NCBI GenBank assembly: GCA_016932855.1
Contig: JAFGCB010000024.1
Location: 2,813-66,812, forward strand
Reading direction: 5' to 3'
DNA from: Candidatus Omnitrophota bacterium
GTDB lineage: Bacteria > Omnitrophota > Gorgyraeia > Duberdicusellales > Duberdicusellaceae
DNA length: 64,000 nucleotides
Positions 1 to 64,000 of the stretch are shown piece after piece. The position numbers and the translations under genes were made by a program. The notes below the pieces were generated by a model. The model searched no databases. It saw nothing but the letters and a program-made list of their open reading frames with translations, and was not told where the DNA came from. Within the stretch, counting starts at the first letter, position 1, and each line of letters opens with the position of its first letter.

Positions 1-4
1 GAAT

Positions 5-610
5 TCAAAAATAAAAATTCGATTTTTTAAATAAAACTTGCCAGTCTTTGCGTTGGAAATCAGCTTTAGCGATAGAAGCACAGTTGTAATTAAGGAAAAG
101 ATATCGGGCAAGTTGTGAGATTGATTTGGCTTTTGTTTTTTTAAGACTGGTGTTATCGATCAGATAGTAGCAATCCTCATCTTTGAATACGCATATTGCA
201 TGACTTTTGAACAAGCGCAGCAAGGCCAGGACTTCAGGTTCAAATCCCAGCGCTTTTAAAACCGCTTTGTGCAGAAAAGCCAGATCTTCGCAGTCGCCAC
301 CTTTAGTTTTAAGAGTATCAATAGGGTCAGACCAGGAATCAGTTTTTTCATCGGCCCTGTATTTTAGGTTTTTGCTCAGCCAGCCTGCGTAGTCTCGGGG
401 CGTAATGATTTTATTAAAGGTAAGAAGGTGCATGATTTCCTCATCAAGGGGATCCGGCCGGGATATCAGCAAGCCTGCTTTTTCGAAGCGCTGCTGGCTT
501 ATGCGCATATTTACTCCTGAACCGGAAGTCTTTTCTCTGGCCGGCAAATGGTTTTGGAAAATCACCAGGCTTAAAATGATACAGCTAAACCAAACCTTAA
601 AACGCCTCAT
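5..610 (-). CDS. secreted transglutaminase-like cysteine protease domain protein
   Basis: 201 aa ORF with N-terminal signal peptide; KGGDCEDLAFLHKAV resembles the transglutaminase-like Cys core, with downstream His and Asp. Confidence 0.4.
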   Translation of the reverse strand: MRRFKVWFSCIILSLVIFQNHLPAREKTSGSGVNMRISQQRFEKAGLLISRPDPLDEEIMHLLTFNKIITPRDYAGWLSKNLKYRADEKTDSWSDPIDTLKTKGGDCEDLAFLHKAVLKALGFEPEVLALLRLFKSHAICVFKDEDCYYLIDNTSLKKTKAKSISQLARYLFLNYNCASIAKADFQRKDWQVLFKKSNFYF

Positions 611-616
611 TACTTT

Positions 617-1087
617 TTAACCTTTTAAGTGCTTTTTAATCTCGCGCCGGGCTTCGCGTTTTGTGTATTCTTCTTTTATTTTCCGGCGCTTATCATAGAG
701 AAGTTTTCCTTTTGCCAAGGCGATCTCGATTTTTACAAATCCCCTTTCGTTAAAATATACCTTAAGAGGAATAAGGGTATAGCCTCTTTGCGAAGTCAGG
801 CCCCACAAGCGGTCGATCTCTTTTTTGTGGAGCAGAAGCTTCCGGGGCCTTCGGGGATCGCTTTTAAAGTAGGATGATTTGATGAATTCCGGTATGTGCA
901 TATTGTAGAGTATTGCCTGGCCGTTTTCAACCCGGGCGTAACTTTCCTCGATGCTGCCTCTTGACCAGCGCAGGGATTTTACTTCATCCCCTTTTAAGGC
1001 TATCCCGGCTTCATAAGCGTCGAAGATTTCGTAATTTTTTCTGGCTTTGCGGTTTGTCGCGATTACCTTACTTTCTTTTTTAGTCAT
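617..1087 (-). CDS. smpB: SsrA-binding protein SmpB
   Basis: 156 aa; KNYEIFDAYEAGIALKGDEVKSLR and the C-terminal basic tail are typical of SmpB. Confidence 0.9.
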   Translation of the reverse strand: MTKKESKVIATNRKARKNYEIFDAYEAGIALKGDEVKSLRWSRGSIEESYARVENGQAILYNMHIPEFIKSSYFKSDPRRPRKLLLHKKEIDRLWGLTSQRGYTLIPLKVYFNERGFVKIEIALAKGKLLYDKRRKIKEEYTKREARREIKKHLKG

Positions 1088-1144
1088 TTAAAGCTTTTGG
1101 TCTTAAGTCTTTTTTAAGGGTTTATAATCGAAGGTTTAATAAGC

Positions 1145-2104
1145 TTAAAACGCGATTCGAGAAAAAACCCGTATCCAGAAAGGTACGGTTATAAGCGAAA
1201 ATACATGAGTAAAGAATACAATTTGAGAAGCATAACCGAAGTCAGCGCCTTTCCATTTCGTCACTATCGGCAATGACGCTGCCGAAGGCATCGCAGCTTC
1301 TAAAATAATAAAAAGCCCTAAAAGCCCTGCTATTTTTAAGTTTGCCACCAGGATTATAAAAATAAAGGGAACCGCGACGAGTTTAAGCGTTGATATAACC
1401 ACGGTATTTAATAGAAGTCTGTTATTTATCTGCGAAAAACCGGCCCTAGACAGACCCGCGCCCAATACCAGCATTGATAAGGCAAAGCTCATATGTCCTA
1501 TCATTTTCATGGGTGACAGCATAACTTCCGGCAGCATGCCGGCGGGGATGATTCTCCTGACCGCAAGAGCGATTATTATTGCCAGCACCGGCGGGTTCAG
1601 CAGAGATTTTAAGTCGAAGTTTTCGCTTTTCTTTTTAAATATAAAAAAGCTTCCCACTGACCACATAAGGATATTAAAGCCGAGAATATACAAGAATATG
1701 TATCCCAAGAGCTCATCTTTTTGCGGTGATGAAAACAGAAAATAAACTATGTTCATGGGAAGATATCCGCAGTTCTGAAAGGCTAAAAGGGCTATGGTTT
1801 CCTTGGAAAAGGATTTGTCTTTAACCAGCCACGTATAGAGTATCCCCAGGGTTAGCCCCACCAGAAAAATAACTATGCTTAATATAATAAATATCCATAC
1901 TGATGGGCCAGAGCTTAGTATGGGGTTTTCAACCAGATTAGTAAAAATTAAACAAGGGACGCATATTTTTATTAAAAAATCAGTCAGGAAATTGACCCCG
2001 GCCTCAGTAAGAGTTTTTTTTCGATATAGAAAGAAGCCAAGCCCGGCCAGGATAATAAGCTTGGTTATTATGGAATAAATATTGAGAAGCGATGCGTCGT
2101 GCAT
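1145..2104 (-). CDS. AEC (auxin efflux carrier/malate permease-like) family membrane transporter
   Basis: 319 aa polytopic membrane protein with two hydrophobic halves, the AEC-family architecture. Confidence 0.6.
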   Translation of the reverse strand: MHDASLLNIYSIITKLIILAGLGFFLYRKKTLTEAGVNFLTDFLIKICVPCLIFTNLVENPILSSGPSVWIFIILSIVIFLVGLTLGILYTWLVKDKSFSKETIALLAFQNCGYLPMNIVYFLFSSPQKDELLGYIFLYILGFNILMWSVGSFFIFKKKSENFDLKSLLNPPVLAIIIALAVRRIIPAGMLPEVMLSPMKMIGHMSFALSMLVLGAGLSRAGFSQINNRLLLNTVVISTLKLVAVPFIFIILVANLKIAGLLGLFIILEAAMPSAASLPIVTKWKGADFGYASQIVFFTHVFSLITVPFWIRVFSRIAF

Positions 2105-2221
2105 TTCTTTTAATATTGAACCTAATTATATCAGAAAAGAGTTGATTTAAAAAGGCCAATTGATACAATAAATAAGCTAACCCTTGCTGGCAGCGGCGTT
2201 TTTTTTGGTCCCCTGAATAAA

Positions 2222-2305
2222 GCCGGGGTGGCGGAATTGGCAGACGCGCAGCGCTCAGAACGCTGTGGTCGAAAGGCCTTCGGGGTTCAAATCCCCGCTC
2301 CGGCA
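2222..2305 (+). tRNA. tRNA-Leu (anticodon CAG)
   Basis: Cloverleaf read by eye: acceptor GCCGGGG/CTCCGGC, anticodon stem CAGCG/CGCTG with loop CTCAGAA, long variable arm, T-arm GGGG-TTCAAAT-CCCC; a TTGATT-N16-TACAAT promoter-like element sits about 75 bp upstream. Confidence 0.85.
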
Positions 2306-2340
2306 TTATTTTTCGAAGCAAGAATCCAATATTGAATTAG

Positions 2341-3327
2341 TTGAAGAATACAAGGCATTCAGCGCGATTTTACGGGCTTGTTTTGTTGTTATTTGTTTGT
2401 CTAGGCATATCTTGCTATTTTATCGATAATCCCAGGCCTGCTAGCGTTACTTCGGGAATCCCTTCTTCTTACCAACCTCCCACAGATAGCCAGATCATAG
2501 AAGACTTGCTCGAAAGTCCTTTAAAAGTATTTTTCCTGGAGATTTTAACCCTGCTTATTATTTTCGGGATTATAGCCGGATTGCTTATAGATTTTAAATT
2601 TGTCGTTGAAGTGGTGAAGGCAAAAACCTTGGGGTTTTCTGAAAAATTTCCCGGTTTTCCGGTTAACCTTTCGACTTTCCTGAAAGTTTCGCTCTTAATG
2701 GGTTTTTTTTACCTGGCTTTTAAGTTTGTTCAAATTTATCTAAATTACTTTTTTCCGTCCCGGGTACTTTCGATCGCAATCACATTTAACGGTCTTTTTG
2801 AAATCGCGTCGATTATTTGCATAGTTTCTTTTTTTGGAGAAAGAAATATCTTTTCAGGCAGAGTTTCGATTAACCTTTTTACATCGGCCCTCAGGACATA
2901 CATCGGAATTTTGCCTATTTTGCTGGGCGTTTTGCTTTTAAATATTTTGATATTTAGATTTTTTAAGATTGAGCCCGAGTATATGCAGCCGGTCAAGATA
3001 ATTTTTCAAGAGAAGAGCCTTTTTAACGTTGCGCTTTTATTGCTGGAAGGAGCGATCTTCGCTCCTCTATTTGAGGAGCTCTTTTTCAGAGGTTTGTTTT
3101 ACGGCCTTTTAAGGAACAGATTTTCAATTGGTTTTTCCGCGTTGGCAAGCGGGTTATTCTTTTCTTTACTTCACCAAAACGCTTTTGCTTTTCTGCCTAT
3201 ATTTATTCTAGGCTTAAGTTTTGCTTTTCTGTATGAACGGACAAAGAATATATTCGTTCCGATTTTACTCCATGCCTTTCACAATTCTTTTATCCTCGTG
3301 CTTATTTTCATCATAAAGCCCTGGTAA
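2341..3327 (+). CDS. CPBP family intramembrane metalloprotease (CAAX protease-like)
   Basis: 328 aa multi-TM protein with FEELFFRG and HAFHN motifs. Confidence 0.8.
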   Translation: MKNTRHSARFYGLVLLLFVCLGISCYFIDNPRPASVTSGIPSSYQPPTDSQIIEDLLESPLKVFFLEILTLLIIFGIIAGLLIDFKFVVEVVKAKTLGFSEKFPGFPVNLSTFLKVSLLMGFFYLAFKFVQIYLNYFFPSRVLSIAITFNGLFEIASIICIVSFFGERNIFSGRVSINLFTSALRTYIGILPILLGVLLLNILIFRFFKIEPEYMQPVKIIFQEKSLFNVALLLLEGAIFAPLFEELFFRGLFYGLLRNRFSIGFSALASGLFFSLLHQNAFAFLPIFILGLSFAFLYERTKNIFVPILLHAFHNSFILVLIFIIKPW

Positions 3328-3440
3328 CCTCCAGGAATTAAAAGTCGCAAGTCTTGCTTGCCCCGTGGCGTAGCTTTACGGGGCTTGCCCCTTGACGAGC
3401 GTCAGGGAGTTTTGCGGGGAGCTTTTGGTTTTAAGTCTGA

Positions 3441-4244
3441 TTAATCGTTTATTATATCCTGAAATTCCAAAGGCAGGCCCAGTAATTGTTTTATTGATCG
3501 TATCCTCTGAGATATGTAGGGGTGGGTGCGGAAATAGGATATGGGACGGGGTTTTTCCTCCCGGTTTTTTTCCCGTAGCTTATTTAAAACGTTGATTCCT
3601 TCTTTGGGATCAAAACCGGCCTTTTCAGTGTATTTGACAGCTAATTCGTCAGCCAGAAGTTCGTCTTCCTGCGAATATTCGCTCATTATCGTGGCGAATA
3701 TCAAATCTACTCCCTGGGCTCCGGAGATATTCCCTGATGACGGCACCTGGGAAGCGGCGAGAAGAAGAAAGTTGTATCCCAGAGCCGCTTGCAGCTTTTT
3801 TATATGATGTCTGGCGACTATATGTCCGATTTCATGAGCCAAGACAAAAGCTATCTGGTCGTCATTATCAAGCATATCCAGAAGACCCCTGTAGACATAG
3901 ATATAACCTCCGGGCAGGCTGGCGGCATTTATTTCATCCTTTTCGTCGATCACTCCGAAATAATAATTTATTTCTTTTCGGTCACAGACATCAGAGACCA
4001 TGCGCCCGATCTCAAAAATTTTATTTGTTATCCGAGGGTCTTTAAATATAGGCAGTTTATTTTCGACTGATTTGGATACGTTACGGCCGAGATTTACCTC
4101 TTTTTCGGTAGAATAGAAGAATATATCTTGCTGGTGAGTCGCGGTGTTGTATTCAGTGGTGATGCAGCCATAAAGGCCGAGGCCACAAAGCATTAAAATA
4201 AAAATGGTCCGGGAAGGTATGATTTTATTATTCGGTAAATTCAC
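3441..4244 (-). CDS. M48 family zinc metallopeptidase, probable lipoprotein
   Basis: HEIGHIVARH HEXXH motif; signal peptide with LMLCGLGLYGC lipobox-like segment. Confidence 0.8.
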   Translation of the reverse strand: MNLPNNKIIPSRTIFILMLCGLGLYGCITTEYNTATHQQDIFFYSTEKEVNLGRNVSKSVENKLPIFKDPRITNKIFEIGRMVSDVCDRKEINYYFGVIDEKDEINAASLPGGYIYVYRGLLDMLDNDDQIAFVLAHEIGHIVARHHIKKLQAALGYNFLLLAASQVPSSGNISGAQGVDLIFATIMSEYSQEDELLADELAVKYTEKAGFDPKEGINVLNKLREKNREEKPRPISYFRTHPYISQRIRSIKQLLGLPLEFQDIIND

Positions 4245-4779
4245 GAAGTTTGAACAGGGATTGTAGCGGGCAGCCGTAGCCGGAAAGTGCTTCCCCGGCG
4301 CCCTCTTCTCTGTCTACGACCACAAAGGCTTTTGTAACGTTTATTTTTAAGGTGCGCAGTTTCTGGATTGCTTCAACCAGGGATTTGCCGGTCGTGGCGA
4401 CATCGTCGATTATAATAACTTTTGAGTTCTTGGGTATGTTTGGGCCTTCAATTATTTTAGCCCGGCCGTGTTTTTTGGCTGATTTTCTAACAATAAATGT
4501 CTTAAGGCATTTCCGCTTAATGTGAGCGTGGTAGGCCAGGCTGGAAAGTATGGGATCAGCCCCTAAAGTCGGACCCCCGACAGCGGAAAATTTCTCTTTT
4601 TCAAGTTCTTTCCAGAGAAGGTTCGCGATTAAAAACGCGCCTTTGCTTTTAAGGCTTATTTTGCGCACGTCGACATAGAAGCTGCTTATTTTACCTGAGG
4701 AAAGAAGTATGCGTTTTTTAAAGAAAGCTTCGTTATATATAAGCTTAAATAAATCTCTTCGCAAATCTTTTTCATTCAT
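4228..4779 (-). CDS. pyrE: orotate phosphoribosyltransferase
   Basis: PRTase motif VIIIDDVATTGKS; length 183 aa. Confidence 0.85.
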   Translation of the reverse strand: MNEKDLRRDLFKLIYNEAFFKKRILLSSGKISSFYVDVRKISLKSKGAFLIANLLWKELEKEKFSAVGGPTLGADPILSSLAYHAHIKRKCLKTFIVRKSAKKHGRAKIIEGPNIPKNSKVIIIDDVATTGKSLVEAIQKLRTLKINVTKAFVVVDREEGAGEALSGYGCPLQSLFKLREFTE

Positions 4780-4896
4780 AGCCGCCTATTGTAACGCGTC
4801 TTTGAGCCGAAGTCAATCGTCGACTTGTCGTGGCTTTACGGCACGCAAGTAGCGACAAAAAGGTTTACAACAGCGGCTTTCATGTTAAAATAGTCT

Positions 4897-5640
4897 GTGA
4901 TTTTCACTGAGTACGCGAAAGGGTTGTTGGATGTCTTGATTCCCAGGGCTTGTCTTCGTTGCGGAGTTAAACTTATTAAAAAGTCCGCTCTTTGTGATAA
5001 TTGCTTGAGCTTTAAAAGGAATTTTCCCCCTTTTTGTCCAAGGTGCGGTCAGGGTATATCCGCGGGATTTAAGACAAAGACCTGTCCGCGCTGTTTGCGA
5101 ACAAAATTTTATTTTGACCGGAATTTAAGCCCCTTTTTATTTGAAAGCCCTTTGACGGAGCTTATCCATTTATTCAAATATCAGGGCTTCGACAATTTAG
5201 GCCTTATTTTCTCGGAAAAATTAGCCCTTTTTATACGAAGTCTAAATTTAAGGCTTGATAATTACGATTTCATAACCAGCGTTCCTCTTCACCCTCGGAA
5301 GCTGCGGGAACGCGAATACAATCAGAGCAGAATTTTAGCCGAAAATATAGGTTTAAAATTCGGGTTACAATTTTTTCAGGCATTAGGCGTAAAGAGATAT
5401 TTGAAAAGCCAGGTGACCAGGACTTATCGGCAGAGGCAAACCGAGCTCAAAGATAATTTTTATCTAAAGGCAGATGTTTCAGGAAAGCGGCTTGTCCTGG
5501 TGGACGATGTTTTTACAACCGGAGCAACGGTTTCGGAATCCGCCAAAGTCTTAAAGGAAAATGGCGCCTCGGAGGTTTTAGTTTTAACTCTGGCTATTAG
5601 AAAGCCTCAGTATCAAAAAAGCGATGAGAATAATACGTAA
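4897..5640 (+). CDS. comF: ComF family protein (PRTase-like competence protein)
   Basis: N-terminal CxxC...CxxC zinc ribbon; C-terminal PRTase motif VLVDDVFTTGAT. Confidence 0.75.
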   Translation: MIFTEYAKGLLDVLIPRACLRCGVKLIKKSALCDNCLSFKRNFPPFCPRCGQGISAGFKTKTCPRCLRTKFYFDRNLSPFLFESPLTELIHLFKYQGFDNLGLIFSEKLALFIRSLNLRLDNYDFITSVPLHPRKLREREYNQSRILAENIGLKFGLQFFQALGVKRYLKSQVTRTYRQRQTELKDNFYLKADVSGKRLVLVDDVFTTGATVSESAKVLKENGASEVLVLTLAIRKPQYQKSDENNT

Positions 5641-6694
5641 CTATTTTTTAAGCGAGTTTTTCAGTAACTTTTTCTTTTCTTTCCTGATTATTACCTTTTT
5701 TATGGTTTTGGGAAATTTAATGGTATTGCCCGACCTTATTATTCGTAAGGGTATAGGCGTAATCGCTGCCTTTCAGATTTTTATCTATCGCATGCCTTAT
5801 CTTCTTATCTATACTTTACCTTTATCGTGCCTATTGGGAGTGCTTTTGTCGATGGGCAGAATTTCCGCCGATAATGAAATAATAGCCCTTAAGGTGGCCG
5901 GAATTGCTTTTTCCCGGATTTTAGCGATGTTTTTTGTTGTGGGTCTTATTATTTCCTTATTTTTAATTGTTCTTAACGATTCTTTTATTCCTCGGGTCCA
6001 TTTTGCCTCCCGCAAGCTTTACAAGCAGGTAAGTAAAGAAAACCCTTTTATTTTCATTGAACCGGGCTCTTTTGTCGAGTTCAACGAATATAAACTTTTT
6101 GCCCAGGATATAGAGCGGAATTCTCTTAAGAAAGTCTTCATCTATGAGCTTAAGGAGGGTTCTTCTAATGTTATTTATGCTGATGAGGGTGATTTTGTGA
6201 TTGACGAGTCGCTCTTGAAGATAAAGCTTAAAGACGGATTTATCGAAGGACCGGGCATGAAATATCGAATACATTTTAAGAATCATTTTATGCATCTGCC
6301 TATTGAGAAGGAAGGTGCGAAGGCTTCCAAAAAGGCAAAGGATATGGGTATAAAAGAGATTAAAAGAAAGATTGAGCGCCTTGAACAGGAAGATATTGAT
6401 CCCCTTCCTCTTCGGGTGGAATTCCATAGGAAGATAAGCCTTTCGTTTTCAAGCGTGGTTTTTGTTCTTTTAGGATTTGGGATAGCCGGTATAGTTCGCC
6501 ACAGAGAGAAAAACATAAACATAGGTATTTGCATTTTGGTTGGCTTGCTGTACTATTTTCTGGCTGATGGTCTGGACGTGGGTAAACTCCTTGCATTTAA
6601 GGGAATAATGCCGGCATTCTTGTCGATGTGGACACCGAATATAGTATTTCTTGCTATCGGAGGTTATTTTTCGTATAAAATATGCGTATCATAG
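5624..6694 (+). CDS. lptF: LPS export permease, LptF/LptG (YjgP/YjgQ) family
   Basis: 356 aa; 3 TM + periplasmic domain + 3 TM; paired with a downstream paralog. Confidence 0.7.
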   Translation: MRIIRNYFLSEFFSNFFFSFLIITFFMVLGNLMVLPDLIIRKGIGVIAAFQIFIYRMPYLLIYTLPLSCLLGVLLSMGRISADNEIIALKVAGIAFSRILAMFFVVGLIISLFLIVLNDSFIPRVHFASRKLYKQVSKENPFIFIEPGSFVEFNEYKLFAQDIERNSLKKVFIYELKEGSSNVIYADEGDFVIDESLLKIKLKDGFIEGPGMKYRIHFKNHFMHLPIEKEGAKASKKAKDMGIKEIKRKIERLEQEDIDPLPLRVEFHRKISLSFSSVVFVLLGFGIAGIVRHREKNINIGICILVGLLYYFLADGLDVGKLLAFKGIMPAFLSMWTPNIVFLAIGGYFSYKICVS

Positions 6695-7770
6695 ACAGAT
6701 ATATATTTAAACAAGTTACCTCAGGTTATGTCCTGTTGCTTGTAGCCTTTTTATTCCTTTACGTAATTATCGACGCTTCTAGCCAGCTTCAGGACATACT
6801 TAAAGACAAAATACCTTTTTTAATAATCCTTAAATATTATCTTTTTTTTCTGCCCCAGATATTTATAGTAGTTTCGCCTTTTTCGTTTCTTCTTTCTTCC
6901 TTGTACTGCATAGGCGTGCTCAATAAAGACAATGAGATAATTTCTTTACGGACCCAGGGGATGAGCGTGCTCGGCATTGCCCAGGTGTTTATTGTCTTGG
7001 CTATTTTTTTAAGTTTTGTTTCTCTGTTTCTGGAAGACCAGATTATTCCCCAAAGCTACGGCCAGCTTAAGCAAATCCGCGGTTACAAAGAATTGAAGCT
7101 TAAAGAAGATGAAATCGTTGAAAAATTCGCGTTTTATTCCTCGGAAGGATATGTGGTATTTGCCCGGGATTTCAATCTTAGCCAGCGTACATTGAACAAT
7201 GTTAATGTTTTTGTTCAGGATGAAAAAGGCAATATCACCCATGAAATAATCGCCGAAAAATTAGTCTATCGCGCAGGATCCTGGAATTTTATAAATGCCT
7301 CCTTTTATATGCTTGTCGAAAATCGATTGATGCCCGGAAGCCCTAGTTTTATGGAAGAAAGAGAGCTGGATTTGTCGGATACCCCCCGGGAACTTTTTGA
7401 GAAATCTAATATGCGCTGGCAGGATTTATCTTTGAAGGATATCCAGAATCAAATTTCGAAATTAGCTGCTTGGAAAGCAAGAAAGATTATAAACTCCCTG
7501 CGGGTTGAATTTCACCGCAAGATCGCTTTAAGCTTCTCCACTTTTTTCATGCTTTTAGGAAGCCTTCCTTTCGCCTTGAAGATTAAAAAACGCCAGGTCG
7601 GCCTTTCAAGTCTGGGCCTTGCGTTTTTTACCGGTTTTTTGTACTACGTGATGTTTTCTTTAAGTTCGCCTTTAGGTAAAGTCGATTTTTTCTTTCCCTG
7701 GTTATCCTGCTGGCTTCCTAACGTATTCTTCGGTATTTCCGGTGCTGTAGGCCTTTACACTCTTACCTAA
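6682..7770 (+). CDS. lptG: LPS export permease, LptF/LptG (YjgP/YjgQ) family
   Basis: 362 aa paralog of the upstream gene, overlapping it by 13 bp; C-terminal SLRVEFHRKIALSF matches LRVEFHRKISLSF of the upstream gene. Confidence 0.7.
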   Translation: MRIIDRYIFKQVTSGYVLLLVAFLFLYVIIDASSQLQDILKDKIPFLIILKYYLFFLPQIFIVVSPFSFLLSSLYCIGVLNKDNEIISLRTQGMSVLGIAQVFIVLAIFLSFVSLFLEDQIIPQSYGQLKQIRGYKELKLKEDEIVEKFAFYSSEGYVVFARDFNLSQRTLNNVNVFVQDEKGNITHEIIAEKLVYRAGSWNFINASFYMLVENRLMPGSPSFMEERELDLSDTPRELFEKSNMRWQDLSLKDIQNQISKLAAWKARKIINSLRVEFHRKIALSFSTFFMLLGSLPFALKIKKRQVGLSSLGLAFFTGFLYYVMFSLSSPLGKVDFFFPWLSCWLPNVFFGISGAVGLYTLT

Positions 7771-8876
7771 ACGTAAATTCTTTTTATATCGCTGGCAAGT
7801 CCGGTGAAGATTTCGTAAGGAATGGTTGCGGATTTCTCGGCAAGTTCCCGGGCAGTAATTTCTTCGCTTCCGCTTTTACCGATTAAAACGGCGGTGTCGC
7901 CGATATTTACATTACCCTTTAAGGGGCTTAAGTCTATAACTATGTGGTCCATGCACACCCGGCCTAAAACCCGGCAGCGCCTTTGTTTTATCAAGGCTTC
8001 GGCTTTTCCGGAAAGCCGCCAGGGATAACCATAAGCATAACCGCAGGCTAACACTCCTGCCAGGGTATCTTTTTTTGTTTTAAAAGTATTGGAGTAACTC
8101 ACAAAAGAATTTTTTGCTATTTTCTTAATGTGTATAATCCTTGATTTAAGACTAAGCGCAGGTTTTAGGTTTATTTTCAAGTGAGGGTCCGGCTTCGCGC
8201 CGTAAAGAAGCAGACCCGTTCTTACCATATTTAAGTGCGCATGCTTAAAGTTTACCAGGCCTGCGCTGTTGCAAAGATGCAAAATTGCAATAGGTATATT
8301 TTTTTGCTTAAGTCTTTCAATTAAGGCTTTAAATCTCTTTATTTGAAGATTAGTAAATTGCACGTTGCTTTCGGCTGATGAAAAATGCGAGTAGAGACCT
8401 TCGATCTTTATATTTTTAAGGCTGTATGCTTTTTCGATAAAAGATTGGGCCGTTTCGTATTTAAGCCCGAGCCGGCTCATTCCGGTATCCACCTTAATGT
8501 GTATTAAAGCTTTAATATTGCATTTTTTTGCGCTGTTGTTAAGGTGTTCAAGCAAGCTTTCCTCCATTACCGTAAAGCGCACTTTTTTCTTTATATAATA
8601 AGCCAGATTCTCGTAAAGAATAATATTGCTTAAGATTAATAAGGGAGTTGTAATTCCGGCTGCCAGCATTTTCCGAGCTTCGTTAAGGCTGTTAATTCCC
8701 AGGAAATCAACTTTTTCTTTTTCCAAAACTTCGGCTATCTTTATAAGTCCGTGGCCATAGGCGTTTTGTTTGATTACTCCCATTATCTTTGTTGAGGCCG
8801 GAATTTTTGCCCGCACACGTTTTAGGTTTTGCGAAATATTCTTCAAGCTTATCTCAATCCAGATATTATCATTCAT
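7767..8876 (-). CDS. alr: alanine racemase
   Basis: PLP-lysine region VIKQNAYGHG; 369 aa. Confidence 0.85.
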   Translation of the reverse strand: MNDNIWIEISLKNISQNLKRVRAKIPASTKIMGVIKQNAYGHGLIKIAEVLEKEKVDFLGINSLNEARKMLAAGITTPLLILSNIILYENLAYYIKKKVRFTVMEESLLEHLNNSAKKCNIKALIHIKVDTGMSRLGLKYETAQSFIEKAYSLKNIKIEGLYSHFSSAESNVQFTNLQIKRFKALIERLKQKNIPIAILHLCNSAGLVNFKHAHLNMVRTGLLLYGAKPDPHLKINLKPALSLKSRIIHIKKIAKNSFVSYSNTFKTKKDTLAGVLACGYAYGYPWRLSGKAEALIKQRRCRVLGRVCMDHIVIDLSPLKGNVNIGDTAVLIGKSGSEEITARELAEKSATIPYEIFTGLASDIKRIYV

Positions 8877-8898
8877 GCGTTATGCCTTTAATTGAAGG

Positions 8899-8916
8899 AC
8901 GCTAATTTCCGCGAAT
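8899..8916. repeat. intergenic motif A copy (ACGCTAATTTCCGCGAAT)
   Basis: Exact 18-mer; related copies at 19525, 33040 and (reverse complement) 16508. Confidence 0.6.
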
Positions 8917-8934
8917 TTAAAGACTAATTCGAGT

Positions 8935-9603
8935 TCAACGTTTTCTAATTTGACAGGTTTCAGGGTGTAAGTATAACGGTTCAAGCGCGCCGACATCAAT
9001 GAAATTTTTATTTGCGTATTCTTCCTCGCTTTTCGGCACAAGATTGGCGGCCGTGGGGTAGCTTAGACCTTCGGTTATATGAGCATCGGGATGTATTTTT
9101 TCTATCCCTTCTTTAAATTTTAGACTTTCCCCGCAGAAAATACAATCTTTATCCGTAAATTTTTTTAAGAATTCCTCTAAGGGCATGAGTTTAGGCTTTA
9201 CGCGGGCTTTAATCCTATTTTTTGTTTTTGTATAAACCGCCCCGTAGATTAGGGTTTTTTTTGCGTCAGTAATTATCACTGTTTTTTTACCCGGGCAGGA
9301 TATTTCCTGGGCAACGGCAATAAAGCTTGAAAGGCCGATTATCGGCTTTTTCAAAGCCGCGTGAAAGCCTTTGACAGTGCTGCAGGCGATTCTTAGGCCT
9401 GTAAACGAACCCGGTCCCAGCCCCACGGAAAAGGCATTGATTTCGTTGATATCCAAGCCGGCTTTATTTAAAAGTTTATCGGTGATCGGAATTATCTCTC
9501 TTGAGGCGTCAGAGGCGGCGGTATTTTCTTGAAATATTTTACCTTGTTTGCATAAAGCGATGCTCAGACTGGGAGTTGAGTTCTCTATGACTAGGATGTT
9601 CAT
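8935..9603 (-). CDS. tsaB: tRNA t6A biosynthesis protein TsaB
   Basis: YeaZ-like inactive Kae1 paralog, 222 aa; adjacent to tsaE. Confidence 0.8.
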   Translation of the reverse strand: MNILVIENSTPSLSIALCKQGKIFQENTAASDASREIIPITDKLLNKAGLDINEINAFSVGLGPGSFTGLRIACSTVKGFHAALKKPIIGLSSFIAVAQEISCPGKKTVIITDAKKTLIYGAVYTKTKNRIKARVKPKLMPLEEFLKKFTDKDCIFCGESLKFKEGIEKIHPDAHITEGLSYPTAANLVPKSEEEYANKNFIDVGALEPLYLHPETCQIRKR

Positions 9604-9613
9604 ATTATTTAGG

Positions 9614-10075
9614 TTAGGGTATCGGTTTTAGTTTAGATAATTTTTTCATTAGGCCGGCCGTATTGGCGCTTATGGTTATTTTTCTTGAAGTAAGAGATTT
9701 TAGCTCGATATGTATTTTAAAACAGGCCCCTTTGATTTCGATTTTATCAGCCCATTCGATTAAGACTAATCCTTTTTTATCTGAAATTAGTTCGAAAACT
9801 TCGTCGGGTATTTGTCTTGAGTTTAAGCGGTATAAGTCAACATGGTAAAGGGGAAGCCTGCCTCGATGTTCCTTAAGAATAACAAAGGAACTGCTGGTTA
9901 CTTCATCAGGCTTTATTGCGAAACTTTCGGCAATCCCTTTTATGAAAGTGGTTTTTCCCGCACCAAGCCTGCCCTGGAAGCCCACCACATCGCCCTTACT
10001 CAGGATTCGGGAGAATTTGCGGGCTAAGACCAGGGTTTGGCCCAGGTTCTTCGTTACAAACTTTTTCATAGACAA
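9614..10075 (-). CDS. tsaE: tRNA t6A biosynthesis ATPase TsaE
   Basis: Walker A GRLGAGKTTFIKG; 153 aa. Confidence 0.85.
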   Translation of the reverse strand: MSMKKFVTKNLGQTLVLARKFSRILSKGDVVGFQGRLGAGKTTFIKGIAESFAIKPDEVTSSSFVILKEHRGRLPLYHVDLYRLNSRQIPDEVFELISDKKGLVLIEWADKIEIKGACFKIHIELKSLTSRKITISANTAGLMKKLSKLKPIP

Positions 10076-10929
10076 AAGTACCCTTCGATTTTTAAAGGCA
10101 GGGTTTTTCCCTCTGTATTCCGGATTGATACCTTGGCTTTTCGGGAGTTTTTAATAAAGCCGATATAAAAAAAACCTTTTTTTTCAAGGGTGCCACGATT
10201 TTTTAGCGGGCTCGTAAAAAGGAGTTCATAGTCCTCTCCGTCATAGAGGGCATTTTCTATTTTAGCCCCGGGATTTAAAGGTATGTGGTCTTTGAATAAG
10301 ACAGCTTGTTTCTTGCTCTCAGAAAGAATTCTGTAAAGATCAAGAACCAGGCCGTCGGAAATATCTATCATGGAGTTTATCTTAAAATTCCTGGTTAAAA
10401 ATTGCGCTTCTTTTATTTTCGGCCTGAACCTTACTTTGCCATTTAGAGAACATCCCAGTTTTCCGCTCGTGAATATCCCGTCCGCGTCTTTAGCGCCGCT
10501 TCGGGTTGTTATTCTATTTTTTTCGGCATAACCCAAGCACCAGACATCCAAAAAGATTTTTCTTGCCCTGCTCATATCTCCTCCGACTATGCTGAGTTTA
10601 AACTTTTCGGAGATTTCCCTGATTCCTTTTAGAATCGAAAGAGCTTTTTTTGAATATTTTCGGGGTAAAGCCAGAGATACGCCTATATATTTGGGTCTGC
10701 CGGCCATTGCCGCGACATCACTTAGGGTTCTTGCCACAGCGCGATATCCTATATCTTCGAATTTGCATTTCTTTATGGTAAAATGCACGTCTTCGATAAA
10801 CATATCCCCGCAAAAAAGTAAATATTTCTTGCCGGATTTAATAACCGCGGCATCATCCCCCGGTCCTATGTAGACGGATTTATCCTGTCGTAACTTCTTG
10901 AATTTCTGAATTAGCTTAAGCTCTTCCAT
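10066..10929 (-). CDS. thiL: thiamine-monophosphate kinase
   Basis: AIRS-domain signature GDDAAVI...CGDMFIEDVHF. Confidence 0.8.
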   Translation of the reverse strand: MEELKLIQKFKKLRQDKSVYIGPGDDAAVIKSGKKYLLFCGDMFIEDVHFTIKKCKFEDIGYRAVARTLSDVAAMAGRPKYIGVSLALPRKYSKKALSILKGIREISEKFKLSIVGGDMSRARKIFLDVWCLGYAEKNRITTRSGAKDADGIFTSGKLGCSLNGKVRFRPKIKEAQFLTRNFKINSMIDISDGLVLDLYRILSESKKQAVLFKDHIPLNPGAKIENALYDGEDYELLFTSPLKNRGTLEKKGFFYIGFIKNSRKAKVSIRNTEGKTLPLKIEGYFCL

Positions 10930-10964
10930 CTTTTACAAATTTACCTATTAATCACAAATCACTA

Positions 10965-11013
10965 ACCGCTATCGCTATACGCTATACGCTATACGCTATA
11001 CGCTATACGCTAC
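10965..11013. repeat. tandem heptamer array (ACGCTAT)x~6 preceded by CTAACCGCTAT
   Basis: Read directly: atcgctat acgctat acgctat acgctat acgctat acgctac, in the upstream region of thiL. Confidence 0.8.
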
Positions 11014-12051
11014 TCAACCTATAACCTTCTTTATATTTTTTCCATAGGGCGGTCGTATTATCCCTTTTTCGGTTATTATCGCAGTTATAAGCTGGGGAGG
11101 TGTTATGTCGAAGGCAGGATTATAGGCTTTCACTTTCTTGGGGGCAATAGCTTTTCCGAAAACGCTTTTTATTTCCTGGGGGCTTCTTTCCTCGATAGGT
11201 ATACTCCGCCAGCTTCGCAGGTTAAGGTCAAATGTCGATGACGGCGCGGCTACATAGAAAGGTATCTTATGGTATTTGCACAGGACCGCGAGACTATATG
11301 TGCCGATTTTATTGGCAGCGGCTCCGTCTTTGGTTATTCTGTCGGCACCCACAATGGTTTTATCTATTTGTCCGGCCTTGATAAGCGCGGCTGCCGCATT
11401 ATCGCAGATTAAGGTAGTATCTATTTTTCGCGAGGTTAATTCCCAGGCTGTAAGCCTGGCCCCTTGCAAAAGCGGCCGGGTTTCATCAGCAAAGACTTTT
11501 ATCCCCGGATATCGTTTATGGGCCCGATAGATTATGGCTAGAGCCGTTCCTTGGCCGGAGGTCGCTAAGAAGCCGGCATTGCAGTGGGTAAGAATAGCAT
11601 CTTTTGGTTTTATGAGCTTGGCTCCGAAAGCAGCGATTCCCTGACAAAGCTTTATATCTTCATTGTGGATTGCCCGGGATTCATTTTTGATTACAGTTTT
11701 GATGGTTTTGATGCTTCTATTTTTGTTAGCAATTATTTTATTTTGAATTCTATCCAGAGCCCAAAACAGATTAACCGCCGTGGGCCGGCTTATTTTTAAG
11801 TGCTGGATGTTGTTAAAGACTGTTTTTAAAAAAGCTTTTTTTGATTTTGTTTTTATATTCTTTATTGAAACGTATACGCTGTAGCCGGCAAATACGCCTA
11901 TTAACGGCGCGCCCCGGACCTTAAGCCGCTTTATAGCCGTAAAGGCGTCTTTTATGGTTTTAATCTCAAGGTAGCTTACTTTTAAAGGTAATTTAGTCTG
12001 ATCGATTATTGTCAGCTTTGAATTTTTGAAGGACAAGGAAAAATGCTTCAT
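11014..12051 (-). CDS. mtnA: S-methyl-5-thioribose-1-phosphate isomerase (eIF-2B-like)
   Basis: eIF-2B alpha/beta/delta family; CNAGFLATSGQGTALAII signature. Confidence 0.8.
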   Translation of the reverse strand: MKHFSLSFKNSKLTIIDQTKLPLKVSYLEIKTIKDAFTAIKRLKVRGAPLIGVFAGYSVYVSIKNIKTKSKKAFLKTVFNNIQHLKISRPTAVNLFWALDRIQNKIIANKNRSIKTIKTVIKNESRAIHNEDIKLCQGIAAFGAKLIKPKDAILTHCNAGFLATSGQGTALAIIYRAHKRYPGIKVFADETRPLLQGARLTAWELTSRKIDTTLICDNAAAALIKAGQIDKTIVGADRITKDGAAANKIGTYSLAVLCKYHKIPFYVAAPSSTFDLNLRSWRSIPIEERSPQEIKSVFGKAIAPKKVKAYNPAFDITPPQLITAIITEKGIIRPPYGKNIKKVIG

Positions 12052-12071
12052 TTAGCCCCTTTCATGTTAAA

Positions 12072-13217
12072 TCAGCTTAAGGTTTCTTTTGTTTTCGGCT
12101 TAGCCCCCAGGATGCTCTTCAATAACTTATACAACAGACTGTACTCTACGTCAACCGCGGCGTAGGGGCATACTTCCCGGCAGCAGAGGCATTTTATGCA
12201 CCGGGAATAATCGATTTCAACTTGTTTTTTTTGATTTATTTTGATGGCGGCAACAGGGCAGGTTTCAATGCACTTTTTACAGATTTTGCAAACTGACGTA
12301 TTGATTACGGGCTTAAGACTAAGAAGCGTTCCGGCGAGCTTAAGAACCGGTCTGGGGATTGTTGCGAGAATCGTCGGTGGTGCAAAAATAAAATCATTTA
12401 TTTTGAATTTTTGCCAGTCTTCGGGTTCGATTTGGATCTGCGAAGGGTCAAAAAGATGTTGCGTAAGGCCCAGCCGAATGTAGGGAATTTTTTCAGGGTC
12501 TATTTTTATAAGTTTGCATAAAACCCAATCTAAAGCCCAGGCAGAGTCGGAAAATACTATTAATCCTCGCTTTTTTGGCGTACCTTTTTTAGCAGGGCCT
12601 TCTCCTTCCAGGGATACTATCGCATCAAGTATATTTATTTGAGGTTTAAACATTTTAAAGATATCGACCAGTATGCGGGCAAAATCATCCGGCTTAGGGA
12701 AATCTTTATGCAGCGAGCTTTTTTTCATTCCCTGGACAAACCCGTAGGTGTTTTTTACGGCCGCGGTTATAAGCATTAAGTCGTGGGTCTTCAGTTTAGG
12801 CAAGTTAATGACAGCATCAAATCCTTTTGTCCACCATGAGAACGGGATTTGATTCTTTGCATAGGGAGGTTTATCATTGGAAAGAAGGGTCAGGGTCTCG
12901 GGGAATTTATCAAGGCCGAGGGTTGTGTAAATTTCTGAAACTGAAGTTACGGATGTGAAGCCGCCCGGGTTATCAGCCAGAAAAACTTTTGTTCCTTTAT
13001 CTTTTAGGGCATGAGCCAAAGCCAGGATGAAGTTTGGATGAGTGGTTATTGCTTCGTGGGGTTCCGCATTCATTAAAAGATTTGGTTTAATGAGGACGCG
13101 TTTTTTATCCTGAAAATAATTTTCGCCAAAAACGTTATCTAATCTCTCTCTTATCAGGTGGTATAATTTTTCCTTATCGTAGTCGTAATTATCGGTTTTG
13201 CTTATAAAGACCTTCAT
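12072..13217 (-). CDS. DUF362 domain protein with C-terminal 4Fe-4S dicluster ferredoxin domain
   Basis: Two CxxCxxCxxxCP motifs at the C-terminus (CKICKKCIETCP, CIKCLCCREVCP). Confidence 0.65.
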   Translation of the reverse strand: MKVFISKTDNYDYDKEKLYHLIRERLDNVFGENYFQDKKRVLIKPNLLMNAEPHEAITTHPNFILALAHALKDKGTKVFLADNPGGFTSVTSVSEIYTTLGLDKFPETLTLLSNDKPPYAKNQIPFSWWTKGFDAVINLPKLKTHDLMLITAAVKNTYGFVQGMKKSSLHKDFPKPDDFARILVDIFKMFKPQINILDAIVSLEGEGPAKKGTPKKRGLIVFSDSAWALDWVLCKLIKIDPEKIPYIRLGLTQHLFDPSQIQIEPEDWQKFKINDFIFAPPTILATIPRPVLKLAGTLLSLKPVINTSVCKICKKCIETCPVAAIKINQKKQVEIDYSRCIKCLCCREVCPYAAVDVEYSLLYKLLKSILGAKPKTKETLS

Positions 13218-13969
13218 ATATTAAATATTCTTTTCGCGTTTTCAAGAATTATTTCCTTCATGGCATTTGGGTCTTTATTTTTTATTCTGGCAATTTCCAT
13301 AAGGCCCTCTTTGACATATAAAGGATTATTCCTTTTGCCTCGAATCGCCTGGGGCGCGAGATACGGTGAATCGGTCTCGGTTAAAATAAGTTCTTCAGGC
13401 GCAAGCTTTATTGCCTCTCTTAGTATATCAGCTTTTTTAAAAGTGATGTTTGTCGCGAACGAGGCGAAATAGCCGCAGGAGGCGACTTCTTTTATGAATT
13501 CTTTGTCCTGGGAAAAGCAGTGGAATACAACTTTTTTTAATCCTTTTTCTTTGAGCATTTTAAGGATTGTTTCTTTAAAGCCCCGGTTATGAATAAAAAG
13601 AGGCAAGTTGTATTCTTTTGCCAGGTCCATAAATTCGGAAAACACCTCTTTCTGCTTTTCGATGGCTACAGTTGATTTGGTATCCAGCCCTACTTCGCCG
13701 ATAGCGACAATCCGTTTATTATTTTCAATGAAGCGGCTGTATTCCTGTATTACCCCGGGATTAAAATCCTGCGCGTAATAGGGGTGGAATCCTAAGCTGA
13801 ATTTAATTAAATTGCAGCCGGAAAAAAGCTTGATGGCATTTCTTGCGTTTTCAAGGTTTACCGCGCTTTCTATTGCAGCGTAAAGACTATTTTCTAAACT
13901 TTTAAGAACTTTGTCCAAATCATTAGAAAAGTCAGGGAAGGACAAGTGGCAGTGGCAGTCAATCAGCAT
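13214..13969 (-). CDS. tatD: TatD family hydrolase
   Basis: MLIDCHCHL N-terminal metal-binding motif; 251 aa. Confidence 0.85.
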   Translation of the reverse strand: MLIDCHCHLSFPDFSNDLDKVLKSLENSLYAAIESAVNLENARNAIKLFSGCNLIKFSLGFHPYYAQDFNPGVIQEYSRFIENNKRIVAIGEVGLDTKSTVAIEKQKEVFSEFMDLAKEYNLPLFIHNRGFKETILKMLKEKGLKKVVFHCFSQDKEFIKEVASCGYFASFATNITFKKADILREAIKLAPEELILTETDSPYLAPQAIRGKRNNPLYVKEGLMEIARIKNKDPNAMKEIILENAKRIFNI

Positions 13970-13989
13970 TTTAATTCTTAATAAAATAT

Positions 13990-14021
13990 GTCACAAGGAT
14001 ACAAAGTCACAAGGTCACATG
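13990..14021. repeat. direct repeats GTCACAAGG x2(+half) upstream of tatD
   Basis: gtcacaagg ataca aagtcacaagg tcacatg read directly. Confidence 0.6.
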
Positions 14022-14031
14022 CGGCTTGTAA

Positions 14032-15573
14032 TCAGGTTTCGATTCTGGGGAATAAAGGTTCGCCCTTTTTGGTTGCCAGGCCCGAAGGTAAACTCCCCCA
14101 TTCTATTTCTTTCTGAAAATCCGCTTTATCCAGGGGTTTATCAAGGCCGAGCTGGTTATAGATTTTCTGGCAAGTTTCCGGGATAAACGGGTAGAGATAG
14201 ATGCTTATTATACGCAGCGATTCCATTAAGAAGTATATAAAGTTTTCAAGCTCTTTAATCTTTTTTTCTTTCGCTAAAGACCAGGGTTTCTTTTCTTCTA
14301 CTGATTTATTGGCAATTCTTACCAGCTCCCAGATATTTTCCAGGCTTAAGTAGAAATTTATATCCTTCATTGACTTAAGATATTTTTCAGGAAGCTCGTC
14401 TATCACTTTTTTGTATTCAGCCGGCATTTCTTTGCCGGCTTCGGGAATACGTCCCATGAAATATTTTTCAACCATATTTAGGCTTCGAAAGACAAGGTTT
14501 CCTAAATCATTAGCCAGATCGCTGTTTACTCTCTGGATCATTGCCTTGTAGGAGAATTTCCCGTCTAAGCCAAAAGGCACTTCCCGTAAAAGAAAGAAGC
14601 GGAAACAGTCCTTTCCGAATTCTTCGACTATATCCAGGGGCGATACTACATTTCCTTTCGACTTGGACATCTTTTCGCTGCCGCTATCTTTTTCTACCAG
14701 CCACCAGCCATGGGCAAATACGCATTTAGGCGGCGGAAGTTCCAGAGCTTTAAGCATTATCGGCCAGTAAATCGCGTGTTGACGCAGGATATCTTTTCCT
14801 ATGAAGTGAAAATCCGCCGGCCAGAGCCTTTCGAATTTCGCCTTATCGGAAAAACATCCTGCCGCACTTATATAATTTAGAAGGGCGTCAAACCAGACAT
14901 AGGTTACATAATCAGGGTCAAATGCGAATTCGATTCCCCATTCGAGGCGCTCTTTGGGGCGCGAAATGCATAAGTCGTTGAGCTTATTACCTTTAAGGAA
15001 GCTTAAAACTTCGTTATAACGTTCTGTAGGCTTTATGAAATCTTTATTTTTTTCAATGTGGCTGATAAGCCAGTCCTGGTATTTGGAGAGTTTGAAGAAA
15101 TAATTCTTTTCTTTGATAAATTCAACATCTCTCTTGCAGTCAGGGCATTTATTATCGGCGGCTTGAGTTTCGGTCCAGAACGATTCACAGGGCACGCAGT
15201 AAAAACCTTCATAGACCGATTCATAGACATCTTTTTTTTCATAGAGATCTTTGATTACTTTCTGGACTACTTTTTTATGCCGGGGTTCGGTTGTGCGTAT
15301 AAAATCATCAGTTCTTACATTAAGGGTCTGCCACAAAATCTTAAAATTATCAGATGTTTTATCCACAAAATCCTGGGGTGATAAATTTTGTTCTTCAGCC
15401 GCCCGTTTAATTTTTTGTCCGTGTTCATCGGTCCCGGTTAAAAAGAAAACCTCGTCGCCCAGGAGTCTATGAAACCTTGCCTGGACATCACCGGCTATAT
15501 TAGTGTAGGCGTGGCCGATGTGGGGTGAAGAGTTGACATAATATAAAGGCGTGCTTAAATAGAATTTTTTCAT
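14032..15573 (-). CDS. metG: methionyl-tRNA synthetase
   Basis: HIGH variant PHIGHAYT, KMSKS present, zinc knuckle CPDCK. Confidence 0.9.
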   Translation of the reverse strand: MKKFYLSTPLYYVNSSPHIGHAYTNIAGDVQARFHRLLGDEVFFLTGTDEHGQKIKRAAEEQNLSPQDFVDKTSDNFKILWQTLNVRTDDFIRTTEPRHKKVVQKVIKDLYEKKDVYESVYEGFYCVPCESFWTETQAADNKCPDCKRDVEFIKEKNYFFKLSKYQDWLISHIEKNKDFIKPTERYNEVLSFLKGNKLNDLCISRPKERLEWGIEFAFDPDYVTYVWFDALLNYISAAGCFSDKAKFERLWPADFHFIGKDILRQHAIYWPIMLKALELPPPKCVFAHGWWLVEKDSGSEKMSKSKGNVVSPLDIVEEFGKDCFRFFLLREVPFGLDGKFSYKAMIQRVNSDLANDLGNLVFRSLNMVEKYFMGRIPEAGKEMPAEYKKVIDELPEKYLKSMKDINFYLSLENIWELVRIANKSVEEKKPWSLAKEKKIKELENFIYFLMESLRIISIYLYPFIPETCQKIYNQLGLDKPLDKADFQKEIEWGSLPSGLATKKGEPLFPRIET

Positions 15574-15575
15574 CT

Positions 15576-16412
15576 TTAAGGTTTTTGGTGGCCTTTGGGT
15601 TTATCAACCGGCAACTTTTCACATTGCATATCTTTATCGTAAGCTAATCTTTCGCGGCTTCCTCCTTCGAATTCCAAGACAACTTCTCGCTTAAGAGGAT
15701 TGACTTCCAGGACCCGGGCTTTTCCTTTTGGGGTATTTAAGGTTTGGCCTTCTTTGGGCAGTTTTTTCCGCAGTTCCTTATAGACTTTGTGCTCATAGCT
15801 TAGACAGCACATAAGTCTTCCGCATATTCCGGATATCTTTGTGGGGTTAAGGGGCAGGTTTTGTTCTTTGGCCATTTTTATCGTAACCGGTTCGAAGTTT
15901 CTTAAGAAAGACGTACAGCATAGGGCTCTTCCGCACGGCCCTATCCCCCCGAAAAGGCGGGTTTCATCCCGTACGCCCATTTGGCGCATCTCAATCCGGG
16001 TCTTGAATATCTTGGCTAGGTCCTTTACCAGGTCACGGAAGTCAATTCTTCCTTCAGCGGTAAAATAGAAAATAATCTTGGACTTATCGAAGGAATATTC
16101 CGCGTCAATAAGTTTCATGTTAAGGTTATGTTCGCTTATATTCTTTTCACAGGTCTTTATTGCTTTTTTTGCTTTGCTGTTGTTTTCTTTTACCTGCTTA
16201 AGGTCGTCCATGTGCATTATCCGGACTATATTCTTTACCGAATTCTTTGTTTCTTCCGCGATTTCTTCGGGTTCGGATATCACTTGACCGTAGTCTTGTC
16301 CGCGTTCGGCTTCGACTATGACGTAGTCGCCGATTTTCACTTCCAGGTCACCGTAGGCAAAAAGGTTTGTAAGCCCCACCTCTCTTAATCTTACTGCTAC
16401 TGTTTTATTCAT
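15576..16412 (-). CDS. ricT: PSP1-domain regulatory protein RicT (YaaT)
   Basis: Strong match to YaaT: RIEMRQMGVRDE...GPCGRALCC...GICGRLMCCLSYEH. Confidence 0.85.
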   Translation of the reverse strand: MNKTVAVRLREVGLTNLFAYGDLEVKIGDYVIVEAERGQDYGQVISEPEEIAEETKNSVKNIVRIMHMDDLKQVKENNSKAKKAIKTCEKNISEHNLNMKLIDAEYSFDKSKIIFYFTAEGRIDFRDLVKDLAKIFKTRIEMRQMGVRDETRLFGGIGPCGRALCCTSFLRNFEPVTIKMAKEQNLPLNPTKISGICGRLMCCLSYEHKVYKELRKKLPKEGQTLNTPKGKARVLEVNPLKREVVLEFEGGSRERLAYDKDMQCEKLPVDKPKGHQKP

Positions 16413-16507
16413 CTCTTACTCCTTTAAACGCTGATTTTCGCTAATCAAGACACTAATTTTCGCTAATTAGAACGCGTACGCTAATACTATCTTGCTTTGT
16501 TAATCTT

Positions 16508-16546
16508 AATTCGCGGAAATTAGTCTTCAATTCGCGTAAATTAGCG
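16508..16546. repeat. intergenic motif A copies in reverse orientation (AATTCGCGGAAATTAGTC, ATTCGCGTAAATTAGCGT)
   Basis: Reverse complements of GACTAATTTCCGCGAATT and ACGCTAATTTACGCGAAT; the surrounding 16413-16556 spacer is rich in CGCTAAT units. Confidence 0.55.
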
Positions 16547-16556
16547 TCTTTAAGCT

Positions 16557-17474
16557 TTACGCTAGTATATCCCTAATAAGGTTATTTGCCAGGTTTAAAT
16601 TGATATTGTCCAAGGTTTCGTTTATTGCGAATAAACGTTCGACTTTATCGGCAAGTTCATCCAGGCTAAAGCGCTTCTGGTAATTTTCGATTTTTTGGTC
16701 GAAGTCCGAATTCATTACCTCGTTTTCTTCACCGACTTTTGTCAATAAGCAGTCCCGCAGAAACGAAAGCAAAAGCTGGGTCGTCTCTTTAAGGGATTTA
16801 CGGTCTGTTTCGTATACATTGAACTGTAAAGTCGAATCAGCGAAAATTTTCTGCCGTTTCAGTAAATAGCTTTTTGATGTCAATTTATTTATTGAGTTTA
16901 AGCGGCCTTCGGAGAATTTAAGCAAAAAGTCAATATTTTCGGCTGAAGCGTATTTACTTAAAACATATTTTTTCGATTCGTCGATTTTAAGGCAAAACCA
17001 TATTTTTTGAGTTCTCGAGCGTATAGTCGCAAGAAGGTTTTCCGGCTTTGAGCTTATCAGGAAAAAAACTACATTGGCCGGCGGCTCTTCCAGGGTTTTG
17101 AGGAAGGCGTTGCTGGCGTCAGGGGTCAGTTTATCCGCCTCGTCGATAATTATCACTTTGTAAGTAGCGGAGAAATTCTTCAAGCAGACCTTTTGTTGTA
17201 TTTCCCGGATATCCTGAATGCCGATTGAGTTCTTGGGTTTCACTTCAATTACGTCAGGATGAATTTTTGCCTGGATATTCCGGCAGGTCTGACAGGTAAG
17301 ACAAGGCCTATCTTCTTGAGGGCAATTAAGAAGACTTACAATATACCAGGCTGTCTTTTTTTTGCCGATGCCGTCCTTTCCGGTGAAAAGATAGGCGTGC
17401 CCTATCCGTTTATTTTTTTGAATAAGTTTAAAATAATCAATTACGTTCTTATGACCGATAATTTCTACTGACAT
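16557..17474 (-). CDS. holB: DNA polymerase III delta' subunit
   Basis: AAA+ motif HAYLFTGKDGIGKK and zinc module CLTCQTCRNI. Confidence 0.85.
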   Translation of the reverse strand: MSVEIIGHKNVIDYFKLIQKNKRIGHAYLFTGKDGIGKKKTAWYIVSLLNCPQEDRPCLTCQTCRNIQAKIHPDVIEVKPKNSIGIQDIREIQQKVCLKNFSATYKVIIIDEADKLTPDASNAFLKTLEEPPANVVFFLISSKPENLLATIRSRTQKIWFCLKIDESKKYVLSKYASAENIDFLLKFSEGRLNSINKLTSKSYLLKRQKIFADSTLQFNVYETDRKSLKETTQLLLSFLRDCLLTKVGEENEVMNSDFDQKIENYQKRFSLDELADKVERLFAINETLDNINLNLANNLIRDILA

Positions 17475-18121
17475 ATTTTTTTGCGGCAGGGTTTTATTTT
17501 TAAGTTTACGACTTCTGCGATTTGTTTATGAGTGCGCGCTTTGTCGCCGTCTGCCTTTATGATTTTTATGCGTTTTGGCTCTTTTTTAGCTAAAACCCGG
17601 TAGCCTTTCCTTAAGGCTTCGTGGAATTTTAAGGGCCTGCGTTCAATACGGTCTTTTTTCCGCTTTATCCTAAGAAGAGCTTTCTTTGGGGCAACATCCA
17701 GGACAAAGGTTAAATCCGGCTTTATGCCTTGGCAGGCTAATTTAACCACTGTTGATATTTTTTTTATCCCTAAGCCTAAGGCATACCCCTGATATACAAG
17801 GGTTGAGTCAGAAAACCTGTCGCAGATCACTACCTTGTATTTTTTTAAGGCCTTAAACAGTTCTTCTTTAACAAATTGAGCCCTGGCCGCGCAGTATAGA
17901 AAAAGCTCTGTTTCCGGGGCTATCCCCCTTTTAGAATAAAGAAGTACCTTTCGTATTTGTTCGCTTAACTTTGTTGAGCCGGGCTCCCGGAATCTTTTAA
18001 CGCTTAAGCCTCTTTTACGCAGAAGCTTTGCCAGGAACTTGATATGGGTGCTTTTACCGGTGCGTTCCCCTCCTTCAAAGGTTATAAACAAGGCTTTTCT
18101 CTTTAAAGTTTTCTTCGCCAT
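17465..18121 (-). CDS. tmk: thymidylate kinase
   Basis: P-loop ITFEGGERTGKST; DRF motif ICDRFSDST. Confidence 0.85.
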   Translation of the reverse strand: MAKKTLKRKALFITFEGGERTGKSTHIKFLAKLLRKRGLSVKRFREPGSTKLSEQIRKVLLYSKRGIAPETELFLYCAARAQFVKEELFKALKKYKVVICDRFSDSTLVYQGYALGLGIKKISTVVKLACQGIKPDLTFVLDVAPKKALLRIKRKKDRIERRPLKFHEALRKGYRVLAKKEPKRIKIIKADGDKARTHKQIAEVVNLKIKPCRKKICQ

Positions 18122-19521
18122 TCGGTGCCGTCCTTTGTATCTTCCAGTATTACGCCCTTATTTTCAAGCTCTTTGCGGATCTTATCAGCTTCGGCGAATT
18201 TCTTTTCTTTTCGAAGTTTAAGGCGCAAGTTTATGAGTTCGCTTATTTTCTCGTTGTCCATCGAGCCGCTATCAATTTCAGGGAAAGTAAAACCGAACAC
18301 GTCGGTTATTACGGTCATTAAATTAACGATTTTACCGAGCTTTATTTCGCTTTGAGAATCTTCAGTTTCAAGAAGCTTATTGGTCATATTAACCAATTCG
18401 AATAAGACAGCCAGGGCTTTTGGGGTATTAAAATCGTCATCCATTGATTCCTGAAACTGAGCCCTGATTTCTTCTATGCCGCCGATTTTCGTTTCACATG
18501 CCGGAAGTGACATTTTTTTAAGTTTGTTTACCAAAAGATATATTCTTTCGTAAGCGCTTTTTGCCTCTTCCATCTTCTCCCAGGAAAAGTCAACCGGGCT
18601 TGAGTAATGAGCCTGCAGGTAAAAGATCTTAAGGATGTCCGCCGGGTATTTATTTATGACATCTTTAATTGTATAGAAATTACCCAAAGACTTTGCCATC
18701 TTTTGCCCGTTTATGGTCAAAAGGCCGTGATGTATCCAGAAATTAGCAAAAGGTTTTCCGGTTAAGGCCTCGGATTGAGCGATTTCATTTTCGTGATGAG
18801 GAAAGACAAGGTCGCGTCCGCCTCCGTGTATGTCCAGAGTATCGGTTTTTAGGTATTTCTGGCTCATGACCGAGCATTCGATATGCCAGCCGGGCCGGCC
18901 CTTTCCCCAAGGGCTTTGCCATGAAGGCTCGTTTTCTTTTGCGGCCTTCCAGAGGGCAAAATCAAGCGGGTCCTCTTTTAAGGGGTCTTCTTCGATTCTT
19001 ACCGAAGACAATAAATCATCGATTTTTTTGCCGGAAAGTTTTCCGTAATCCTTGAATTTCCTTACCGAGAAATAGACGTTTCCCTGTTTTTCGTAAGCAA
19101 TGTCTTTTGCGATTAGGCCCTGGGCGAATTTAATCATTTCAGGGATATTTTCCGTAGCTTTGGGCTCTATGTCGGCTTTGGGGATTTTTAAACTTTCCAG
19201 GTCCTGGTAGTAGCTGTCAATATAAGTCTTTCGGACTTCCTCAAAACCTTCTTCTAGTGAGATATTTTTATCTTTGCTCCACTGCCTGGCTTTATTTATG
19301 ATCTTGTCGTCAATGTCAGTTATATTTCGTATAAAATCAACCTTAAACCCCCTGTATTTTAGATATTTGCGTATTACCTCGAATATATAGAGTGAGCGGG
19401 CGTGTCCTATATGACAGTCGTCATATACCGTTACCCCGCAGGTATACATCTTTATTTCCTGGTTTTTTTGGGGCTTAAATTCCTGCTTTTTCCTGGTTAA
19501 AGTATTGTAGATCTTGATCAT
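18103..19521 (-). CDS. cysS: cysteinyl-tRNA synthetase
   Basis: HIGHARS and KMAKSLGN class I motifs. Confidence 0.9.
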   Translation of the reverse strand: MIKIYNTLTRKKQEFKPQKNQEIKMYTCGVTVYDDCHIGHARSLYIFEVIRKYLKYRGFKVDFIRNITDIDDKIINKARQWSKDKNISLEEGFEEVRKTYIDSYYQDLESLKIPKADIEPKATENIPEMIKFAQGLIAKDIAYEKQGNVYFSVRKFKDYGKLSGKKIDDLLSSVRIEEDPLKEDPLDFALWKAAKENEPSWQSPWGKGRPGWHIECSVMSQKYLKTDTLDIHGGGRDLVFPHHENEIAQSEALTGKPFANFWIHHGLLTINGQKMAKSLGNFYTIKDVINKYPADILKIFYLQAHYSSPVDFSWEKMEEAKSAYERIYLLVNKLKKMSLPACETKIGGIEEIRAQFQESMDDDFNTPKALAVLFELVNMTNKLLETEDSQSEIKLGKIVNLMTVITDVFGFTFPEIDSGSMDNEKISELINLRLKLRKEKKFAEADKIRKELENKGVILEDTKDGTEWRRKL

Positions 19522-19524
19522 AAG

Positions 19525-19542
19525 ACGCTAATTTCCGCGGAT
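19525..19542. repeat. intergenic motif A copy (ACGCTAATTTCCGCGGAT)
   Basis: 17/18 identical to the 8899 copy; immediately upstream of cysS. Confidence 0.55.
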
Positions 19543-19670
19543 TACAATGACAAATTTACACTAATTTTATTAGCCGTAATCCTTTTTAAGTTAACCCAGA
19601 TTATACCTTTTTTTTATCGGAGAATCAAGGTCGTTATAATCGGCAAAAACCATCTAGCACTATTCTCAAA

Positions 19671-19727
19671 TTCTTAAGAATATTGGAATAGTTAAGGGTG
19701 AATAAAGTATTCCAATATTCTTAAGAA
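19671..19727. repeat. perfect 20-bp inverted repeat (TTCTTAAGAATATTGGAATA / TATTCCAATATTCTTAAGAA) with 17-nt loop
   Basis: Read directly; a third partial direct copy TTGGAATAGCTAGG follows; lies between the stop of the downstream HK gene and the cysS upstream region. Confidence 0.8.
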
Positions 19728-19749
19728 CGTTGGAATAGCTAGGAATGGT

Positions 19750-21369
19750 TTAGGTAGACAAGGGTAAGGTTATTGTGAAGGTAGTGCCGTGGTTGGGCGT
19801 GCTTTCCACGTTTATCGTACCTTTATGGTTTTGGATTATTCCGTAGGTAATTGCCAGGCCAAGGCCGACGCCCTTTTCTTTCTTGGAGTAGAAAGCATCG
19901 AATATATGGGGCATATCCTCTTCTTTTATTCCTTTTCCTGTATCCTTTATCATTATAATAATGCTGTTTGTGTCCTGCAGCTTGTAGCCTGCAGCTGTAT
20001 TCAAGGTCGTTTCAACTACTATCTCTCCCCCATCCGGCATGGCATCTATAGCGTTTAATATTATGTTTAGAAAGGCCTGCTTAATTTGTTTTGAATCCAC
20101 CGAAACTTCGGGGATATCCTGGCAAAAGTTTTTCGCTAAGGAGATGTTTTGCTGTTTCAGTTTAATTTCGATTAATTCCAGGGTTTCCTCAAGAAGGTTG
20201 CGGACATTAGAAGGTTTAAGCTCTAAAGGCTTAGGAGAAGAAAATTCAAGGAGCTGTTTTACAATAGAGCCTATTCGGTCAAGTTCAGAAGGCACTATTC
20301 TTTTAAACTTCTTTCTAAATTCAGCATCAGCATATTTCTTATCAACATAATCAGCAAATGTCCTAATAGATGTTAAGGGATTCTTTATCTCATGAGCAAG
20401 CCCGGAAGCCATAGTCCCGGCAGCAGCAAGTCTTTCTGCCTGAAGAAGCTTAGCTTGGGTAGTCTGGAGCTCTTCTTGAAGAAGGGTTGTTCGGGAAAGC
20501 AAAAACCGCTCTGCCTTGCGTTGGAAATAGATGTATAGAAATGGACCAGCAGTTGCTAATACAAACATGCTTATTCCCATAGTGAGCCATGATTTTGTCT
20601 GATATCCTATGTAAAAAGGTAGTCCTAAAACGACAGTATACACTATAGTAAATATACTTACTCGAGTTGCAGCAATTTTAATGTCCATTAGTCGATATTT
20701 AATTATTGCATAAGTAATAAATAGTGGATAAAAACCAATCATTAAAATCGAATAAGGATATAAATGGATTCCAAAACTAGGCAAAAACTCGAATTCAGCT
20801 CCTATCCATCCTATCGTAACGCCAAGGATAAAGTATTTGAGCTGATTGCGTCGTATTCCAGTGGAGCGGTTATATGCTTTAATTATTAAGAAAAAATTAT
20901 AACCCAACAAAACCATGTAGAAGCCTACATAAAAAACTAAATAAATAATACTTTTTGTGTTAAGCCAGTCGTGCCAGTAGAATTGCTCAAAGATAAAGTT
21001 TAGTTTGCCTAAAAATAGGCGCGAGCGGCCATACCAATTTAAAAGTAGAAATAAAAAACTGAGTAGATAGATAGTTCGTATAAACCATTTCTTTTGAAGG
21101 CTTAAGTAGCGGATAACAAAGTGTGTGAAAAAAGCACAAACAAAAATCACGCCACTATAGCCAATTTGCCACCACAAGAGCGCTAAATTATATGATGTTT
21201 CAGGAAGACTCGAGGACACGCTACAGGCAAGTCCCCATAGACCACTAGATACCGCTACCCCGCTAAAAATTCTTGCAGAAGGGTTCTTTTTCCATTTGAG
21301 CAGAAGAAAAATCGCGATACCAAAGTTACTTACCGTGGTGATAATTGAAAATAGCGTAAAGAGCTTCAT
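19750..21369 (-). CDS. sensor histidine kinase with N-terminal 7TM sensor domain (HisKA_7TM-like)
   Basis: Multi-TM N-terminus with KYRLMDI motif shared with two paralogs; H-box LAHEIKNPLTSI; HATPase_c G-boxes; overlaps ispF by 4 bp. Confidence 0.8.
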   Translation of the reverse strand: MKLFTLFSIITTVSNFGIAIFLLLKWKKNPSARIFSGVAVSSGLWGLACSVSSSLPETSYNLALLWWQIGYSGVIFVCAFFTHFVIRYLSLQKKWFIRTIYLLSFLFLLLNWYGRSRLFLGKLNFIFEQFYWHDWLNTKSIIYLVFYVGFYMVLLGYNFFLIIKAYNRSTGIRRNQLKYFILGVTIGWIGAEFEFLPSFGIHLYPYSILMIGFYPLFITYAIIKYRLMDIKIAATRVSIFTIVYTVVLGLPFYIGYQTKSWLTMGISMFVLATAGPFLYIYFQRKAERFLLSRTTLLQEELQTTQAKLLQAERLAAAGTMASGLAHEIKNPLTSIRTFADYVDKKYADAEFRKKFKRIVPSELDRIGSIVKQLLEFSSPKPLELKPSNVRNLLEETLELIEIKLKQQNISLAKNFCQDIPEVSVDSKQIKQAFLNIILNAIDAMPDGGEIVVETTLNTAAGYKLQDTNSIIIMIKDTGKGIKEEDMPHIFDAFYSKKEKGVGLGLAITYGIIQNHKGTINVESTPNHGTTFTITLPLST

Positions 21370-21824
21370 TGAATAACAGCTACGCTAATGCAGAATAGGC
21401 ACTCTTTCCTGGCGGGGATTAGGCCTTCTTGAGATTTTACTTTGAGGTTGAGTTTAGTTTCAGGCAGTTTTAGGAGTTTGCAAAGGCTTTGCACTATTTT
21501 TTGTTTGAAGCTTTTAAGTTTCGGCCTTTCAAGGATTACGGTTATATCAATATTGTTTATTCTTCGCTTGCCGAGTAGTTTAAGGACTTTTTTAAGGATT
21601 TCTTTGCTTGAGATGCCTTTACATTTCGGGTCTTCCGGAGGAAAATAATCACCGATATCCCCTTTTCCTAATGCTCCTAATATGGCATCGCAGACACTAT
21701 GCAGTATTACGTCGGCATCAGAAATACCGGCTAAACCCTTTGTGTAAGGAATTTCCACCCCGCCAAGGATTAATTTTCTTCCTTTAACCAGTCTGTGAAC
21801 ATCGAAGCCGAGTCCAATCTTCAT
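21366..21824 (-). CDS. ispF: 2-C-methyl-D-erythritol 2,4-cyclodiphosphate synthase
   Basis: IGLGFDVHRL motif; 152 aa. Confidence 0.9.
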   Translation of the reverse strand: MKIGLGFDVHRLVKGRKLILGGVEIPYTKGLAGISDADVILHSVCDAILGALGKGDIGDYFPPEDPKCKGISSKEILKKVLKLLGKRRINNIDITVILERPKLKSFKQKIVQSLCKLLKLPETKLNLKVKSQEGLIPARKECLFCISVAVIQ

Positions 21825-21909
21825 TGTTTGTAAAATTGTTTTTCGGGCATAGCGTTTTGGGTGTGGGGTGCCGGGAAGAAACGAAACCCGATACGCGACA
21901 CCCGAAGAC

Positions 21910-24111
21910 CTACCGCTTTGTTGTTGGTAGTTCCATGTAAAAGGTTGAGCCCTTCATGTATTCCGATTCAAACCAGATTTTACCCCTGTGGTTTTCTTCA
22001 ACAATTCTTTTTATAACGTACATCCCAAGGCCGGTTCCGGATTTTGCCGATGATTTGGTGGTATAAAAAGGAGCGAACATCTTGGATTTATTCTCTTCGG
22101 CTATGCCGATCCCGTTATCACTGACTTTTACAAGCAAGGAACCTTCAAGAGGCTGTAATTCTATATTCAGCTCTTTTTCGACTTTTTGAGGATTTCCATG
22201 ATTTTTAAGAGCCATCTGCTTATCTTCTATTGCTTCATAAGCATTATCAATTAAGTTAAAAACTGCCTCGGATAGCTGGGCCGGCGAGCCCCAGACCTTG
22301 GGAGTACCGTCAGTAACTTTTATTGAAGGCTTAAAATCTTTGAGGTTATGCTTTACGCCTAAGAGGTCAACCGCAACGTTTATTATCTCGTTTATGTCGA
22401 AGAATCTAAAGGAAGCGTCTTTTTCAGTGCGGGCATAATTAAGAATTCCCCGGATAATCTGGGCTGAATGAAGCACGTTTTTTTCTATTTTATCAAGACC
22501 GTAGAGACAATATTCTAAATCCTTCCTTAAGTTTTCGGGGTTTTCTTTCTCAAGGGTAGTCTGCACTACGTCTTTTAAGTCTCCGGCAACCGCGGCAAAA
22601 GCCTGGAGACGGTTATTTAACTGGTGCGATACCCCTTCAGCCATAGCACCGACTGTAGCTAATTTATCAGCGTGGAATATCTTCTCCTGCGTTTTCTTAA
22701 ACTCTTCCAGAAACAAGCAGTTCTCAATTGCCAAAGAAGCCTGGTGCGCTAAAATCTTAAAGACATTTATATCATCCTCCGTAAAAACCTGCTTATTCGG
22801 TTTCGAGCCTAACGCTAATATGCCTAGAAGGTCTCTTTCGGTAAGTGAAGGGATTACTAAATGGAGCTTGAATCTTTCGAAAAATTCTTTAATTTCCTTT
22901 TGATTGGCGCTATCTTGAATAACAAAGGGGATATCTTCCAATAATAAAGCCTCTTGGGTTTTTAAAAGATATTCAATAATCGGATGGTCGTGAGAGATTG
23001 CAACCTCCTCTTTAAATAATTCTCTATCCCGGTAAGCTTCTAGTTTGTAAACCTTTCGTTCTTTGTCGAAACGGAATATCGCCGCTACATCGACCCGCAC
23101 AGCTTTCGTAACAATATGAACAATTAAATTGATAAGTCGTTTAAGTTCCCGAATTTTCACCATTCCCTGAGCAGCCTGGATTAGTGTTTTTTGGTATCTC
23201 TTTTGCTGGGCCAGTATAAGATTTTCAGCTTTCCTTCGTAAGCGTGTATAAATCAGAGGCCCGGTGCTTGCTAAAAGAAACATTATCGCAGTAGACGGAA
23301 GCCAGGATTGAGTGGTGTATCCTATCCAGAACGGAATACCGAGAACTAAGGCGTATACAAAAGAGAAAATTCCGAAGCGGGTCAAAACAACGTTGATGTC
23401 CATGAGACGGTATTTAAGTATTGCATAGGTAAATATCAAAGGATAGAGAACAATACAGAGGTTGCTATAAGGATAGAGTTTTACACCAATCTCTATTGAC
23501 CACATTAATATTGGACCTAGCCAGCCAATGACTGATGCAACTATGAAATATTTTATTTGATTTCGGAAAATGCCACTAGATCGCTTGTAAGATTTAACTA
23601 GTAATAAGAATGAGAATCCTAAAAGTATCCAGTAAAACGAAATGTAAAAAACCAAATATAGAGGTATTTTATATATCCACCAATCAGAGTAATAAAATTT
23701 ATTAAAAACAAAACTCATTCCGCCTACAAAATATTCCTTGGGGAAAAACAAATTTAGGGATAGGAAAGTGTAAGCCAGTGTATATATGGTAATTAATATA
23801 TATCTGAAATAATCCTTTTTGAGACTAAGGAATGTGTAGATGAAGTGATAATAAAGCACAGGAGTGAGGATAACTCCTATGTTGGCAATTCTCCGCCAGA
23901 AAATTGCAGTCTCAAGGTCAAAGGTTGTAGAGAATTTATATACACCTACGCCCCAAATTGTTGTGAGTATACATAGCCATCCCCAGATTTTAGTTTTAAT
24001 GTTACGAGTCTTTTTGTCTCTCCAGAACAAAAATATTGCCAATAGAGAATTGGTAACAACAACCAAAATTCCAGAAATGCTAAATAAGTTAATATTTTGC
24101 ATAAGAGGCAA
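21910..24111 (-). CDS. sensor histidine kinase, HisKA_7TM-like membrane domain + GAF + HisKA + HATPase_c
   Basis: 733 aa paralog of the 19750 and 34502 kinases; H-box GVSHQLNNRL; last gene of the lipid operon. Confidence 0.8.
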   Translation of the reverse strand: MPLMQNINLFSISGILVVVTNSLLAIFLFWRDKKTRNIKTKIWGWLCILTTIWGVGVYKFSTTFDLETAIFWRRIANIGVILTPVLYYHFIYTFLSLKKDYFRYILITIYTLAYTFLSLNLFFPKEYFVGGMSFVFNKFYYSDWWIYKIPLYLVFYISFYWILLGFSFLLLVKSYKRSSGIFRNQIKYFIVASVIGWLGPILMWSIEIGVKLYPYSNLCIVLYPLIFTYAILKYRLMDINVVLTRFGIFSFVYALVLGIPFWIGYTTQSWLPSTAIMFLLASTGPLIYTRLRRKAENLILAQQKRYQKTLIQAAQGMVKIRELKRLINLIVHIVTKAVRVDVAAIFRFDKERKVYKLEAYRDRELFKEEVAISHDHPIIEYLLKTQEALLLEDIPFVIQDSANQKEIKEFFERFKLHLVIPSLTERDLLGILALGSKPNKQVFTEDDINVFKILAHQASLAIENCLFLEEFKKTQEKIFHADKLATVGAMAEGVSHQLNNRLQAFAAVAGDLKDVVQTTLEKENPENLRKDLEYCLYGLDKIEKNVLHSAQIIRGILNYARTEKDASFRFFDINEIINVAVDLLGVKHNLKDFKPSIKVTDGTPKVWGSPAQLSEAVFNLIDNAYEAIEDKQMALKNHGNPQKVEKELNIELQPLEGSLLVKVSDNGIGIAEENKSKMFAPFYTTKSSAKSGTGLGMYVIKRIVEENHRGKIWFESEYMKGSTFYMELPTTKR

Positions 24112-25566
24112 TTATTTTCCAAATGGCCAATGTTTTCCGAGGTCTTCCAGGATTAACCGTGCGCATCGTCGTCCAGAAAATGCAACATTTGGGATACCGC
24201 CTTGCCCGGAAGAACCAGTGGTTGTCCAGTGGCCAACGAGATAGATCCCATCTATAGAAGTTCGTTGCGGAATAATATTAGATTTAATCTGGTTTAATGT
24301 AGATACCCATCCGAGTACGGCTCCGTTTTTATTTAAGGTGTACCGATGAAATGTATGCGGAGTGGCAAATATTTTGACGTCAATTAAATTACGGAGATCG
24401 TAAAAGACCTTCTCCGATTTTTTAATTATGCGATTGCCGACCTCTATTTTATTCTCATCCCAGAATTTCTTGGAAATATAAGGAGAATATATAAATAGTT
24501 GCATGGTCGGCCTATTGGTGTTGCTTAAGCTTATGTCATGAGCAGATGGGAAACAGCAGAAAAAGTAATCGAGGTCAGCGTTCAATATGTTATATTGCTG
24601 AGAATAAATTCTTGAGTACACTTTCTCGATATCGTAAGTGGCGAAATAGCAAGTATTTATTCTTTCAGCAATTTCATTGTGCGCGTTTTCTTTGAGACCT
24701 AAATATACCAAGAACATAGACGGAGATGGAGTTAGTTTATTAATTGTGTTAAGTTCCTTAGTTTTGACATCAATCAGGTCTCCGAATGTCATGGAAACGT
24801 CTGCATTCGAGATAATTATGTTAGATGCTATTTCATCGCTAGTATCTAGTATTACCTTTTTGATTTTATTAGTTGTAATTATCTTTACAACCTTGCGGGA
24901 GAAAATTATCTCTCCTCCTCGCTCTTTTAATTTCTTTACTAGCATATTTGGCAGAGTTTGAATGCCACCTTTTGGATAATAGCCAGAATCCAAAACATAC
25001 TCTCGAAATAGAATTATAGCTGAGATAGCTGCGGCTTTTTTAGGAGAAAGTGCAATATTACTTGATAGGCCACCTAAAACAGATTTTAGATTTGGATCTC
25101 GAAAAAAATAATCCAGGGTTTCTTGAAAGACTTGTCCCTTAACTTTTTTATAAATATTAAAAAGCTGTTCTTGCAGAATGAAGCCGAAAAACTTTTCAAG
25201 ATTTTTTCGTTCTTTAGGGAAGCTTTTTTGAAATTCCGTTAGTGTATTTTTGGGACAAGCCCGAATGTATGTAGTATTATCGGGGAATATTATTTTATCA
25301 GTTGGATCAGCTTGGGAAAATTCGAGGCTTTCGTCCATTTGTAGCTCTCGGAGAGTTTTGCCTAATATTCCTCGCTTGATGCCGCCTAGGTAGTGTACTC
25401 CAATGTCAAATTTATAACCCTTTCGTTCAAAAGAAGTGCAGTAGCCACCTGGTTTATCATGCTTTTCGATGATTAAAACCTTTAATCCGGCTTTTGATAA
25501 ATAATTTGCGCAGATTAAGCTTCCAATGCCAGAACCTACGAATATTGCATCAAATTGGGTGTTCAT
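24112..25566 (-). CDS. FAD-dependent oxidoreductase, phytoene desaturase (CrtI)-like family
   Basis: N-terminal dinucleotide-binding fold FDAIFVGSGIGSL...LIIEKHDKPGGY; 484 aa. Confidence 0.7.
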   Translation of the reverse strand: MNTQFDAIFVGSGIGSLICANYLSKAGLKVLIIEKHDKPGGYCTSFERKGYKFDIGVHYLGGIKRGILGKTLRELQMDESLEFSQADPTDKIIFPDNTTYIRACPKNTLTEFQKSFPKERKNLEKFFGFILQEQLFNIYKKVKGQVFQETLDYFFRDPNLKSVLGGLSSNIALSPKKAAAISAIILFREYVLDSGYYPKGGIQTLPNMLVKKLKERGGEIIFSRKVVKIITTNKIKKVILDTSDEIASNIIISNADVSMTFGDLIDVKTKELNTINKLTPSPSMFLVYLGLKENAHNEIAERINTCYFATYDIEKVYSRIYSQQYNILNADLDYFFCCFPSAHDISLSNTNRPTMQLFIYSPYISKKFWDENKIEVGNRIIKKSEKVFYDLRNLIDVKIFATPHTFHRYTLNKNGAVLGWVSTLNQIKSNIIPQRTSIDGIYLVGHWTTTGSSGQGGIPNVAFSGRRCARLILEDLGKHWPFGK

Positions 25567-26153
25567 TTAATGTAGTTAACGCTGTCTTTTATTGGCTTTC
25601 GGAGAGATCGTGTATTTCTCTGGCTCGCGTATCCGAGTGTGATTACAGCAACCATTTTGCCTTTGTGTCTAAGCAATTTATTTATTTTCTGTGCTTGAAG
25701 TAACGGCGTATCAAGCCAACAAGAGCCAACCCCAAAACTTTCCGCTACTAACATCATATTTTGTATAGCTGCGGCGATGGCGGACAGTTCAACAATATCA
25801 AGGATTCGCTCAAATTTTAAGTACAGTTGCTTGAGTCTGTGTCTCATTGCGTGCATATCTCCAGAATTATAAACAATAATGATGGCTGCCGCGCTACGAA
25901 TTATATTGCTTGCAGAATACTCTAGCAGATTGGATACTGTCTTCGTAGAGGAATCGGCTCTTAATAAAAGTTGAGCAATCTCAACTATAGTTTTTTTGTT
26001 AGTTATCGCGAAGAACTTCCATGGTTGGTAATGATGAACGGCAGGTCCCCATATTCCAGCTTCAATAATTTTCGAGAGAATATTATGAGGTATTCGTTTT
26101 TTCTTATATTCTCGTACACACTGTTTAGACTTTATTAAGCGTAATAATTCCAT
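25563..26153 (-). CDS. nitroreductase family protein
   Basis: 196 aa; N-terminal RIPHNILSKIIEAGIWGPAVHHYQPW nitroreductase-like; 4-bp overlap with the downstream gene. Confidence 0.6.
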   Translation of the reverse strand: MELLRLIKSKQCVREYKKKRIPHNILSKIIEAGIWGPAVHHYQPWKFFAITNKKTIVEIAQLLLRADSSTKTVSNLLEYSASNIIRSAAAIIIVYNSGDMHAMRHRLKQLYLKFERILDIVELSAIAAAIQNMMLVAESFGVGSCWLDTPLLQAQKINKLLRHKGKMVAVITLGYASQRNTRSLRKPIKDSVNYIK

Positions 26154-27241
26154 CTTTTTTCCCCGATTATATCATAAATCGACTTTTGTTCATGGTAATA
26201 TTGAAACGACGGCAATAATTTTTGATCAGTGATCTGTGGAATTCGGAAATTATAACCATCAAGAGTTTTTTGTGTATGTATATAACAGAATTTTGTTGTA
26301 TAGTTAAAGTAGGGTATATATGGTGATGCTAAGATTTTTTGCGCAGGAGTCCAATAAGAATAATCAAACCTCTCAGCCGGTATTAGCCTCGGTGTTCGAA
26401 ATTGAAAAAAACGCGAGGCCAAATCCATGAATTTACCAACATTAAAGGGTTTTGGCGAAACAACATGATAAGTAGTATTGCTGCCCTGATCCCCTAGTAA
26501 AAAAAATACTTTTGCCACTGTATCGATGTTGATTAGATTTTGGTGACAATCAATGTTGATAGGAAACTCATTGTAGATCTCTTTGGAAAAAAAACGAATC
26601 GGTTCGTAGAAAAGTCGGAAAGTGGTGGCTTGGCCAGTCTTGGAATGCCCTATAACCATACTAGGTCTAAAAACAGAAATATTCAGTCCTTTTACGCGAT
26701 AGTCTTGGACTAAAAGCTCGGCTTCATATTTTGTCTGTTCGTAGGTGTTGTTAAATCCCTGGCCGAGCTCTAATTCGTTCTCTCTAAAGTTATAGTCATT
26801 TTTTGTCCCTACTACGTATGCTGTGCTTATATGGTTAAACTTTTCAAGCTTCGGGAATTTCAAAGCGAAATCAAGAACATTTTTTGTGCCCAGAACGTTT
26901 ATTTTTCGGATTACTTCGAGTTCAACTCTTAATTTTGCCAGGGCTGCGCTGTGAAAGATTATTTCGCAATCAGCGCGAATCTCGTCGATTAATTGTTTTG
27001 ACTTTATGCCTAAGTCGGTTAAGGTAATATCGCCATCGACTATTACCAGGTTTTTTGGACTTTGGCTGGTATGTTCTTCAGTCCAGAATTTTAGGGCATT
27101 TAATACTCGCGCCCGCGCAGCTTCTTTTTTACTGCTTCTTGCCAGAGCATAGACTTTACAGCCATTCTCAAGCAGGATTTTTAAAAGATAAGAAGCAACA
27201 AATCCGGTTGCCCCGGTCAATAATACAATTCGTTTTTCCAT
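26135..27241 (-). CDS. thioester reductase-domain (NAD_binding_4, fatty acyl reductase-like) protein
   Basis: LLTGATGFVASYLL Rossmann motif, catalytic YEQTK, alternating CLVR/GDI/HSAA blocks typical of terminal reductase domains. Confidence 0.7.
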   Translation of the reverse strand: MEKRIVLLTGATGFVASYLLKILLENGCKVYALARSSKKEAARARVLNALKFWTEEHTSQSPKNLVIVDGDITLTDLGIKSKQLIDEIRADCEIIFHSAALAKLRVELEVIRKINVLGTKNVLDFALKFPKLEKFNHISTAYVVGTKNDYNFRENELELGQGFNNTYEQTKYEAELLVQDYRVKGLNISVFRPSMVIGHSKTGQATTFRLFYEPIRFFSKEIYNEFPINIDCHQNLINIDTVAKVFFLLGDQGSNTTYHVVSPKPFNVGKFMDLASRFFQFRTPRLIPAERFDYSYWTPAQKILASPYIPYFNYTTKFCYIHTQKTLDGYNFRIPQITDQKLLPSFQYYHEQKSIYDIIGEKRWNYYA

Positions 27242-27256
27242 TACAGTTCGCTAAGT

Positions 27257-28480
27257 TTATTTGTTATTTAAGCTGCCAAATACCACACAACAATTATTTC
27301 CGCCAAACGCAAAGCCGTTATTTAGGACAATTTTTACTTCTTTTTTTCTAGCCGTATTAGGCACACAATCTATATCACATTCAGGGTCAGGGGTTTCATA
27401 ATTTATTGTGGGCGGGATTAGGCTATTTTCAATAACCAAGCAGCAGACTGCCGCCTCAATCGCCGAGGCTGCGCCCATAGGATGACCAAGCATTGATTTA
27501 ACGGAACTTACAGGAACTTTATAATCCGCGAAGACATCTTTTATAGCTGCGCATTCAACTTTGTCGTTAGTTGGGGTTCCGGTGCCATGGGCGCAGATAT
27601 AATCTACATCCCTGGTAGATAAACCAGCGTCTTTAATCGCCTTTTTCATCACATTCGCAACTCCTTTTGGGTCAGGAGCGGTTATGTGGTAGGCATCACA
27701 GGACAGACCATACCCTAAGACTTCCGCGTATATTTTGGCGTTTCGTTTAAGAGCTGATTCTAAAGACTCCAGAAGTATTACTCCCGCGCCTTCTCCTAAA
27801 ATTAAGCCCTTTCGGTTTTTATCAAACGGCTGGGGTTTTTCAGGGGCCATGCTGTAAAGGCGTTGAAAGCCGACATAGGCGACATGAGAAAAGGCTTCGG
27901 CGCCACCGGCAAGTATAAAATTTAAGTCTCCTTTTCTGATTAAATCATATCCATAGCCGATAGCGTAATTTCCGGCAGCGCAGGCAGTGGGGATTAAGCA
28001 ATTTAATCCCATTGCCTTAAATTGTATCCCGACATTAGCCGGGATATTGTGAACTGCTGCCTGAAGGACTCTTGTCCGGTCAACCTCTTTAAGCCCGCCT
28101 TTTGCCCAGGATTCTATCAATTCTTCCATTGGACGTTCGCCTACCGTAGTCCCGAAGATAATTCCGAATTTTTTTGAGTCGATAGCCGAAGGGTTGAGTT
28201 TCGCGTCTTCCAAGGCCAGATGAGCACCGGCTATCGCCAGCTGCGAGGTTTTCCCGAGAAACCTTGTTTTTCGTTTCGGGATAAAGGCGGCAGGATCAAA
28301 ATCTTTTATTTCACCTCCGTATTTGCAACGAAAACCTTCGGTATCAAAGGAGGTAATTTTACTTACCCCGGATTTTCCGGCGGTCAAGGCTTTCCAGAAA
28401 CCATCTTTCCCTGTTCCGATTGACGATATTACTCCCAGTCCGGTTACAACTATACGTCTTTTATTCCTCATATTTTGCAA
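27257..28480 (-). CDS. beta-ketoacyl-ACP synthase II-like, catalytically intact
   Basis: Active-site Cys in PTACAAG; both His present (CAHGTGT, MLGHPMG). Confidence 0.85.
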   Translation of the reverse strand: MQNMRNKRRIVVTGLGVISSIGTGKDGFWKALTAGKSGVSKITSFDTEGFRCKYGGEIKDFDPAAFIPKRKTRFLGKTSQLAIAGAHLALEDAKLNPSAIDSKKFGIIFGTTVGERPMEELIESWAKGGLKEVDRTRVLQAAVHNIPANVGIQFKAMGLNCLIPTACAAGNYAIGYGYDLIRKGDLNFILAGGAEAFSHVAYVGFQRLYSMAPEKPQPFDKNRKGLILGEGAGVILLESLESALKRNAKIYAEVLGYGLSCDAYHITAPDPKGVANVMKKAIKDAGLSTRDVDYICAHGTGTPTNDKVECAAIKDVFADYKVPVSSVKSMLGHPMGAASAIEAAVCCLVIENSLIPPTINYETPDPECDIDCVPNTARKKEVKIVLNNGFAFGGNNCCVVFGSLNNK

Positions 28481-29732
28481 TTATCGCGCTGGCGTTTCCT
28501 CCACCGGGGCCAAAATTGTTTATTAAAATATTATTAAGGGATTCATGCCTAGCTGAGTTAGGAACGTAATCAAGGTCACATCCGGATGCATTTCCTTCAA
28601 AATTTATTGTAGGAGGGATAACCGCATTTTTTAAAGCTCCTATAGAGGCCGCAATTTGTAATCCTCCATTGGCGCTTACGCTTTCACCGATCATTGACTT
28701 AATCGAGCTTACCGGGATGCTTTTCGAATAAAGTTTAAAGACTTTTTTTATGGCTTCAGTTTCAAGCGTATCCTGCACAGGGACTGAATTGGCAGAGGCG
28801 CAGATGTAGTCTATCTCTTCGGTATTAAGCTCTGCATTCTCTATTGCTCTTGTCATACTTTGGATAAGTCCCTCGGCCTTAGGGGCGTATTTACCGGTTT
28901 TGTAGGCGTCAAAAGAATTTTCAACGCTAAGAATTTCCGCCAGGATATTCGCCTTGCGTTTTTGAGCATATTCTTTATTTTCAATAACCAACGTCGTTGT
29001 TCCTTCGCCGAGAACTATGCCGTTATGTCTTTTATCGTAAGGACAGCTGATTTCAGGGCCTTTTAATCCGGCAAGAAATCCGATTTTATAAAATCCGGTA
29101 AAGTTGGAAAAGGAGAAGCTTTCAATCCCGCAGACAAGAACGATTTGAGCCCGGCCCAGTCTTATCAAATCAATAGCATACTTAAGGGCGTCAAGACCGG
29201 CTGTATAGCCGGTAGATATAGTCGTGTTGAAAGCCCTTGCTTTAAATCGTATAGACAACTGACTGGATGGAAAATTCATGGTAGTAGGCGGAAATAAAGC
29301 CGGGTTAACAAGCTGGGCTCCTTCGTCTACTTGTTCTTTAGTAAATTTTGCCAGATCCGAGGTAATTGAAAGCGTAGTCGCGGTTACCACTCCGATATCG
29401 TCAGCATTCTCGTCGGTTATCTGCAAGTTTGCGTCATCTAAGGCTAATTTTACTCCGGAGCAGAGCAGGGTTGTAGTGCGGTCAAGATTTCTTAAACCCT
29501 TAGTGCCTAAAAAATCTTCAGCTTTGAAATCAGTACATTCTCCGGCAGTTTTAGTCTTAAAAAAGGAGACATCAAAAAGAGTTATGGGTTTAATTCCCGA
29601 TTGGCCAGCATTGAGCGCTTTCCAAAAGGCTTCCTTGCCTGTTCCGTTAGGAGAAATAACACCGATTCCGGTAACTACGACTTGTTTGGCGTTCATTTTT
29701 TTACGTATCCAGGTTTCGTTCAATAATTTCAA
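28461..29732 (-). CDS. ketosynthase-like partner lacking catalytic residues (chain-length-factor-like)
   Basis: KS fold, but Cys replaced (ISTGYTAG) and both His replaced (CASANSV, MIGESVS); 20-bp overlap with the catalytic KS. Confidence 0.75.
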   Translation of the reverse strand: MKLLNETWIRKKMNAKQVVVTGIGVISPNGTGKEAFWKALNAGQSGIKPITLFDVSFFKTKTAGECTDFKAEDFLGTKGLRNLDRTTTLLCSGVKLALDDANLQITDENADDIGVVTATTLSITSDLAKFTKEQVDEGAQLVNPALFPPTTMNFPSSQLSIRFKARAFNTTISTGYTAGLDALKYAIDLIRLGRAQIVLVCGIESFSFSNFTGFYKIGFLAGLKGPEISCPYDKRHNGIVLGEGTTTLVIENKEYAQKRKANILAEILSVENSFDAYKTGKYAPKAEGLIQSMTRAIENAELNTEEIDYICASANSVPVQDTLETEAIKKVFKLYSKSIPVSSIKSMIGESVSANGGLQIAASIGALKNAVIPPTINFEGNASGCDLDYVPNSARHESLNNILINNFGPGGGNASAIIAKYEE

Positions 29733-30078
29733 GAAATTCGTTTGTATCGAACGGTTTATGCAGGTAGCCGGCGACTTTTAAGTTGACTGCCGATTTGTAT
29801 TTATCTTCGTCCACAAAACCGGTAATGAAAACTTCGGGAATCGGTGCTTTTCCCTGTTTTTGGCGAAAGTCACGAATTGACTTTATGGTTTCTATGCCGT
29901 CCATCTCCGGCATTCGTATATCGCAGACTATCATATGGAAATCGTCATTTTGAATCTTCGTAAGAGCATCCGCTCCCCCGTAAGCAATCGTTACCTCATA
30001 GCCTTTCTCTTGGAGTAATTTTTGCAGACTTTTCGTTATAATTTTCTCATCCTCGATTATTAAGATTTTATTTTTCAT
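29701..30078 (-). CDS. single-domain response regulator (CheY-like receiver)
   Basis: 125 aa; acidic pocket IEDE and phospho-Asp in VCDIRMPEMDG; embedded in the lipid operon. Confidence 0.8.
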   Translation of the reverse strand: MKNKILIIEDEKIITKSLQKLLQEKGYEVTIAYGGADALTKIQNDDFHMIVCDIRMPEMDGIETIKSIRDFRQKQGKAPIPEVFITGFVDEDKYKSAVNLKVAGYLHKPFDTNEFLEIIERNLDT

Positions 30079-30548
30079 TATACGCCCCTTTTGTTATTTT
30101 CTTTTAATTTGACTCCGAAAAAAATACGCGCTCGCGCCACTACTTCGTTTTCGACTAAGGCACGGGCTTCGACCATCCCGCTATTATTAAGGATTTTTGC
30201 GGCATTGACTTCTAGAGTCAGCTGGCTACCTGCGGATACAGGCTTAAGGAAATGCGCGTCGACTTTTCCAAGATAATACGACGGTTTTTTATTGGCAATA
30301 TCAGGTTTAAGGACGGAATAAAGGATAATGCTTGCTTGGGCCAGAGCTTCGATGATTATGGCGCCGGGAACAACGGGGTTTTTCGGGAAATGCCCCTGAA
30401 AGAAATGTTCGTTGTAGGAAAAATTTTTCAGGCACTTTATTTTTTTATCCTTTTCGTTAATTTCGGTCACTCTATCGATAAATAAAAACGGATAGTCTTG
30501 GGGAAGAATTGCTTTGATTTGTTCGATATCCCAAATCGCACTCATCAT
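30078..30548 (-). CDS. 3-hydroxyacyl-ACP dehydratase, FabZ/FabA hot-dog family
   Basis: HFFQGHFPKNPVVPGAIIIEALAQ catalytic His motif. Confidence 0.8.
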   Translation of the reverse strand: MMSAIWDIEQIKAILPQDYPFLFIDRVTEINEKDKKIKCLKNFSYNEHFFQGHFPKNPVVPGAIIIEALAQASIILYSVLKPDIANKKPSYYLGKVDAHFLKPVSAGSQLTLEVNAAKILNNSGMVEARALVENEVVARARIFFGVKLKENNKRGV

Positions 30549-30797
30549 TCATTTGTTTAGTGACTTTAAGACAACTTCATATACATTCTCTAGAGACCGT
30601 ATATTCGGTATTTCTTCTTCAGGTATGGTTACTTTATATTTCTTTTCAATGCTGGCTACAATTTCTAATGCCATCATGCTGTCTACGCCCAGCTCGTCGG
30701 CAAAGCTGGCATCATCACGAAGCTCACTTTCGGGCATTTCCACGATCTCCGAGACAGCCTTTTTTATTTCTTTTTTGATTTGTTCAGGCTTGGCCAT
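30549..30797 (-). CDS. acyl carrier protein
   Basis: 82 aa; phosphopantetheine attachment site DLGVDSMMALE. Confidence 0.85.
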   Translation of the reverse strand: MAKPEQIKKEIKKAVSEIVEMPESELRDDASFADELGVDSMMALEIVASIEKKYKVTIPEEEIPNIRSLENVYEVVLKSLNK

Positions 30798-30815
30798 AGG
30801 CCTCCTTTCTTTAAA

Positions 30816-31565
30816 TTAAATTGCCAATCCTCCGTCGATCTTTATAACTTCACCTGTTATGTATTCAGATTCACCGGAAGCAAGAAACGCGCAGAGGTTT
30901 GCAACTTCGTTTGCGGTCCCCATCCTTTTTACTGGTATATTTTCGATTATCTTTTTTTTGACATCATCGCGTAAAGCGGTGACCATCTCCGTGGCGATAT
31001 ATCCGGGGCATATGGTATTGACTCGGATATTGTATGACGCAATTTCTTTTGCCAGGGCTTTCGAAAAGCCGATTATGCCGGCCTTTGAAGCGCAGTAATT
31101 AGTTTGCCTTGGCGTTCCTGTTAAACCGCTAACAGAGCTGATATTTAGGATACATCCGCTTTTTTGTTTAAGTAGAGTAGTAATGCAGGCTCTTGTCATA
31201 TTGAATGTGCCGTTTAGGTTTGTATCAATGACGTCTTTCCAGTCTTCCAGGGTCATCATCATTAAGGCTTTATCTTTTATTATGCCGGCATTATTTATTA
31301 AAATATCGATTTTCCTGAAATTATCAAGGGTTTTAGTGACTATTTCCCGGCATTGACCATAGTCGCGTACATCTGCCTGTAAGCTTAAATGCTTACATTG
31401 GCAAGTTTTTAGTTTTTTGGCTAATTCTTGGGCTTCGTCTTTACTTTTAGCGTAGGTAAAGACTACATTTGCACCTAGCTGTGCAAAGAGTTCGCAACAG
31501 GCCCGGCCTATTCCGCGAGAGCCACCGGTAATTATAGCAGTCTGATTTTTAAGCGTTTTTTCCAT
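30816..31565 (-). CDS. fabG: 3-oxoacyl-ACP reductase (SDR)
   Basis: TGGSRGIGRA cofactor motif; NAG, S..YxxxK catalytic residues. Confidence 0.85.
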   Translation of the reverse strand: MEKTLKNQTAIITGGSRGIGRACCELFAQLGANVVFTYAKSKDEAQELAKKLKTCQCKHLSLQADVRDYGQCREIVTKTLDNFRKIDILINNAGIIKDKALMMMTLEDWKDVIDTNLNGTFNMTRACITTLLKQKSGCILNISSVSGLTGTPRQTNYCASKAGIIGFSKALAKEIASYNIRVNTICPGYIATEMVTALRDDVKKKIIENIPVKRMGTANEVANLCAFLASGESEYITGEVIKIDGGLAI

Positions 31566-31664
31566 AAATTTCTTTAGGTCTTAATTATCTCACTGCAAAA
31601 AAGATATGTAAAGCTTATATTTTCATAGCGTTACGCAAAAAAATGTCTATTCGAATACCGCGTT

Positions 31665-33017
31665 TTATTCCTTCGTCACAATAAAAAAATAAATGTAGCC
31701 GAAGTTGTCAGATTCCAGTATAAGTGCTGAATTTGGAATTCCTGAATCAAGAAATAACTTTCTTACGTCATCCTTTGTTCGGGAGACAAATTTCCAGTCG
31801 CAAAACCAATCCGGGCAAATAGGCGGAATGGTCTTTTCACGATTTTTATGAGTCATTATTATTTTACCATTTTTTTCCAATACCTGAAACAAGGCAAAAA
31901 TGAGCTTTTTTAGGACTCTATCCGGCAAATAGTCAATGAGTCCTATGCTGTAGATTAAGTTTTGTTTTACGGGCAGGTGAGCGATCTGTTTATTTCTTTC
32001 AATATTAACCCCTTGTAGGTGCGAAAAGTGAAATTTAATATTCGGAAACTGCTGGTTAGCAAAAGCCTCGGCTGAGAATTTCAAGGCTTCGCCATCCCAA
32101 TCAAGGCATCTGAAAATCACTGTTTTTTCAGTTTTAAGGCTGAGTAAAAGTTCTCTTATTTCTCTGCAGCAGCTGCAGGCAATGCTTAGAATATGTACCG
32201 GTGAAGCTGGAGTTTCGTGAATAAACTCGGTAATAAGGTTTTTAAGGCGGTCTTTACGTGACCGGGCAGCTACCGCGTAAGGGCTTTTTAGAAAAATGTT
32301 ATCGAAATAAAGACCTATATTTTGGGAAACAGGTTTATTTGAATAAATAAATTCAAGAGCCCGGTGGTCTTCGGAATAGCCCCGGGGTTTGTCAAAGGCC
32401 TGTTTTACGATAATGCTTTTATATATCCAGGCGTCTACCAGGCGCCGGAAGTTGTCTTTAATCCGCTGGGTAGTCTTTTTATCGGCAAGAATAAGCTCCA
32501 GGCTGTAACCTTTTAAGAGGATTTTATTATTTAATTGTTCTATAATAGATTCTAATTCAGGTAGATAGGTTTTGTCGGTATAGGTGCCGGGAATAAGACG
32601 GGTTATTTCAGTTATATATTCAAACATATCTTTGGTAAAAAAATCCCGGACCAATAATCTAGCATCAGATTTCCTAATATCTCGAAGAAGTTGGCTTATT
32701 TGAGCTTTGATTAATTCCTTTCTTAAAGACGTTTTTTCATTTTCGTTAAGTCCGGTAAACTCGAGGCCATAGATGGTGTTGCCGTTATCGACAGTTTTTC
32801 GCCAGGCAAGTTTAGCGGTAGTTTTTATTTTAGAGGTTTTACCGGGGAAATTTATTTGTAAGGAGATTTCCGGACTCGATATCACTTGCGATGCGACAAA
32901 ACTTACCCCTCCTTCGCTTAGGTCAATCGAATCACCCGCGCTTTTAGGGGAAAATTTGAGTTTTAAGTTTGCCTTTATTCTGGGATAAGCCCGTTTTTCC
33001 TGGTAATTTTTATTCAT
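31665..33017 (-). CDS. PilZ domain - class I SAM-dependent methyltransferase-like fusion protein
   Basis: N-terminal RAYPR...DLSEGG PilZ motifs; C-terminal ILSIACSCCREI / LDWDGE / IYSIGLIDYL resemble MTase motifs I, post-I and II. Confidence 0.5.
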   Translation of the reverse strand: MNKNYQEKRAYPRIKANLKLKFSPKSAGDSIDLSEGGVSFVASQVISSPEISLQINFPGKTSKIKTTAKLAWRKTVDNGNTIYGLEFTGLNENEKTSLRKELIKAQISQLLRDIRKSDARLLVRDFFTKDMFEYITEITRLIPGTYTDKTYLPELESIIEQLNNKILLKGYSLELILADKKTTQRIKDNFRRLVDAWIYKSIIVKQAFDKPRGYSEDHRALEFIYSNKPVSQNIGLYFDNIFLKSPYAVAARSRKDRLKNLITEFIHETPASPVHILSIACSCCREIRELLLSLKTEKTVIFRCLDWDGEALKFSAEAFANQQFPNIKFHFSHLQGVNIERNKQIAHLPVKQNLIYSIGLIDYLPDRVLKKLIFALFQVLEKNGKIIMTHKNREKTIPPICPDWFCDWKFVSRTKDDVRKLFLDSGIPNSALILESDNFGYIYFFIVTKE

Positions 33018-33057
33018 ACGCTAATTTACGCTAATTATAAAGCTAATTTCCGCGAAT
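33018..33057. repeat. intergenic motif A copies (ACGCTAATTT, ACGCTAATTA, AAGCTAATTTCCGCGAAT) with ~10-bp phased GCGAAT/ACTAAT units
   Basis: Read directly; repeat-rich spacer 33018-33124 upstream of the PilZ-MTase gene. Confidence 0.6.
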
Positions 33058-33124
33058 CAAGATGCGAATTTAAAGCGAATTTACACTAATCTACGACGAA
33101 TTAAGACTAATAATACATATCACA

Positions 33125-33577
33125 TTAAACGCTTGAATAAGCATTTCGCGAAGAGGAGATAATTCTTTTTTTATCCAGAATTCTGCGCCTTATATCGATT
33201 TTTGTAGCGCCAAAGTTGATTATATATCCTAATTTATAATTCGTACCTTTTAAGTAATTGTATAGCTGAGTTTCATAGAATTTCGGCATAATTTCCACGG
33301 CTTTTATTTCTATGATAATTTTCTTATCAATAATGAAGTCCGGGGTATAATAACCCGCAGTTTTGTTTTTGTACTTTATCGGAATGCGCCTTTCTTCTTC
33401 GTGCGTAATATTTTTAAGCGCGAATTCGATTGTCAGCGCCTTACGGTAAACCGATTCCTTAAAGCCCGGTCCAAGTTCATTATAAACTTCAAAGAAACAG
33501 CCCACAATATCATAGGAAAGGTCCTTATATAATAGATTCTTGCAATTTTTACTCTTTATACGCATAGAATTTTTCAA
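33125..33577 (-). CDS. GxxExxY family protein (PD-(D/E)XK nuclease-like fold)
   Basis: IVGCFFEVYNELGPGFKESVYRKAL signature; 150 aa. Confidence 0.75.
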   Translation of the reverse strand: MKNSMRIKSKNCKNLLYKDLSYDIVGCFFEVYNELGPGFKESVYRKALTIEFALKNITHEEERRIPIKYKNKTAGYYTPDFIIDKKIIIEIKAVEIMPKFYETQLYNYLKGTNYKLGYIINFGATKIDIRRRILDKKRIISSSRNAYSSV

Positions 33578-33617
33578 TCCGCGAAAATTAGTTTAATCAA
33601 TTAGCGAGAATTAGCGT

Positions 33618-33998
33618 TTAAATAATAGTTTTTTTAATCGCCTCTAAAAGCACTGCGTTGTCAAAAGGTTTGTATAAATGCTCTGCTACTTTTAGTTTCA
33701 TCGCTTCCTGGTATTTCTCCATATCAGCATAACCTGTTATTAAAATCTCAGGGATTTGCTTCTTTTTTGCTTTATTTAAGTAGCTGCGGATTTGTTTAAT
33801 TATTTCAATGCCGTCCGCCTCGGGAATTCTGATATCGCAGATAATAAGATTAAAATCAGTTTCCTTTATTTTTTCTAAAGCTTCTTTCCCGCTTTGAGCA
33901 ATGCTTGTTTCATAGCCCGAGGTTTTTAAAAGCATGGATACGCTCTTTGTTACCAGCTCTTCGTCGTCAATCAATAGAATTCTTTTGCTCATAATCAA
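33618..33998 (-). CDS. single-domain response regulator (CheY-like receiver)
   Basis: 126 aa; clear paralog of the 29701 RR (ICDIRIPEADGIEIIKQIR...ILITGY). Confidence 0.8.
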   Translation of the reverse strand: MIMSKRILLIDDEELVTKSVSMLLKTSGYETSIAQSGKEALEKIKETDFNLIICDIRIPEADGIEIIKQIRSYLNKAKKKQIPEILITGYADMEKYQEAMKLKVAEHLYKPFDNAVLLEAIKKTII

Positions 33999-34076
33999 GC
34001 TCCTTTATAAGGGATTCCAGAGATTATTAAAATAGATTACAGAGATTAAATAAATATTACGTTGATTGCGCATTGA

Positions 34077-34487
34077 TTACGGTGATTTTAAATTCAGCCT
34101 TCGTATTTTGCAGCTTTTATTGCCAAAGTTTATCAATAAACCTACATTATAACCTGAGACTTTCATGTAAGACAAAAGCTGCGCTTCGAATAGCCTAGGC
34201 ATGATTCCGGTTACAGCCTTAACTTCGACTATTACCGAATTTTCAATAATTAGATCTATACGAAGAGTTCCGACTTTACGGCTGCGATAATCTACTTTAT
34301 ATTCGCTTTTCGTTGAGTACTTTAGGCCCGCGTCATTTAATGCCAGGTTTAAAGAATTATGATATATTTTTTCATTAAACCCCGGACCTAATTCGCTGTG
34401 AACTTTATACGCACAAGCGATGATTTTTTCCGTAAGCGGATCTCTTTCTTTAATCTTTGAAATCGGTTTCTTAATCTCTGTAATTAT
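34077..34487 (-). CDS. GxxExxY family protein, second paralog; no canonical start codon in frame
   Basis: My own minus-strand translation gives ...EIKKPISKIKERDPLTEKIIACAYKVHSELGPGFNEKIYHNSL...NFGNKSCKIRRLNLKSP*. The frame has no ATG/GTG/TTG near the expected N-terminus (only ATA/ATT) and runs on into the 3' end of the HK gene in another frame. It is absent from the ATG-based ORF track. Confidence 0.5.
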   Translation of the reverse strand: MITEIKKPISKIKERDPLTEKIIACAYKVHSELGPGFNEKIYHNSLNLALNDAGLKYSTKSEYKVDYRSRKVGTLRIDLIIENSVIVEVKAVTGIMPRLFEAQLLSYMKVSGYNVGLLINFGNKSCKIRRLNLKSP

Positions 34488-34501
34488 TGAAGAATATTTT
34501 G

Positions 34502-36697
34502 TTAACTTTTTACTTTGCTTTCTTCTTTCATTGCAGGGAGTTGCACGGTGAATACGGCGCCTTGGTTGGGTTCGGATTCTACTGAAATCGTGCCTTTATG
34601 CTTTGCGATAATTGAATGGCAGATAGAAAGCCCTAGACCAAGTCCTTTGCCTACGTCTTTCGTAGTAAAAAACGGGTCGAATATTTTGGAAAGAATACCT
34701 TGTGGTATGCCCGGACCTTCATCTTGGACTTCAATCATTATCGTTTCATCTTTTTTTGAGATAGCTACATGTATTATACCACTTTTCTTTAAGCGTTTAA
34801 TCGCGTCTTTTGCGTTGAGGATTAGATTGGTTACGACTTGTTCAAGCTCATTGTGATTACCGGAAACAAAATATCCGCCTTCGTCTATTTGAGTGTTTAT
34901 TTTGATATTTTCCTGCTCTAACTGGTAGCTGATAAAAGCAATGGTTATATCTAATACTTTTCTTAAATCGACTTTATCAAGTCGTGCGGATTCAAGAGGC
35001 TTCTTGGCGTAAGTCATAAGTTTCTGGACAATTGTCCGGCATCGTTTCGTCGCCTCCTCTATCAGTTCCAGTGATTCTCTGTCTAATTCCGAATCAATCG
35101 GTTTAGCGGCTAAAAGCATTTGAACATTAGTAAGGATTGCGGTTAAGGGGTTATTTATTTCATGGGCCACTCCTCCGGCCAGGGTGCCTACTGTTGCTAA
35201 CTTTTCTGCCTGAACGAGTTGGTTCTGGACTTCCATTAGTTCTTTGGTCCGCTGGCGCACCTGTTCTTCAATATTTTCATAGCGCAAGGCATTATCAATA
35301 GCCAAAGCAGCTTCGGTTACAAAAACAGAAAAGTTATGTAAATCTTCCGAGGTGTAAGGCCTTTTGGAGAGTTTGTCTCCCAAAATAAGGATGTTTAGCA
35401 ATTTTTCTTCCAGGAAACTAGCCACGACTACCTTGGCGTTTAAAAGGGCCATTTCGCTTTCTAGCTGCGTAAAGACAGAGTCAGGATTGTCTTCGGATTT
35501 TCGTTTTACTTCTTCGTATACAAGGGGTTCGTTTTGCTTTTCAAGGTAGTGAATTAAAGGATTTTTTTTGTCGATGGAAATCGGCTGTTTTTCGTTTAGA
35601 TTGCGGCCGGCTTTAAGGATAAATTGGTTAAATTCCGGATCAAAAAGATAAATTGCGGAATGAGAAATACGGACGGTCTTAGTAATCGTATAAGCAATAA
35701 AATCCAGAAGCTTCTTTGAATTACGGATACGGGCTATTCCGATTGCGGCCTGCTTTAGCGTTTCCTGATAGCTGCGCTGTTCCCGCAAAAGTATTGCTTC
35801 AGCGTTTCGCAGTAAATATATATACGCAAAAGGGCCAGTGGTTGCCAAGATTGCCATAAGAATGAGAGGTCCCAGCCACCAGTTTGTCCCCAAAAAAATA
35901 ATTAACCAATCTTTGCCAGCATTGATTAAAAGAAAAGGCAAGCCAAGTACGATAGTGTAAACTGCAACGAATATAGCAGTGCGAGTTACGACTACGCGGA
36001 TATCCATTAGGCGGTATTTGACGATAGCGTAAGCCATCAGGAGTAAATAAATTATAGTCAAAACATCATGCGGAAAAGAAATCTTGATCCCGAAGACTGA
36101 GAGAAAATAAATAGCTGAACCTAGAAAGCCGATAAATGTAGCTAATAGAAAATATTTAAGTTGATCATTCTTATGGGCTATTGATTTTTTATAAAAGGAA
36201 TATGCTTTACAGAAACCGTATGTCGCATATGAGTACCAATAAAAAAGAAAAAAGTAATAACTCACCCCTGGAACGAGATGCGTTTTAATAAAAGGCAAGT
36301 TGCTAGGAGTAATTTCTCTAAAGAAAAAAGGACTAAGCGTTAATAGAAAGCATAATGGAGAAAGAATGAACGAAGACCGGGCCAGATAAAGACCGATTCG
36401 ATCATTTTCTATCTTTTTGCCAGCTATATTATATACAACTAATAGCCAAAACGCAGGCATAAAGGAAACCGGTGCAAAAAAAAGTTTCTCGTAGAATATT
36501 GATGTCGCTACATTTTGTTTCGTCATTGTTATAAAGTGACTAAAACACCAGCTGCTAATGCAAAGACTAAAAACAAAAAAAACAAAGTTTAGGCTGTTTT
36601 TAATGTTTTTGAGTAATACAAAAACACCAATCCCGAAACTAATTAATACAGCGCTTAGGGTAACGGCCTGGTATACGTTCATACTTATATCCGGCAT
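34502..36697 (-). CDS. sensor histidine kinase, HisKA_7TM-like membrane domain + GAF-like + HisKA + HATPase_c
   Basis: 731 aa; third paralog; H-box GVAHEINNPLTAI; KYRLMDIRVV motif in the membrane domain. Confidence 0.8.
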   Translation of the reverse strand: MPDISMNVYQAVTLSAVLISFGIGVFVLLKNIKNSLNFVFFVFSLCISSWCFSHFITMTKQNVATSIFYEKLFFAPVSFMPAFWLLVVYNIAGKKIENDRIGLYLARSSFILSPLCFLLTLSPFFFREITPSNLPFIKTHLVPGVSYYFFLFYWYSYATYGFCKAYSFYKKSIAHKNDQLKYFLLATFIGFLGSAIYFLSVFGIKISFPHDVLTIIYLLLMAYAIVKYRLMDIRVVVTRTAIFVAVYTIVLGLPFLLINAGKDWLIIFLGTNWWLGPLILMAILATTGPFAYIYLLRNAEAILLREQRSYQETLKQAAIGIARIRNSKKLLDFIAYTITKTVRISHSAIYLFDPEFNQFILKAGRNLNEKQPISIDKKNPLIHYLEKQNEPLVYEEVKRKSEDNPDSVFTQLESEMALLNAKVVVASFLEEKLLNILILGDKLSKRPYTSEDLHNFSVFVTEAALAIDNALRYENIEEQVRQRTKELMEVQNQLVQAEKLATVGTLAGGVAHEINNPLTAILTNVQMLLAAKPIDSELDRESLELIEEATKRCRTIVQKLMTYAKKPLESARLDKVDLRKVLDITIAFISYQLEQENIKINTQIDEGGYFVSGNHNELEQVVTNLILNAKDAIKRLKKSGIIHVAISKKDETIMIEVQDEGPGIPQGILSKIFDPFFTTKDVGKGLGLGLSICHSIIAKHKGTISVESEPNQGAVFTVQLPAMKEESKVKS

Positions 36698-36709
36698 AAT
36701 TAGTTTAGG

Positions 36710-38179
36710 TTATTGTTTTCCATTCTTGAATTTATAGGCAAAATCATGCAAATTTAGCCCAAATAGGACAGCCACCAAAGATGCATTTCTTATTTTCCAT
36801 AAGCTTCGGATTACAAAATTAAATCGTTGTTTGTCGAACGAAAGAAAAGCTTTTAACGTAAGCATTAATCTTGTTCGTGAAAATAGAGCGGAAATACTAT
36901 AATTACGTTTTATTAAAACACCGCTTTTCCAGAGATTGACTAGGCGACTATACAGTTGCGGGTAGGAGTATATTTCTTTTAGAACTCGAATGTAGCCTTC
37001 TTCCAGTATTTTTTCGGACATAAATTTTGGTCTAAAACAAACATTGCTAAAAGTATATTTTTCCCAGCTTTCATGCAATAATCTTTGGTCTTTTTTTAAT
37101 CTTTTGTATAAACTTGTACCTACTAAAGGCGTCAGAATAGAAATTTGAGGAAACGCTATGTTAGATTCTTGCACAAAATTGATAATTTCATCAAATGTTT
37201 TTTCATCATCATAATCTTCGCCCAAAACAAAAGCACCCACTATCGAAATTCCAGAATGATGAATCCTATTAATTAATTCAATATATTCATGTCGTTTATT
37301 GACAGTGTTTTTTTTAATTAAATCCAAATTTTCTTGTCGCAAAGATTCGAAGCCGATCAATAATTGTCGACAACCACTCTTGTACATTAACTTCAATAAC
37401 TTATCATCTTTTGCAACATTCAATGAAACTTGTCCCCACCAATATTTAATTTTAAAAGGGGTAATAGCAGTAAAAAGTTCTTTGGCTCGTTCCGTATCAA
37501 AAACTATATTGTCATCGGCGAAAAAAATTCCTTTTCTTTTATCAATTCTTAATAAAGTTTCAATCTCGTGGATAACATTCTGGATTGGCTTTGGCCGGTA
37601 AGTATTACCTAAAAATGAAGTCACAGAACAAAATTCACATTTAAACGGGCACCCCCTAGCGGTTTGCATAATGTGAATATTATAAAGCTTATTTTTTAGC
37701 AAATCCCATCGCGGTACAGGAGAATGTGCTAAATCCGGAAATTTAGGTGCGTAATATATACTTTTAAGCTTTCTCTGACGAAAATCCTTTATTATGTCGG
37801 ACCATATCAGTTCTGCTTCTCCGACAACTACAGAATTTGCAAATTTAGAAGCTTCTTCAGGTAACATAGATGCATGAATTCCTCCTAGAATTACCGGTAT
37901 ATTTCGTTTTCGAAAATTATTTGCTATTTCATAGGCGCGCGGAGCTAGCGACGTATTAAACGTAATTCCTATTAAATCAACATCCTGTTGATAATTAATT
38001 GATTCGATGTTTTCGTCGATAAGTGTTATTTTGACATCTTTTGGAGTCAAGGCGGCTATGGTTGGTAATGCTAAAGGGGCACCCCCGCCGTATTTTCTAC
38101 CCAAAAGCTGAGCGGCAAATTTAAAATCCCAAAAATCGTAATCATCTTTTCTTGCAGGAGATATTAAAGCAAGTTTCAT
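36710..38179 (-). CDS. B12-binding domain radical SAM protein
   Basis: N-terminal cobalamin-binding-like Rossmann region; CPFKCEFCSV CxxxCxxC radical SAM cluster motif; 489 aa. Confidence 0.8.
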   Translation of the reverse strand: MKLALISPARKDDYDFWDFKFAAQLLGRKYGGGAPLALPTIAALTPKDVKITLIDENIESINYQQDVDLIGITFNTSLAPRAYEIANNFRKRNIPVILGGIHASMLPEEASKFANSVVVGEAELIWSDIIKDFRQRKLKSIYYAPKFPDLAHSPVPRWDLLKNKLYNIHIMQTARGCPFKCEFCSVTSFLGNTYRPKPIQNVIHEIETLLRIDKRKGIFFADDNIVFDTERAKELFTAITPFKIKYWWGQVSLNVAKDDKLLKLMYKSGCRQLLIGFESLRQENLDLIKKNTVNKRHEYIELINRIHHSGISIVGAFVLGEDYDDEKTFDEIINFVQESNIAFPQISILTPLVGTSLYKRLKKDQRLLHESWEKYTFSNVCFRPKFMSEKILEEGYIRVLKEIYSYPQLYSRLVNLWKSGVLIKRNYSISALFSRTRLMLTLKAFLSFDKQRFNFVIRSLWKIRNASLVAVLFGLNLHDFAYKFKNGKQ

Positions 38180-38243
38180 TGTGCAAATATGTTTAATCTA
38201 GTATTTATGATTTTTAGCAAATAGATAGCAAATAAAAAGCTCA

Positions 38244-39812
38244 TTAAACCTTAGCAGTTTCTTTTATTTTTTCAATAAGTGGCTTATCGACTAATCGGTT
38301 TCCCCAGTGGAAATCAGAGACTTCAAAGCCGTGTTTTTTGCCGAGGTTTCTTATTTCATCAATCTTTTCTATGGTTATGTTTCCGCGTCCGAAACTAAAG
38401 TTTTCAAAGCGTTTTTCTAGCGCAAGAATAATTGCTTCAGCAAAGCACCCGTACAGAGTCTCAGTTGTGGGCAGGCCGGTGTCGAAAGGAAATGTAATCG
38501 GCGTGGGAGTTTTGGTTAAGCCTCCGGAGAAAATAAGAATATCTTCCCGGGCGGTGGGCATATAGGAAACATTCTTTGGATATCCGACGTCACAGATTAT
38601 TGCGCCGGGCTTAAACCAACTGACATTAAGAATTGAAGCGCTTACGCTTGCGGCAGCAATAATAATATCAGCATCTCTTACGGCCTTTTCGTTGTCTGTG
38701 GAAGCGACAATTTCAGCTTTGTGTTTTTTTGCTAATTCGTGGCGTAAAGCCCGGAGGTTTGTCTTTGTCCGGCCGGTGATAGTTAATGTTTTTACTTTAT
38801 CGGACAATACTCTTGAGCAAGCGCTTCCGATATCGCCGGTACCACCGATTATAGCGACTTTCACTTGACTTACATCGAGATTTAAAAGTTGCGCGCCTTT
38901 TAGGACTCCATCAATAGCCATGGCTGCGGTAAAGGTATTTCCGGAGGTAAGAGGTACGTCAACTTCATGGGCAGCTTGGTGGCCTATTCTTTCTGCGACG
39001 ATAGAAGTAAAGCCACCCAGGGTTACGATTCCCACTCCTTGTTTTTCAGCGATTTTACAGGCTTTAACAACTTTGGAGAATATTGCCCATTTATCCTTCT
39101 CCATCATATCCGGGATAAAAGTGGCTACAATAAAGCATCCATCTACTGTTTGCCCGGTTTTGGAGCGAAAATCTTTAATGTCTGATAATTTGAACGACGG
39201 TGTTATCTGGAAAAGCTGGCCGAGAAATTCCTGCGACGGTATTTTAAAATCCGGGTTTAACATTTGAAGGCATCTGGCCAGATGATTAAAATTATAGAGA
39301 TGTCCGATAATGCCGAAGCCGGCTAATTTTTCGGTGTCGCCGTTTTTATAGCTGGTATACCTTGTGGATACCAGCCTTTTTTCCAGGGCCATTAATATTG
39401 CGGTAAAGTTGCTAGTAACTATTTGTTTCATAAAAGGTTCGGCAAAATCGCTTATTGCCGGGACACCTGCCCTCAGGTAAACTTTTAGGGAAACTAAAGT
39501 CCCTTCGGGGCGGTCTTCGAATTTCCACTCACCATGAAACTCTTCCAGGTCCCCTTCGATTGTCGTGAAACAGATGGTATTATTTTTTAAATCAAGAGTA
39601 TCTTCCTCTATCCAGCGTATAGGTACCTTGCTTACTTCTATTCGCCAATTTGTTTTCATTTTATTGTGAGTTTTCTCAATTACAGTAGCTTCCTTAACAC
39701 AAGGTACATATGACGGGAATTCCCACACTTTGGTTAAAAGTCGAACTACTCTCCATTTTTGGGCAGGGATTATTCTTGAAACGTTTACTTCGATTAGGTT
39801 TTTATCCGGCAT
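38244..39812 (-). CDS. SRPBCC (polyketide cyclase/START-like) domain fused to acyl-ACP reductase (cyanobacterial AAR-like)
   Basis: C-terminal ~340 aa aligns block by block with Synechococcus acyl-ACP reductase as I recall it: FGIIGHL, LGGFTSIV, TSGNTFTA, VAIIGGTGDIGSACSRVL, DVGYPKN, YGCFAEAIILALE, NFSFGRGNITIEKIDEI, KHGFE. N-terminal ~150 aa is an SRPBCC-type lipid-binding fold. Confidence 0.7.
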   Translation of the reverse strand: MPDKNLIEVNVSRIIPAQKWRVVRLLTKVWEFPSYVPCVKEATVIEKTHNKMKTNWRIEVSKVPIRWIEEDTLDLKNNTICFTTIEGDLEEFHGEWKFEDRPEGTLVSLKVYLRAGVPAISDFAEPFMKQIVTSNFTAILMALEKRLVSTRYTSYKNGDTEKLAGFGIIGHLYNFNHLARCLQMLNPDFKIPSQEFLGQLFQITPSFKLSDIKDFRSKTGQTVDGCFIVATFIPDMMEKDKWAIFSKVVKACKIAEKQGVGIVTLGGFTSIVAERIGHQAAHEVDVPLTSGNTFTAAMAIDGVLKGAQLLNLDVSQVKVAIIGGTGDIGSACSRVLSDKVKTLTITGRTKTNLRALRHELAKKHKAEIVASTDNEKAVRDADIIIAAASVSASILNVSWFKPGAIICDVGYPKNVSYMPTAREDILIFSGGLTKTPTPITFPFDTGLPTTETLYGCFAEAIILALEKRFENFSFGRGNITIEKIDEIRNLGKKHGFEVSDFHWGNRLVDKPLIEKIKETAKV

Positions 39813-40398
39813 TGATTAACTCCTTGATTGTGTTTTTGGTTTTAAGAGTACCTTCCTGTAAGTAAATATCATTAATTACTTCCCCGAATTCTTTCAAAAT
39901 GAATACCGGTTTACCGATTTTTACTTTAATAGGAAGAAAGAATTTTGCGAATCGCGCTCCAAAAGGAAGGGCTTTGTAAGCGCCCAGGATTGCGCAGGGA
40001 AGAATAGGCCTGCCGGTTTTAGCGGCTAAAAGCGCTGCGCCTCTGCGAAATTCACCGAGACTTCCGTCAGTGCTAAGTTTTCCTTCCGGATACAGGCCCA
40101 CGTTTTTATTCTTTAATAATAATCGTACAGCCTTATCTGAGGCATTTCCAGTAGGCAAAGCTTCCACTTTTAAGAGAAACCATTTTATGAAGGCAATTCC
40201 GTAAAGATAACGGGCCACCAGGCAGTAGATTTTTTTGGGAACAGCAGCCATGATGATTAAAGGATCAAGAAAGCTGGCATGGTTGGCAACGATAATGAAA
40301 TTTGTTTTCTGGGGGATGTTTTCTAATCCCTCCACTTCAAATTTGTAAAATGTTTTGAAAAACACGCGAAATATAGCGCAAAATATATAGTACCACAT
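39802..40398 (-). CDS. lysophospholipid (1-acyl-glycerol-3-phosphate-type) acyltransferase, PlsC family
   Basis: HxxxxD motif VANHASFLD; FPEG motif YPEGKLS; 198 aa. Confidence 0.75.
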   Translation of the reverse strand: MWYYIFCAIFRVFFKTFYKFEVEGLENIPQKTNFIIVANHASFLDPLIIMAAVPKKIYCLVARYLYGIAFIKWFLLKVEALPTGNASDKAVRLLLKNKNVGLYPEGKLSTDGSLGEFRRGAALLAAKTGRPILPCAILGAYKALPFGARFAKFFLPIKVKIGKPVFILKEFGEVINDIYLQEGTLKTKNTIKELINAG

Positions 40399-40584
40399 CT
40401 ACTTATTATTGTTATTTTCCTGGTTTTCGACCCATTCCTCTATTTTAGCTTTTTTAAAGCGCCAGTGTTTACCGACCCTAAAGGCCGGGATTTTCCCGGT
40501 CCTTGCCAGTTGATAAAGACTCGAGCGAGGTATTTTTAAATATTTACAGACTTCTTCTGCGGTTAAGATTACTTCTTGTACCAT
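40399..40584 (-). CDS. excisionase/AlpA-family helix-turn-helix DNA-binding protein
   Basis: 61 aa; LTAEEVCKYLKIPRSSLYQLARTGKIPAFRVGKHWRF is typical of the MerR-like excisionase HTH; abuts the plsC-like gene. Confidence 0.6.
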   Translation of the reverse strand: MVQEVILTAEEVCKYLKIPRSSLYQLARTGKIPAFRVGKHWRFKKAKIEEWVENQENNNNK

Positions 40585-40600
40585 CTTAATTCACGGTTCT

Positions 40601-40628
40601 AGCAGTTATAGCGGTTATAGCAGTTATG
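40601..40628. repeat. iteron-like direct repeats AGCAGTTAT-AGCGGTTAT-AGCAGTTAT
   Basis: Three contiguous 9-mers read directly, about 20 bp upstream of the HTH gene start. Confidence 0.7.
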
Positions 40629-40715
40629 TTACAGGATAGCTAAAAGTTTGTCAAGCATTTCTTGGGAGATTTGCAACAGGTCATCGAATTATTATTCACG
40701 CAATAAAACCACGGT

Positions 40716-41405
40716 TTATGGGCTTTGAGGGGCTAGTTTAAAGGGTTTATCCCGGCAGGTATCAAAAAGTTCCTTTAAGTCTTCTAGGTTAGACAAAATC
40801 AGGAGTAAATCTTTCTTTTTATCCTTATCACAATTATCTAAAGCGACGGCGACTTCGGCAATCATTGCTTTTAGTGCTGTTTCATAATCTTCCTTATTGT
40901 CCGGCCCGACAAGGGGCAGGTTGATTGCCGCAGGGTCCATGAAGGAGACGACTATTGCTCCGTCGATTTCTTTGGTCGACAGATTAAGGCGGTAAACTAC
41001 GTGCAAGACCATGGGTTTTTCGCCGATAGAGGCATTTCCATCTTTTGCAACGGAATCGCCATTAATGCCGGGGAAGAAATTTTGGTCGCGAAGCCGAAAG
41101 ATGATTGAATGTTCAGTTAGCAACTCGTCATCATCTGCGGTTATCCCAACCATATTTTTGGTGATTTCAATTTCGGGTATTGTAAAATCTTGCCCATAAA
41201 GAGTCAGATTGCTGTTTATAGGTAAATCAACAGTCATTTCCATCTCTTTAAATTTCAACTTGTAGAGCTGCATGGGCGTAAACAGCGAATCAAGGGATAA
41301 CGCCGGCATTTGCGTATTGAAATCAGGTTTTACTTTTTCTCGGTCAGGGTATGTGCTATGCAGGCAAAAAAGAAACCCTATTACAAAAATCAATGTTTTT
41401 TTCAA
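40716..41405 (-). CDS. hypothetical secreted protein
   Basis: 229 aa with N-terminal signal peptide; no recognisable motifs. Confidence 0.4.
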   Translation of the reverse strand: MKKTLIFVIGFLFCLHSTYPDREKVKPDFNTQMPALSLDSLFTPMQLYKLKFKEMEMTVDLPINSNLTLYGQDFTIPEIEITKNMVGITADDDELLTEHSIIFRLRDQNFFPGINGDSVAKDGNASIGEKPMVLHVVYRLNLSTKEIDGAIVVSFMDPAAINLPLVGPDNKEDYETALKAMIAEVAVALDNCDKDKKKDLLLILSNLEDLKELFDTCRDKPFKLAPQSP

Positions 41406-41761
41406 GAAGACCTCCTGTTATAAAAAAAAACTGAACCCCTCGCCTCCCAGCGATAAGTTCATTTTAGAACAGGAGTATAGCATATTTTGGATCACTTTTC
41501 AACATATTCAAATATTCTCGTCCGACAGAACTGTTATGGATGAGGAACTTCGTAAAGAAAACGAAACGAAATACACGCGAAGTTGCTTTTCGAATTTTGG
41601 AATGGGTAGATTTAAGGGGTGATGGCGAAAGTGGTTTGTCGTGCGCCTGGCTTTAACGAAATTGAGGCGGTGCAAACAAAATTTTGCCGCCGAAAGTTAG
41701 AAATTTGTATTTTTTTTAAAGGTTTTTTGGGTGTGTAATTATTAAACATATTTAAAAAGTC

Positions 41762-41790
41762 TTGAAAATACTTGATGCTATTGCTAAAAT
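41762..41790 (+). promoter_or_regulatory. sigma70-type promoter TTGAAA-N17-TAAAAT
   Basis: Near-consensus -35/-10 with 17-nt spacer on the plus strand in a 560-bp gene-free spacer. Confidence 0.45.
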
Positions 41791-41796
41791 TATGTT

Positions 41797-41889
41797 ACCT
41801 TAAAGTCGCTTTAAATGGGTCTCCATCGAGGGACCAAAGCCACGTATATACCCCTTCCCTGTCTATGTAGGGAAGGGGTTCTTTATTTC
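41797..41889 (+). ncRNA. candidate small RNA (~90 nt) between promoter and intrinsic terminator
   Basis: Promoter at 41762-41790 and terminator hairpin at 41851-41878 + T-tract bracket a ~90-nt unit with no coding potential. Confidence 0.3.
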
Positions 41890-41905
41890 TCGCAAGGCGA
41901 GAAAT
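41851..41905 (+). terminator. intrinsic terminator hairpin CCCCTTCCC-loop-GGGAAGGGG + TTCTTTATTT, followed by a second hairpin ATTTCTCGC/GCGAGAAAT
   Basis: Perfect 9-bp GC-rich stem with T-rich tail read directly; the second hairpin could terminate ispD on the minus strand. Confidence 0.55.
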
Positions 41906-41965
41906 AAATCCAACTGACAAATGACAAAATCCAAATGAAATCCAGAATCTATTGGGATTAGTTTA

Positions 41966-42652
41966 TTATTGGGAATCCCGTAGTTTTGACAAGTAAAATC
42001 TCGCAAGGGAAAGGTCGTGGGGAGTTGTTATTTTGAAATTCGAAGGAGAGGACGGAATAATCTTAACTTCTTTGTGTTTTTCGATTAAGATCACATCATC
42101 ATAGACATTTTTCGCCTTTTTACTTTTTGCCAAGAGATTTTTAATAAGTTTTACCCGGAGTCCCTGGGGAGTTTGAATCTGATAAATATTTCTTCTATCC
42201 AGGGTGCTTTTAACAATTTTTTGGCTATTCACAGACTTCAAGGTATCCTTGGCCGGTATTCCCGGAACCGCAGCCTCATATTTTTCTAAGGCAGAAATAA
42301 TCCTGGTAATCAGCTCTTTTTTTACGAATGGCCTGGCGGCATCGTGAATAAGGACATATTTAGCCTTAGGGCTAATACTTTCTAAGCCGTTAACAACAGA
42401 GTCTTTGCGCTGTCTTCCTCCGGCTATAACCTTTCCTGTCTTGTTAAATCCATAACGCCTGACTAAATCTTCAGCTTTTTTAATCTGATTTTTCCGGACA
42501 ACCAGTATGATTTCGCTGATTTTGGGGTGTTTCTGGAAGGTCTTCAGGCTGTAAAACAAGATAGGTTTGCTGCCCAGGGCAAGGAAAGCCTTAGGCTTTG
42601 CGCCCATGCGCTTGCCTTTGCCGGCGGCAACGATTATTGCATCAGTTTTCAT
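41966..42652 (-). CDS. ispD: 2-C-methyl-D-erythritol 4-phosphate cytidylyltransferase
   Basis: AIIVAAGKGKRMG N-terminal motif; 228 aa. Confidence 0.9.
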   Translation of the reverse strand: MKTDAIIVAAGKGKRMGAKPKAFLALGSKPILFYSLKTFQKHPKISEIILVVRKNQIKKAEDLVRRYGFNKTGKVIAGGRQRKDSVVNGLESISPKAKYVLIHDAARPFVKKELITRIISALEKYEAAVPGIPAKDTLKSVNSQKIVKSTLDRRNIYQIQTPQGLRVKLIKNLLAKSKKAKNVYDDVILIEKHKEVKIIPSSPSNFKITTPHDLSLARFYLSKLRDSQ

Positions 42653-42715
42653 GTTTAGCGTATAGCGGATAGCGTTTAGGGTGTAGCGATTAGGGATTGT
42701 TTATATCACTATAGG

Positions 42716-42738
42716 CTAACCGCTAAACCTTATACGCT
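42716..42738. repeat. intergenic motif B copy (CTAACCGCTAAACCTTATACGCT)
   Basis: Related to CTAACCGCTATACGCT at 10963 and 45198; preceded by TAGCG-rich spacer 42653-42715. Confidence 0.5.
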
Positions 42739-42739
42739 C

Positions 42740-43723
42740 TTATTGGACTACTTTGGTAAAGATTATCCGGCCGCTGGGGCTTTGGAGAATCGAGGTAACC
42801 TCTACTTTTACGGTCTTTCCTATCAGCCAGCGGGCGTTCTCCACTACTACCATTGTTCCGTCGTCTAAATAGCCTACTGCCTGGTTGTATTCTTTGCCTT
42901 CCCGGATAAGCTTTAAAGAGAACCGTTCGCCCGGCAGGAGTACCGGCTTTAAGGTTTCAGAAAGCTCGTTAATATTCAAAACTTTTACTTTTTGAAGGGC
43001 TGCTACTCTATTTAGATTGTAGTCGGTAGTCATTACCCGGGCGTCAAGAAGCTGGCCGAGCTTTACCAGCTTAGCGTCAGTATCAAGGCGGCCTTCAACT
43101 TCCTGTTCATGTATTTTCAGTTCAACGTCAGGCAGTCCCTGTAAGGTCTTTAAGATTTCAAGACCTCTTTGGCCGCGCTGGCGCTTGATGGGATCCTGGG
43201 AGTCGGAGATTATCTGGATTTCCTTAAGAATAAAGCGGGGAACAAAAAAGCGGGCTTCAATAAAGCCGGTTTTTATGATGTCTACAATTCTACCATCAAT
43301 AATCACGCTTGTATCAAGAAGTATAATATCCTGATACTGCTGTTGTTTTTTAAACTGGACATAAGGAATTACCAGGTGGAATTCGTCCTGGCCGCGCAGG
43401 CCTAAGACTAGTCCAATATAAGCAAAAACCATAAGAAAGATCGTATTAAGGGTTTCAATAAGAACTTCGTCTTTTATGCGAAGAAGCCCTAAGACACCCA
43501 TCATAATCCTGGCCAGAAGAATACCTAAAAGAAAGCCAAATACCGCTGAGGAAAGGCCTCGCAGGGAAATTTTCTTAGTGATATATTCAAAAAAGGCCAC
43601 AAAAGAAGAAATAACAAAAGCCAGGGTCATCCCCAAGAAGGGGTTATTATAGTTTGAGCCGACCTGAAACCCGATTATTACTGAGACAATAATAAAAAAT
43701 ATTCTTATTAACCAAAGTGCCAT
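42740..43723 (-). CDS. yacL: PIN and TRAM domain-containing membrane protein (YacL-like)
   Basis: N-terminal TM segments, central PIN-like domain, C-terminal TRAM (GKTVKVEVTSIL); sits between radA and ispD as in Bacillus. Confidence 0.7.
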   Translation of the reverse strand: MALWLIRIFFIIVSVIIGFQVGSNYNNPFLGMTLAFVISSFVAFFEYITKKISLRGLSSAVFGFLLGILLARIMMGVLGLLRIKDEVLIETLNTIFLMVFAYIGLVLGLRGQDEFHLVIPYVQFKKQQQYQDIILLDTSVIIDGRIVDIIKTGFIEARFFVPRFILKEIQIISDSQDPIKRQRGQRGLEILKTLQGLPDVELKIHEQEVEGRLDTDAKLVKLGQLLDARVMTTDYNLNRVAALQKVKVLNINELSETLKPVLLPGERFSLKLIREGKEYNQAVGYLDDGTMVVVENARWLIGKTVKVEVTSILQSPSGRIIFTKVVQ

Positions 43724-43818
43724 TGCAATCCTCCGTTAAAAAATTAAAATTACAGATAAAAAATTAAAATAAACCCAAAATTGACTTTCTGTTCTATTCT
43801 TTTCTTCCATTTTAATTT

Positions 43819-45156
43819 TTACGTTTTCATTTTTATTTTTTCAATCACCTCCTTTGCATTGTTAAATCCCAGGATATTAAGGCCGAAGAAATCCTTAGGA
43901 TTAAGCTTTTTGTGGTTTATTTCCGGGATAAAGGCCTGTTTAAAGCCTAAACGCTTTGCTTCCATGAGGCGCTGGGTAATATTATACGCTATTCTTAGCT
44001 CTCCGGAAAGCCCTACTTCACCGATAAAAATAGAGTCAGCCGGGACGACAAAATCCTGAGCGCTGGAGGCGACTGCCGCTACCAGGGCAAGGTCAGCAGT
44101 AGGGTCATCTATTCGTATGCCTCCGGTAATATTAACAAATACGTCCTGGGTAGCCAGATGAAGCCCCAGCCGCTTCTCAAGCATGGCTACAAGCAGGCTA
44201 AAGCGGTTAAAATCAAACCCTGAGGTTTTTCTGCGGATCATTCCGAAATTCCCCTTAGTTACCAGGGCCTGTATTTCTACAAGCATGGGGCGCATTCCTT
44301 CTAAGATGCAGGCGGTGCTTCTTCCGGGCATAATCTGGTTGTCCTGGGAGATAAAAATTGATGAGGGGTTTTCGACTTGCTCGAGGCCTTTTTGGGTCAT
44401 TTCAAAAACACCGATTTCACCTACTGAGCCGAACCTGTTCTTCATTGCCCGCAGGATTCTGAAATTTGAGTTTTTTTCACCTTCAAAGTATACCACGCAA
44501 TCAACAATATGCTCCATGACCTTAGGTCCGGAAATAACCCCTTCCTTGGTAACGTGGCCCACAATAATCAGGCATACGCCTGTTTTTTTGGCTTTTTCAG
44601 TCAGAACACCGGTGGTTTCCCTTACCTGGACCAGACTTCCGGCGGAGCCGCTTAGATAATTCAAACGCACGACCTGAATGGAATCGATTATTACGACTGA
44701 GAAGTCTTTGTCAAACAGCGGCAAAATATCTTCGATATTGTCTTCAGTGACTATAAAGAGGTTGTCAGGGCAAATACCTAAGCGTTTTGCTCTTAAGTTA
44801 ATTTGGTTTATTGATTCTTCGGCGCTTACATATAAAACTTTATTTTCCTGAGCAAGCTTGGCCGCGGTTTCAAGCAACAGGGTTGATTTGCCTACTCCCG
44901 GCTCACCGCCGATTAAGACTACTTCTCCTTTGACCAATCCTCCGCCAAGAACCCTGTCAAATTCGTTTATCCCGGTAGGCAATCTTTTTTCGGTGGTTTG
45001 CGCGAGTTCTTTTATGTTCACAAGGGTTACATCTTTAGTTTTTGCCGCCTTCCGGGGTTTTGCGTCTTCCTCTATAAAACTTTCCCAAAAGCCGCATTGA
45101 GGGCATTTGCCCAGCCATTTTAGAGTCTTATATCCGCAATTCGTACAGGCAAACAT
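43819..45156 (-). CDS. radA: DNA repair protein RadA/Sms
   Basis: C4 zinc finger CTNCGYK...CPQCGFW, Walker A GEPGVGKST, KNRFG motif, Lon-like C-terminus. Confidence 0.9.
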   Translation of the reverse strand: MFACTNCGYKTLKWLGKCPQCGFWESFIEEDAKPRKAAKTKDVTLVNIKELAQTTEKRLPTGINEFDRVLGGGLVKGEVVLIGGEPGVGKSTLLLETAAKLAQENKVLYVSAEESINQINLRAKRLGICPDNLFIVTEDNIEDILPLFDKDFSVVIIDSIQVVRLNYLSGSAGSLVQVRETTGVLTEKAKKTGVCLIIVGHVTKEGVISGPKVMEHIVDCVVYFEGEKNSNFRILRAMKNRFGSVGEIGVFEMTQKGLEQVENPSSIFISQDNQIMPGRSTACILEGMRPMLVEIQALVTKGNFGMIRRKTSGFDFNRFSLLVAMLEKRLGLHLATQDVFVNITGGIRIDDPTADLALVAAVASSAQDFVVPADSIFIGEVGLSGELRIAYNITQRLMEAKRLGFKQAFIPEINHKKLNPKDFFGLNILGFNNAKEVIEKIKMKT

Positions 45157-45195
45157 ATTTCTTCAGTTTAGGCTTGGCTAGTCACTCTACACTAG

Positions 45196-45214
45196 ACGCT
45201 AACCGCTATACGCT
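45196..45214. repeat. intergenic motif B copy (ACGCTAACCGCTATACGCT)
   Basis: Read directly upstream of radA. Confidence 0.55.
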
Positions 45215-45215
45215 T

Positions 45216-45908
45216 TTATTTACGGGGTTTGTGGAGTAGTTTCCAGGGATGCGTTTTCAAATCAGTAACAAATTCTTCGAGCTCAGTGTATAAAGCGTCT
45301 TCATAAAAAAGTTTACCTATTGTTCCCTTGCCTGATTTTAAGTCATTTAGAAGAGTTTCCAGATTTGTGGAGGCACCCTGGAGGCTTCCCACGAATTTTT
45401 TAAAGGTTTCGGTTATTTCCTGGTCTTCAACCAATTTGGCAAAGGAAGTTAATACTCTGTCAAAACGCACCAGAATATTACGGGCAAATTCCCCCATGCG
45501 ATATATAGGCACGGAATCCTGGCCGATAATCGAATCCCCGTCTTTAAGATAACCGGTGGGATCTTCCTTGGGTATAATTTCCAAATATTTTTGACCAAGG
45601 ATACTTAAGTTGTTTACAAAAGCTTCGGAACCCTGGGGTATCTTTACTGTCCGGCGTATCCAGGCATATACACATACTTTTGTTTTACCGCCTACGTTTA
45701 CCAGGGCGATATTTTTAACTTCGCCCACGTCGACTCCCGAAACCCTTACCGGCGAAGCAGGCTTCATCCCGTCGCCGAAATTAAAAAATACTTTGATAGT
45801 GTATCCGGGATTAAAAATTCTGAAATCATTGATGGAAAAAATCGCAATAATGAATATTACCAGAGCGCCTACTATAAATGCACCTAAGGCGATTTCTTTT
45901 GTTTTCAT
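45216..45908 (-). CDS. mlaD: MCE-domain protein MlaD-like
   Basis: N-terminal TM + MCE domain; operon with mlaE and mlaF. Confidence 0.7.
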   Translation of the reverse strand: MKTKEIALGAFIVGALVIFIIAIFSINDFRIFNPGYTIKVFFNFGDGMKPASPVRVSGVDVGEVKNIALVNVGGKTKVCVYAWIRRTVKIPQGSEAFVNNLSILGQKYLEIIPKEDPTGYLKDGDSIIGQDSVPIYRMGEFARNILVRFDRVLTSFAKLVEDQEITETFKKFVGSLQGASTNLETLLNDLKSGKGTIGKLFYEDALYTELEEFVTDLKTHPWKLLHKPRK

Positions 45909-45924
45909 CAGCTAAATCCCCCCT

Positions 45925-46677
45925 TTAAATATCAACTTCTTTAATCGGACCGGACATATTCCCGTCAATAAACTGCCGCAATTTCGAATCGTCAGTTTTT
46001 TTAAGATCTTCGGGTGTCCCGGTAAAGATTATCTTTCCTCCAAAAAGCATGGAGATAGAGTGCGCAATCTTAAAAGCGCTGTTTAAATCATGAGTAACTA
46101 CCACCGAGGTTGTACCCAGTTTATTCTGCAAGTTTTTTATAAGAGAATTAATCATATCCGCGCCGATAGGGTCGACTCCAGTAGTCGGTTCGTCATAGAG
46201 AAGAACCGAAGGATTAAAACAAAGAGCCCTGGCAATAGCTACTCTCTTTTTCATCCCGCCGCTTAATTCTTGAGGATATTTAGTTTCGATATCTTTAAGC
46301 CCTACCAGGCTTAAGGAATTTGTCACTTTTTCTTTTATTTCGGATTTAGAAAAGCGGGAGTTTTCATATAAAAGAAAACCCACGTTTTCCCGTATGTTTA
46401 AGGAATCAAAAAGAGCCGCGCCCTGGAAGACCATTCCGAATTTAATTCGTATTTTATCCAGCTCTTTTTCGCTTAAGGCGGTTATTTCCAGATCATCGAT
46501 AAATATCTTTCCGGCATCAGGCTTGATAATGCCGAGTATATGCTTAAGGAGCACGCTTTTGCCGCTTCCCGAACGGCCGATTATTACATGGGTTTTGGCG
46601 GCCTCTATAGACAGATTTACTCCCCGCAAAACCCGAAGGCCGTTAAAATTCTTTTGAAGCTCTTGTATTCTTATCAT
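45925..46677 (-). CDS. mlaF: ABC transporter ATP-binding protein MlaF-like
   Basis: Walker A GRSGSGKS, signature LSGGMKKRVAIARA, Walker B LLYDEP. Confidence 0.8.
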   Translation of the reverse strand: MIRIQELQKNFNGLRVLRGVNLSIEAAKTHVIIGRSGSGKSVLLKHILGIIKPDAGKIFIDDLEITALSEKELDKIRIKFGMVFQGAALFDSLNIRENVGFLLYENSRFSKSEIKEKVTNSLSLVGLKDIETKYPQELSGGMKKRVAIARALCFNPSVLLYDEPTTGVDPIGADMINSLIKNLQNKLGTTSVVVTHDLNSAFKIAHSISMLFGGKIIFTGTPEDLKKTDDSKLRQFIDGNMSGPIKEVDI

Positions 46678-46680
46678 TTC

Positions 46681-47442
46681 CTAAGGTATTAGTAAATAAA
46701 ACAAAGCTGTCAGTATACAGTCCGCGGTAAGGATTAGAAGAAAGGACCTTACCACCGAATTAATAACAGATTTACCTACGCCCGTTGCTCCGCCCTTAGA
46801 AGAAAAACCTTCATGGCAGCAAACTACTCCGATAATAGCTCCGAATACGCCGGCTTTAACTAAACCGGTAAGTATGTCTTTAAGATGGAGTGACTCTATA
46901 GTCATTCTCATGTATAAATTAAAGGATATATTAAGTTTGGTAGCGCCTACAATGTAGCCTCCCAGAATCCCCACTAAATCCGAATACAGTACCAGCAAGG
47001 GAAGGGTAAGTACCAGCGCGACGAATTTCGGCGTCGCTAAGTAATCAACAGGGTCAGTACCCAGGCTTTTTAAAGCGTCTATCTGTTCGGTCACTTTCAT
47101 CGAGCTTATTTCGGCTGAAATCGATGCCCCGCTTCTTCCGGCAACTATAAGCGACGTAAGCATGGGCCCCAGTTCCCGGGTCAACGACAAAACAACAAGA
47201 GATGCGATATGAATTCCCGACGATATTTTTTCAAGCTGGTATGATGTTTGAAAGCCCATGATAATACCGGTAAACAAGGCTATAAGCGATACAATAGGAA
47301 GCCCTTCCGCGCCTAAGGTTATCATCTGATAAACAGTGTTTCTAATTCTCTTTTTACCGTATAAAATATAGTGGATTATTTCAAAAAAAAGAATCGCAAT
47401 TTTTCCGAAATAAACGAGTAATTCTTTTAAACCGGCTATCAT
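46681..47442 (-). CDS. mlaE: ABC transporter permease MlaE-like
   Basis: 253 aa polytopic permease of the MlaE/YrbE family. Confidence 0.75.
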   Translation of the reverse strand: MIAGLKELLVYFGKIAILFFEIIHYILYGKKRIRNTVYQMITLGAEGLPIVSLIALFTGIIMGFQTSYQLEKISSGIHIASLVVLSLTRELGPMLTSLIVAGRSGASISAEISSMKVTEQIDALKSLGTDPVDYLATPKFVALVLTLPLLVLYSDLVGILGGYIVGATKLNISFNLYMRMTIESLHLKDILTGLVKAGVFGAIIGVVCCHEGFSSKGGATGVGKSVINSVVRSFLLILTADCILTALFYLLIP

Positions 47443-47443
47443 T

Positions 47444-48385
47444 TTAGAATTCCAATGTAGGCGCGGCTTTAGGAAAAATACTTTCTTTAGGAGTAAGCCG
47501 CAGGAAACTGTCAGTATCCAGTTTATAAACTAAAAGATTATGGGAGCTCGGCAAGGCTAAAAAACCTTTAACCGAGTCAGCCACGATCATGTTTTGTTCT
47601 GTTTCGTCAAAAAATCTTATCGGCGGAAGATCCGGAGACTGGCCGACTTTATCGTAAGGCAGATCGTAAAGCCTGGCGACGTTAAAAGTACCTTCGATAT
47701 TAAAGCCAAAGCCTTGAATAGAAGCGTAAGAATCCGAAAACCTAATCCAGGGGTATGTTCCTTTAAACATAAGAAAAACCTTTTCGTATTTATATCCCTC
47801 GAGATTTCCATGGTAGGCTTCAAGAAATCCCTGAATCAGGATACTGTTGACGTCGCCCTTAAGGGATATTTTTCCTCTGAAGTCGCCTTCGAAAGGAAAA
47901 TTCTCAATGCCCCAGAGCTTGTTGAAATCCTCGAGGTTTATCCCCCTGATATCAACGTCTAGGTTCAGAAAAGCGTTTTTACTGAAGTCTATTGCCCCGC
48001 TAAGAATCAATTCTTTTGTTTTAAAGTAGGTGATTGTGGCCAGTTTGTCGCTGTAGACGAGATACAGGGAAAAATCGTGGCTTATAGCTCCGTCTATAGT
48101 TATGTTACCTGAGGTTATTTCCAGTATGCTGCGCTCGGCGTCTATTTTAAGATAGCCCTGAAGGATTACATCGACTATTTTATCGTTCCAGTGTATTTTC
48201 TGGCCGATGCCTTGAAAGTCGTAGCAGGCTTTATCAGGCTCGGCGTCTTTTTTTTTAATGGTGAAATTAAGGACAGGTTTTTCGAAGGCGCCGGTTGTTG
48301 TCGCCGGTGACGCTGCAAGAAAAGAAGGAATAACAGCCCCTCCGGCCAAAAGTATAAAAAAAAATCGAAAGAAAGTTATTTTCAT
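47444..48385 (-). CDS. hypothetical secreted protein (Mla operon-associated)
   Basis: 313 aa with signal peptide; first gene of the mla operon; no recognisable domain. Confidence 0.4.
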
Positions 48386-50826
48386 TCAAAGTAAAGCGTG
48401 TCGTTTTTCCGGGTTATTTTTATCACGGCCACCTGGCCTTTTTGCGCCTCTTTTTTCTCCTTGAATTTACCGGAAATTATATCCTCGGCTAAGGGGTCTT
48501 CCAAGAACCGCTGGATAACCCGTTTTAAGGGCCGGGCGCCGAACACAGGATCGAACCCTTTTCCAATAAAAAATTCCTCTGCCTCGGCATTCAGCTCTAC
48601 TTTTATGCCTTGTTCTTTTAAGCGCTGGTTAACGTAGTCTATTTCGATATTTACAATATTTCTTAAACCTTCCTTTGAAAGGGGTCTAAAGACTATAATT
48701 TCATCAAGGCGGTTCAAGAACTCCGGTTTAAAGGTTCTTTTTACTTCATCGAGGAGCCGGGTTTTCATTTCTTCGTAACCTATCTCTTCTTTGACCGCCG
48801 CAAAGCCTAAAGAGCCTTTGCGTTTAAGAATATCCACCCCTACGTTAGAGGTCATAATCAGAATAGTATTTTTGAAATCAACGCGTCTTCCGAAGCTGTC
48901 GGTAAGGCGGCCTTCTTCCAATATTTGAAGAAGCAGGTTAAAGACGTCGGGGTGCGCTTTTTCTATTTCGTCCAAAAGAATTACTGAATAAGGTCTCCGC
49001 CGTACCCGTTCCGAGAGCTGACCGCCTTCTTCATATCCGACGTAACCGGGTGGCGCGCCGATAAGCCGGGAGACGTTGAATTTTTCCATGTATTCAGACA
49101 TATCAAGCTGGATAAGGGCGTCTTCATCGCCGAACATAAATTCCGCCAGGACCCTGGCTAAAAGAGTCTTTCCTACCCCGGTAGGCCCCATAAAGACAAA
49201 AGAGCCTATGGGCCGCTTGGGGTCTTTGATCCCCGCCCGGGACCGACGCAAGGCTCTGGCTATGGCTTGTATGGGTTCACTCTGCCCGACTACTCTCTTC
49301 GAGATTTGCTCCTCCATTCGCAATAGCTTTTCAGATTCCTTTTCTTCCAGGCGGAATATCGGTATCCCGGTCCATTGCGATACAAGTCTTGCGATATCTT
49401 CCGCGTTAACCTGGGGCAGAATCTTATCGCGTGATTTAAACCAGTCTTTACGCTGTTGCTCTAATTTAAATTTGAGTTCCCGTTCCTGGTCGCGCAGTTT
49501 TGCCGCGGCTTCGAAATCCTGCTGTTTAATAAGGGCTTCCTTTTCTTTTGTGATATTTTGCAGTTCCTGCTCCAGGTCTTTTATTTCTTTCGGAGTGGTC
49601 AACACTTGCAAACGGGCCCGTGAGCCGGCTTCATCGATAAGATCCACAGCTTTATCAGGCAGAAACCTTCCGGAAATATAAATATCGGATAATTTTGAGG
49701 CGGCTTCCAGGGCTTCATCAGTGAATTTTACTCTGTGGTGAGCCTCATAGCGGTCACGCAATCCTTTTAATATTTCCACGGTTTCGTTTACCGTGGGGGG
49801 GTCAACGATTATAGGCTGAAATCTACGCTCTAAAGCAGCGTCTTTTTCTATATGTTTTCTGTATTCGTCCAGGGTGGTAGCGCCTATGCATTGTATTTCG
49901 CCGCGGCTTAAGGCTGGCTTTAAGATATTGGAAGCGTCTATTGCGCCTTCGGCAGCGCCGGCTCCGACCAAAGTATGCAACTCGTCAATGAACATGATTA
50001 CGTCTTTTGAGCGTTTGATCTCCTCCATTATCGCTTTTATTCGTTCCTCGAATTGACCGCGGTACTTTGTTCCGGCTACCATCATGGCTAAATCTAAGAC
50101 AATAATTCTTTTATTTCGCAGGACTTCGGGGATATTGCCGATAACTATAGATTGGGCAAGACCTTCGACTATTGCGGTTTTGCCGACCCCGGCTTCTCCC
50201 AGAAGGACCGGGTTATTCTTTGTCCGGCGGGACAATACCTGGATTACCCGCTCGATTTCGTTTAATCTTCCGATAACCGGGTCGAGCATGTTTTTCTGAG
50301 CAAGGGAGGTAAGGTCACGGCCGAAGGAGTCTAAAGCAGGAGTTTTTTTAACTGTGGGCTGAGATTGGCTGGCCGTGGGACTAGAGAACTCTCCTCCTAA
50401 AAGCTCAAGCACCGCCCTTCTTACAGAATTTATATCTAGGCCTAGGCCCAGAAGCACCTGGGAGGCGATTCCTTCCTGTTCACGTAAAAGCCCAAGAAGT
50501 AAATGCTCTGTGCCTATATAGTTATGTCCCATACTGCGCGCTTCTTCAGCGGCAAGTTCCAATACTTTTTTTGCCCGGGGGGTAAAAGGGAGCTCTCCTA
50601 ATACCTGGGTCTGGCCGCCGGGACGAAGAAGTTTTTCAATTTCCTGCTTTACCGTAGATAAATCTGTGCCCAGGTTCTGAAGAACTGCGGCAGCTACTCC
50701 TTCCTGTTCGGAGACCAAAGCCAAGAGCATGTGCTCGGTGCCGATATAATCATGATTAAAACGCCTTGCCTGCTCTTTGGCAAGCAGCAAAACTTTACGT
50801 GCCCGTTCAGTAAACTTATTAAACAT
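48382..50826 (-). CDS. clpC: ATP-dependent Clp protease ATP-binding subunit ClpC
   Basis: Two Clp_N repeats, two AAA+ modules ([16 protein letters not shown]), UVR motif between them; 814 aa. Confidence 0.9.
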
Positions 50827-50871
50827 CTTACCTCCTTAAATGTGCGTAGGATAACTTTAATATCCGCGGTA

Positions 50872-51930
50872 TTAAATGCTTATTTTTTCCAGTTTTTCCC
50901 GCAGAAGAGTCGCTCTTATAGAATCTCTTTCCTGATGGGAAAGTTTCTTTTTATATATTTTTTGCAAATGCGCCGGCTGGATTATAATGAATAAATTATT
51001 GATAAGTTCCGTATCCAAACCCCGTATTATACCTAAATCCATGCCTAGACGCAACAAAGAAAGATGACTCAAGGTTTCGTTGCTGGCGATAAGGCGGGAG
51101 CTTTTAAGTGTTCCCAGGGCCCGCCATATTCTGTCTTCCATAGACAGCTTGTATTTCGAAACCATATACTCTCTGGCTTCCATTTCTTGGCTTTTAAGTT
51201 GTTTTATAACTCCGGCGAGATTGCTTAAAATTTCACTTTCGCTTAAGCCTAAGGTTATCTGGTTTGAGACCTGAAAGAAGTTTCCGATTGCCTGAGTCCC
51301 TTCACCAAAAAAGCCCCTGGTGGTAAAAGATAGTTTGGCAACCAGTTCCAGGATTCGATTTATCCGTTTAGTCATTATCAGCCCTGGAAGATGAAGCATG
51401 CAGGAAGCGCGAATTCCGGTACCAACATTAGTGGGACAGGAAGTAAGATACCCGATGCTGCCGGAAAAGGCAAAATCCAGATTTTTGGCGAATTCAGCCT
51501 CTATTTTGCTGGCGATTTCCCATGTATCGTATAAATCGAAGCCTGATTTTATCACCTGGATGCGCAGATGGTCTTCTTCGTTTATCATAATCGAGCAAAC
51601 TTCATCTTTGCGCAAGAGCAGGGCTTTGCCCTGGGAAGTGGTTATATGCTCCTGGCTTACCAGATGCCGCTCAAGAAGCAGCTCTTTGTCCAGGGTTGAA
51701 AACTCTTCCATTTTCAGGAAATTGAAGCTGCGCAAGATACTGCTTTTGGCTTGAGCTTTTTGTATTTGCTCAAAGGCCTCCTGAGATTGTTTAAGGTCCA
51801 TTTTATTAGGGAAAACAAAACCTTTTATGTTTCTGGCAAGGCGAATACGCGAAGAAACGATAATATGGGAGTCAGGGCCTTTGCCTTTTAGCCATTCCCC
51901 GGGTTTATTAAGTAGTTCTTCCAAGTCCAT
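50872..51930 (-). CDS. mcsB: protein arginine kinase McsB
   Basis: Guanido phosphotransferase signature CPTNVGTGIRAS. Confidence 0.85.
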   Translation of the reverse strand: MDLEELLNKPGEWLKGKGPDSHIIVSSRIRLARNIKGFVFPNKMDLKQSQEAFEQIQKAQAKSSILRSFNFLKMEEFSTLDKELLLERHLVSQEHITTSQGKALLLRKDEVCSIMINEEDHLRIQVIKSGFDLYDTWEIASKIEAEFAKNLDFAFSGSIGYLTSCPTNVGTGIRASCMLHLPGLIMTKRINRILELVAKLSFTTRGFFGEGTQAIGNFFQVSNQITLGLSESEILSNLAGVIKQLKSQEMEAREYMVSKYKLSMEDRIWRALGTLKSSRLIASNETLSHLSLLRLGMDLGIIRGLDTELINNLFIIIQPAHLQKIYKKKLSHQERDSIRATLLREKLEKISI

Positions 51931-51954
51931 AATAATAGCTTTTTCTTTTATTTC

Positions 51955-52470
51955 TTAACGATTGTTGGGTTTACTTTTTTTATTCTTTCGCTCAAGTTCC
52001 CTGATTTCGTCGCGGATACGAGCTGCTTCCTCGTATTCTTCCAGTTTGATGGCCCGCTCCAGGTAAGCTTTTAATTCCTTCATTCGCTCATCGAAGGGGA
52101 TTTCTTTTTTTATCTTTATTTTGGGAGTTTTGCCTCTATGGCGGCTGGAACCTTGCATTCTCCGCAAAAGAGGTTGAAGTTGGCTTTTAAAATCTTCATA
52201 GCACTGGGGGCAGCCGAGCCGGCCTTTTTTCTTGAATTCCTGATAAGTAAGCCCGCAGTTTGAGCAATGTAGCGCGGGCAGACCTGTTTTGCCAGCAGGA
52301 TCGACATTTACCAGCTCCGAGAGAAAGTTGGTAATGTTGAACTGTTTTTGGAATTCTTCGGATTTCTTTTTAGCGCATTCTTCGCAGAGATGGACTTCAA
52401 TAATCTTACCGGCGATTATTTCGGTTAAATGGACTGTAGCCGGATTCTTAGTGCAAACATCGCAGAGCAT
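51955..52470 (-). CDS. mcsA: McsA (ClpC adaptor/activator of McsB), zinc-finger + UVR motif protein
   Basis: Paired CxxC motifs (CDVC...CEEC, CSNC...CPQC) and UVR-like EEYEEAARIRDEIRELE. Confidence 0.7.
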   Translation of the reverse strand: MLCDVCTKNPATVHLTEIIAGKIIEVHLCEECAKKKSEEFQKQFNITNFLSELVNVDPAGKTGLPALHCSNCGLTYQEFKKKGRLGCPQCYEDFKSQLQPLLRRMQGSSRHRGKTPKIKIKKEIPFDERMKELKAYLERAIKLEEYEEAARIRDEIRELERKNKKSKPNNR

Positions 52471-52551
52471 ATTTTTACTCGGTTTGGGATTTGCGCCGGG
52501 TCATTTGCAGTAATTATGCAAAGCTTTAACCGCAACACAAACCTTAAAAAA

Positions 52552-53427
52552 TTATAGTTTATAGGGAATGCCTTCTTTTTTTGTAACTTCGTGGAAATTC
52601 TGCATAAGTTTTTTAGTGACCGGGCCGGGCACTCCCGTACCGATAACCCTTCCATCTACTTTGACTACAGGAACAATTTCAGCGGCAGTCCCTGTTAAGA
52701 AACACTCATCGCTGATATAGACTTCGTGACGTGTGATTACATGTTCATGGGCCGGGATTTTAATCTTTTTCGAGATATCTAAAACAGTATCCCGGGTAAT
52801 TCCCCGCAATGTGCCCATGCATTGAGGCGGCGTGTAAAGATTACTTTCTCTTACCACAAAAATATTGTCTCCGGTGCATTCGGCGACATAGCCCAAAGAA
52901 TCGAGCATTATTGCTTCTGCGAACCCGGAGTTTATAGCCTCAATTTTTGCAAGGATGTTGTTTAGATAATTCAGAGATTTAATTTGAGGGTTTAAGGCCT
53001 CGGGCAGATTGCGCACCGTAGGAACAGTTATTATTTCCATGCCGTTTTTATAGTATTCCTTGGGATAAAGAGTGATCTTATCGGTAATGATAATAAGGGT
53101 TTCGTTGCCTTTGCATTTTCGGGGGTCAAGGCCTAAATCGCCTTCCCCGCGCGTAAGTACCACCCGGATATAAGCGTCCTTAAGGTTATTTGCTTTAAGG
53201 GTATTAATAATCGCCTTTTCCAGATCTTTTTTGCTTAAAGGGGTCTTAAGCATGATTGATTGCGCTGATTTGAAGAGGCGGTCAATATGTTCCGCCAGTT
53301 TAAAAACCAAGCAATTATAGGACCTTATACCTTCGAACACACCGTCTCCATACAGAAGACCGTGGTCAAAAACAGAAACCTTGGCATCCTTTTTATCCAC
53401 TAAGCTACCGTTAACATAAACCTTCAT
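52552..53427 (-). CDS. ilvE: class IV aminotransferase (branched-chain amino acid / D-amino acid aminotransferase)
   Basis: DHGLLYGDGVFEGIR motif; 291 aa. Confidence 0.75.
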   Translation of the reverse strand: MKVYVNGSLVDKKDAKVSVFDHGLLYGDGVFEGIRSYNCLVFKLAEHIDRLFKSAQSIMLKTPLSKKDLEKAIINTLKANNLKDAYIRVVLTRGEGDLGLDPRKCKGNETLIIITDKITLYPKEYYKNGMEIITVPTVRNLPEALNPQIKSLNYLNNILAKIEAINSGFAEAIMLDSLGYVAECTGDNIFVVRESNLYTPPQCMGTLRGITRDTVLDISKKIKIPAHEHVITRHEVYISDECFLTGTAAEIVPVVKVDGRVIGTGVPGPVTKKLMQNFHEVTKKEGIPYKL

Positions 53428-53472
53428 TCTGACCTCCTGTAAGCTAAAAAAGCGTAGTAGTAAGCTATTTAT

Positions 53473-54150
53473 TTAATTTGTGATCCGGCCGTCTTTTATA
53501 TTTAACACTCTTTGAGCGTCTTTTGCAAGTTCTAAATTATGAGTTACTAAGACAACGGTTGTCTTATGCGCGGCGTTAAGTTTTTTTATTAAATTCCGGA
53601 TATTTTCAGCTGAATCATGGTCCAGGTTCCCTGTGGGTTCGTCACAGAATAAGACTTTCGGTTCGTTTATTACGGCCCTGGCAAAAGCCACTTTTTGCTG
53701 CTGGCCGCCGGAAAGCTGGCTGGGATAAAAGTTCAAGCGTTGTGATAAGTCTAATTCCCTGGCTATTTCCTCAGCCCGTTTGCGGACAATTCGTTTTTTC
53801 TGGCCGGAAAGCCGGCAAGGCAGCATGATATTTTCCAGGGCTGTAAGTTCTTTAAGCAGGTGGTAAAACTGAAACATAAACCCTACTTTTTTATTTCGTA
53901 AAGAAAAAAGCCTTCGGAATTTCAGGGAAACCAGATTTCTTCCTTCGAAAAAAACTTTTCCGGAAGAAGGTAAATCAAGCCCTCCTAGAATATGAATAAG
54001 CGTGGATTTGCCGGCTCCTGAAGGCCCGACAATAGCGATGTATTGCGAAGATTCTATTTGAAGATTTATATCATTCAGGGCAGCGACTTGTCGGGACGCG
54101 TCCTTATAGAATTTGGATAATTCTTTTGTTTCCAGAATATAACTACTCAT
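53473..54150 (-). CDS. lolD: lipoprotein-releasing ABC transporter ATP-binding protein LolD-like
   Basis: Walker [10 protein letters not shown], signature [14 protein letters not shown]. Confidence 0.75.
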
Positions 54151-55300
54151 ATCTTAAAGCCTCGATTTCTTTTATTTTTGAGGCCCGAATACTGGGCATT
54201 AAACTGAATATAAAGCTCATAGTAAGAGCCACGATGCAAACGCTGGCAATGTCATTGTAATCAATAGTTACCGGTAGATAATCTATGGAGTAAATTTTAG
54301 CCGGAAGAACCTTCAAATGGTATTTTTCGAGAAAAAGACAGATTCCGATACCGGCACCCGAGCCCAAGAGAGTACCTAGTAATCCCAGAAATATTCCCTG
54401 CAGGCAGAAAAGAAGATTTATCCCCCAGCCGGTCATGCCTAAAGATTTAAGAATGCCGATATCCTTTACTTTTTCTACGACCTTTACGGTTTGAGTCGCG
54501 AATATATTAAACGAGGCTACGAGAATTATCAGGTTTAAAATAACGAACATCGTGATTTTTTCCAGCTGAAGAGCTGAGAATAGGGTTTCATTCAACTCTG
54601 CCCAGGTTTTAATCAGATATATTCCTTTGGGATTTCGATCCAGTATAGCTTTTTTAATAGGTTCAGCTTTATAAATATCGTCTACCCTTATTCCTAAGGC
54701 AAAAAGGGCTTCAACTTCCTTAAGGAAATCCCGCGCTTCTGATAAGGGGTAGACGACGAAATTAGCGTCAAGGTCATAAATGCCGAAGCTAAAAATCCCG
54801 CTTACCTTGAACTTCTTCGGCTTAAAAGTCTTAGGGTTAAAAACCTCAACTTCGTCTCCGATATAAAGGTCTAAACTTCTTGCCAATATACGGCCTATGG
54901 CTAAACCTTGGAAATTGCCGTCGGTCAAGTATGTTTTCCAAAGGGCTTCTTCAGCTTCGTTAAATTTAAGGCCTTCAAAAATAACCGGGGTGATGTTTTT
55001 GTCCTTTTTGACGGCTGTTTGTATTTGAGAAAATTCAACCAGGCTTTTTACGCCTTCAACGCTTTGAATTTTCTCAAACTCGACTTGCCCGCTGTTATCC
55101 AAATAGGCTACCAGATGGAAGCTTGAGCCCAGCAATTTTTCTTTAAGATTATTGTCAAATCCGCTCATTACCCCCAGGACTACTATCAGACAGCAAACCC
55201 CCAGGGCTATACCCAGACAGGTAACTATGCTTATAAACGAAATATGCCGTTTACGGTTTCGCGACATAAATCTAAGTGCCAGCCAGAGTTCGATATTCAT
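54143..55300 (-). CDS. lolC: LolC/LolE-family (FtsX-like) permease with MacB-like periplasmic domain
   Basis: 385 aa, 4 TM FtsX fold; overlaps lolD by 8 bp. Confidence 0.7.
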   Translation of the reverse strand: MNIELWLALRFMSRNRKRHISFISIVTCLGIALGVCCLIVVLGVMSGFDNNLKEKLLGSSFHLVAYLDNSGQVEFEKIQSVEGVKSLVEFSQIQTAVKKDKNITPVIFEGLKFNEAEEALWKTYLTDGNFQGLAIGRILARSLDLYIGDEVEVFNPKTFKPKKFKVSGIFSFGIYDLDANFVVYPLSEARDFLKEVEALFALGIRVDDIYKAEPIKKAILDRNPKGIYLIKTWAELNETLFSALQLEKITMFVILNLIILVASFNIFATQTVKVVEKVKDIGILKSLGMTGWGINLLFCLQGIFLGLLGTLLGSGAGIGICLFLEKYHLKVLPAKIYSIDYLPVTIDYNDIASVCIVALTMSFIFSLMPSIRASKIKEIEALRYE

Positions 55301-55309
55301 AAGATTGAA

Positions 55310-56734
55310 TTATTCTTCAGCTTCTTTCGGCTTAAGCAAAGGAAAGAGAATGACTTCTTTAAGGGAGGGTTGGTTAAGAAGAATCATTACCAGCCTGTCG
55401 ATGCCTATTCCTAAGCCAGCGGCCGGAGGCATGCCGTATTCCAAGGCTTCAAGAAAATCCTCGTCTAGTTTTTTAGGAAGCTCTTCTTCGGTATCAAGTT
55501 GCTTTACCAGGCGCTTTTTTTGTTCGACAGGGTCGTTTAATTCCGAATAAGCGTTGGCGACCTCAATGCCGGCTATAAACAACTCGAAACGTTCAACTAT
55601 ATGAGGATTGTCTTTTTTAGCTTTTGCTAAAGGTGACATCCAGGTGTAAAAATCCGTAACAAAAACCGGTTCCTGGCCGTAGTACTTTTCTTCAATCAAA
55701 TCTTCAATAAGCTTTATTATTTGAGAACGGCTTAAATTCTCCTTGATTTTAAGCCGGGAAGACATCTTTTTTATAAACTCCTGGGGCGAGTCGTCGAATT
55801 CTACGCCGAAGTCCTCTTTCAGCTTTGAAGCCAGAGAAAAAATCCTGAATTTCCTTGAAAAATCAATGGTTTTATCCTGATAGTCTAGCATCAGGCTTTC
55901 ATTTATTCTTTTGGCCAGCTCTTTTATCATATTTTCGGTTAATTCCATCATATAAGCGTAGTCTTTATAGCAGCTGTAAACTTCAAGCATGGTAAATTCC
56001 GGGTTATGCCGCACAGAAATTCCTTCATTTCGAAAGGAGCGATTAAGTTCATAAATATTATCAAAGCCGCCCACAAGGAGTTTTTTAAGGTAAAGTTCCG
56101 GCGCTATTCGCAGATAAATATCAAGCCCCAGGGCATTGTGAAAAGTTTTAAACGGCCTTCCCGAGGCTCCTCCGGGAATAGAGTGAAGCAAGGGTGTTTC
56201 GACTTCAATAAAGCCCTTTTGATCAAGGAAGCTTCGAATTTCTTTAACGATCTGGTTTCTTTTAATGAATATAGCGACACTTTGAGGGTTGGCTATCAAA
56301 TCCAAGTAGCGTTTTCGAAAACGCAGTTCAATATCTTTGAGGCCGTGCCATTTCTCAGGCAGCGAGCGCAAAGCTTTGGCTAAAACCGTGAATTTCGACA
56401 CAAAAACAGTTATCTCGCCGGTCTTTGTCTTGAACAGCTTACCGCTTACGCCGAGGACATCTCCTATATCAAGCTCTTTTGTCTGCTCAAAGTTTTCTGT
56501 CGCATCTTTTCGCAGATAGCACTGGATATGGCCGGAAAAATCCCTCAGGTCGCAAAACATGCTTTTTCCGTGTTCGCGCCTGGTTGTAAGCCTGCCGGCC
56601 AGGCTTACCTCTTTTTCTTCGAGGAATTCGCTTTTAACCGCGGCTATAGTCTGGGTTTTTTCAAAACGGTTCTGTGAATAGGGATTACCGGTTTTTTCCG
56701 AAATTCTGGCAAGTTTATCTAATCGTTCTTGCAT
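55310..56734 (-). CDS. lysS: lysyl-tRNA synthetase (class II)
   Basis: N-terminal OB anticodon-binding domain; class II motifs FRNEG, GGASGRPF, GLGIGIDRL. Confidence 0.9.
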   Translation of the reverse strand: MQERLDKLARISEKTGNPYSQNRFEKTQTIAAVKSEFLEEKEVSLAGRLTTRREHGKSMFCDLRDFSGHIQCYLRKDATENFEQTKELDIGDVLGVSGKLFKTKTGEITVFVSKFTVLAKALRSLPEKWHGLKDIELRFRKRYLDLIANPQSVAIFIKRNQIVKEIRSFLDQKGFIEVETPLLHSIPGGASGRPFKTFHNALGLDIYLRIAPELYLKKLLVGGFDNIYELNRSFRNEGISVRHNPEFTMLEVYSCYKDYAYMMELTENMIKELAKRINESLMLDYQDKTIDFSRKFRIFSLASKLKEDFGVEFDDSPQEFIKKMSSRLKIKENLSRSQIIKLIEDLIEEKYYGQEPVFVTDFYTWMSPLAKAKKDNPHIVERFELFIAGIEVANAYSELNDPVEQKKRLVKQLDTEEELPKKLDEDFLEALEYGMPPAAGLGIGIDRLVMILLNQPSLKEVILFPLLKPKEAEE

Positions 56735-56853
56735 AGACTAAAGATTATATAGAAGATTATATATTATGTCAAATATTCTTGATTTCCGCTTCTCTGTGCC
56801 GGAATTTTATCCTGAATAACCGTTTTTAGGGTTTACCGGCTAAGAGGCGCGTT

Positions 56854-57609
56854 TTATAAAATACCGGTTTTTTCGAGGATTTCTTTTAGGGATATTAGAA
56901 AGGGGCTGCTTTTGTCTAGATGGGAAAATGATTTGCCTTCAAGGTTTATTTTTTCCAGTTCTTTATCATGAGGTAATTTGCCTATCGCCTCCAGCGAGGT
57001 CTTCTCTTTTATAAGCCTAAGGCTTTCTTCAGGAAAGCGGAAATTCGCAACTAAAAAGGTATTACGACAGTTTATTTTGATATCTTTCAATAATTTTTCT
57101 AATTTAGCCACGCCCTGTAAAGATTTTTGAGAGGGATCTAGCAAGATGAATAGATAATCCACATCATTGGTGATCCGGCGGTTTATGTGCTCGAGGCCGG
57201 CAGGAGAATCAAGGAGAACAAAATTATAATTTTTCTCCAAGCGGCCCAAGGTGCCTTTGAGGATATTATTAGGTTGGCAGTAACAGCCTTCAGACCACTT
57301 GATTCCTAAAGATATAAAATCGAAGAAATCGCCTTCGTATAAGGCGTCATGCTGAAGAAGATAGTCGATTTTTTCGGGAAGACTGAAATTTTTTATATCC
57401 TGCGAAACCGAGCCTTCTTTGATATTAAAAAGCACTTCGGAGATTGTCTTCAAATTATCCTTTATCCCCAGGATGCTTATAAGGCTTTCGTCAGGGTCAG
57501 CGTCCACAATAAGCAAGGGGGACTTGTTGTGTAAAAGAAATGCAGCCCCGCCTAAAAATGAACTTTTTCCGACTCCTCCGCGTCCTACACAAACAATTTT
57601 TTTGCCCAT
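56854..57609 (-). CDS. CooC/MinD/ParA-family P-loop ATPase
   Basis: Deviant Walker A KIVCVGRGGVGKSS. Confidence 0.6.
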   Translation of the reverse strand: MGKKIVCVGRGGVGKSSFLGGAAFLLHNKSPLLIVDADPDESLISILGIKDNLKTISEVLFNIKEGSVSQDIKNFSLPEKIDYLLQHDALYEGDFFDFISLGIKWSEGCYCQPNNILKGTLGRLEKNYNFVLLDSPAGLEHINRRITNDVDYLFILLDPSQKSLQGVAKLEKLLKDIKINCRNTFLVANFRFPEESLRLIKEKTSLEAIGKLPHDKELEKINLEGKSFSHLDKSSPFLISLKEILEKTGIL

Positions 57610-57625
57610 TGGTATTTTTAAAGGT

Positions 57626-58552
57626 TTATGAAGGTGTTAGTATAACATCGCCCGGCCGGCAGTTCAAGTGCTTGGCTACAACCGGACATTTAGCCCGAAA
57701 TAGAAAAAATATATGGTTATGTCCTGACGACAAGGCTTCAAAATTACCTTGTCCCTTGCTAATTATTAAATCCGCCGCTTTCAAAACCTTAACGAAACTT
57801 TTTGAACAGAATTCAAGTATAGCACCCGGAGCGTCACAACCGCTGGATATCACTTTTGCTATTTTGTCGATTCCGCAAAAAAAGGCGTCTTCGATTAAGG
57901 CGTCGTTTATTATCGGTTTCCCCCTCACGGCAAAAACCAAATCTTTGTCCTGCCATTTATTTATTATTTCTTCGATTAAAACCTTGTCAAAAACAATCTC
58001 GCCAGCGTTATCAGCGATATAAAGGATAGTTTTTGCCGCTCGCAAAGCATTTTTGAATTCTTTATAACGAAATGTAGCTTTAGCATGCGGCTTATGGATA
58101 TTAAAATTACCGTTTAGGAAATCGTCAACTTCTTTTTCTACATCAAGGCAATTCTTAACTCCCAAGTCAATGATATTTCCTCGGCAGGCAAGCTCAACAG
58201 CCATCAGCAAAGGATCAGGCGATGTCATCACTTTTTTCTTTAGATGCCTGTATAACTTAAGCGCTAATTTGTTGCTTTTTTTCTTAACGGCTAAATACGG
58301 GTCGGGACATCTAGTCTGTTTTTTAGCGATTTTATAAGCCAGGCGTCCCATATAAGGCGGGCTTTTTTTTAAGCGGTGTTTCGGTATGGCCATAGCCAGC
58401 TTATCCAGAATTCGCTTTTGGACTTTGGGGCTAGCTTTAGCCAGTCTTCCGGCCTCTAAGGCCTGCTTAAAAAAACACGGTATGCAATCTAGATAAGTTT
58501 TCATTGTCAGGTCAGGTTTTGTCCGTCCGTGGCCCGAATAACCCCGTTCCAA
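57626..58552 (-). CDS. DUF89 (ARMT1-like damage-control phosphatase) family protein
   Basis: DNAGE and KGQGNFE signatures. Confidence 0.7.
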   Translation of the reverse strand: MERGYSGHGRTKPDLTMKTYLDCIPCFFKQALEAGRLAKASPKVQKRILDKLAMAIPKHRLKKSPPYMGRLAYKIAKKQTRCPDPYLAVKKKSNKLALKLYRHLKKKVMTSPDPLLMAVELACRGNIIDLGVKNCLDVEKEVDDFLNGNFNIHKPHAKATFRYKEFKNALRAAKTILYIADNAGEIVFDKVLIEEIINKWQDKDLVFAVRGKPIINDALIEDAFFCGIDKIAKVISSGCDAPGAILEFCSKSFVKVLKAADLIISKGQGNFEALSSGHNHIFFLFRAKCPVVAKHLNCRPGDVILTPS

Positions 58553-59174
58553 TCCGTACCATATTCGCGCCTTCTTCTATGGCAATTTTAAAGGAATCGC
58601 TCATGCCCATGGAAAGATACCGCCAGGTTAAATTATCGTGGTGTAATGATTTTGCGCTATCAAAGAGATCTTTAGCTTGCCGAAAGTACGGCCTTAAACC
58701 TTCGGGGTTATCCCGGAAAGGGCCCATGGTCATAAGACCCATAATCTTGATATTTCCAAGCGTTACTATTTTTCGTACGGATTCGTTGACTTCCTCGGGC
58801 ATAAACCCGTATTTTTGAGGCTCTTTAGCTATGTTTATCTCGATCAACGCCGGCATAACTTTATTTATTTTTTTGCATTCAGCGTCTATAACGTTTGCGA
58901 GTTCAAGAGAATCAAGGCTTTGTATCAAGTCAAACATCTCGACAGCCTTTTTAACTTTATTTTTCTGCAAGTGGCCTATAAGATGCCATTCCGCTTTATT
59001 TCCTATTAGATTGATTTTTTCCCCGGCTTCGCTTACGTAGCTTTCCCCGAGAATCTTTACTCCTGCTTCAAGCACTTCGAGAATTTCCTGAACAACTCTT
59101 TTTTTTGTTGCCGCAACAAGAGTTACGTTTTCAGGCAGGCAGGCAATTATTTTTTTTGTATTATTTTTGATCAT
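58512..59174 (-). CDS. yggS: YggS-family PLP homeostasis protein
   Basis: 220 aa alanine-racemase-N-like TIM barrel; MGLMTMGP motif. Confidence 0.8.
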   Translation of the reverse strand: MIKNNTKKIIACLPENVTLVAATKKRVVQEILEVLEAGVKILGESYVSEAGEKINLIGNKAEWHLIGHLQKNKVKKAVEMFDLIQSLDSLELANVIDAECKKINKVMPALIEINIAKEPQKYGFMPEEVNESVRKIVTLGNIKIMGLMTMGPFRDNPEGLRPYFRQAKDLFDSAKSLHHDNLTWRYLSMGMSDSFKIAIEEGANMVRIGTGLFGPRTDKT

Positions 59175-60105
59175 CAGTCCTTTTGACAGCTGCCGTAAAA
59201 AAATTTTTGCGGCTGTAGAATTTCTGCATAATCTTATTTTTTCTAAGAAGGGACTTTATAATTTTATCAAAAGCGGCATCATCTATAGCCAGCGAGTTTA
59301 TCAAGTCTTTTGCCGTTGCAGGGCGCCGTAGAAGATAAGTTAATATCTGCGTTCGGGCTTTAGATGGAGATGTTTGTTGTTTGTTTTTGAAAGGCGAAAT
59401 GACTTCGACCGCGCAGCCCAGGATCTTCTTAATCGTCTTTATTTTTTCAAAAGAAGGAATTTTAACCTGATTTTCCGAAGGCCGCGTTGGTAAATTAAGC
59501 TGTACCTTATCCGGGCGAATTCGCGAGATTATTTTGCGGAATTTAATTGCTTCGGAAACCGAATCGTTACGCCCGGCTACAAGCATTATTTCCAGCCAAA
59601 TTTCACCTTTAAAATTCTTTTTTAAGGCTTTAAGGCCGGAAATTATTTTATCAACGGCAAGGCTTTTATGGGGATTATTTATGTTTTTGAAAACCCTCGG
59701 GCTTACTGCGTCCAAAGACGGAATGATTAAATCAATTTCTTTTATTTCGTTTCTTACGTCTTTTCGATGAAGTAAAGACGAATTGGTAATCAGGCAGACC
59801 GGGTATTTATTTTTTGTTATTTTTTTTACTGCCGAAACTATTTTATCCAGATCTTTATGCAGTGTCGGCTCGCCGCAGCCGGAAAGGGTTATGTAATCGA
59901 TTTTCACCCTTCGCTTGATTATCTGCCTGAGTTCTTTTTTAAGTCTTTGCAAATTGACCGATGAAAATCTGCGAAGGCTTTTCCGGGTCGTTTTTCCCAG
60001 CTGGCAGTAAACACAGTCAAAAGAACATATTTTCCTGGGTATTAAATCAAGCCCCAGAGAAAAACCTAGACGGCGTGAAGGAACCGGCCCGTAAAAATAA
60101 GTCAT
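59161..60105 (-). CDS. radical SAM protein (YGPVPSRRLG family) with C-terminal winged-helix-like region
   Basis: CSFDCVYC CxxxCxxC cluster motif preceded by YGPVPSRRLGFSLGLDL. Confidence 0.7.
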   Translation of the reverse strand: MTYFYGPVPSRRLGFSLGLDLIPRKICSFDCVYCQLGKTTRKSLRRFSSVNLQRLKKELRQIIKRRVKIDYITLSGCGEPTLHKDLDKIVSAVKKITKNKYPVCLITNSSLLHRKDVRNEIKEIDLIIPSLDAVSPRVFKNINNPHKSLAVDKIISGLKALKKNFKGEIWLEIMLVAGRNDSVSEAIKFRKIISRIRPDKVQLNLPTRPSENQVKIPSFEKIKTIKKILGCAVEVISPFKNKQQTSPSKARTQILTYLLRRPATAKDLINSLAIDDAAFDKIIKSLLRKNKIMQKFYSRKNFFTAAVKRTDDQK

Positions 60106-60162
60106 ACTGCTTAAATTTTAATTATATGCAACGCTTTTGTTTCAAACAAAAAATCTTGCATT

Positions 60163-60474
60163 TCAAAGATGGGGCTTAAATTTAGACTCAATTTCTTCTT
60201 TTGTAAGGGTGCCGGAGGCGGTTGTTAGGATTTTACCTTCTTTAAATACCGCTACTGTAGGCATACTCATGATTCCGTAAGCGGAAGCGGTGCGGGGGGA
60301 ATCCTCTATGTTTAATTTGCAGACTTTAAGACGATCTTTGTAATCTTCTGCTATTTTATCGATAATCGGCGAGAGTATTTTGCAAGGCATGCACCAGCTT
60401 GCCCAGAAATCGACCAGAACAGTTTTGTCGGTTTGAAGGACTTCTTTTTTAAAGTTAGCGTCGGTTACAACCAT
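60163..60474 (-). CDS. trxA: thioredoxin
   Basis: WCMPCK active site; 103 aa. Confidence 0.85.
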   Translation of the reverse strand: MVVTDANFKKEVLQTDKTVLVDFWASWCMPCKILSPIIDKIAEDYKDRLKVCKLNIEDSPRTASAYGIMSMPTVAVFKEGKILTTASGTLTKEEIESKFKPHL

Positions 60475-60660
60475 AGCGGTATTTCCTCCTTTCAGTTGTC
60501 TAGTGTCACGTGTTATTGCGATTTAACAAACGCGCCCGGCAGGACTTCCCCGCCTCCTTGATTTTTATTTTCGGCGGGGTCCCGCTGTGCATAGTCAGTC
60601 ATATTAAGGTTGCGGGAGAACCTGCACACCCTTATTTCAAAGATTTACCTAAAACAAGAA

Positions 60661-60734
60661 TGCGCCCGGGGTGACTTGAACACCCAACCCCTTGGTTCGT
60701 AGCCAAGTACTCTATCCAGTTGAGCTACGGGCGC
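60661..60734 (-). tRNA. tRNA-Arg (anticodon ACG)
   Basis: Reverse complement folds as acceptor GCGCCCG/CGGGCGC, D-arm GCTC..GAGT, anticodon stem CTTGG/CCAAG with loop CTACGAA, T-arm GGGTG-TTCAAGT-CACCC. Confidence 0.85.
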
Positions 60735-61069
60735 AATATTTCGTAATGCGTAATGCGTTGTGCGTAACGTGTATCAAATACTTATTTATTTTACTATTAT
60801 ATAAAAAGAACTTTTTTCTACCGTAGTGAAATTGTATAGCCGATTGCGAGCCACCTTAATATTTTGTTTATTAAGGCTAGTCCGCCGAAGCTCTTTTAGA
60901 GCGAAGGCGGAAGCTACGGGCGCTAAATGAAAAATAGCTAATGGCGTATGGCCGATAGTTTTTCGCATTATAAGCCATTAGCTGTTAGCCATTCGCTATT
61001 AAGGAGCGATTTTATCACGCTGCCGACAGGTTCTCAAGGAAAATATCCGATAAAATTAGGTAGGTTAGT

Positions 61070-61549
61070 TTATTGTTTTTGATTCTCGGCAGGATCATCT
61101 GGCCTAGTCTGGTTTAAAGGGGTAATGAATTCTTCAAGCAGGTCAGTTACAAAAAGCTCCTGCTTAAAGCCTGTTTCTTTATCTTCAAGAATGACAGAAT
61201 TGAGGTTGATTTTTTTTATTATGTGGTCGTTTACCGAATCGCCCGCTTCGTAATATTGAGTTCCGATAAGAGCTTTTGGGGTCGCATCGCTAAGAAAGAC
61301 TCCTCGCAAGACAAACTTTATTTTTTTCGGCTGCATCATAAAATCCTCGATTAGTTTATTCATTTCGGGAGTCCGGGAGATTAATTTTTCCGCTTCCGTA
61401 AGCTCGTTCCGTAAACGAGAAAGATTCTTGATTTGGATTTTACTTTGGCCGTGAATATAAAAAAGCGCAATTATAATAACAATAATAGCAATTAAACGAA
61501 AACGAATTGCCGGGTCGATAAAAATGTATTTCAAAAAATTAATTTTCAC
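61070..61549 (-). CDS. bitopic membrane protein, PilO/GspM-like pilus assembly component (tentative)
   Basis: Single N-terminal TM followed by coiled-coil; lies in a pseudopilin cluster. Confidence 0.35.
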   Translation of the reverse strand: MKINFLKYIFIDPAIRFRLIAIIVIIIALFYIHGQSKIQIKNLSRLRNELTEAEKLISRTPEMNKLIEDFMMQPKKIKFVLRGVFLSDATPKALIGTQYYEAGDSVNDHIIKKINLNSVILEDKETGFKQELFVTDLLEEFITPLNQTRPDDPAENQKQ

Positions 61550-62492
61550 GAGTTAGCTTCTCCAGTTTTTCCTTAAGGGCCTTGGCTTGCTGATATTGCT
61601 CAGAGGCCAGGTATTCATAGTTACGGCGGATGGTTTTTTCGGTTTTTAACATATCCGAAACGGAAACCAGAACGATTATAAGACTTGCAGTAATTATGAT
61701 ATTGAGCAGTCCCAGTACGGCTCGACGCAGGCCAAGACTTAAGGCGTGTTTTCTTAGCAGGTTTATTTTGAAGAATTTATCCGCGTTGTAGGCGTGGAAA
61801 TCAGAGTTCATGGGGCGGCTGGTTTCAATCTCGGCATCCAGCTCGGCCTTAAGCCGGTCAATAAGTTCGTCTTTCTCGGATGAATATGGACAAAGGTAGA
61901 TTTTGGTAATTTTTTTGCTTCTGCCTTTTGTGTAACTGTACTTTAGCGAACCCAGTATTTTTTTCCTTGCTTCATCCAGGCTGTCGTAGAGAATTTCGCG
62001 CAGCAATATGCATTTTGAATTGTCGAATACCGCAAGCCTCAGCACTGCCTCGGTTGAAAAATCCAAAAGACAGAAGTTTTCATCAGGAATTTTATTTTTT
62101 TCCAGAAAAGAATTTACAGTCGTGAGGATCGCGGCAGTTGCGCTTACCGGAATAGTTTTCTTTTTGTAGCAAATCGCGGCATATTCGCGTATAAGCTTGG
62201 CTGACGACGCCGCAAAAACACCGTTTATCCTTTTTTCAGAAACACTAAGGATTTGATAATCAATTTCTGTTTGAGAAGGATTAAGAGAAAGCAGTGAAAC
62301 CGCTTCGAGCTTGAGACTTTCTCTAAGCTCGGATAAAGATAATTGAGGAAGGTCGAATTGGCCGGTTACAACCTGAGGATTCGGGATACTAAGGGCGACA
62401 AGAGGCCATTTCTTCTTTTTCGCGAGAGGGGTTAATTTTTCCTCTAATTGTTGAGCTGAGCCGATTTCGAGATTTATTACGTTGTTTTTCAC
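61539..62492 (-). CDS. PilM/PilN (GspL)-like fused pilus assembly protein (tentative)
   Basis: Cytoplasmic domain followed by a TM segment (LGLLNIIITASLIIVLV) and coiled-coil periplasmic tail. Confidence 0.35.
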   Translation of the reverse strand: MKNNVINLEIGSAQQLEEKLTPLAKKKKWPLVALSIPNPQVVTGQFDLPQLSLSELRESLKLEAVSLLSLNPSQTEIDYQILSVSEKRINGVFAASSAKLIREYAAICYKKKTIPVSATAAILTTVNSFLEKNKIPDENFCLLDFSTEAVLRLAVFDNSKCILLREILYDSLDEARKKILGSLKYSYTKGRSKKITKIYLCPYSSEKDELIDRLKAELDAEIETSRPMNSDFHAYNADKFFKINLLRKHALSLGLRRAVLGLLNIIITASLIIVLVSVSDMLKTEKTIRRNYEYLASEQYQQAKALKEKLEKLTREN

Positions 62493-62506
62493 AAGTTCGA
62501 TTAATC

Positions 62507-63382
62507 TTAGAATACTTCCTGCCAGGTTAAGACTTCGTACCGGCCCTGCTCAGGGGTACCGCCGAAGGCTTCGCTTACTGCCCTGGCATCGTATTCTATT
62601 GTGGGGTTCCCGGTAAGTTTTGTATCGACTGTCAGGCCGCATTCAACAAAAACAGAACCATAAATTTCAGGATTTCCAGCACCTACTTGCAGAGTACCTA
62701 AAATATATAGAACACCGGTAAAAATCCCCCCGCTTATCTTGGCATCGCCGTCAACAATAAGTATGCCGTCACCTTTCCAGTGTTCATTTGTGATCTGAAA
62801 GACATTATTATCGGTTAGCGTAACCCAGGTGATGTCCTCGGCAATAAAATCATTAGGGCCGGGATTGACGTATTTGTTTACAGCTAAGTCGTACATTTCT
62901 TCGGGAGTTTTCTTAAAAAGATTATCAAAATTAAAGCTGGCGTATTCCTCATAGCCGCCAGCGATACACTCGCCGTTCTTGCAGTTTCCTTTAAGAGTAA
63001 TGGGTCCGGTTGCCTGAAGGGCTTTGCCTGCAGGAGGACCGGCTACAACTTTTATTTTTCTTTCTATTGAGCCGACAGTGCCTTTGGATTCAATGGTCCA
63101 GCGATAGACTAGCCCAGTATCAGGGTCAGGCGGAAAAGGGATTATCTCGGTCGAGTATCCTCCTTCTCCCAAAGAGCGGTTGAGAGTGTCGGTAGCAGGC
63201 AAATGATCGATCGCCTCTTCTATTCCGGCCTCAGCCAACCAAAAGGATTTTATGGAAGAAACCTTTTTATTGTAAGCAATACGGTGTAAGCCGGAGAAAT
63301 TTATACTGGCAAAGCCCAGGATAGTAAAGGCTAAAATTAAAGATAAAGTGATAGCCAATATTGAGGAACGTCTTTTTTTCAT
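62507..63382 (-). CDS. secreted PilX/GspK-like pseudopilin-associated protein (tentative)
   Basis: N-terminal hydrophobic segment then WLAEAGIEEA, as in PilX/GspK N-termini. Confidence 0.35.
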   Translation of the reverse strand: MKKRRSSILAITLSLILAFTILGFASINFSGLHRIAYNKKVSSIKSFWLAEAGIEEAIDHLPATDTLNRSLGEGGYSTEIIPFPPDPDTGLVYRWTIESKGTVGSIERKIKVVAGPPAGKALQATGPITLKGNCKNGECIAGGYEEYASFNFDNLFKKTPEEMYDLAVNKYVNPGPNDFIAEDITWVTLTDNNVFQITNEHWKGDGILIVDGDAKISGGIFTGVLYILGTLQVGAGNPEIYGSVFVECGLTVDTKLTGNPTIEYDARAVSEAFGGTPEQGRYEVLTWQEVF

Positions 63383-63855
63383 CAGTTTCGTTTAAGAACT
63401 TTTGTTGAAAAGTCAAAAGGATTTAGGTTTTGCTTTCCTACCAGACGAATCGAGAACAGATTGCCGTTTTTCGCAGGATAAAAATTAACTAGTCCCGATT
63501 GAAAAATTGTTTTCCGGATTGAAGTGTCGCTTCGGTCGGGAAGGTAAACAAAGGAAGCCATTTGATCCTGTGTAGAATTGTATACAGCAAAAGCGCTGTT
63601 GTCAATTATAAGGATATCGCTTGTCCAGGGAGGATTAGGCCAGGTGTTTTCGACCCAGGCTGAGTTAGCCGCTCTTAAGCGGTTTGCCGCAAGTTCAAAT
63701 CCGTAAAAAACATCATTATGTACCTGGGCTTGGTTGTGTATTGTCATATGGGATTTGTGACTCGCCAGAGAAATCGCTCCGATCATAAGAATTAGAATCC
63801 CGCCGATAATTAAACTGATAAGTAACTCGATTATGGTGAATCCTCTTTTTCGCAT
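63382..63855 (-). CDS. prepilin-type N-terminal cleavage/methylation domain protein (type IV pilin-like/pseudopilin)
   Basis: KRGFTIIELLISLIIGGIL class III signal peptide. Confidence 0.75.
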   Translation of the reverse strand: MRKRGFTIIELLISLIIGGILILMIGAISLASHKSHMTIHNQAQVHNDVFYGFELAANRLRAANSAWVENTWPNPPWTSDILIIDNSAFAVYNSTQDQMASFVYLPDRSDTSIRKTIFQSGLVNFYPAKNGNLFSIRLVGKQNLNPFDFSTKVLKRN

Positions 63856-64000
63856 TATCTTTTGATGAGAGTATCCAAAGCAAACTGTTCGGGATTGCCT
63901 GAAGCAGGATCGGTCCAGTCGATTGTAATTTGAACATTTTTAGCGTTTGTACCGGATAGAGACCGTACATAAATTTTCTGCCAGGCTGTTAAATCTCCCA
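63856..64000 (-). CDS. C-terminal fragment of an upstream pseudopilin-like gene (5' end outside window)
   Basis: Open frame ...AWQKIYVRSLSGTNAKNVQITIDWTDPASGNPEQFALDTLIKR* ends at 63856, directly abutting the next start codon. Confidence 0.4.

Follow-up and report, generated by a model that had tools for sequence, protein, structure and literature searches.

[quoted passage not shown] What, then, would an AAR-like enzyme do in a member of Candidatus Omnitrophota, a phylum mostly recovered from anoxic settings? The question arises from a 64-kb stretch of Omnitrophota DNA, here called the window, in which an initial annotation noticed an AAR homologue fused to an SRPBCC domain and guessed that its aldehyde is "reduced to alcohol for ether or wax lipids". 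The analysis presented here confirms that observation and partly supports the interpretation: across the phylum the fusion gene nearly always lies beside a membrane sensor kinase gene, pointing to a signal-controlled, uncharacterised route to modified lipids.

Architecture of the fusion and family of its reductase domain

The fusion gene encodes both predicted domains (Table 1), and all eight motif blocks named by the initial annotation are found in its 522-aa product. They start at residues 166 (FGIIGHL), 265 (LGGFTSIV), 289 (TSGNTFTA) 323 (GGTGDIGSACSRVL), 408 (DVGYPKN), 454 (YGCFAEAIILALE), 471 (NFSFGRGNITIEKIDEI) and 493 (KHGFE), and all lie within aligned blocks of Synechococcus elongatus AAR (6jzq/6jzu). 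In an AF2 model (pTM 0.67) the pLDDT of the linker falls below 50, and the geometry between the domains is not confidently predicted.

Table 1. Coordinates in the window of the fusion gene, its domains and motifs, and the neighbouring genes.
Feature	Position	Strand	Basis
HTH_17 (excisionase-type) DNA-binding protein, 61 aa; first gene of the array	40399..40584	minus	PF12728 2.9e-19
PlsC/AGPAT-type acyltransferase, 198 aa	39802..40398	minus	PF01553 6.6e-23
SRPBCC::AAR-like fusion protein, 522 aa	38244..39812	minus	ORF, ATG start
SRPBCC/START helix-grip domain, aa 7-155	39348..39794	minus	PF03364, PF10604, PDB 2d4r, Foldseek
Inter-domain linker, aa 148-165, predicted flexible	39318..39371	minus	pLDDT <50 at aa 148-162
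AAR-like acyl-thioester reductase domain, aa 166-497	38322..39317	minus	TIGR04058, NF053554, 6jzq, Foldseek 6jzy_A
Dinucleotide-binding motif GGTGDIGS, aa 323-330	38823..38846	minus	aligned to AAR GATGDIGS
TGR, aa 346-348, 3' of GGTGDIGS	38769..38777	minus	aligned to AAR TAR
Cys456 codon (AAR catalytic Cys294 / PigE Cys296)	38445..38447	minus	alignment
Cobalamin-type radical SAM protein with DUF4070, 489 aa	36710..38179	minus	PF04055, PF13282, PF02310
HisKA_7TM-GAF-HisKA-HATPase histidine kinase, 731 aa	34502..36697	minus	Pfam
Receiver-only response regulator, 126 aa	33618..33998	minus	PF00072 1.6e-25, no output domain
PilZ::methyltransferase fusion, 450 aa (c-di-GMP receptor + SAM methyltransferase)	31665..33017	minus	PF07238, PF12147
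FabG-type ketoreductase	30816..31565	minus	translation
Acyl carrier protein	30549..30797	minus	translation
FabZ-type dehydratase	30078..30548	minus	translation
Ketosynthase without Cys-His-His triad (chain-length-factor-like)	28461..29732	minus	Pfam; alignment with FabF
Ketosynthase, Cys-His-His triad kept	27257..28480	minus	Pfam; alignment with FabF
NAD_binding_4 (FAR / terminal R-domain type) thioester reductase, 368 aa	26135..27241	minus	PF07993 1.2e-54
Nitroreductase-family flavoprotein	25563..26153	minus	Pfam
CrtI-like amine oxidase	24112..25566	minus	Pfam

The C-terminal domain can be aligned with AAR from end to end. It matches the NCBIfam model TIGR04058 (AcACP_reductase) at model positions 2-335 of 339 (E 4.8e-54), and residues 166-497, including the catalytic Cys region, align with residues 2-335 of the S. 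elongatus AAR chain (PDB 6jzq/6jzu, E ~1e-37; 9e-38 for 6jzq) at 31.4% identity. Its fold matches 6jzy_A in Foldseek (E 5e-24, TM 0.82), and an entry entitled 'AAR-C294S' is among its structural matches. Cys456, in YGCFAEAI, aligns with Cys294 in the CFAEA block of S. elongatus AAR; it is invariant in all 34 Omnitrophota homologues of our alignment A1, and the position is at least 90% conserved among 40 diverse family members. The NADPH-type GxTGDIG Rossmann motif is present as GGTGDIGS (GATGDIGS in AAR), again invariant in 34 of 34, followed by TGR where AAR has TAR, and many further AAR core blocks are strictly kept across the family. [quoted passage not shown]

The assignment to AAR made at first therefore stands as homology over the whole catalytic domain, with the Cys and the dinucleotide motif, but not as orthology: the score of 183.9 bits is far below the curated equivalog cut-off of TIGR04058 (449.7 bits), and the PigE N-terminal thioester-reductase domain, NF053554, is matched equally well (E 3.7e-55, 187.7 bits). 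What holds is membership of the broader AAR/PigE-N superfamily, given full-length homology, PDB matches at E 1e-37 and 3e-33 and the AAR fold. Glutamyl-tRNA reductase and shikimate dehydrogenase, the two alternatives raised by the initial annotation, give NCBIfam matches of only 1e-5 to 1e-6, confined to the Rossmann part and far weaker than the AAR model; PF11139, suggested earlier as a model for comparison, is absent from the Pfam matches of the fusion. The family is large: 394 representative clusters (50% identity) were found at E 1e-30 or better, and at least 150 clusters of non-cyanobacterial proteins reach 157 bits or higher when only the reductase domain is compared. In a separate search with the full-length fusion, S. 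elongatus AAR scores 133 bits.

How does the fusion compare with its characterised relatives? Cyanobacterial AAR (S. elongatus Orf1594; 6JZQ/6JZU) shares with it the fold of a domain of about 330 residues, the Cys and the GxTGDIG/TxR motif, and the chemistry expected to be common to them leads from acyl-thioester to aldehyde through an acyl-Cys intermediate. Besides not being an orthologue, the fusion differs in its N-terminal SRPBCC domain, the lack of an ADO partner, its Omnitrophota host and its setting among acyltransferase and two-component genes rather than in an alkane operon. The PigE N-domain of the prodigiosin MAP pathway (PDB 4PPM), considered together with PigD, resembles it in the equal sequence match, in the catalytic Cys and in passing its aldehyde on to a partner, whether fused or adjacent. 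That arrangement is found in split form next to SRPBCC and AAR-like genes, with a class-III aminotransferase gene beside the AAR-like gene in locus L090 (a split PigE) and genes for ThDP enzymes beside the module in L008 and L091. The protein of the window lacks an aminotransferase both as a domain and as a neighbour, its partner, PlsC, is lipid-building rather than pyrrole-building, and PigE itself, unlike the fusion, has no SRPBCC domain. The second-best structural match (E about 1e-18) is the TAD domain of the carmabin pathway (PDB 9E4S/9E4U/9E50/9E56), which, judging by the titles of its entries, binds NAD(H) and forms a disulfide between its active-site Cys and dephospho-CoA; it differs in being only 17-19% identical, part of a megasynthase and without an SRPBCC domain.

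An SRPBCC domain as a recurrent partner

The START/polyketide-cyclase-like character of the N-terminal domain is borne out by matches to PF03364 (E 8.3e-14, 52.4 bits against a gathering score of 23.4) and PF10604 (E 7e-8, 33.3 against 27.4 bits), and by PDB 2d4r (TTHA0849), matched at E 1.3e-12 in sequence and with a TM of 0.93 in Foldseek, where polyketide cyclases and PYL receptors are matched as well. In the model the domain ends in a long helix (residues 121-155). SRPBCC::AAR fusions are common in Candidatus Omnitrophota (147 species genomes), and SRPBCC is fused in 17 of the best 150 50%-identity representatives. The genome scan, made with alignment A1, returned only Omnitrophota-type loci, and the contexts outside the phylum are six single loci (L006, L007, L008, L009, L090 and L091). 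In other lineages the SRPBCC and AAR-like parts occur either as products of distinct but neighbouring genes or with additional PilZ or HTH domains. All four stand-alone AAR-like genes examined (L006, L008, L090 and L091) have nearby an SRPBCC gene homologous to the domain of the fusion (E 1e-18 to 1e-25), directly upstream in three and one gene away in L006. The enzymes that would use the aldehyde differ between lineages: beside a class-III aminotransferase (L090) and ThDP enzymes (L008 and L091) there are GMC oxidoreductases (L006, L007 and many Omnitrophota loci) and ACS with ACP (L006).

A bacterial START protein has been shown to bind long-chain acyl-AcpM (PMC13525633). The helix-grip fold is common to the fusion, TTHA0849 (2D4R) and the acyl-AcpM-binding MSMEG_5634/Rv0910, and among such proteins there is a precedent for binding a long acyl chain on ACP; the domain of the fusion differs in being covalently joined to a thioester reductase or, elsewhere, paired with one in an operon. 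Taken on its own, the enzyme-level reading of a thioester reductase working with an SRPBCC partner is quite likely. Literature on acyl-ACP reductase together with Omnitrophica, SRPBCC, START or ether lipids yielded no description of an SRPBCC::AAR fusion.

Genes adjoining the fusion

Since the fusion gene is on the minus strand, the PlsC-type gene lies upstream and the cobalamin-type radical SAM (B12-rSAM) gene downstream in transcription. The initial annotation had these two reversed, although it was right that the rSAM gene is co-oriented and the PlsC gene overlaps the fusion gene (by 11 nt); it overlooked the HTH_17 gene that opens the putative operon, as well as the kinase, the most conserved partner, and the receiver-only regulator. 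The PlsC-type protein has, as read from its sequence, an N-terminal hydrophobic helix, an H-X4-D motif (NHASFLD) and a YPEG block; its best NCBIfam matches are to the acyl-ACP--phospholipid O-acyltransferase (Aas) domain, and it is 33.5% identical to the AT domain of an Omnitrophota ACS-ACP-AT protein. The gene is found directly upstream of the fusion in 51 of 62 close loci but in only one of 15 more distant fusion-bearing Omnitrophota loci, so that lipid acylation is not a universal fate. The HTH_17 gene, whose stop abuts the PlsC start codon, is upstream in 33 of the 62 close loci. Promoter and terminator scans performed no better than on shuffled sequence, and the operon is therefore drawn from overlaps and short gaps only.

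The B12-rSAM gene proved not to be a conserved partner. It occupies a variable slot between fusion and kinase, being found there in about 5 of 80 surveyed loci (besides the window only L030, L031, L041 and L070), and its NCBIfam matches (HpnJ, BchE, PhpK, rSAM_ladder_B12) are all far below their cut-offs; a paper on membrane-spanning lipid synthases contains nothing assigning a role to it. GMC oxidoreductases occur near the module in L006, L007 and many Omnitrophota loci and as direct neighbours in L006, L007, L011, L013, L015, L016, L019, L028, L036, L045 and L065; normally alcohol-oxidising, they would fit an oxidative reaction, opposite to that of AAR.

Farther downstream, the FabG/ACP/FabZ genes (30078..31565) form a dedicated carrier and processing set, and the same three genes in L003/L004 match adh_short, PP-binding and FabA/ApeI-like/ApeP-like families. 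The NAD_binding_4 protein, which adjoins KS-CLF/ACP/FabZ genes in L053, L060 and L069, is a second thioester reductase of the island, unrelated to the AAR-like domain.

A candidate route to modified glycerolipids

From the observed domain architecture, homology, conserved catalytic residues and gene neighbourhoods, we infer the substrate, the direction of the reaction, the role of the SRPBCC domain, the product and the nature of control as follows. The fusion would be a soluble two-domain enzyme, its C-terminal domain serving as an NAD(P)H-dependent acyl-thioester reductase of the AAR/PigE-N superfamily. An acyl chain on a thioester, most likely acyl-ACP, would be transferred to Cys456, and the acyl-enzyme would be reduced to a fatty aldehyde. 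The SRPBCC domain, as a dedicated pocket for hydrophobic ligands, may take up this insoluble, reactive aldehyde (or present the acyl chain) and pass it to the next enzyme, a counterpart of the docking of ADO to cyanobacterial AAR. In Omnitrophota the next steps would be lipid-building rather than alkane-forming, the fusion apparently being translationally coupled to the PlsC/AGPAT-type acyltransferase.

Which lipid might this be? The closest parallel is the Elb system of Myxococcus xanthus, in which ElbD consists of FAR, ACS, ACP and AT domains and ElbA and ElbE belong to the NAD-epimerase family; almost all ElbD-like proteins of anaerobes lack the FAR domain (PMC9131029). ElbD matches have been reported in 93 of 267 Omnitrophota MAGs (PMC11868695). 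We find that ACS-ACP-AT proteins without a reductase domain, and without NAD_binding_4, are common in Omnitrophota, so that a separate reductase could act in trans. Several loci encode, directly downstream of the fusion, an ElbE-like epimerase-type SDR or else an ACS-ACP-AT protein, although ACS-ACP-AT is adjacent in only 3 of 85 Omnitrophota loci (L004, L005 and L036), and the AAR-like reductase beside these proteins is not homologous to FAR. The window itself has the ACP but no AMP-binding gene. Together, the module and its lineage-variable partners (ElbE-like NAD-epimerase-type SDR, FAR-less ElbD-like ACS-ACP-AT, GMC flavoprotein or, in the window, B12-rSAM) would amount to the Elb domain content, with the AAR-like domain replacing the missing FAR domain. 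The likeness to M. xanthus Elb would lie in clustered thioester reduction, AGPAT-like acyltransferase and ACP, to which sister loci add ACS-ACP-AT and epimerase-type SDR; the Omnitrophota arrangement differs in its AAR-like reductase, its separate genes and the added SRPBCC domain and kinase/regulator.

Because the PlsC coupling and these partners reproduce the Elb domain content, an ether-type or otherwise modified glycerolipid appears the likeliest product. The earlier mention of ether or wax lipids was a reasonable guess, its ether part being indirectly supported by the Elb-like gene content. An ether-lipid fate of the aldehyde is nevertheless put forward tentatively, and with a second, NAD_binding_4 reductase in the island it is less clear why the AAR-like enzyme would be needed. 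The complete scheme, in which acyl-thioester reduction and SRPBCC aldehyde handling feed an Elb-like pathway to ether or modified glycerolipids under two-component control, has in our judgement about an even chance of being right.

Coupling to a membrane sensor kinase

In 52 of 54 loci the next gene after the fusion is an orthologue of the kinase (best match 'HK7TM_a'). No more than about 40 nt lie between the fusion stop and the kinase start in 34 of 63 loci, and the stop and start codons often overlap; the kinase is kept in all 11 loci of the far group, where PlsC is lost. Its 7TM sensor has no large periplasmic domain. A response regulator is encoded within 8 kb downstream of the fusion in 35 of 41 loci. 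Around the fusion gene there are several paralogous 7TM kinases and receiver-only regulators, and the MT341 and PilZ_MT genes, which are related to the PilZ::methyltransferase gene of the window, turn up again after the kinase in many loci. The enzyme itself can be joined to signalling domains, as in P0154, an HTH_17-PilZ-SRPBCC-AAR fusion, and in L009 a response regulator is fused to an aldehyde dehydrogenase. In the literature, HisKA_7TM was found only in archaeal two-component censuses.

Genes for lipid- or signal-related enzymes are known beside those of multi-pass sensor kinases in des-desK-desR, cqsA-cqsS and rpfF-rpfC. Like these, the Omnitrophota locus sets a fatty-acyl-modifying enzyme gene beside a polytopic histidine kinase and a response regulator; it differs in its HisKA_7TM-GAF kinase, its receiver-only regulators and its enzyme family. 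The near-obligate coupling to the 7TM kinase, with the PilZ and HTH fusions, suggests a previously undescribed direct signalling control of lipid-aldehyde metabolism, probably exerted by the co-transcribed 7TM-GAF kinase and CheY-like regulator(s), with c-di-GMP acting through PilZ in some lineages.

Does the kinase control the enzyme, or does it sense its product? A fatty aldehyde or derivative could be a membrane-soluble signal, carried by the SRPBCC domain and received by the 7TM kinase. CAI-1 (CqsA/CqsS) and DSF (RpfF/RpfC) are acyl-thioester-derived signals whose synthase genes adjoin multi-pass sensor kinases, the arrangement seen here in 52 of 54 loci, and the translational coupling of the kinase, its persistence without PlsC, its sensor without a large periplasmic domain and the surrounding paralogues all agree with a synthase/receptor pair. 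The L009 fusion would suit signal turnover, and the ThDP enzymes of L008 and L091 recall the PigD/PigE chemistry that builds small ketone or aldehyde molecules. However, adjacency does not show whether a kinase is receptor or regulator. The PilZ and HTH domains that can be joined to the enzyme suggest that it is itself under control, as an output, and not a constitutive synthase; its coupling to PlsC and its Elb-like partners speak for bulk lipid chemistry; and we know of no fatty-aldehyde quorum signal. We thus consider such a pair unlikely. Its fullest form, somewhat less likely again, is that the SRPBCC and AAR-like domains are an old aldehyde generator/carrier module which, with the kinase and CheY-like regulators, makes up an unrecognised Omnitrophota lipid-aldehyde signalling circuit, PilZ-gated (c-di-GMP) in some lineages: the enzyme would make the signal, SRPBCC would deliver it and the kinase would sense it.

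Direction of the reaction and other readings

The interconversion of thioester and aldehyde is chemically reversible, as in acylating aldehyde dehydrogenases, and the enzyme could also salvage alcohols or aldehydes that are imported or derived from ether lipids. SRPBCC would hold the substrate, GMC would oxidise alcohol to aldehyde, the AAR-like domain would form acyl-Cys456, and the acyl group would pass by way of ACP or CoA to PlsC and into phospholipid. The frequent GMC neighbours fit this route, as do the FadL/Toluene_X outer-membrane channel gene directly upstream in L008 and the use of acyl-thioesters as substrates by PlsC-type enzymes. Yet TGR, aligned with TAR of AAR, suggests NADPH, a biosynthetic cofactor, and the ACS and ACP genes beside the stand-alone homologue in L006 fit substrate loading for reduction. 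Both characterised relatives, AAR and PigE-N, also work reductively (PMC8341465). Salvage seems improbable.

A mainly regulatory, non-catalytic protein, sensing acyl-ACP and/or NADPH state and relaying it to the kinase/regulator or, via HTH_17, to DNA, is much harder to defend: P0154 does resemble one-component regulators and the coupling to two-component genes is constant, but the strict conservation of the Cys, the dinucleotide motif and the AAR core blocks argues for retained catalysis, and partner enzymes (aminotransferase, ThDP, GMC, ACS/ACP) need a product.

A genuine alkane-pathway AAR with its ADO encoded elsewhere in the genome is very improbable and was rejected, in spite of the full-domain homology and the catalytic Cys. 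The score is far under the AAR cut-off; tblastn with S. elongatus ADO, a query validated against PDB, gave a best E of 0.41 in the window, in agreement with the initial annotation, and nothing significant in L001-L005, although ADO usually lies next to AAR in cyanobacteria. No ferritin-like partner was annotated or detected at conserved positions across 91 loci. The O2 requirement of ADO also sits badly with the mostly anoxic sources of Omnitrophota, and the partner role is taken by the SRPBCC domain.

The automatic labels on the source records (amino-acid dehydrogenase COG5322 with RatA-like ribosome toxin, or glutamyl-tRNA reductase and shikimate dehydrogenase) can hardly be correct, as they answer to weak Rossmann-only matches over residues 300-420 (E 1e-5 to 1e-10) against 1e-54 for AAR/PigE-N across 330 residues, RatA reaches 22 bits against a cut-off of 258, and the fold is that of AAR.

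Implications

AAR has usually been seen as a cyanobacterial alkane enzyme and PigE as an isolated exception, but the 394 clusters reveal a large non-cyanobacterial family in which SRPBCC, fused or encoded just upstream, is a recurrent partner in place of ADO. This pairing suggests a general answer to the handling of insoluble, reactive fatty aldehydes, and SRPBCC would be a ready-made carrier domain for engineering the production of aldehydes, alcohols or amines. If the signalling circuit exists, it would add a new class to the bacterial signals derived from acyl-ACP, in a phylum whose members are ultra-small and may depend on hosts. In the preferred lipid-building scheme, the fusion could supply the reduction step for which the FAR-less ElbD-like proteins of anaerobes have no domain, an absence already remarked on in work on ether lipids, and it offers a testable route to bacterial ether lipids, which are relevant as environmental biomarkers.

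Domain architecture and family of the fusion protein

The N-terminal part of the fusion protein is an SRPBCC domain (residues 24-135; Pfam PF03364, 8e-14, and PF10604, 7e-8), and Pfam places a Shikimate_DH-type Rossmann region at residues 313-417. All eight motif blocks from which the initial annotation had recognized a homolog of cyanobacterial acyl-ACP reductase (AAR) are found in it, at residues 166, 265, 289, 323, 408, 454, 471 and 493. Two NCBIfam models match it best and almost equally, spanning residues 166-516/497: that of AAR (AcACP_reductase TIGR04058; 183.9 bits, E 4.8e-54, model positions 2-335 of 339) and that of the N-terminal thioester-reductase domain of PigE (PigE-N, NF053554). 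The NCBIfam models of glutamyl-tRNA reductase (GluTR), shikimate dehydrogenase and cyclodeaminase reach just 1e-5 to 1e-9 in the Rossmann segment only, and thus neither GluTR nor shikimate dehydrogenase, which the initial annotation had considered as competing assignments, is the better match. Among solved structures, the best sequence match is Synechococcus elongatus AAR (6jzq/6jzu, E 1e-37, residues 166-497 against 2-335; 31.4% identity over 347 columns), PigE (4ppm) scores 3e-33, and the N-terminal part resembles the START-like protein TTHA0849 (2d4r, 1e-12). An AlphaFold2 model built from 34 homologues (mean pLDDT 78.9, pTM 0.67) gave AAR as the top Foldseek match (6jzy_A, E 5e-24, TM 0.82 on target), followed by the carmabin TAD domain, and its N-terminal domain matched TTHA0849 with a TM of 0.93. 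The reading frame, the motif blocks, the AAR match and the SRPBCC domain are all confirmed, and the protein clearly belongs to the AAR/PigE-N superfamily. With a TIGR04058 score well under half of the equivalog cut-off, however, it is no AAR orthologue. The automatic labels 'amino acid dehydrogenase / RatA' are very unlikely to be correct.

In the HMMER alignment, 'lyGCFAEA' of the fusion lies opposite 'mfaCFAEA' of AAR, so that Cys456 corresponds to AAR Cys294, which, like Cys296 in PigE, is the acyl-accepting nucleophile (PMC8341465); the PDB entry title 'AAR-C294S' is a further pointer to this residue. GGTGDIGS (323-330) and TGR (346-348) likewise face GATGDIGS and TAR of AAR. Neither Cys456 nor the glycine-rich motif varies among 34 Omnitrophota homologues, and the catalytic cysteine is at least 90% conserved among 40 diverse family members. 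Judged from its sequence, the fusion looks catalytically competent.

The gene array in the window

The genes around the fusion are all on the minus strand, co-directional, and overlapping or separated by short gaps. The PlsC-type acyltransferase and the B12-dependent radical SAM (B12-rSAM) genes are indeed its co-oriented neighbours, but in the reverse of the order first assigned: transcription passes through PlsC before the fusion and reaches the rSAM after it.

Genes of the array around the fusion, in descending window position
Feature	Position	Strand	Remark
ispD	41966-42652		
HTH_17	40399..40584	-	first in array
PlsC-type acyltransferase	39802..40398	-	11-nt overlap with fusion
Fusion ORF	38244..39812	-	ATG start, 522 aa
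B12-rSAM/DUF4070	36710..38179	-	after fusion
HisKA_7TM-GAF histidine kinase	34502..36697	-	after B12-rSAM
Truncated second PD-(D/E)XK_3 copy	34077-34202	-	
Receiver-only regulator	33618..33998	-	after 7TM-GAF kinase
PD-(D/E)XK_3 ('GxxExxY') gene	33125-33577	-	insertion after receiver-only regulator
PilZ::Methyltransf_20 fusion	31665-33017	-	450 aa; after PD-(D/E)XK_3 insertion
FabG, ACP (30549..30797), FabZ		-	after PilZ::methyltransferase
Receiver-only regulator	29701..30078	-	after FabZ
Ketosynthase pair	27257-29732	-	after second receiver-only regulator
NAD_binding_4 thioester reductase, nitroreductase, CrtI-like amine oxidase		-	after ketosynthase pair, in this order
7TM kinase	21910..24111	-	flanks ispF; end of array
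ispF	21366-21824		
7TM kinase	19750..21369	-	flanks ispF; end of array

Other features of this island deserve mention. The 423-aa ketosynthase (28461..29732) has TGY, ASANS and GES at the active-site Cys, His and His positions, and FabF and the 407-aa partner ketosynthase keep Cys, His and His; the two window genes are a ketosynthase/chain-length-factor-like pair. The set to which they belong includes KR, DH, ACP, the NAD_binding_4 reductase, the nitroreductase and the CrtI-like oxidase without an enoyl reductase, and suggests a type II PKS-like or aryl-polyene-like lipid pathway that releases an aldehyde or alcohol. The PD-(D/E)XK_3 gene and its truncated copy occupy the island's two widest intergenic gaps, and in the related locus L003 a 23S_rRNA_IVP-family gene is inserted at a comparable spot of a FAS-like cluster; such genes are small and possibly mobile colonisers of operon gaps. 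Many bacteria have ispD and ispF side by side or fused into one gene. In the window, the entire 21-kb co-directional lipid/signalling island comes between them, and a 7TM histidine kinase gene stands on each side of ispF, with spacings of 4 nt and 85 nt.

Conserved neighbourhood in related loci

ORFs were called in 89 related loci and labelled by phmmer with the window proteins and a few from other loci, and neighbours were counted over 80 species loci. A same-strand HisKA_7TM kinase, nearly always the orthologue of the window gene 34502..36697, lies at most 5 kb downstream of the fusion in 52 of the 54 loci with enough sequence; it starts about 40 nt or less from the fusion stop, often overlapping it, in 34 of 63, and a receiver-only regulator comes next in 35 of 41. 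The constant neighbour of the fusion is this kinase/regulator pair. In the closer group (at least 54% identity), 51 of 62 loci have PlsC immediately upstream and 33 of 62 have HTH_17 upstream; in the distant group (47-49% identity), PlsC is so placed in only 1 of 15. FAS/PKS-like genes occur within 10 kb in 8 of 30 loci.

Fusion and kinase are separated by a variable slot, which is either empty or filled, depending on the locus, by an NAD-epimerase-type SDR, an SDR with a formyltransferase-like gene or an unknown 511-aa gene, a GMC oxidoreductase, an 891-aa AMP-binding/PP-binding/acyltransferase (ACS-ACP-AT) protein, or a second stand-alone AAR-like paralogue. Because it holds the B12-rSAM in only the window and four loci (L030, L031, L041 and L070), the rSAM is an occasional accessory rather than a conserved partner. 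The initial interpretation is partly supported: its placement in the AAR superfamily stands, its stress on the rSAM does not, and it had left out the kinase/regulator pair.

Stand-alone AAR-like paralogues of ~330-370 aa, one or two per locus, are an addition at many Omnitrophota loci, where they either separate HTH_17 from PlsC or come immediately behind the fusion gene (L012, L015, L025, L029-L031, L039, L041, L043, L053, L058, L060, L063, L067, L068, L070-L072). PilZ::Methyltransf_20-related methyltransferase genes also recur downstream of the kinase in many Omnitrophota loci, which suggests a c-di-GMP-controlled methylation step in the system.

The wider family and its partners

A full HMMER pass over 1.84 billion representatives with the reductase domain gave 394 clusters at E ≤1e-30 and 1,831 at E ≤1e-10. 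The best 150 all score at least 157 bits against the reductase domain; in a separate PDB search, S. elongatus AAR scores 133 bits against the full-length fusion. Stand-alone proteins of 300-449 aa make up most of these 150; a fused SRPBCC domain is present in 17. Further N-terminal modules occur as PilZ-SRPBCC-AAR (P0173), X-PilZ-SRPBCC-AAR (P0151) and HTH_17-PilZ-SRPBCC-AAR (P0154), and in P0146, P0181 and P0198 a divergent SRPBCC domain is preceded by 60-100 Arg-rich residues with repeated 'DRR'/'RRxxxDRR', which may be a nucleotide or second-messenger binding site.

Where the AAR-like gene stands alone, a homologous SRPBCC gene (E 1e-18 to 1e-25 against the window N-domain) is near it in all four readable cases, directly upstream in three and one gene away in the Desulfobacterales locus L006. 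The orders are SRPBCC, GMC, AAR-like, AMP-ligase, ACP, rSAM in L006; FadL-type channel, SRPBCC, AAR-like, ThDP enzyme, 7TM kinase, regulator in L008; class-III aminotransferase, SRPBCC, AAR-like in L090; and SRPBCC, AAR-like, ThDP enzyme in L091. In L007 the genes after an HTH-PilZ fusion encode a GMC oxidoreductase and a 7TM kinase. Downstream of the 43%-identical fusion of L009 come a 7TM-GAF kinase, a second kinase and, two genes past the first kinase, a 654-aa receiver::aldehyde dehydrogenase (15464-17428), which is a direct phospho-control handle on aldehyde removal.

The GMC oxidoreductase of L006 (8722-9999) has an inserted 4Fe-4S ferredoxin-type motif at residues 145-168; such an insert is unusual among GMC enzymes and would fit an oxygen-independent electron acceptor. 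The SRPBCC/AAR-like pairs outside Omnitrophota-type loci (L090 1273-4069, L008 9512-12901, L091 7552-10873) mirror prodigiosin biosynthesis, the aminotransferase corresponding to PigE-C, as in a split PigE, and the ThDP enzyme standing in a PigD-like position, which hints at uncharacterised alkyl-amine or keto-aldehyde products. In the prodigiosin pathway, successive steps are carried out by a ThDP enzyme, an AAR-like reductase and a transaminase (PMC8341465).

Proposed function

The SRPBCC and AAR-like modules form a conserved functional pair, fused or operon-adjacent, whose downstream partners would use up an aldehyde (or, for GMC, make one) or load an acyl chain; in Omnitrophota the pair is coupled to a PlsC-type acyltransferase and almost always to a 7TM kinase. 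We propose that the reductase would convert an acyl-thioester to an aldehyde via Cys456 with NADPH and that the SRPBCC domain would capture the hydrophobic aldehyde or acyl chain, a role filled in cyanobacteria by docking of aldehyde-deformylating oxygenase (ADO) and channelling. Product channelling by AAR and GluTR has been summarised (PMC8341465), and a START protein binding acyl-AcpM provides a precedent (PMC13525633).

In Omnitrophota the aldehyde would go into glycerolipid modification, for which the closest known analogue is the ether-lipid (Elb) system of Myxococcus xanthus. There, the i15:0 aldehyde depends on ElbD, which has FAR-like (reductase), ACS, ACP and AGPAT-like domains, ElbA and ElbE are of the NAD-epimerase family, and the ElbD-like proteins of anaerobes 'almost all lack a FAR1 domain' (PMC9131029). 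Many Omnitrophota ACS-ACP-AT proteins of ~900 aa have no reductase domain, ElbD matches occur in 93 of 267 Omnitrophota MAGs of a Black Sea survey (PMC11868695), and the window PlsC shares 33.5% identity with the AT domain of an Omnitrophota ACS-ACP-AT protein; it is therefore plausible, by analogy, that the fusion would act as the reductase in trans for FAR-less Elb-like systems. However, the analogy is weakened by the ACS-ACP-AT gene adjoining the fusion in only 3 of the 85 Omnitrophota loci covered and by the missing PlsC in the distant group.

A rival reading is an oxidative or salvage direction, from alcohol through aldehyde to acyl-thioester and on to PlsC, which the GMC oxidoreductases frequent at the loci and the FadL-type channel of L008 would suggest. 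A true alkane pathway is very unlikely: tblastn with the S. elongatus ADO sequence, verified against PDB (E 4e-152 to 4quw and 6jzu_B), found no ADO in the window (best E 0.41) or the first related loci.

Coupling to signalling

The least expected feature of the fusion loci is the kinase coupling. Three paralogous HisKA_7TM kinases lie within a 17-kb stretch of the window (19750-36697), interleaved with biosynthetic genes and accompanied by two receiver-only response regulators; no regulator with a DNA-binding output domain is present in the island, and receiver-only regulators must work by protein contacts. How, then, are enzyme and kinase related? We rank higher the reading that the enzyme is an output of a two-component system and c-di-GMP. 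Three observations favour it: PilZ and HTH domains occur fused to the enzyme, a response regulator is fused to an aldehyde dehydrogenase, and the regulators are receiver-only. Below it we place the reading that the enzyme synthesizes a lipid-derived signal sensed by the adjacent polytopic kinase, which would resemble the synthase/polytopic kinase pairs cqsA-cqsS and rpfF-rpfC. The data at hand cannot separate the two.

Spread and significance of the fusion

More than 1,400 matches to the fusion were found in 5.8 billion proteins. The best 120 are full-length (516-544 aa), 65-73% identical and, where named, called 'SRPBCC family protein [Candidatus Omnitrophota]' or 'predicted amino acid dehydrogenase / RatA'. 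When one genome was scanned for each GTDB species, relatives turned up in 147 species genomes, and almost all of the best 80 are labelled Omnitrophota; the few other labels among these are probably binning or naming errors. Titles such as 'uncultured Planctomycetales/Planctomycetia' or 'Candidatus Uhrbacteria' on GTDB records with an Omnitrophota-type gene and operon (L015, L019-L021, L031, L036, L038, L040, L052, L061, L063, L072, L075) are, similarly, probably taxonomic mislabels or binning errors.

A literature search found no description of the fusion. It is a new architectural and contextual variant of the known AAR/PigE-N thioester reductases, common in one candidate phylum, widespread, already annotated though vaguely, and probably conventional in its chemistry. 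Three features raise it above the ordinary: an SRPBCC domain would take the place of ADO, the enzyme is tied to signalling genes in a previously undescribed way through a near-obligate kinase coupling, and it may supply the reductase that FAR-less ElbD systems lack.
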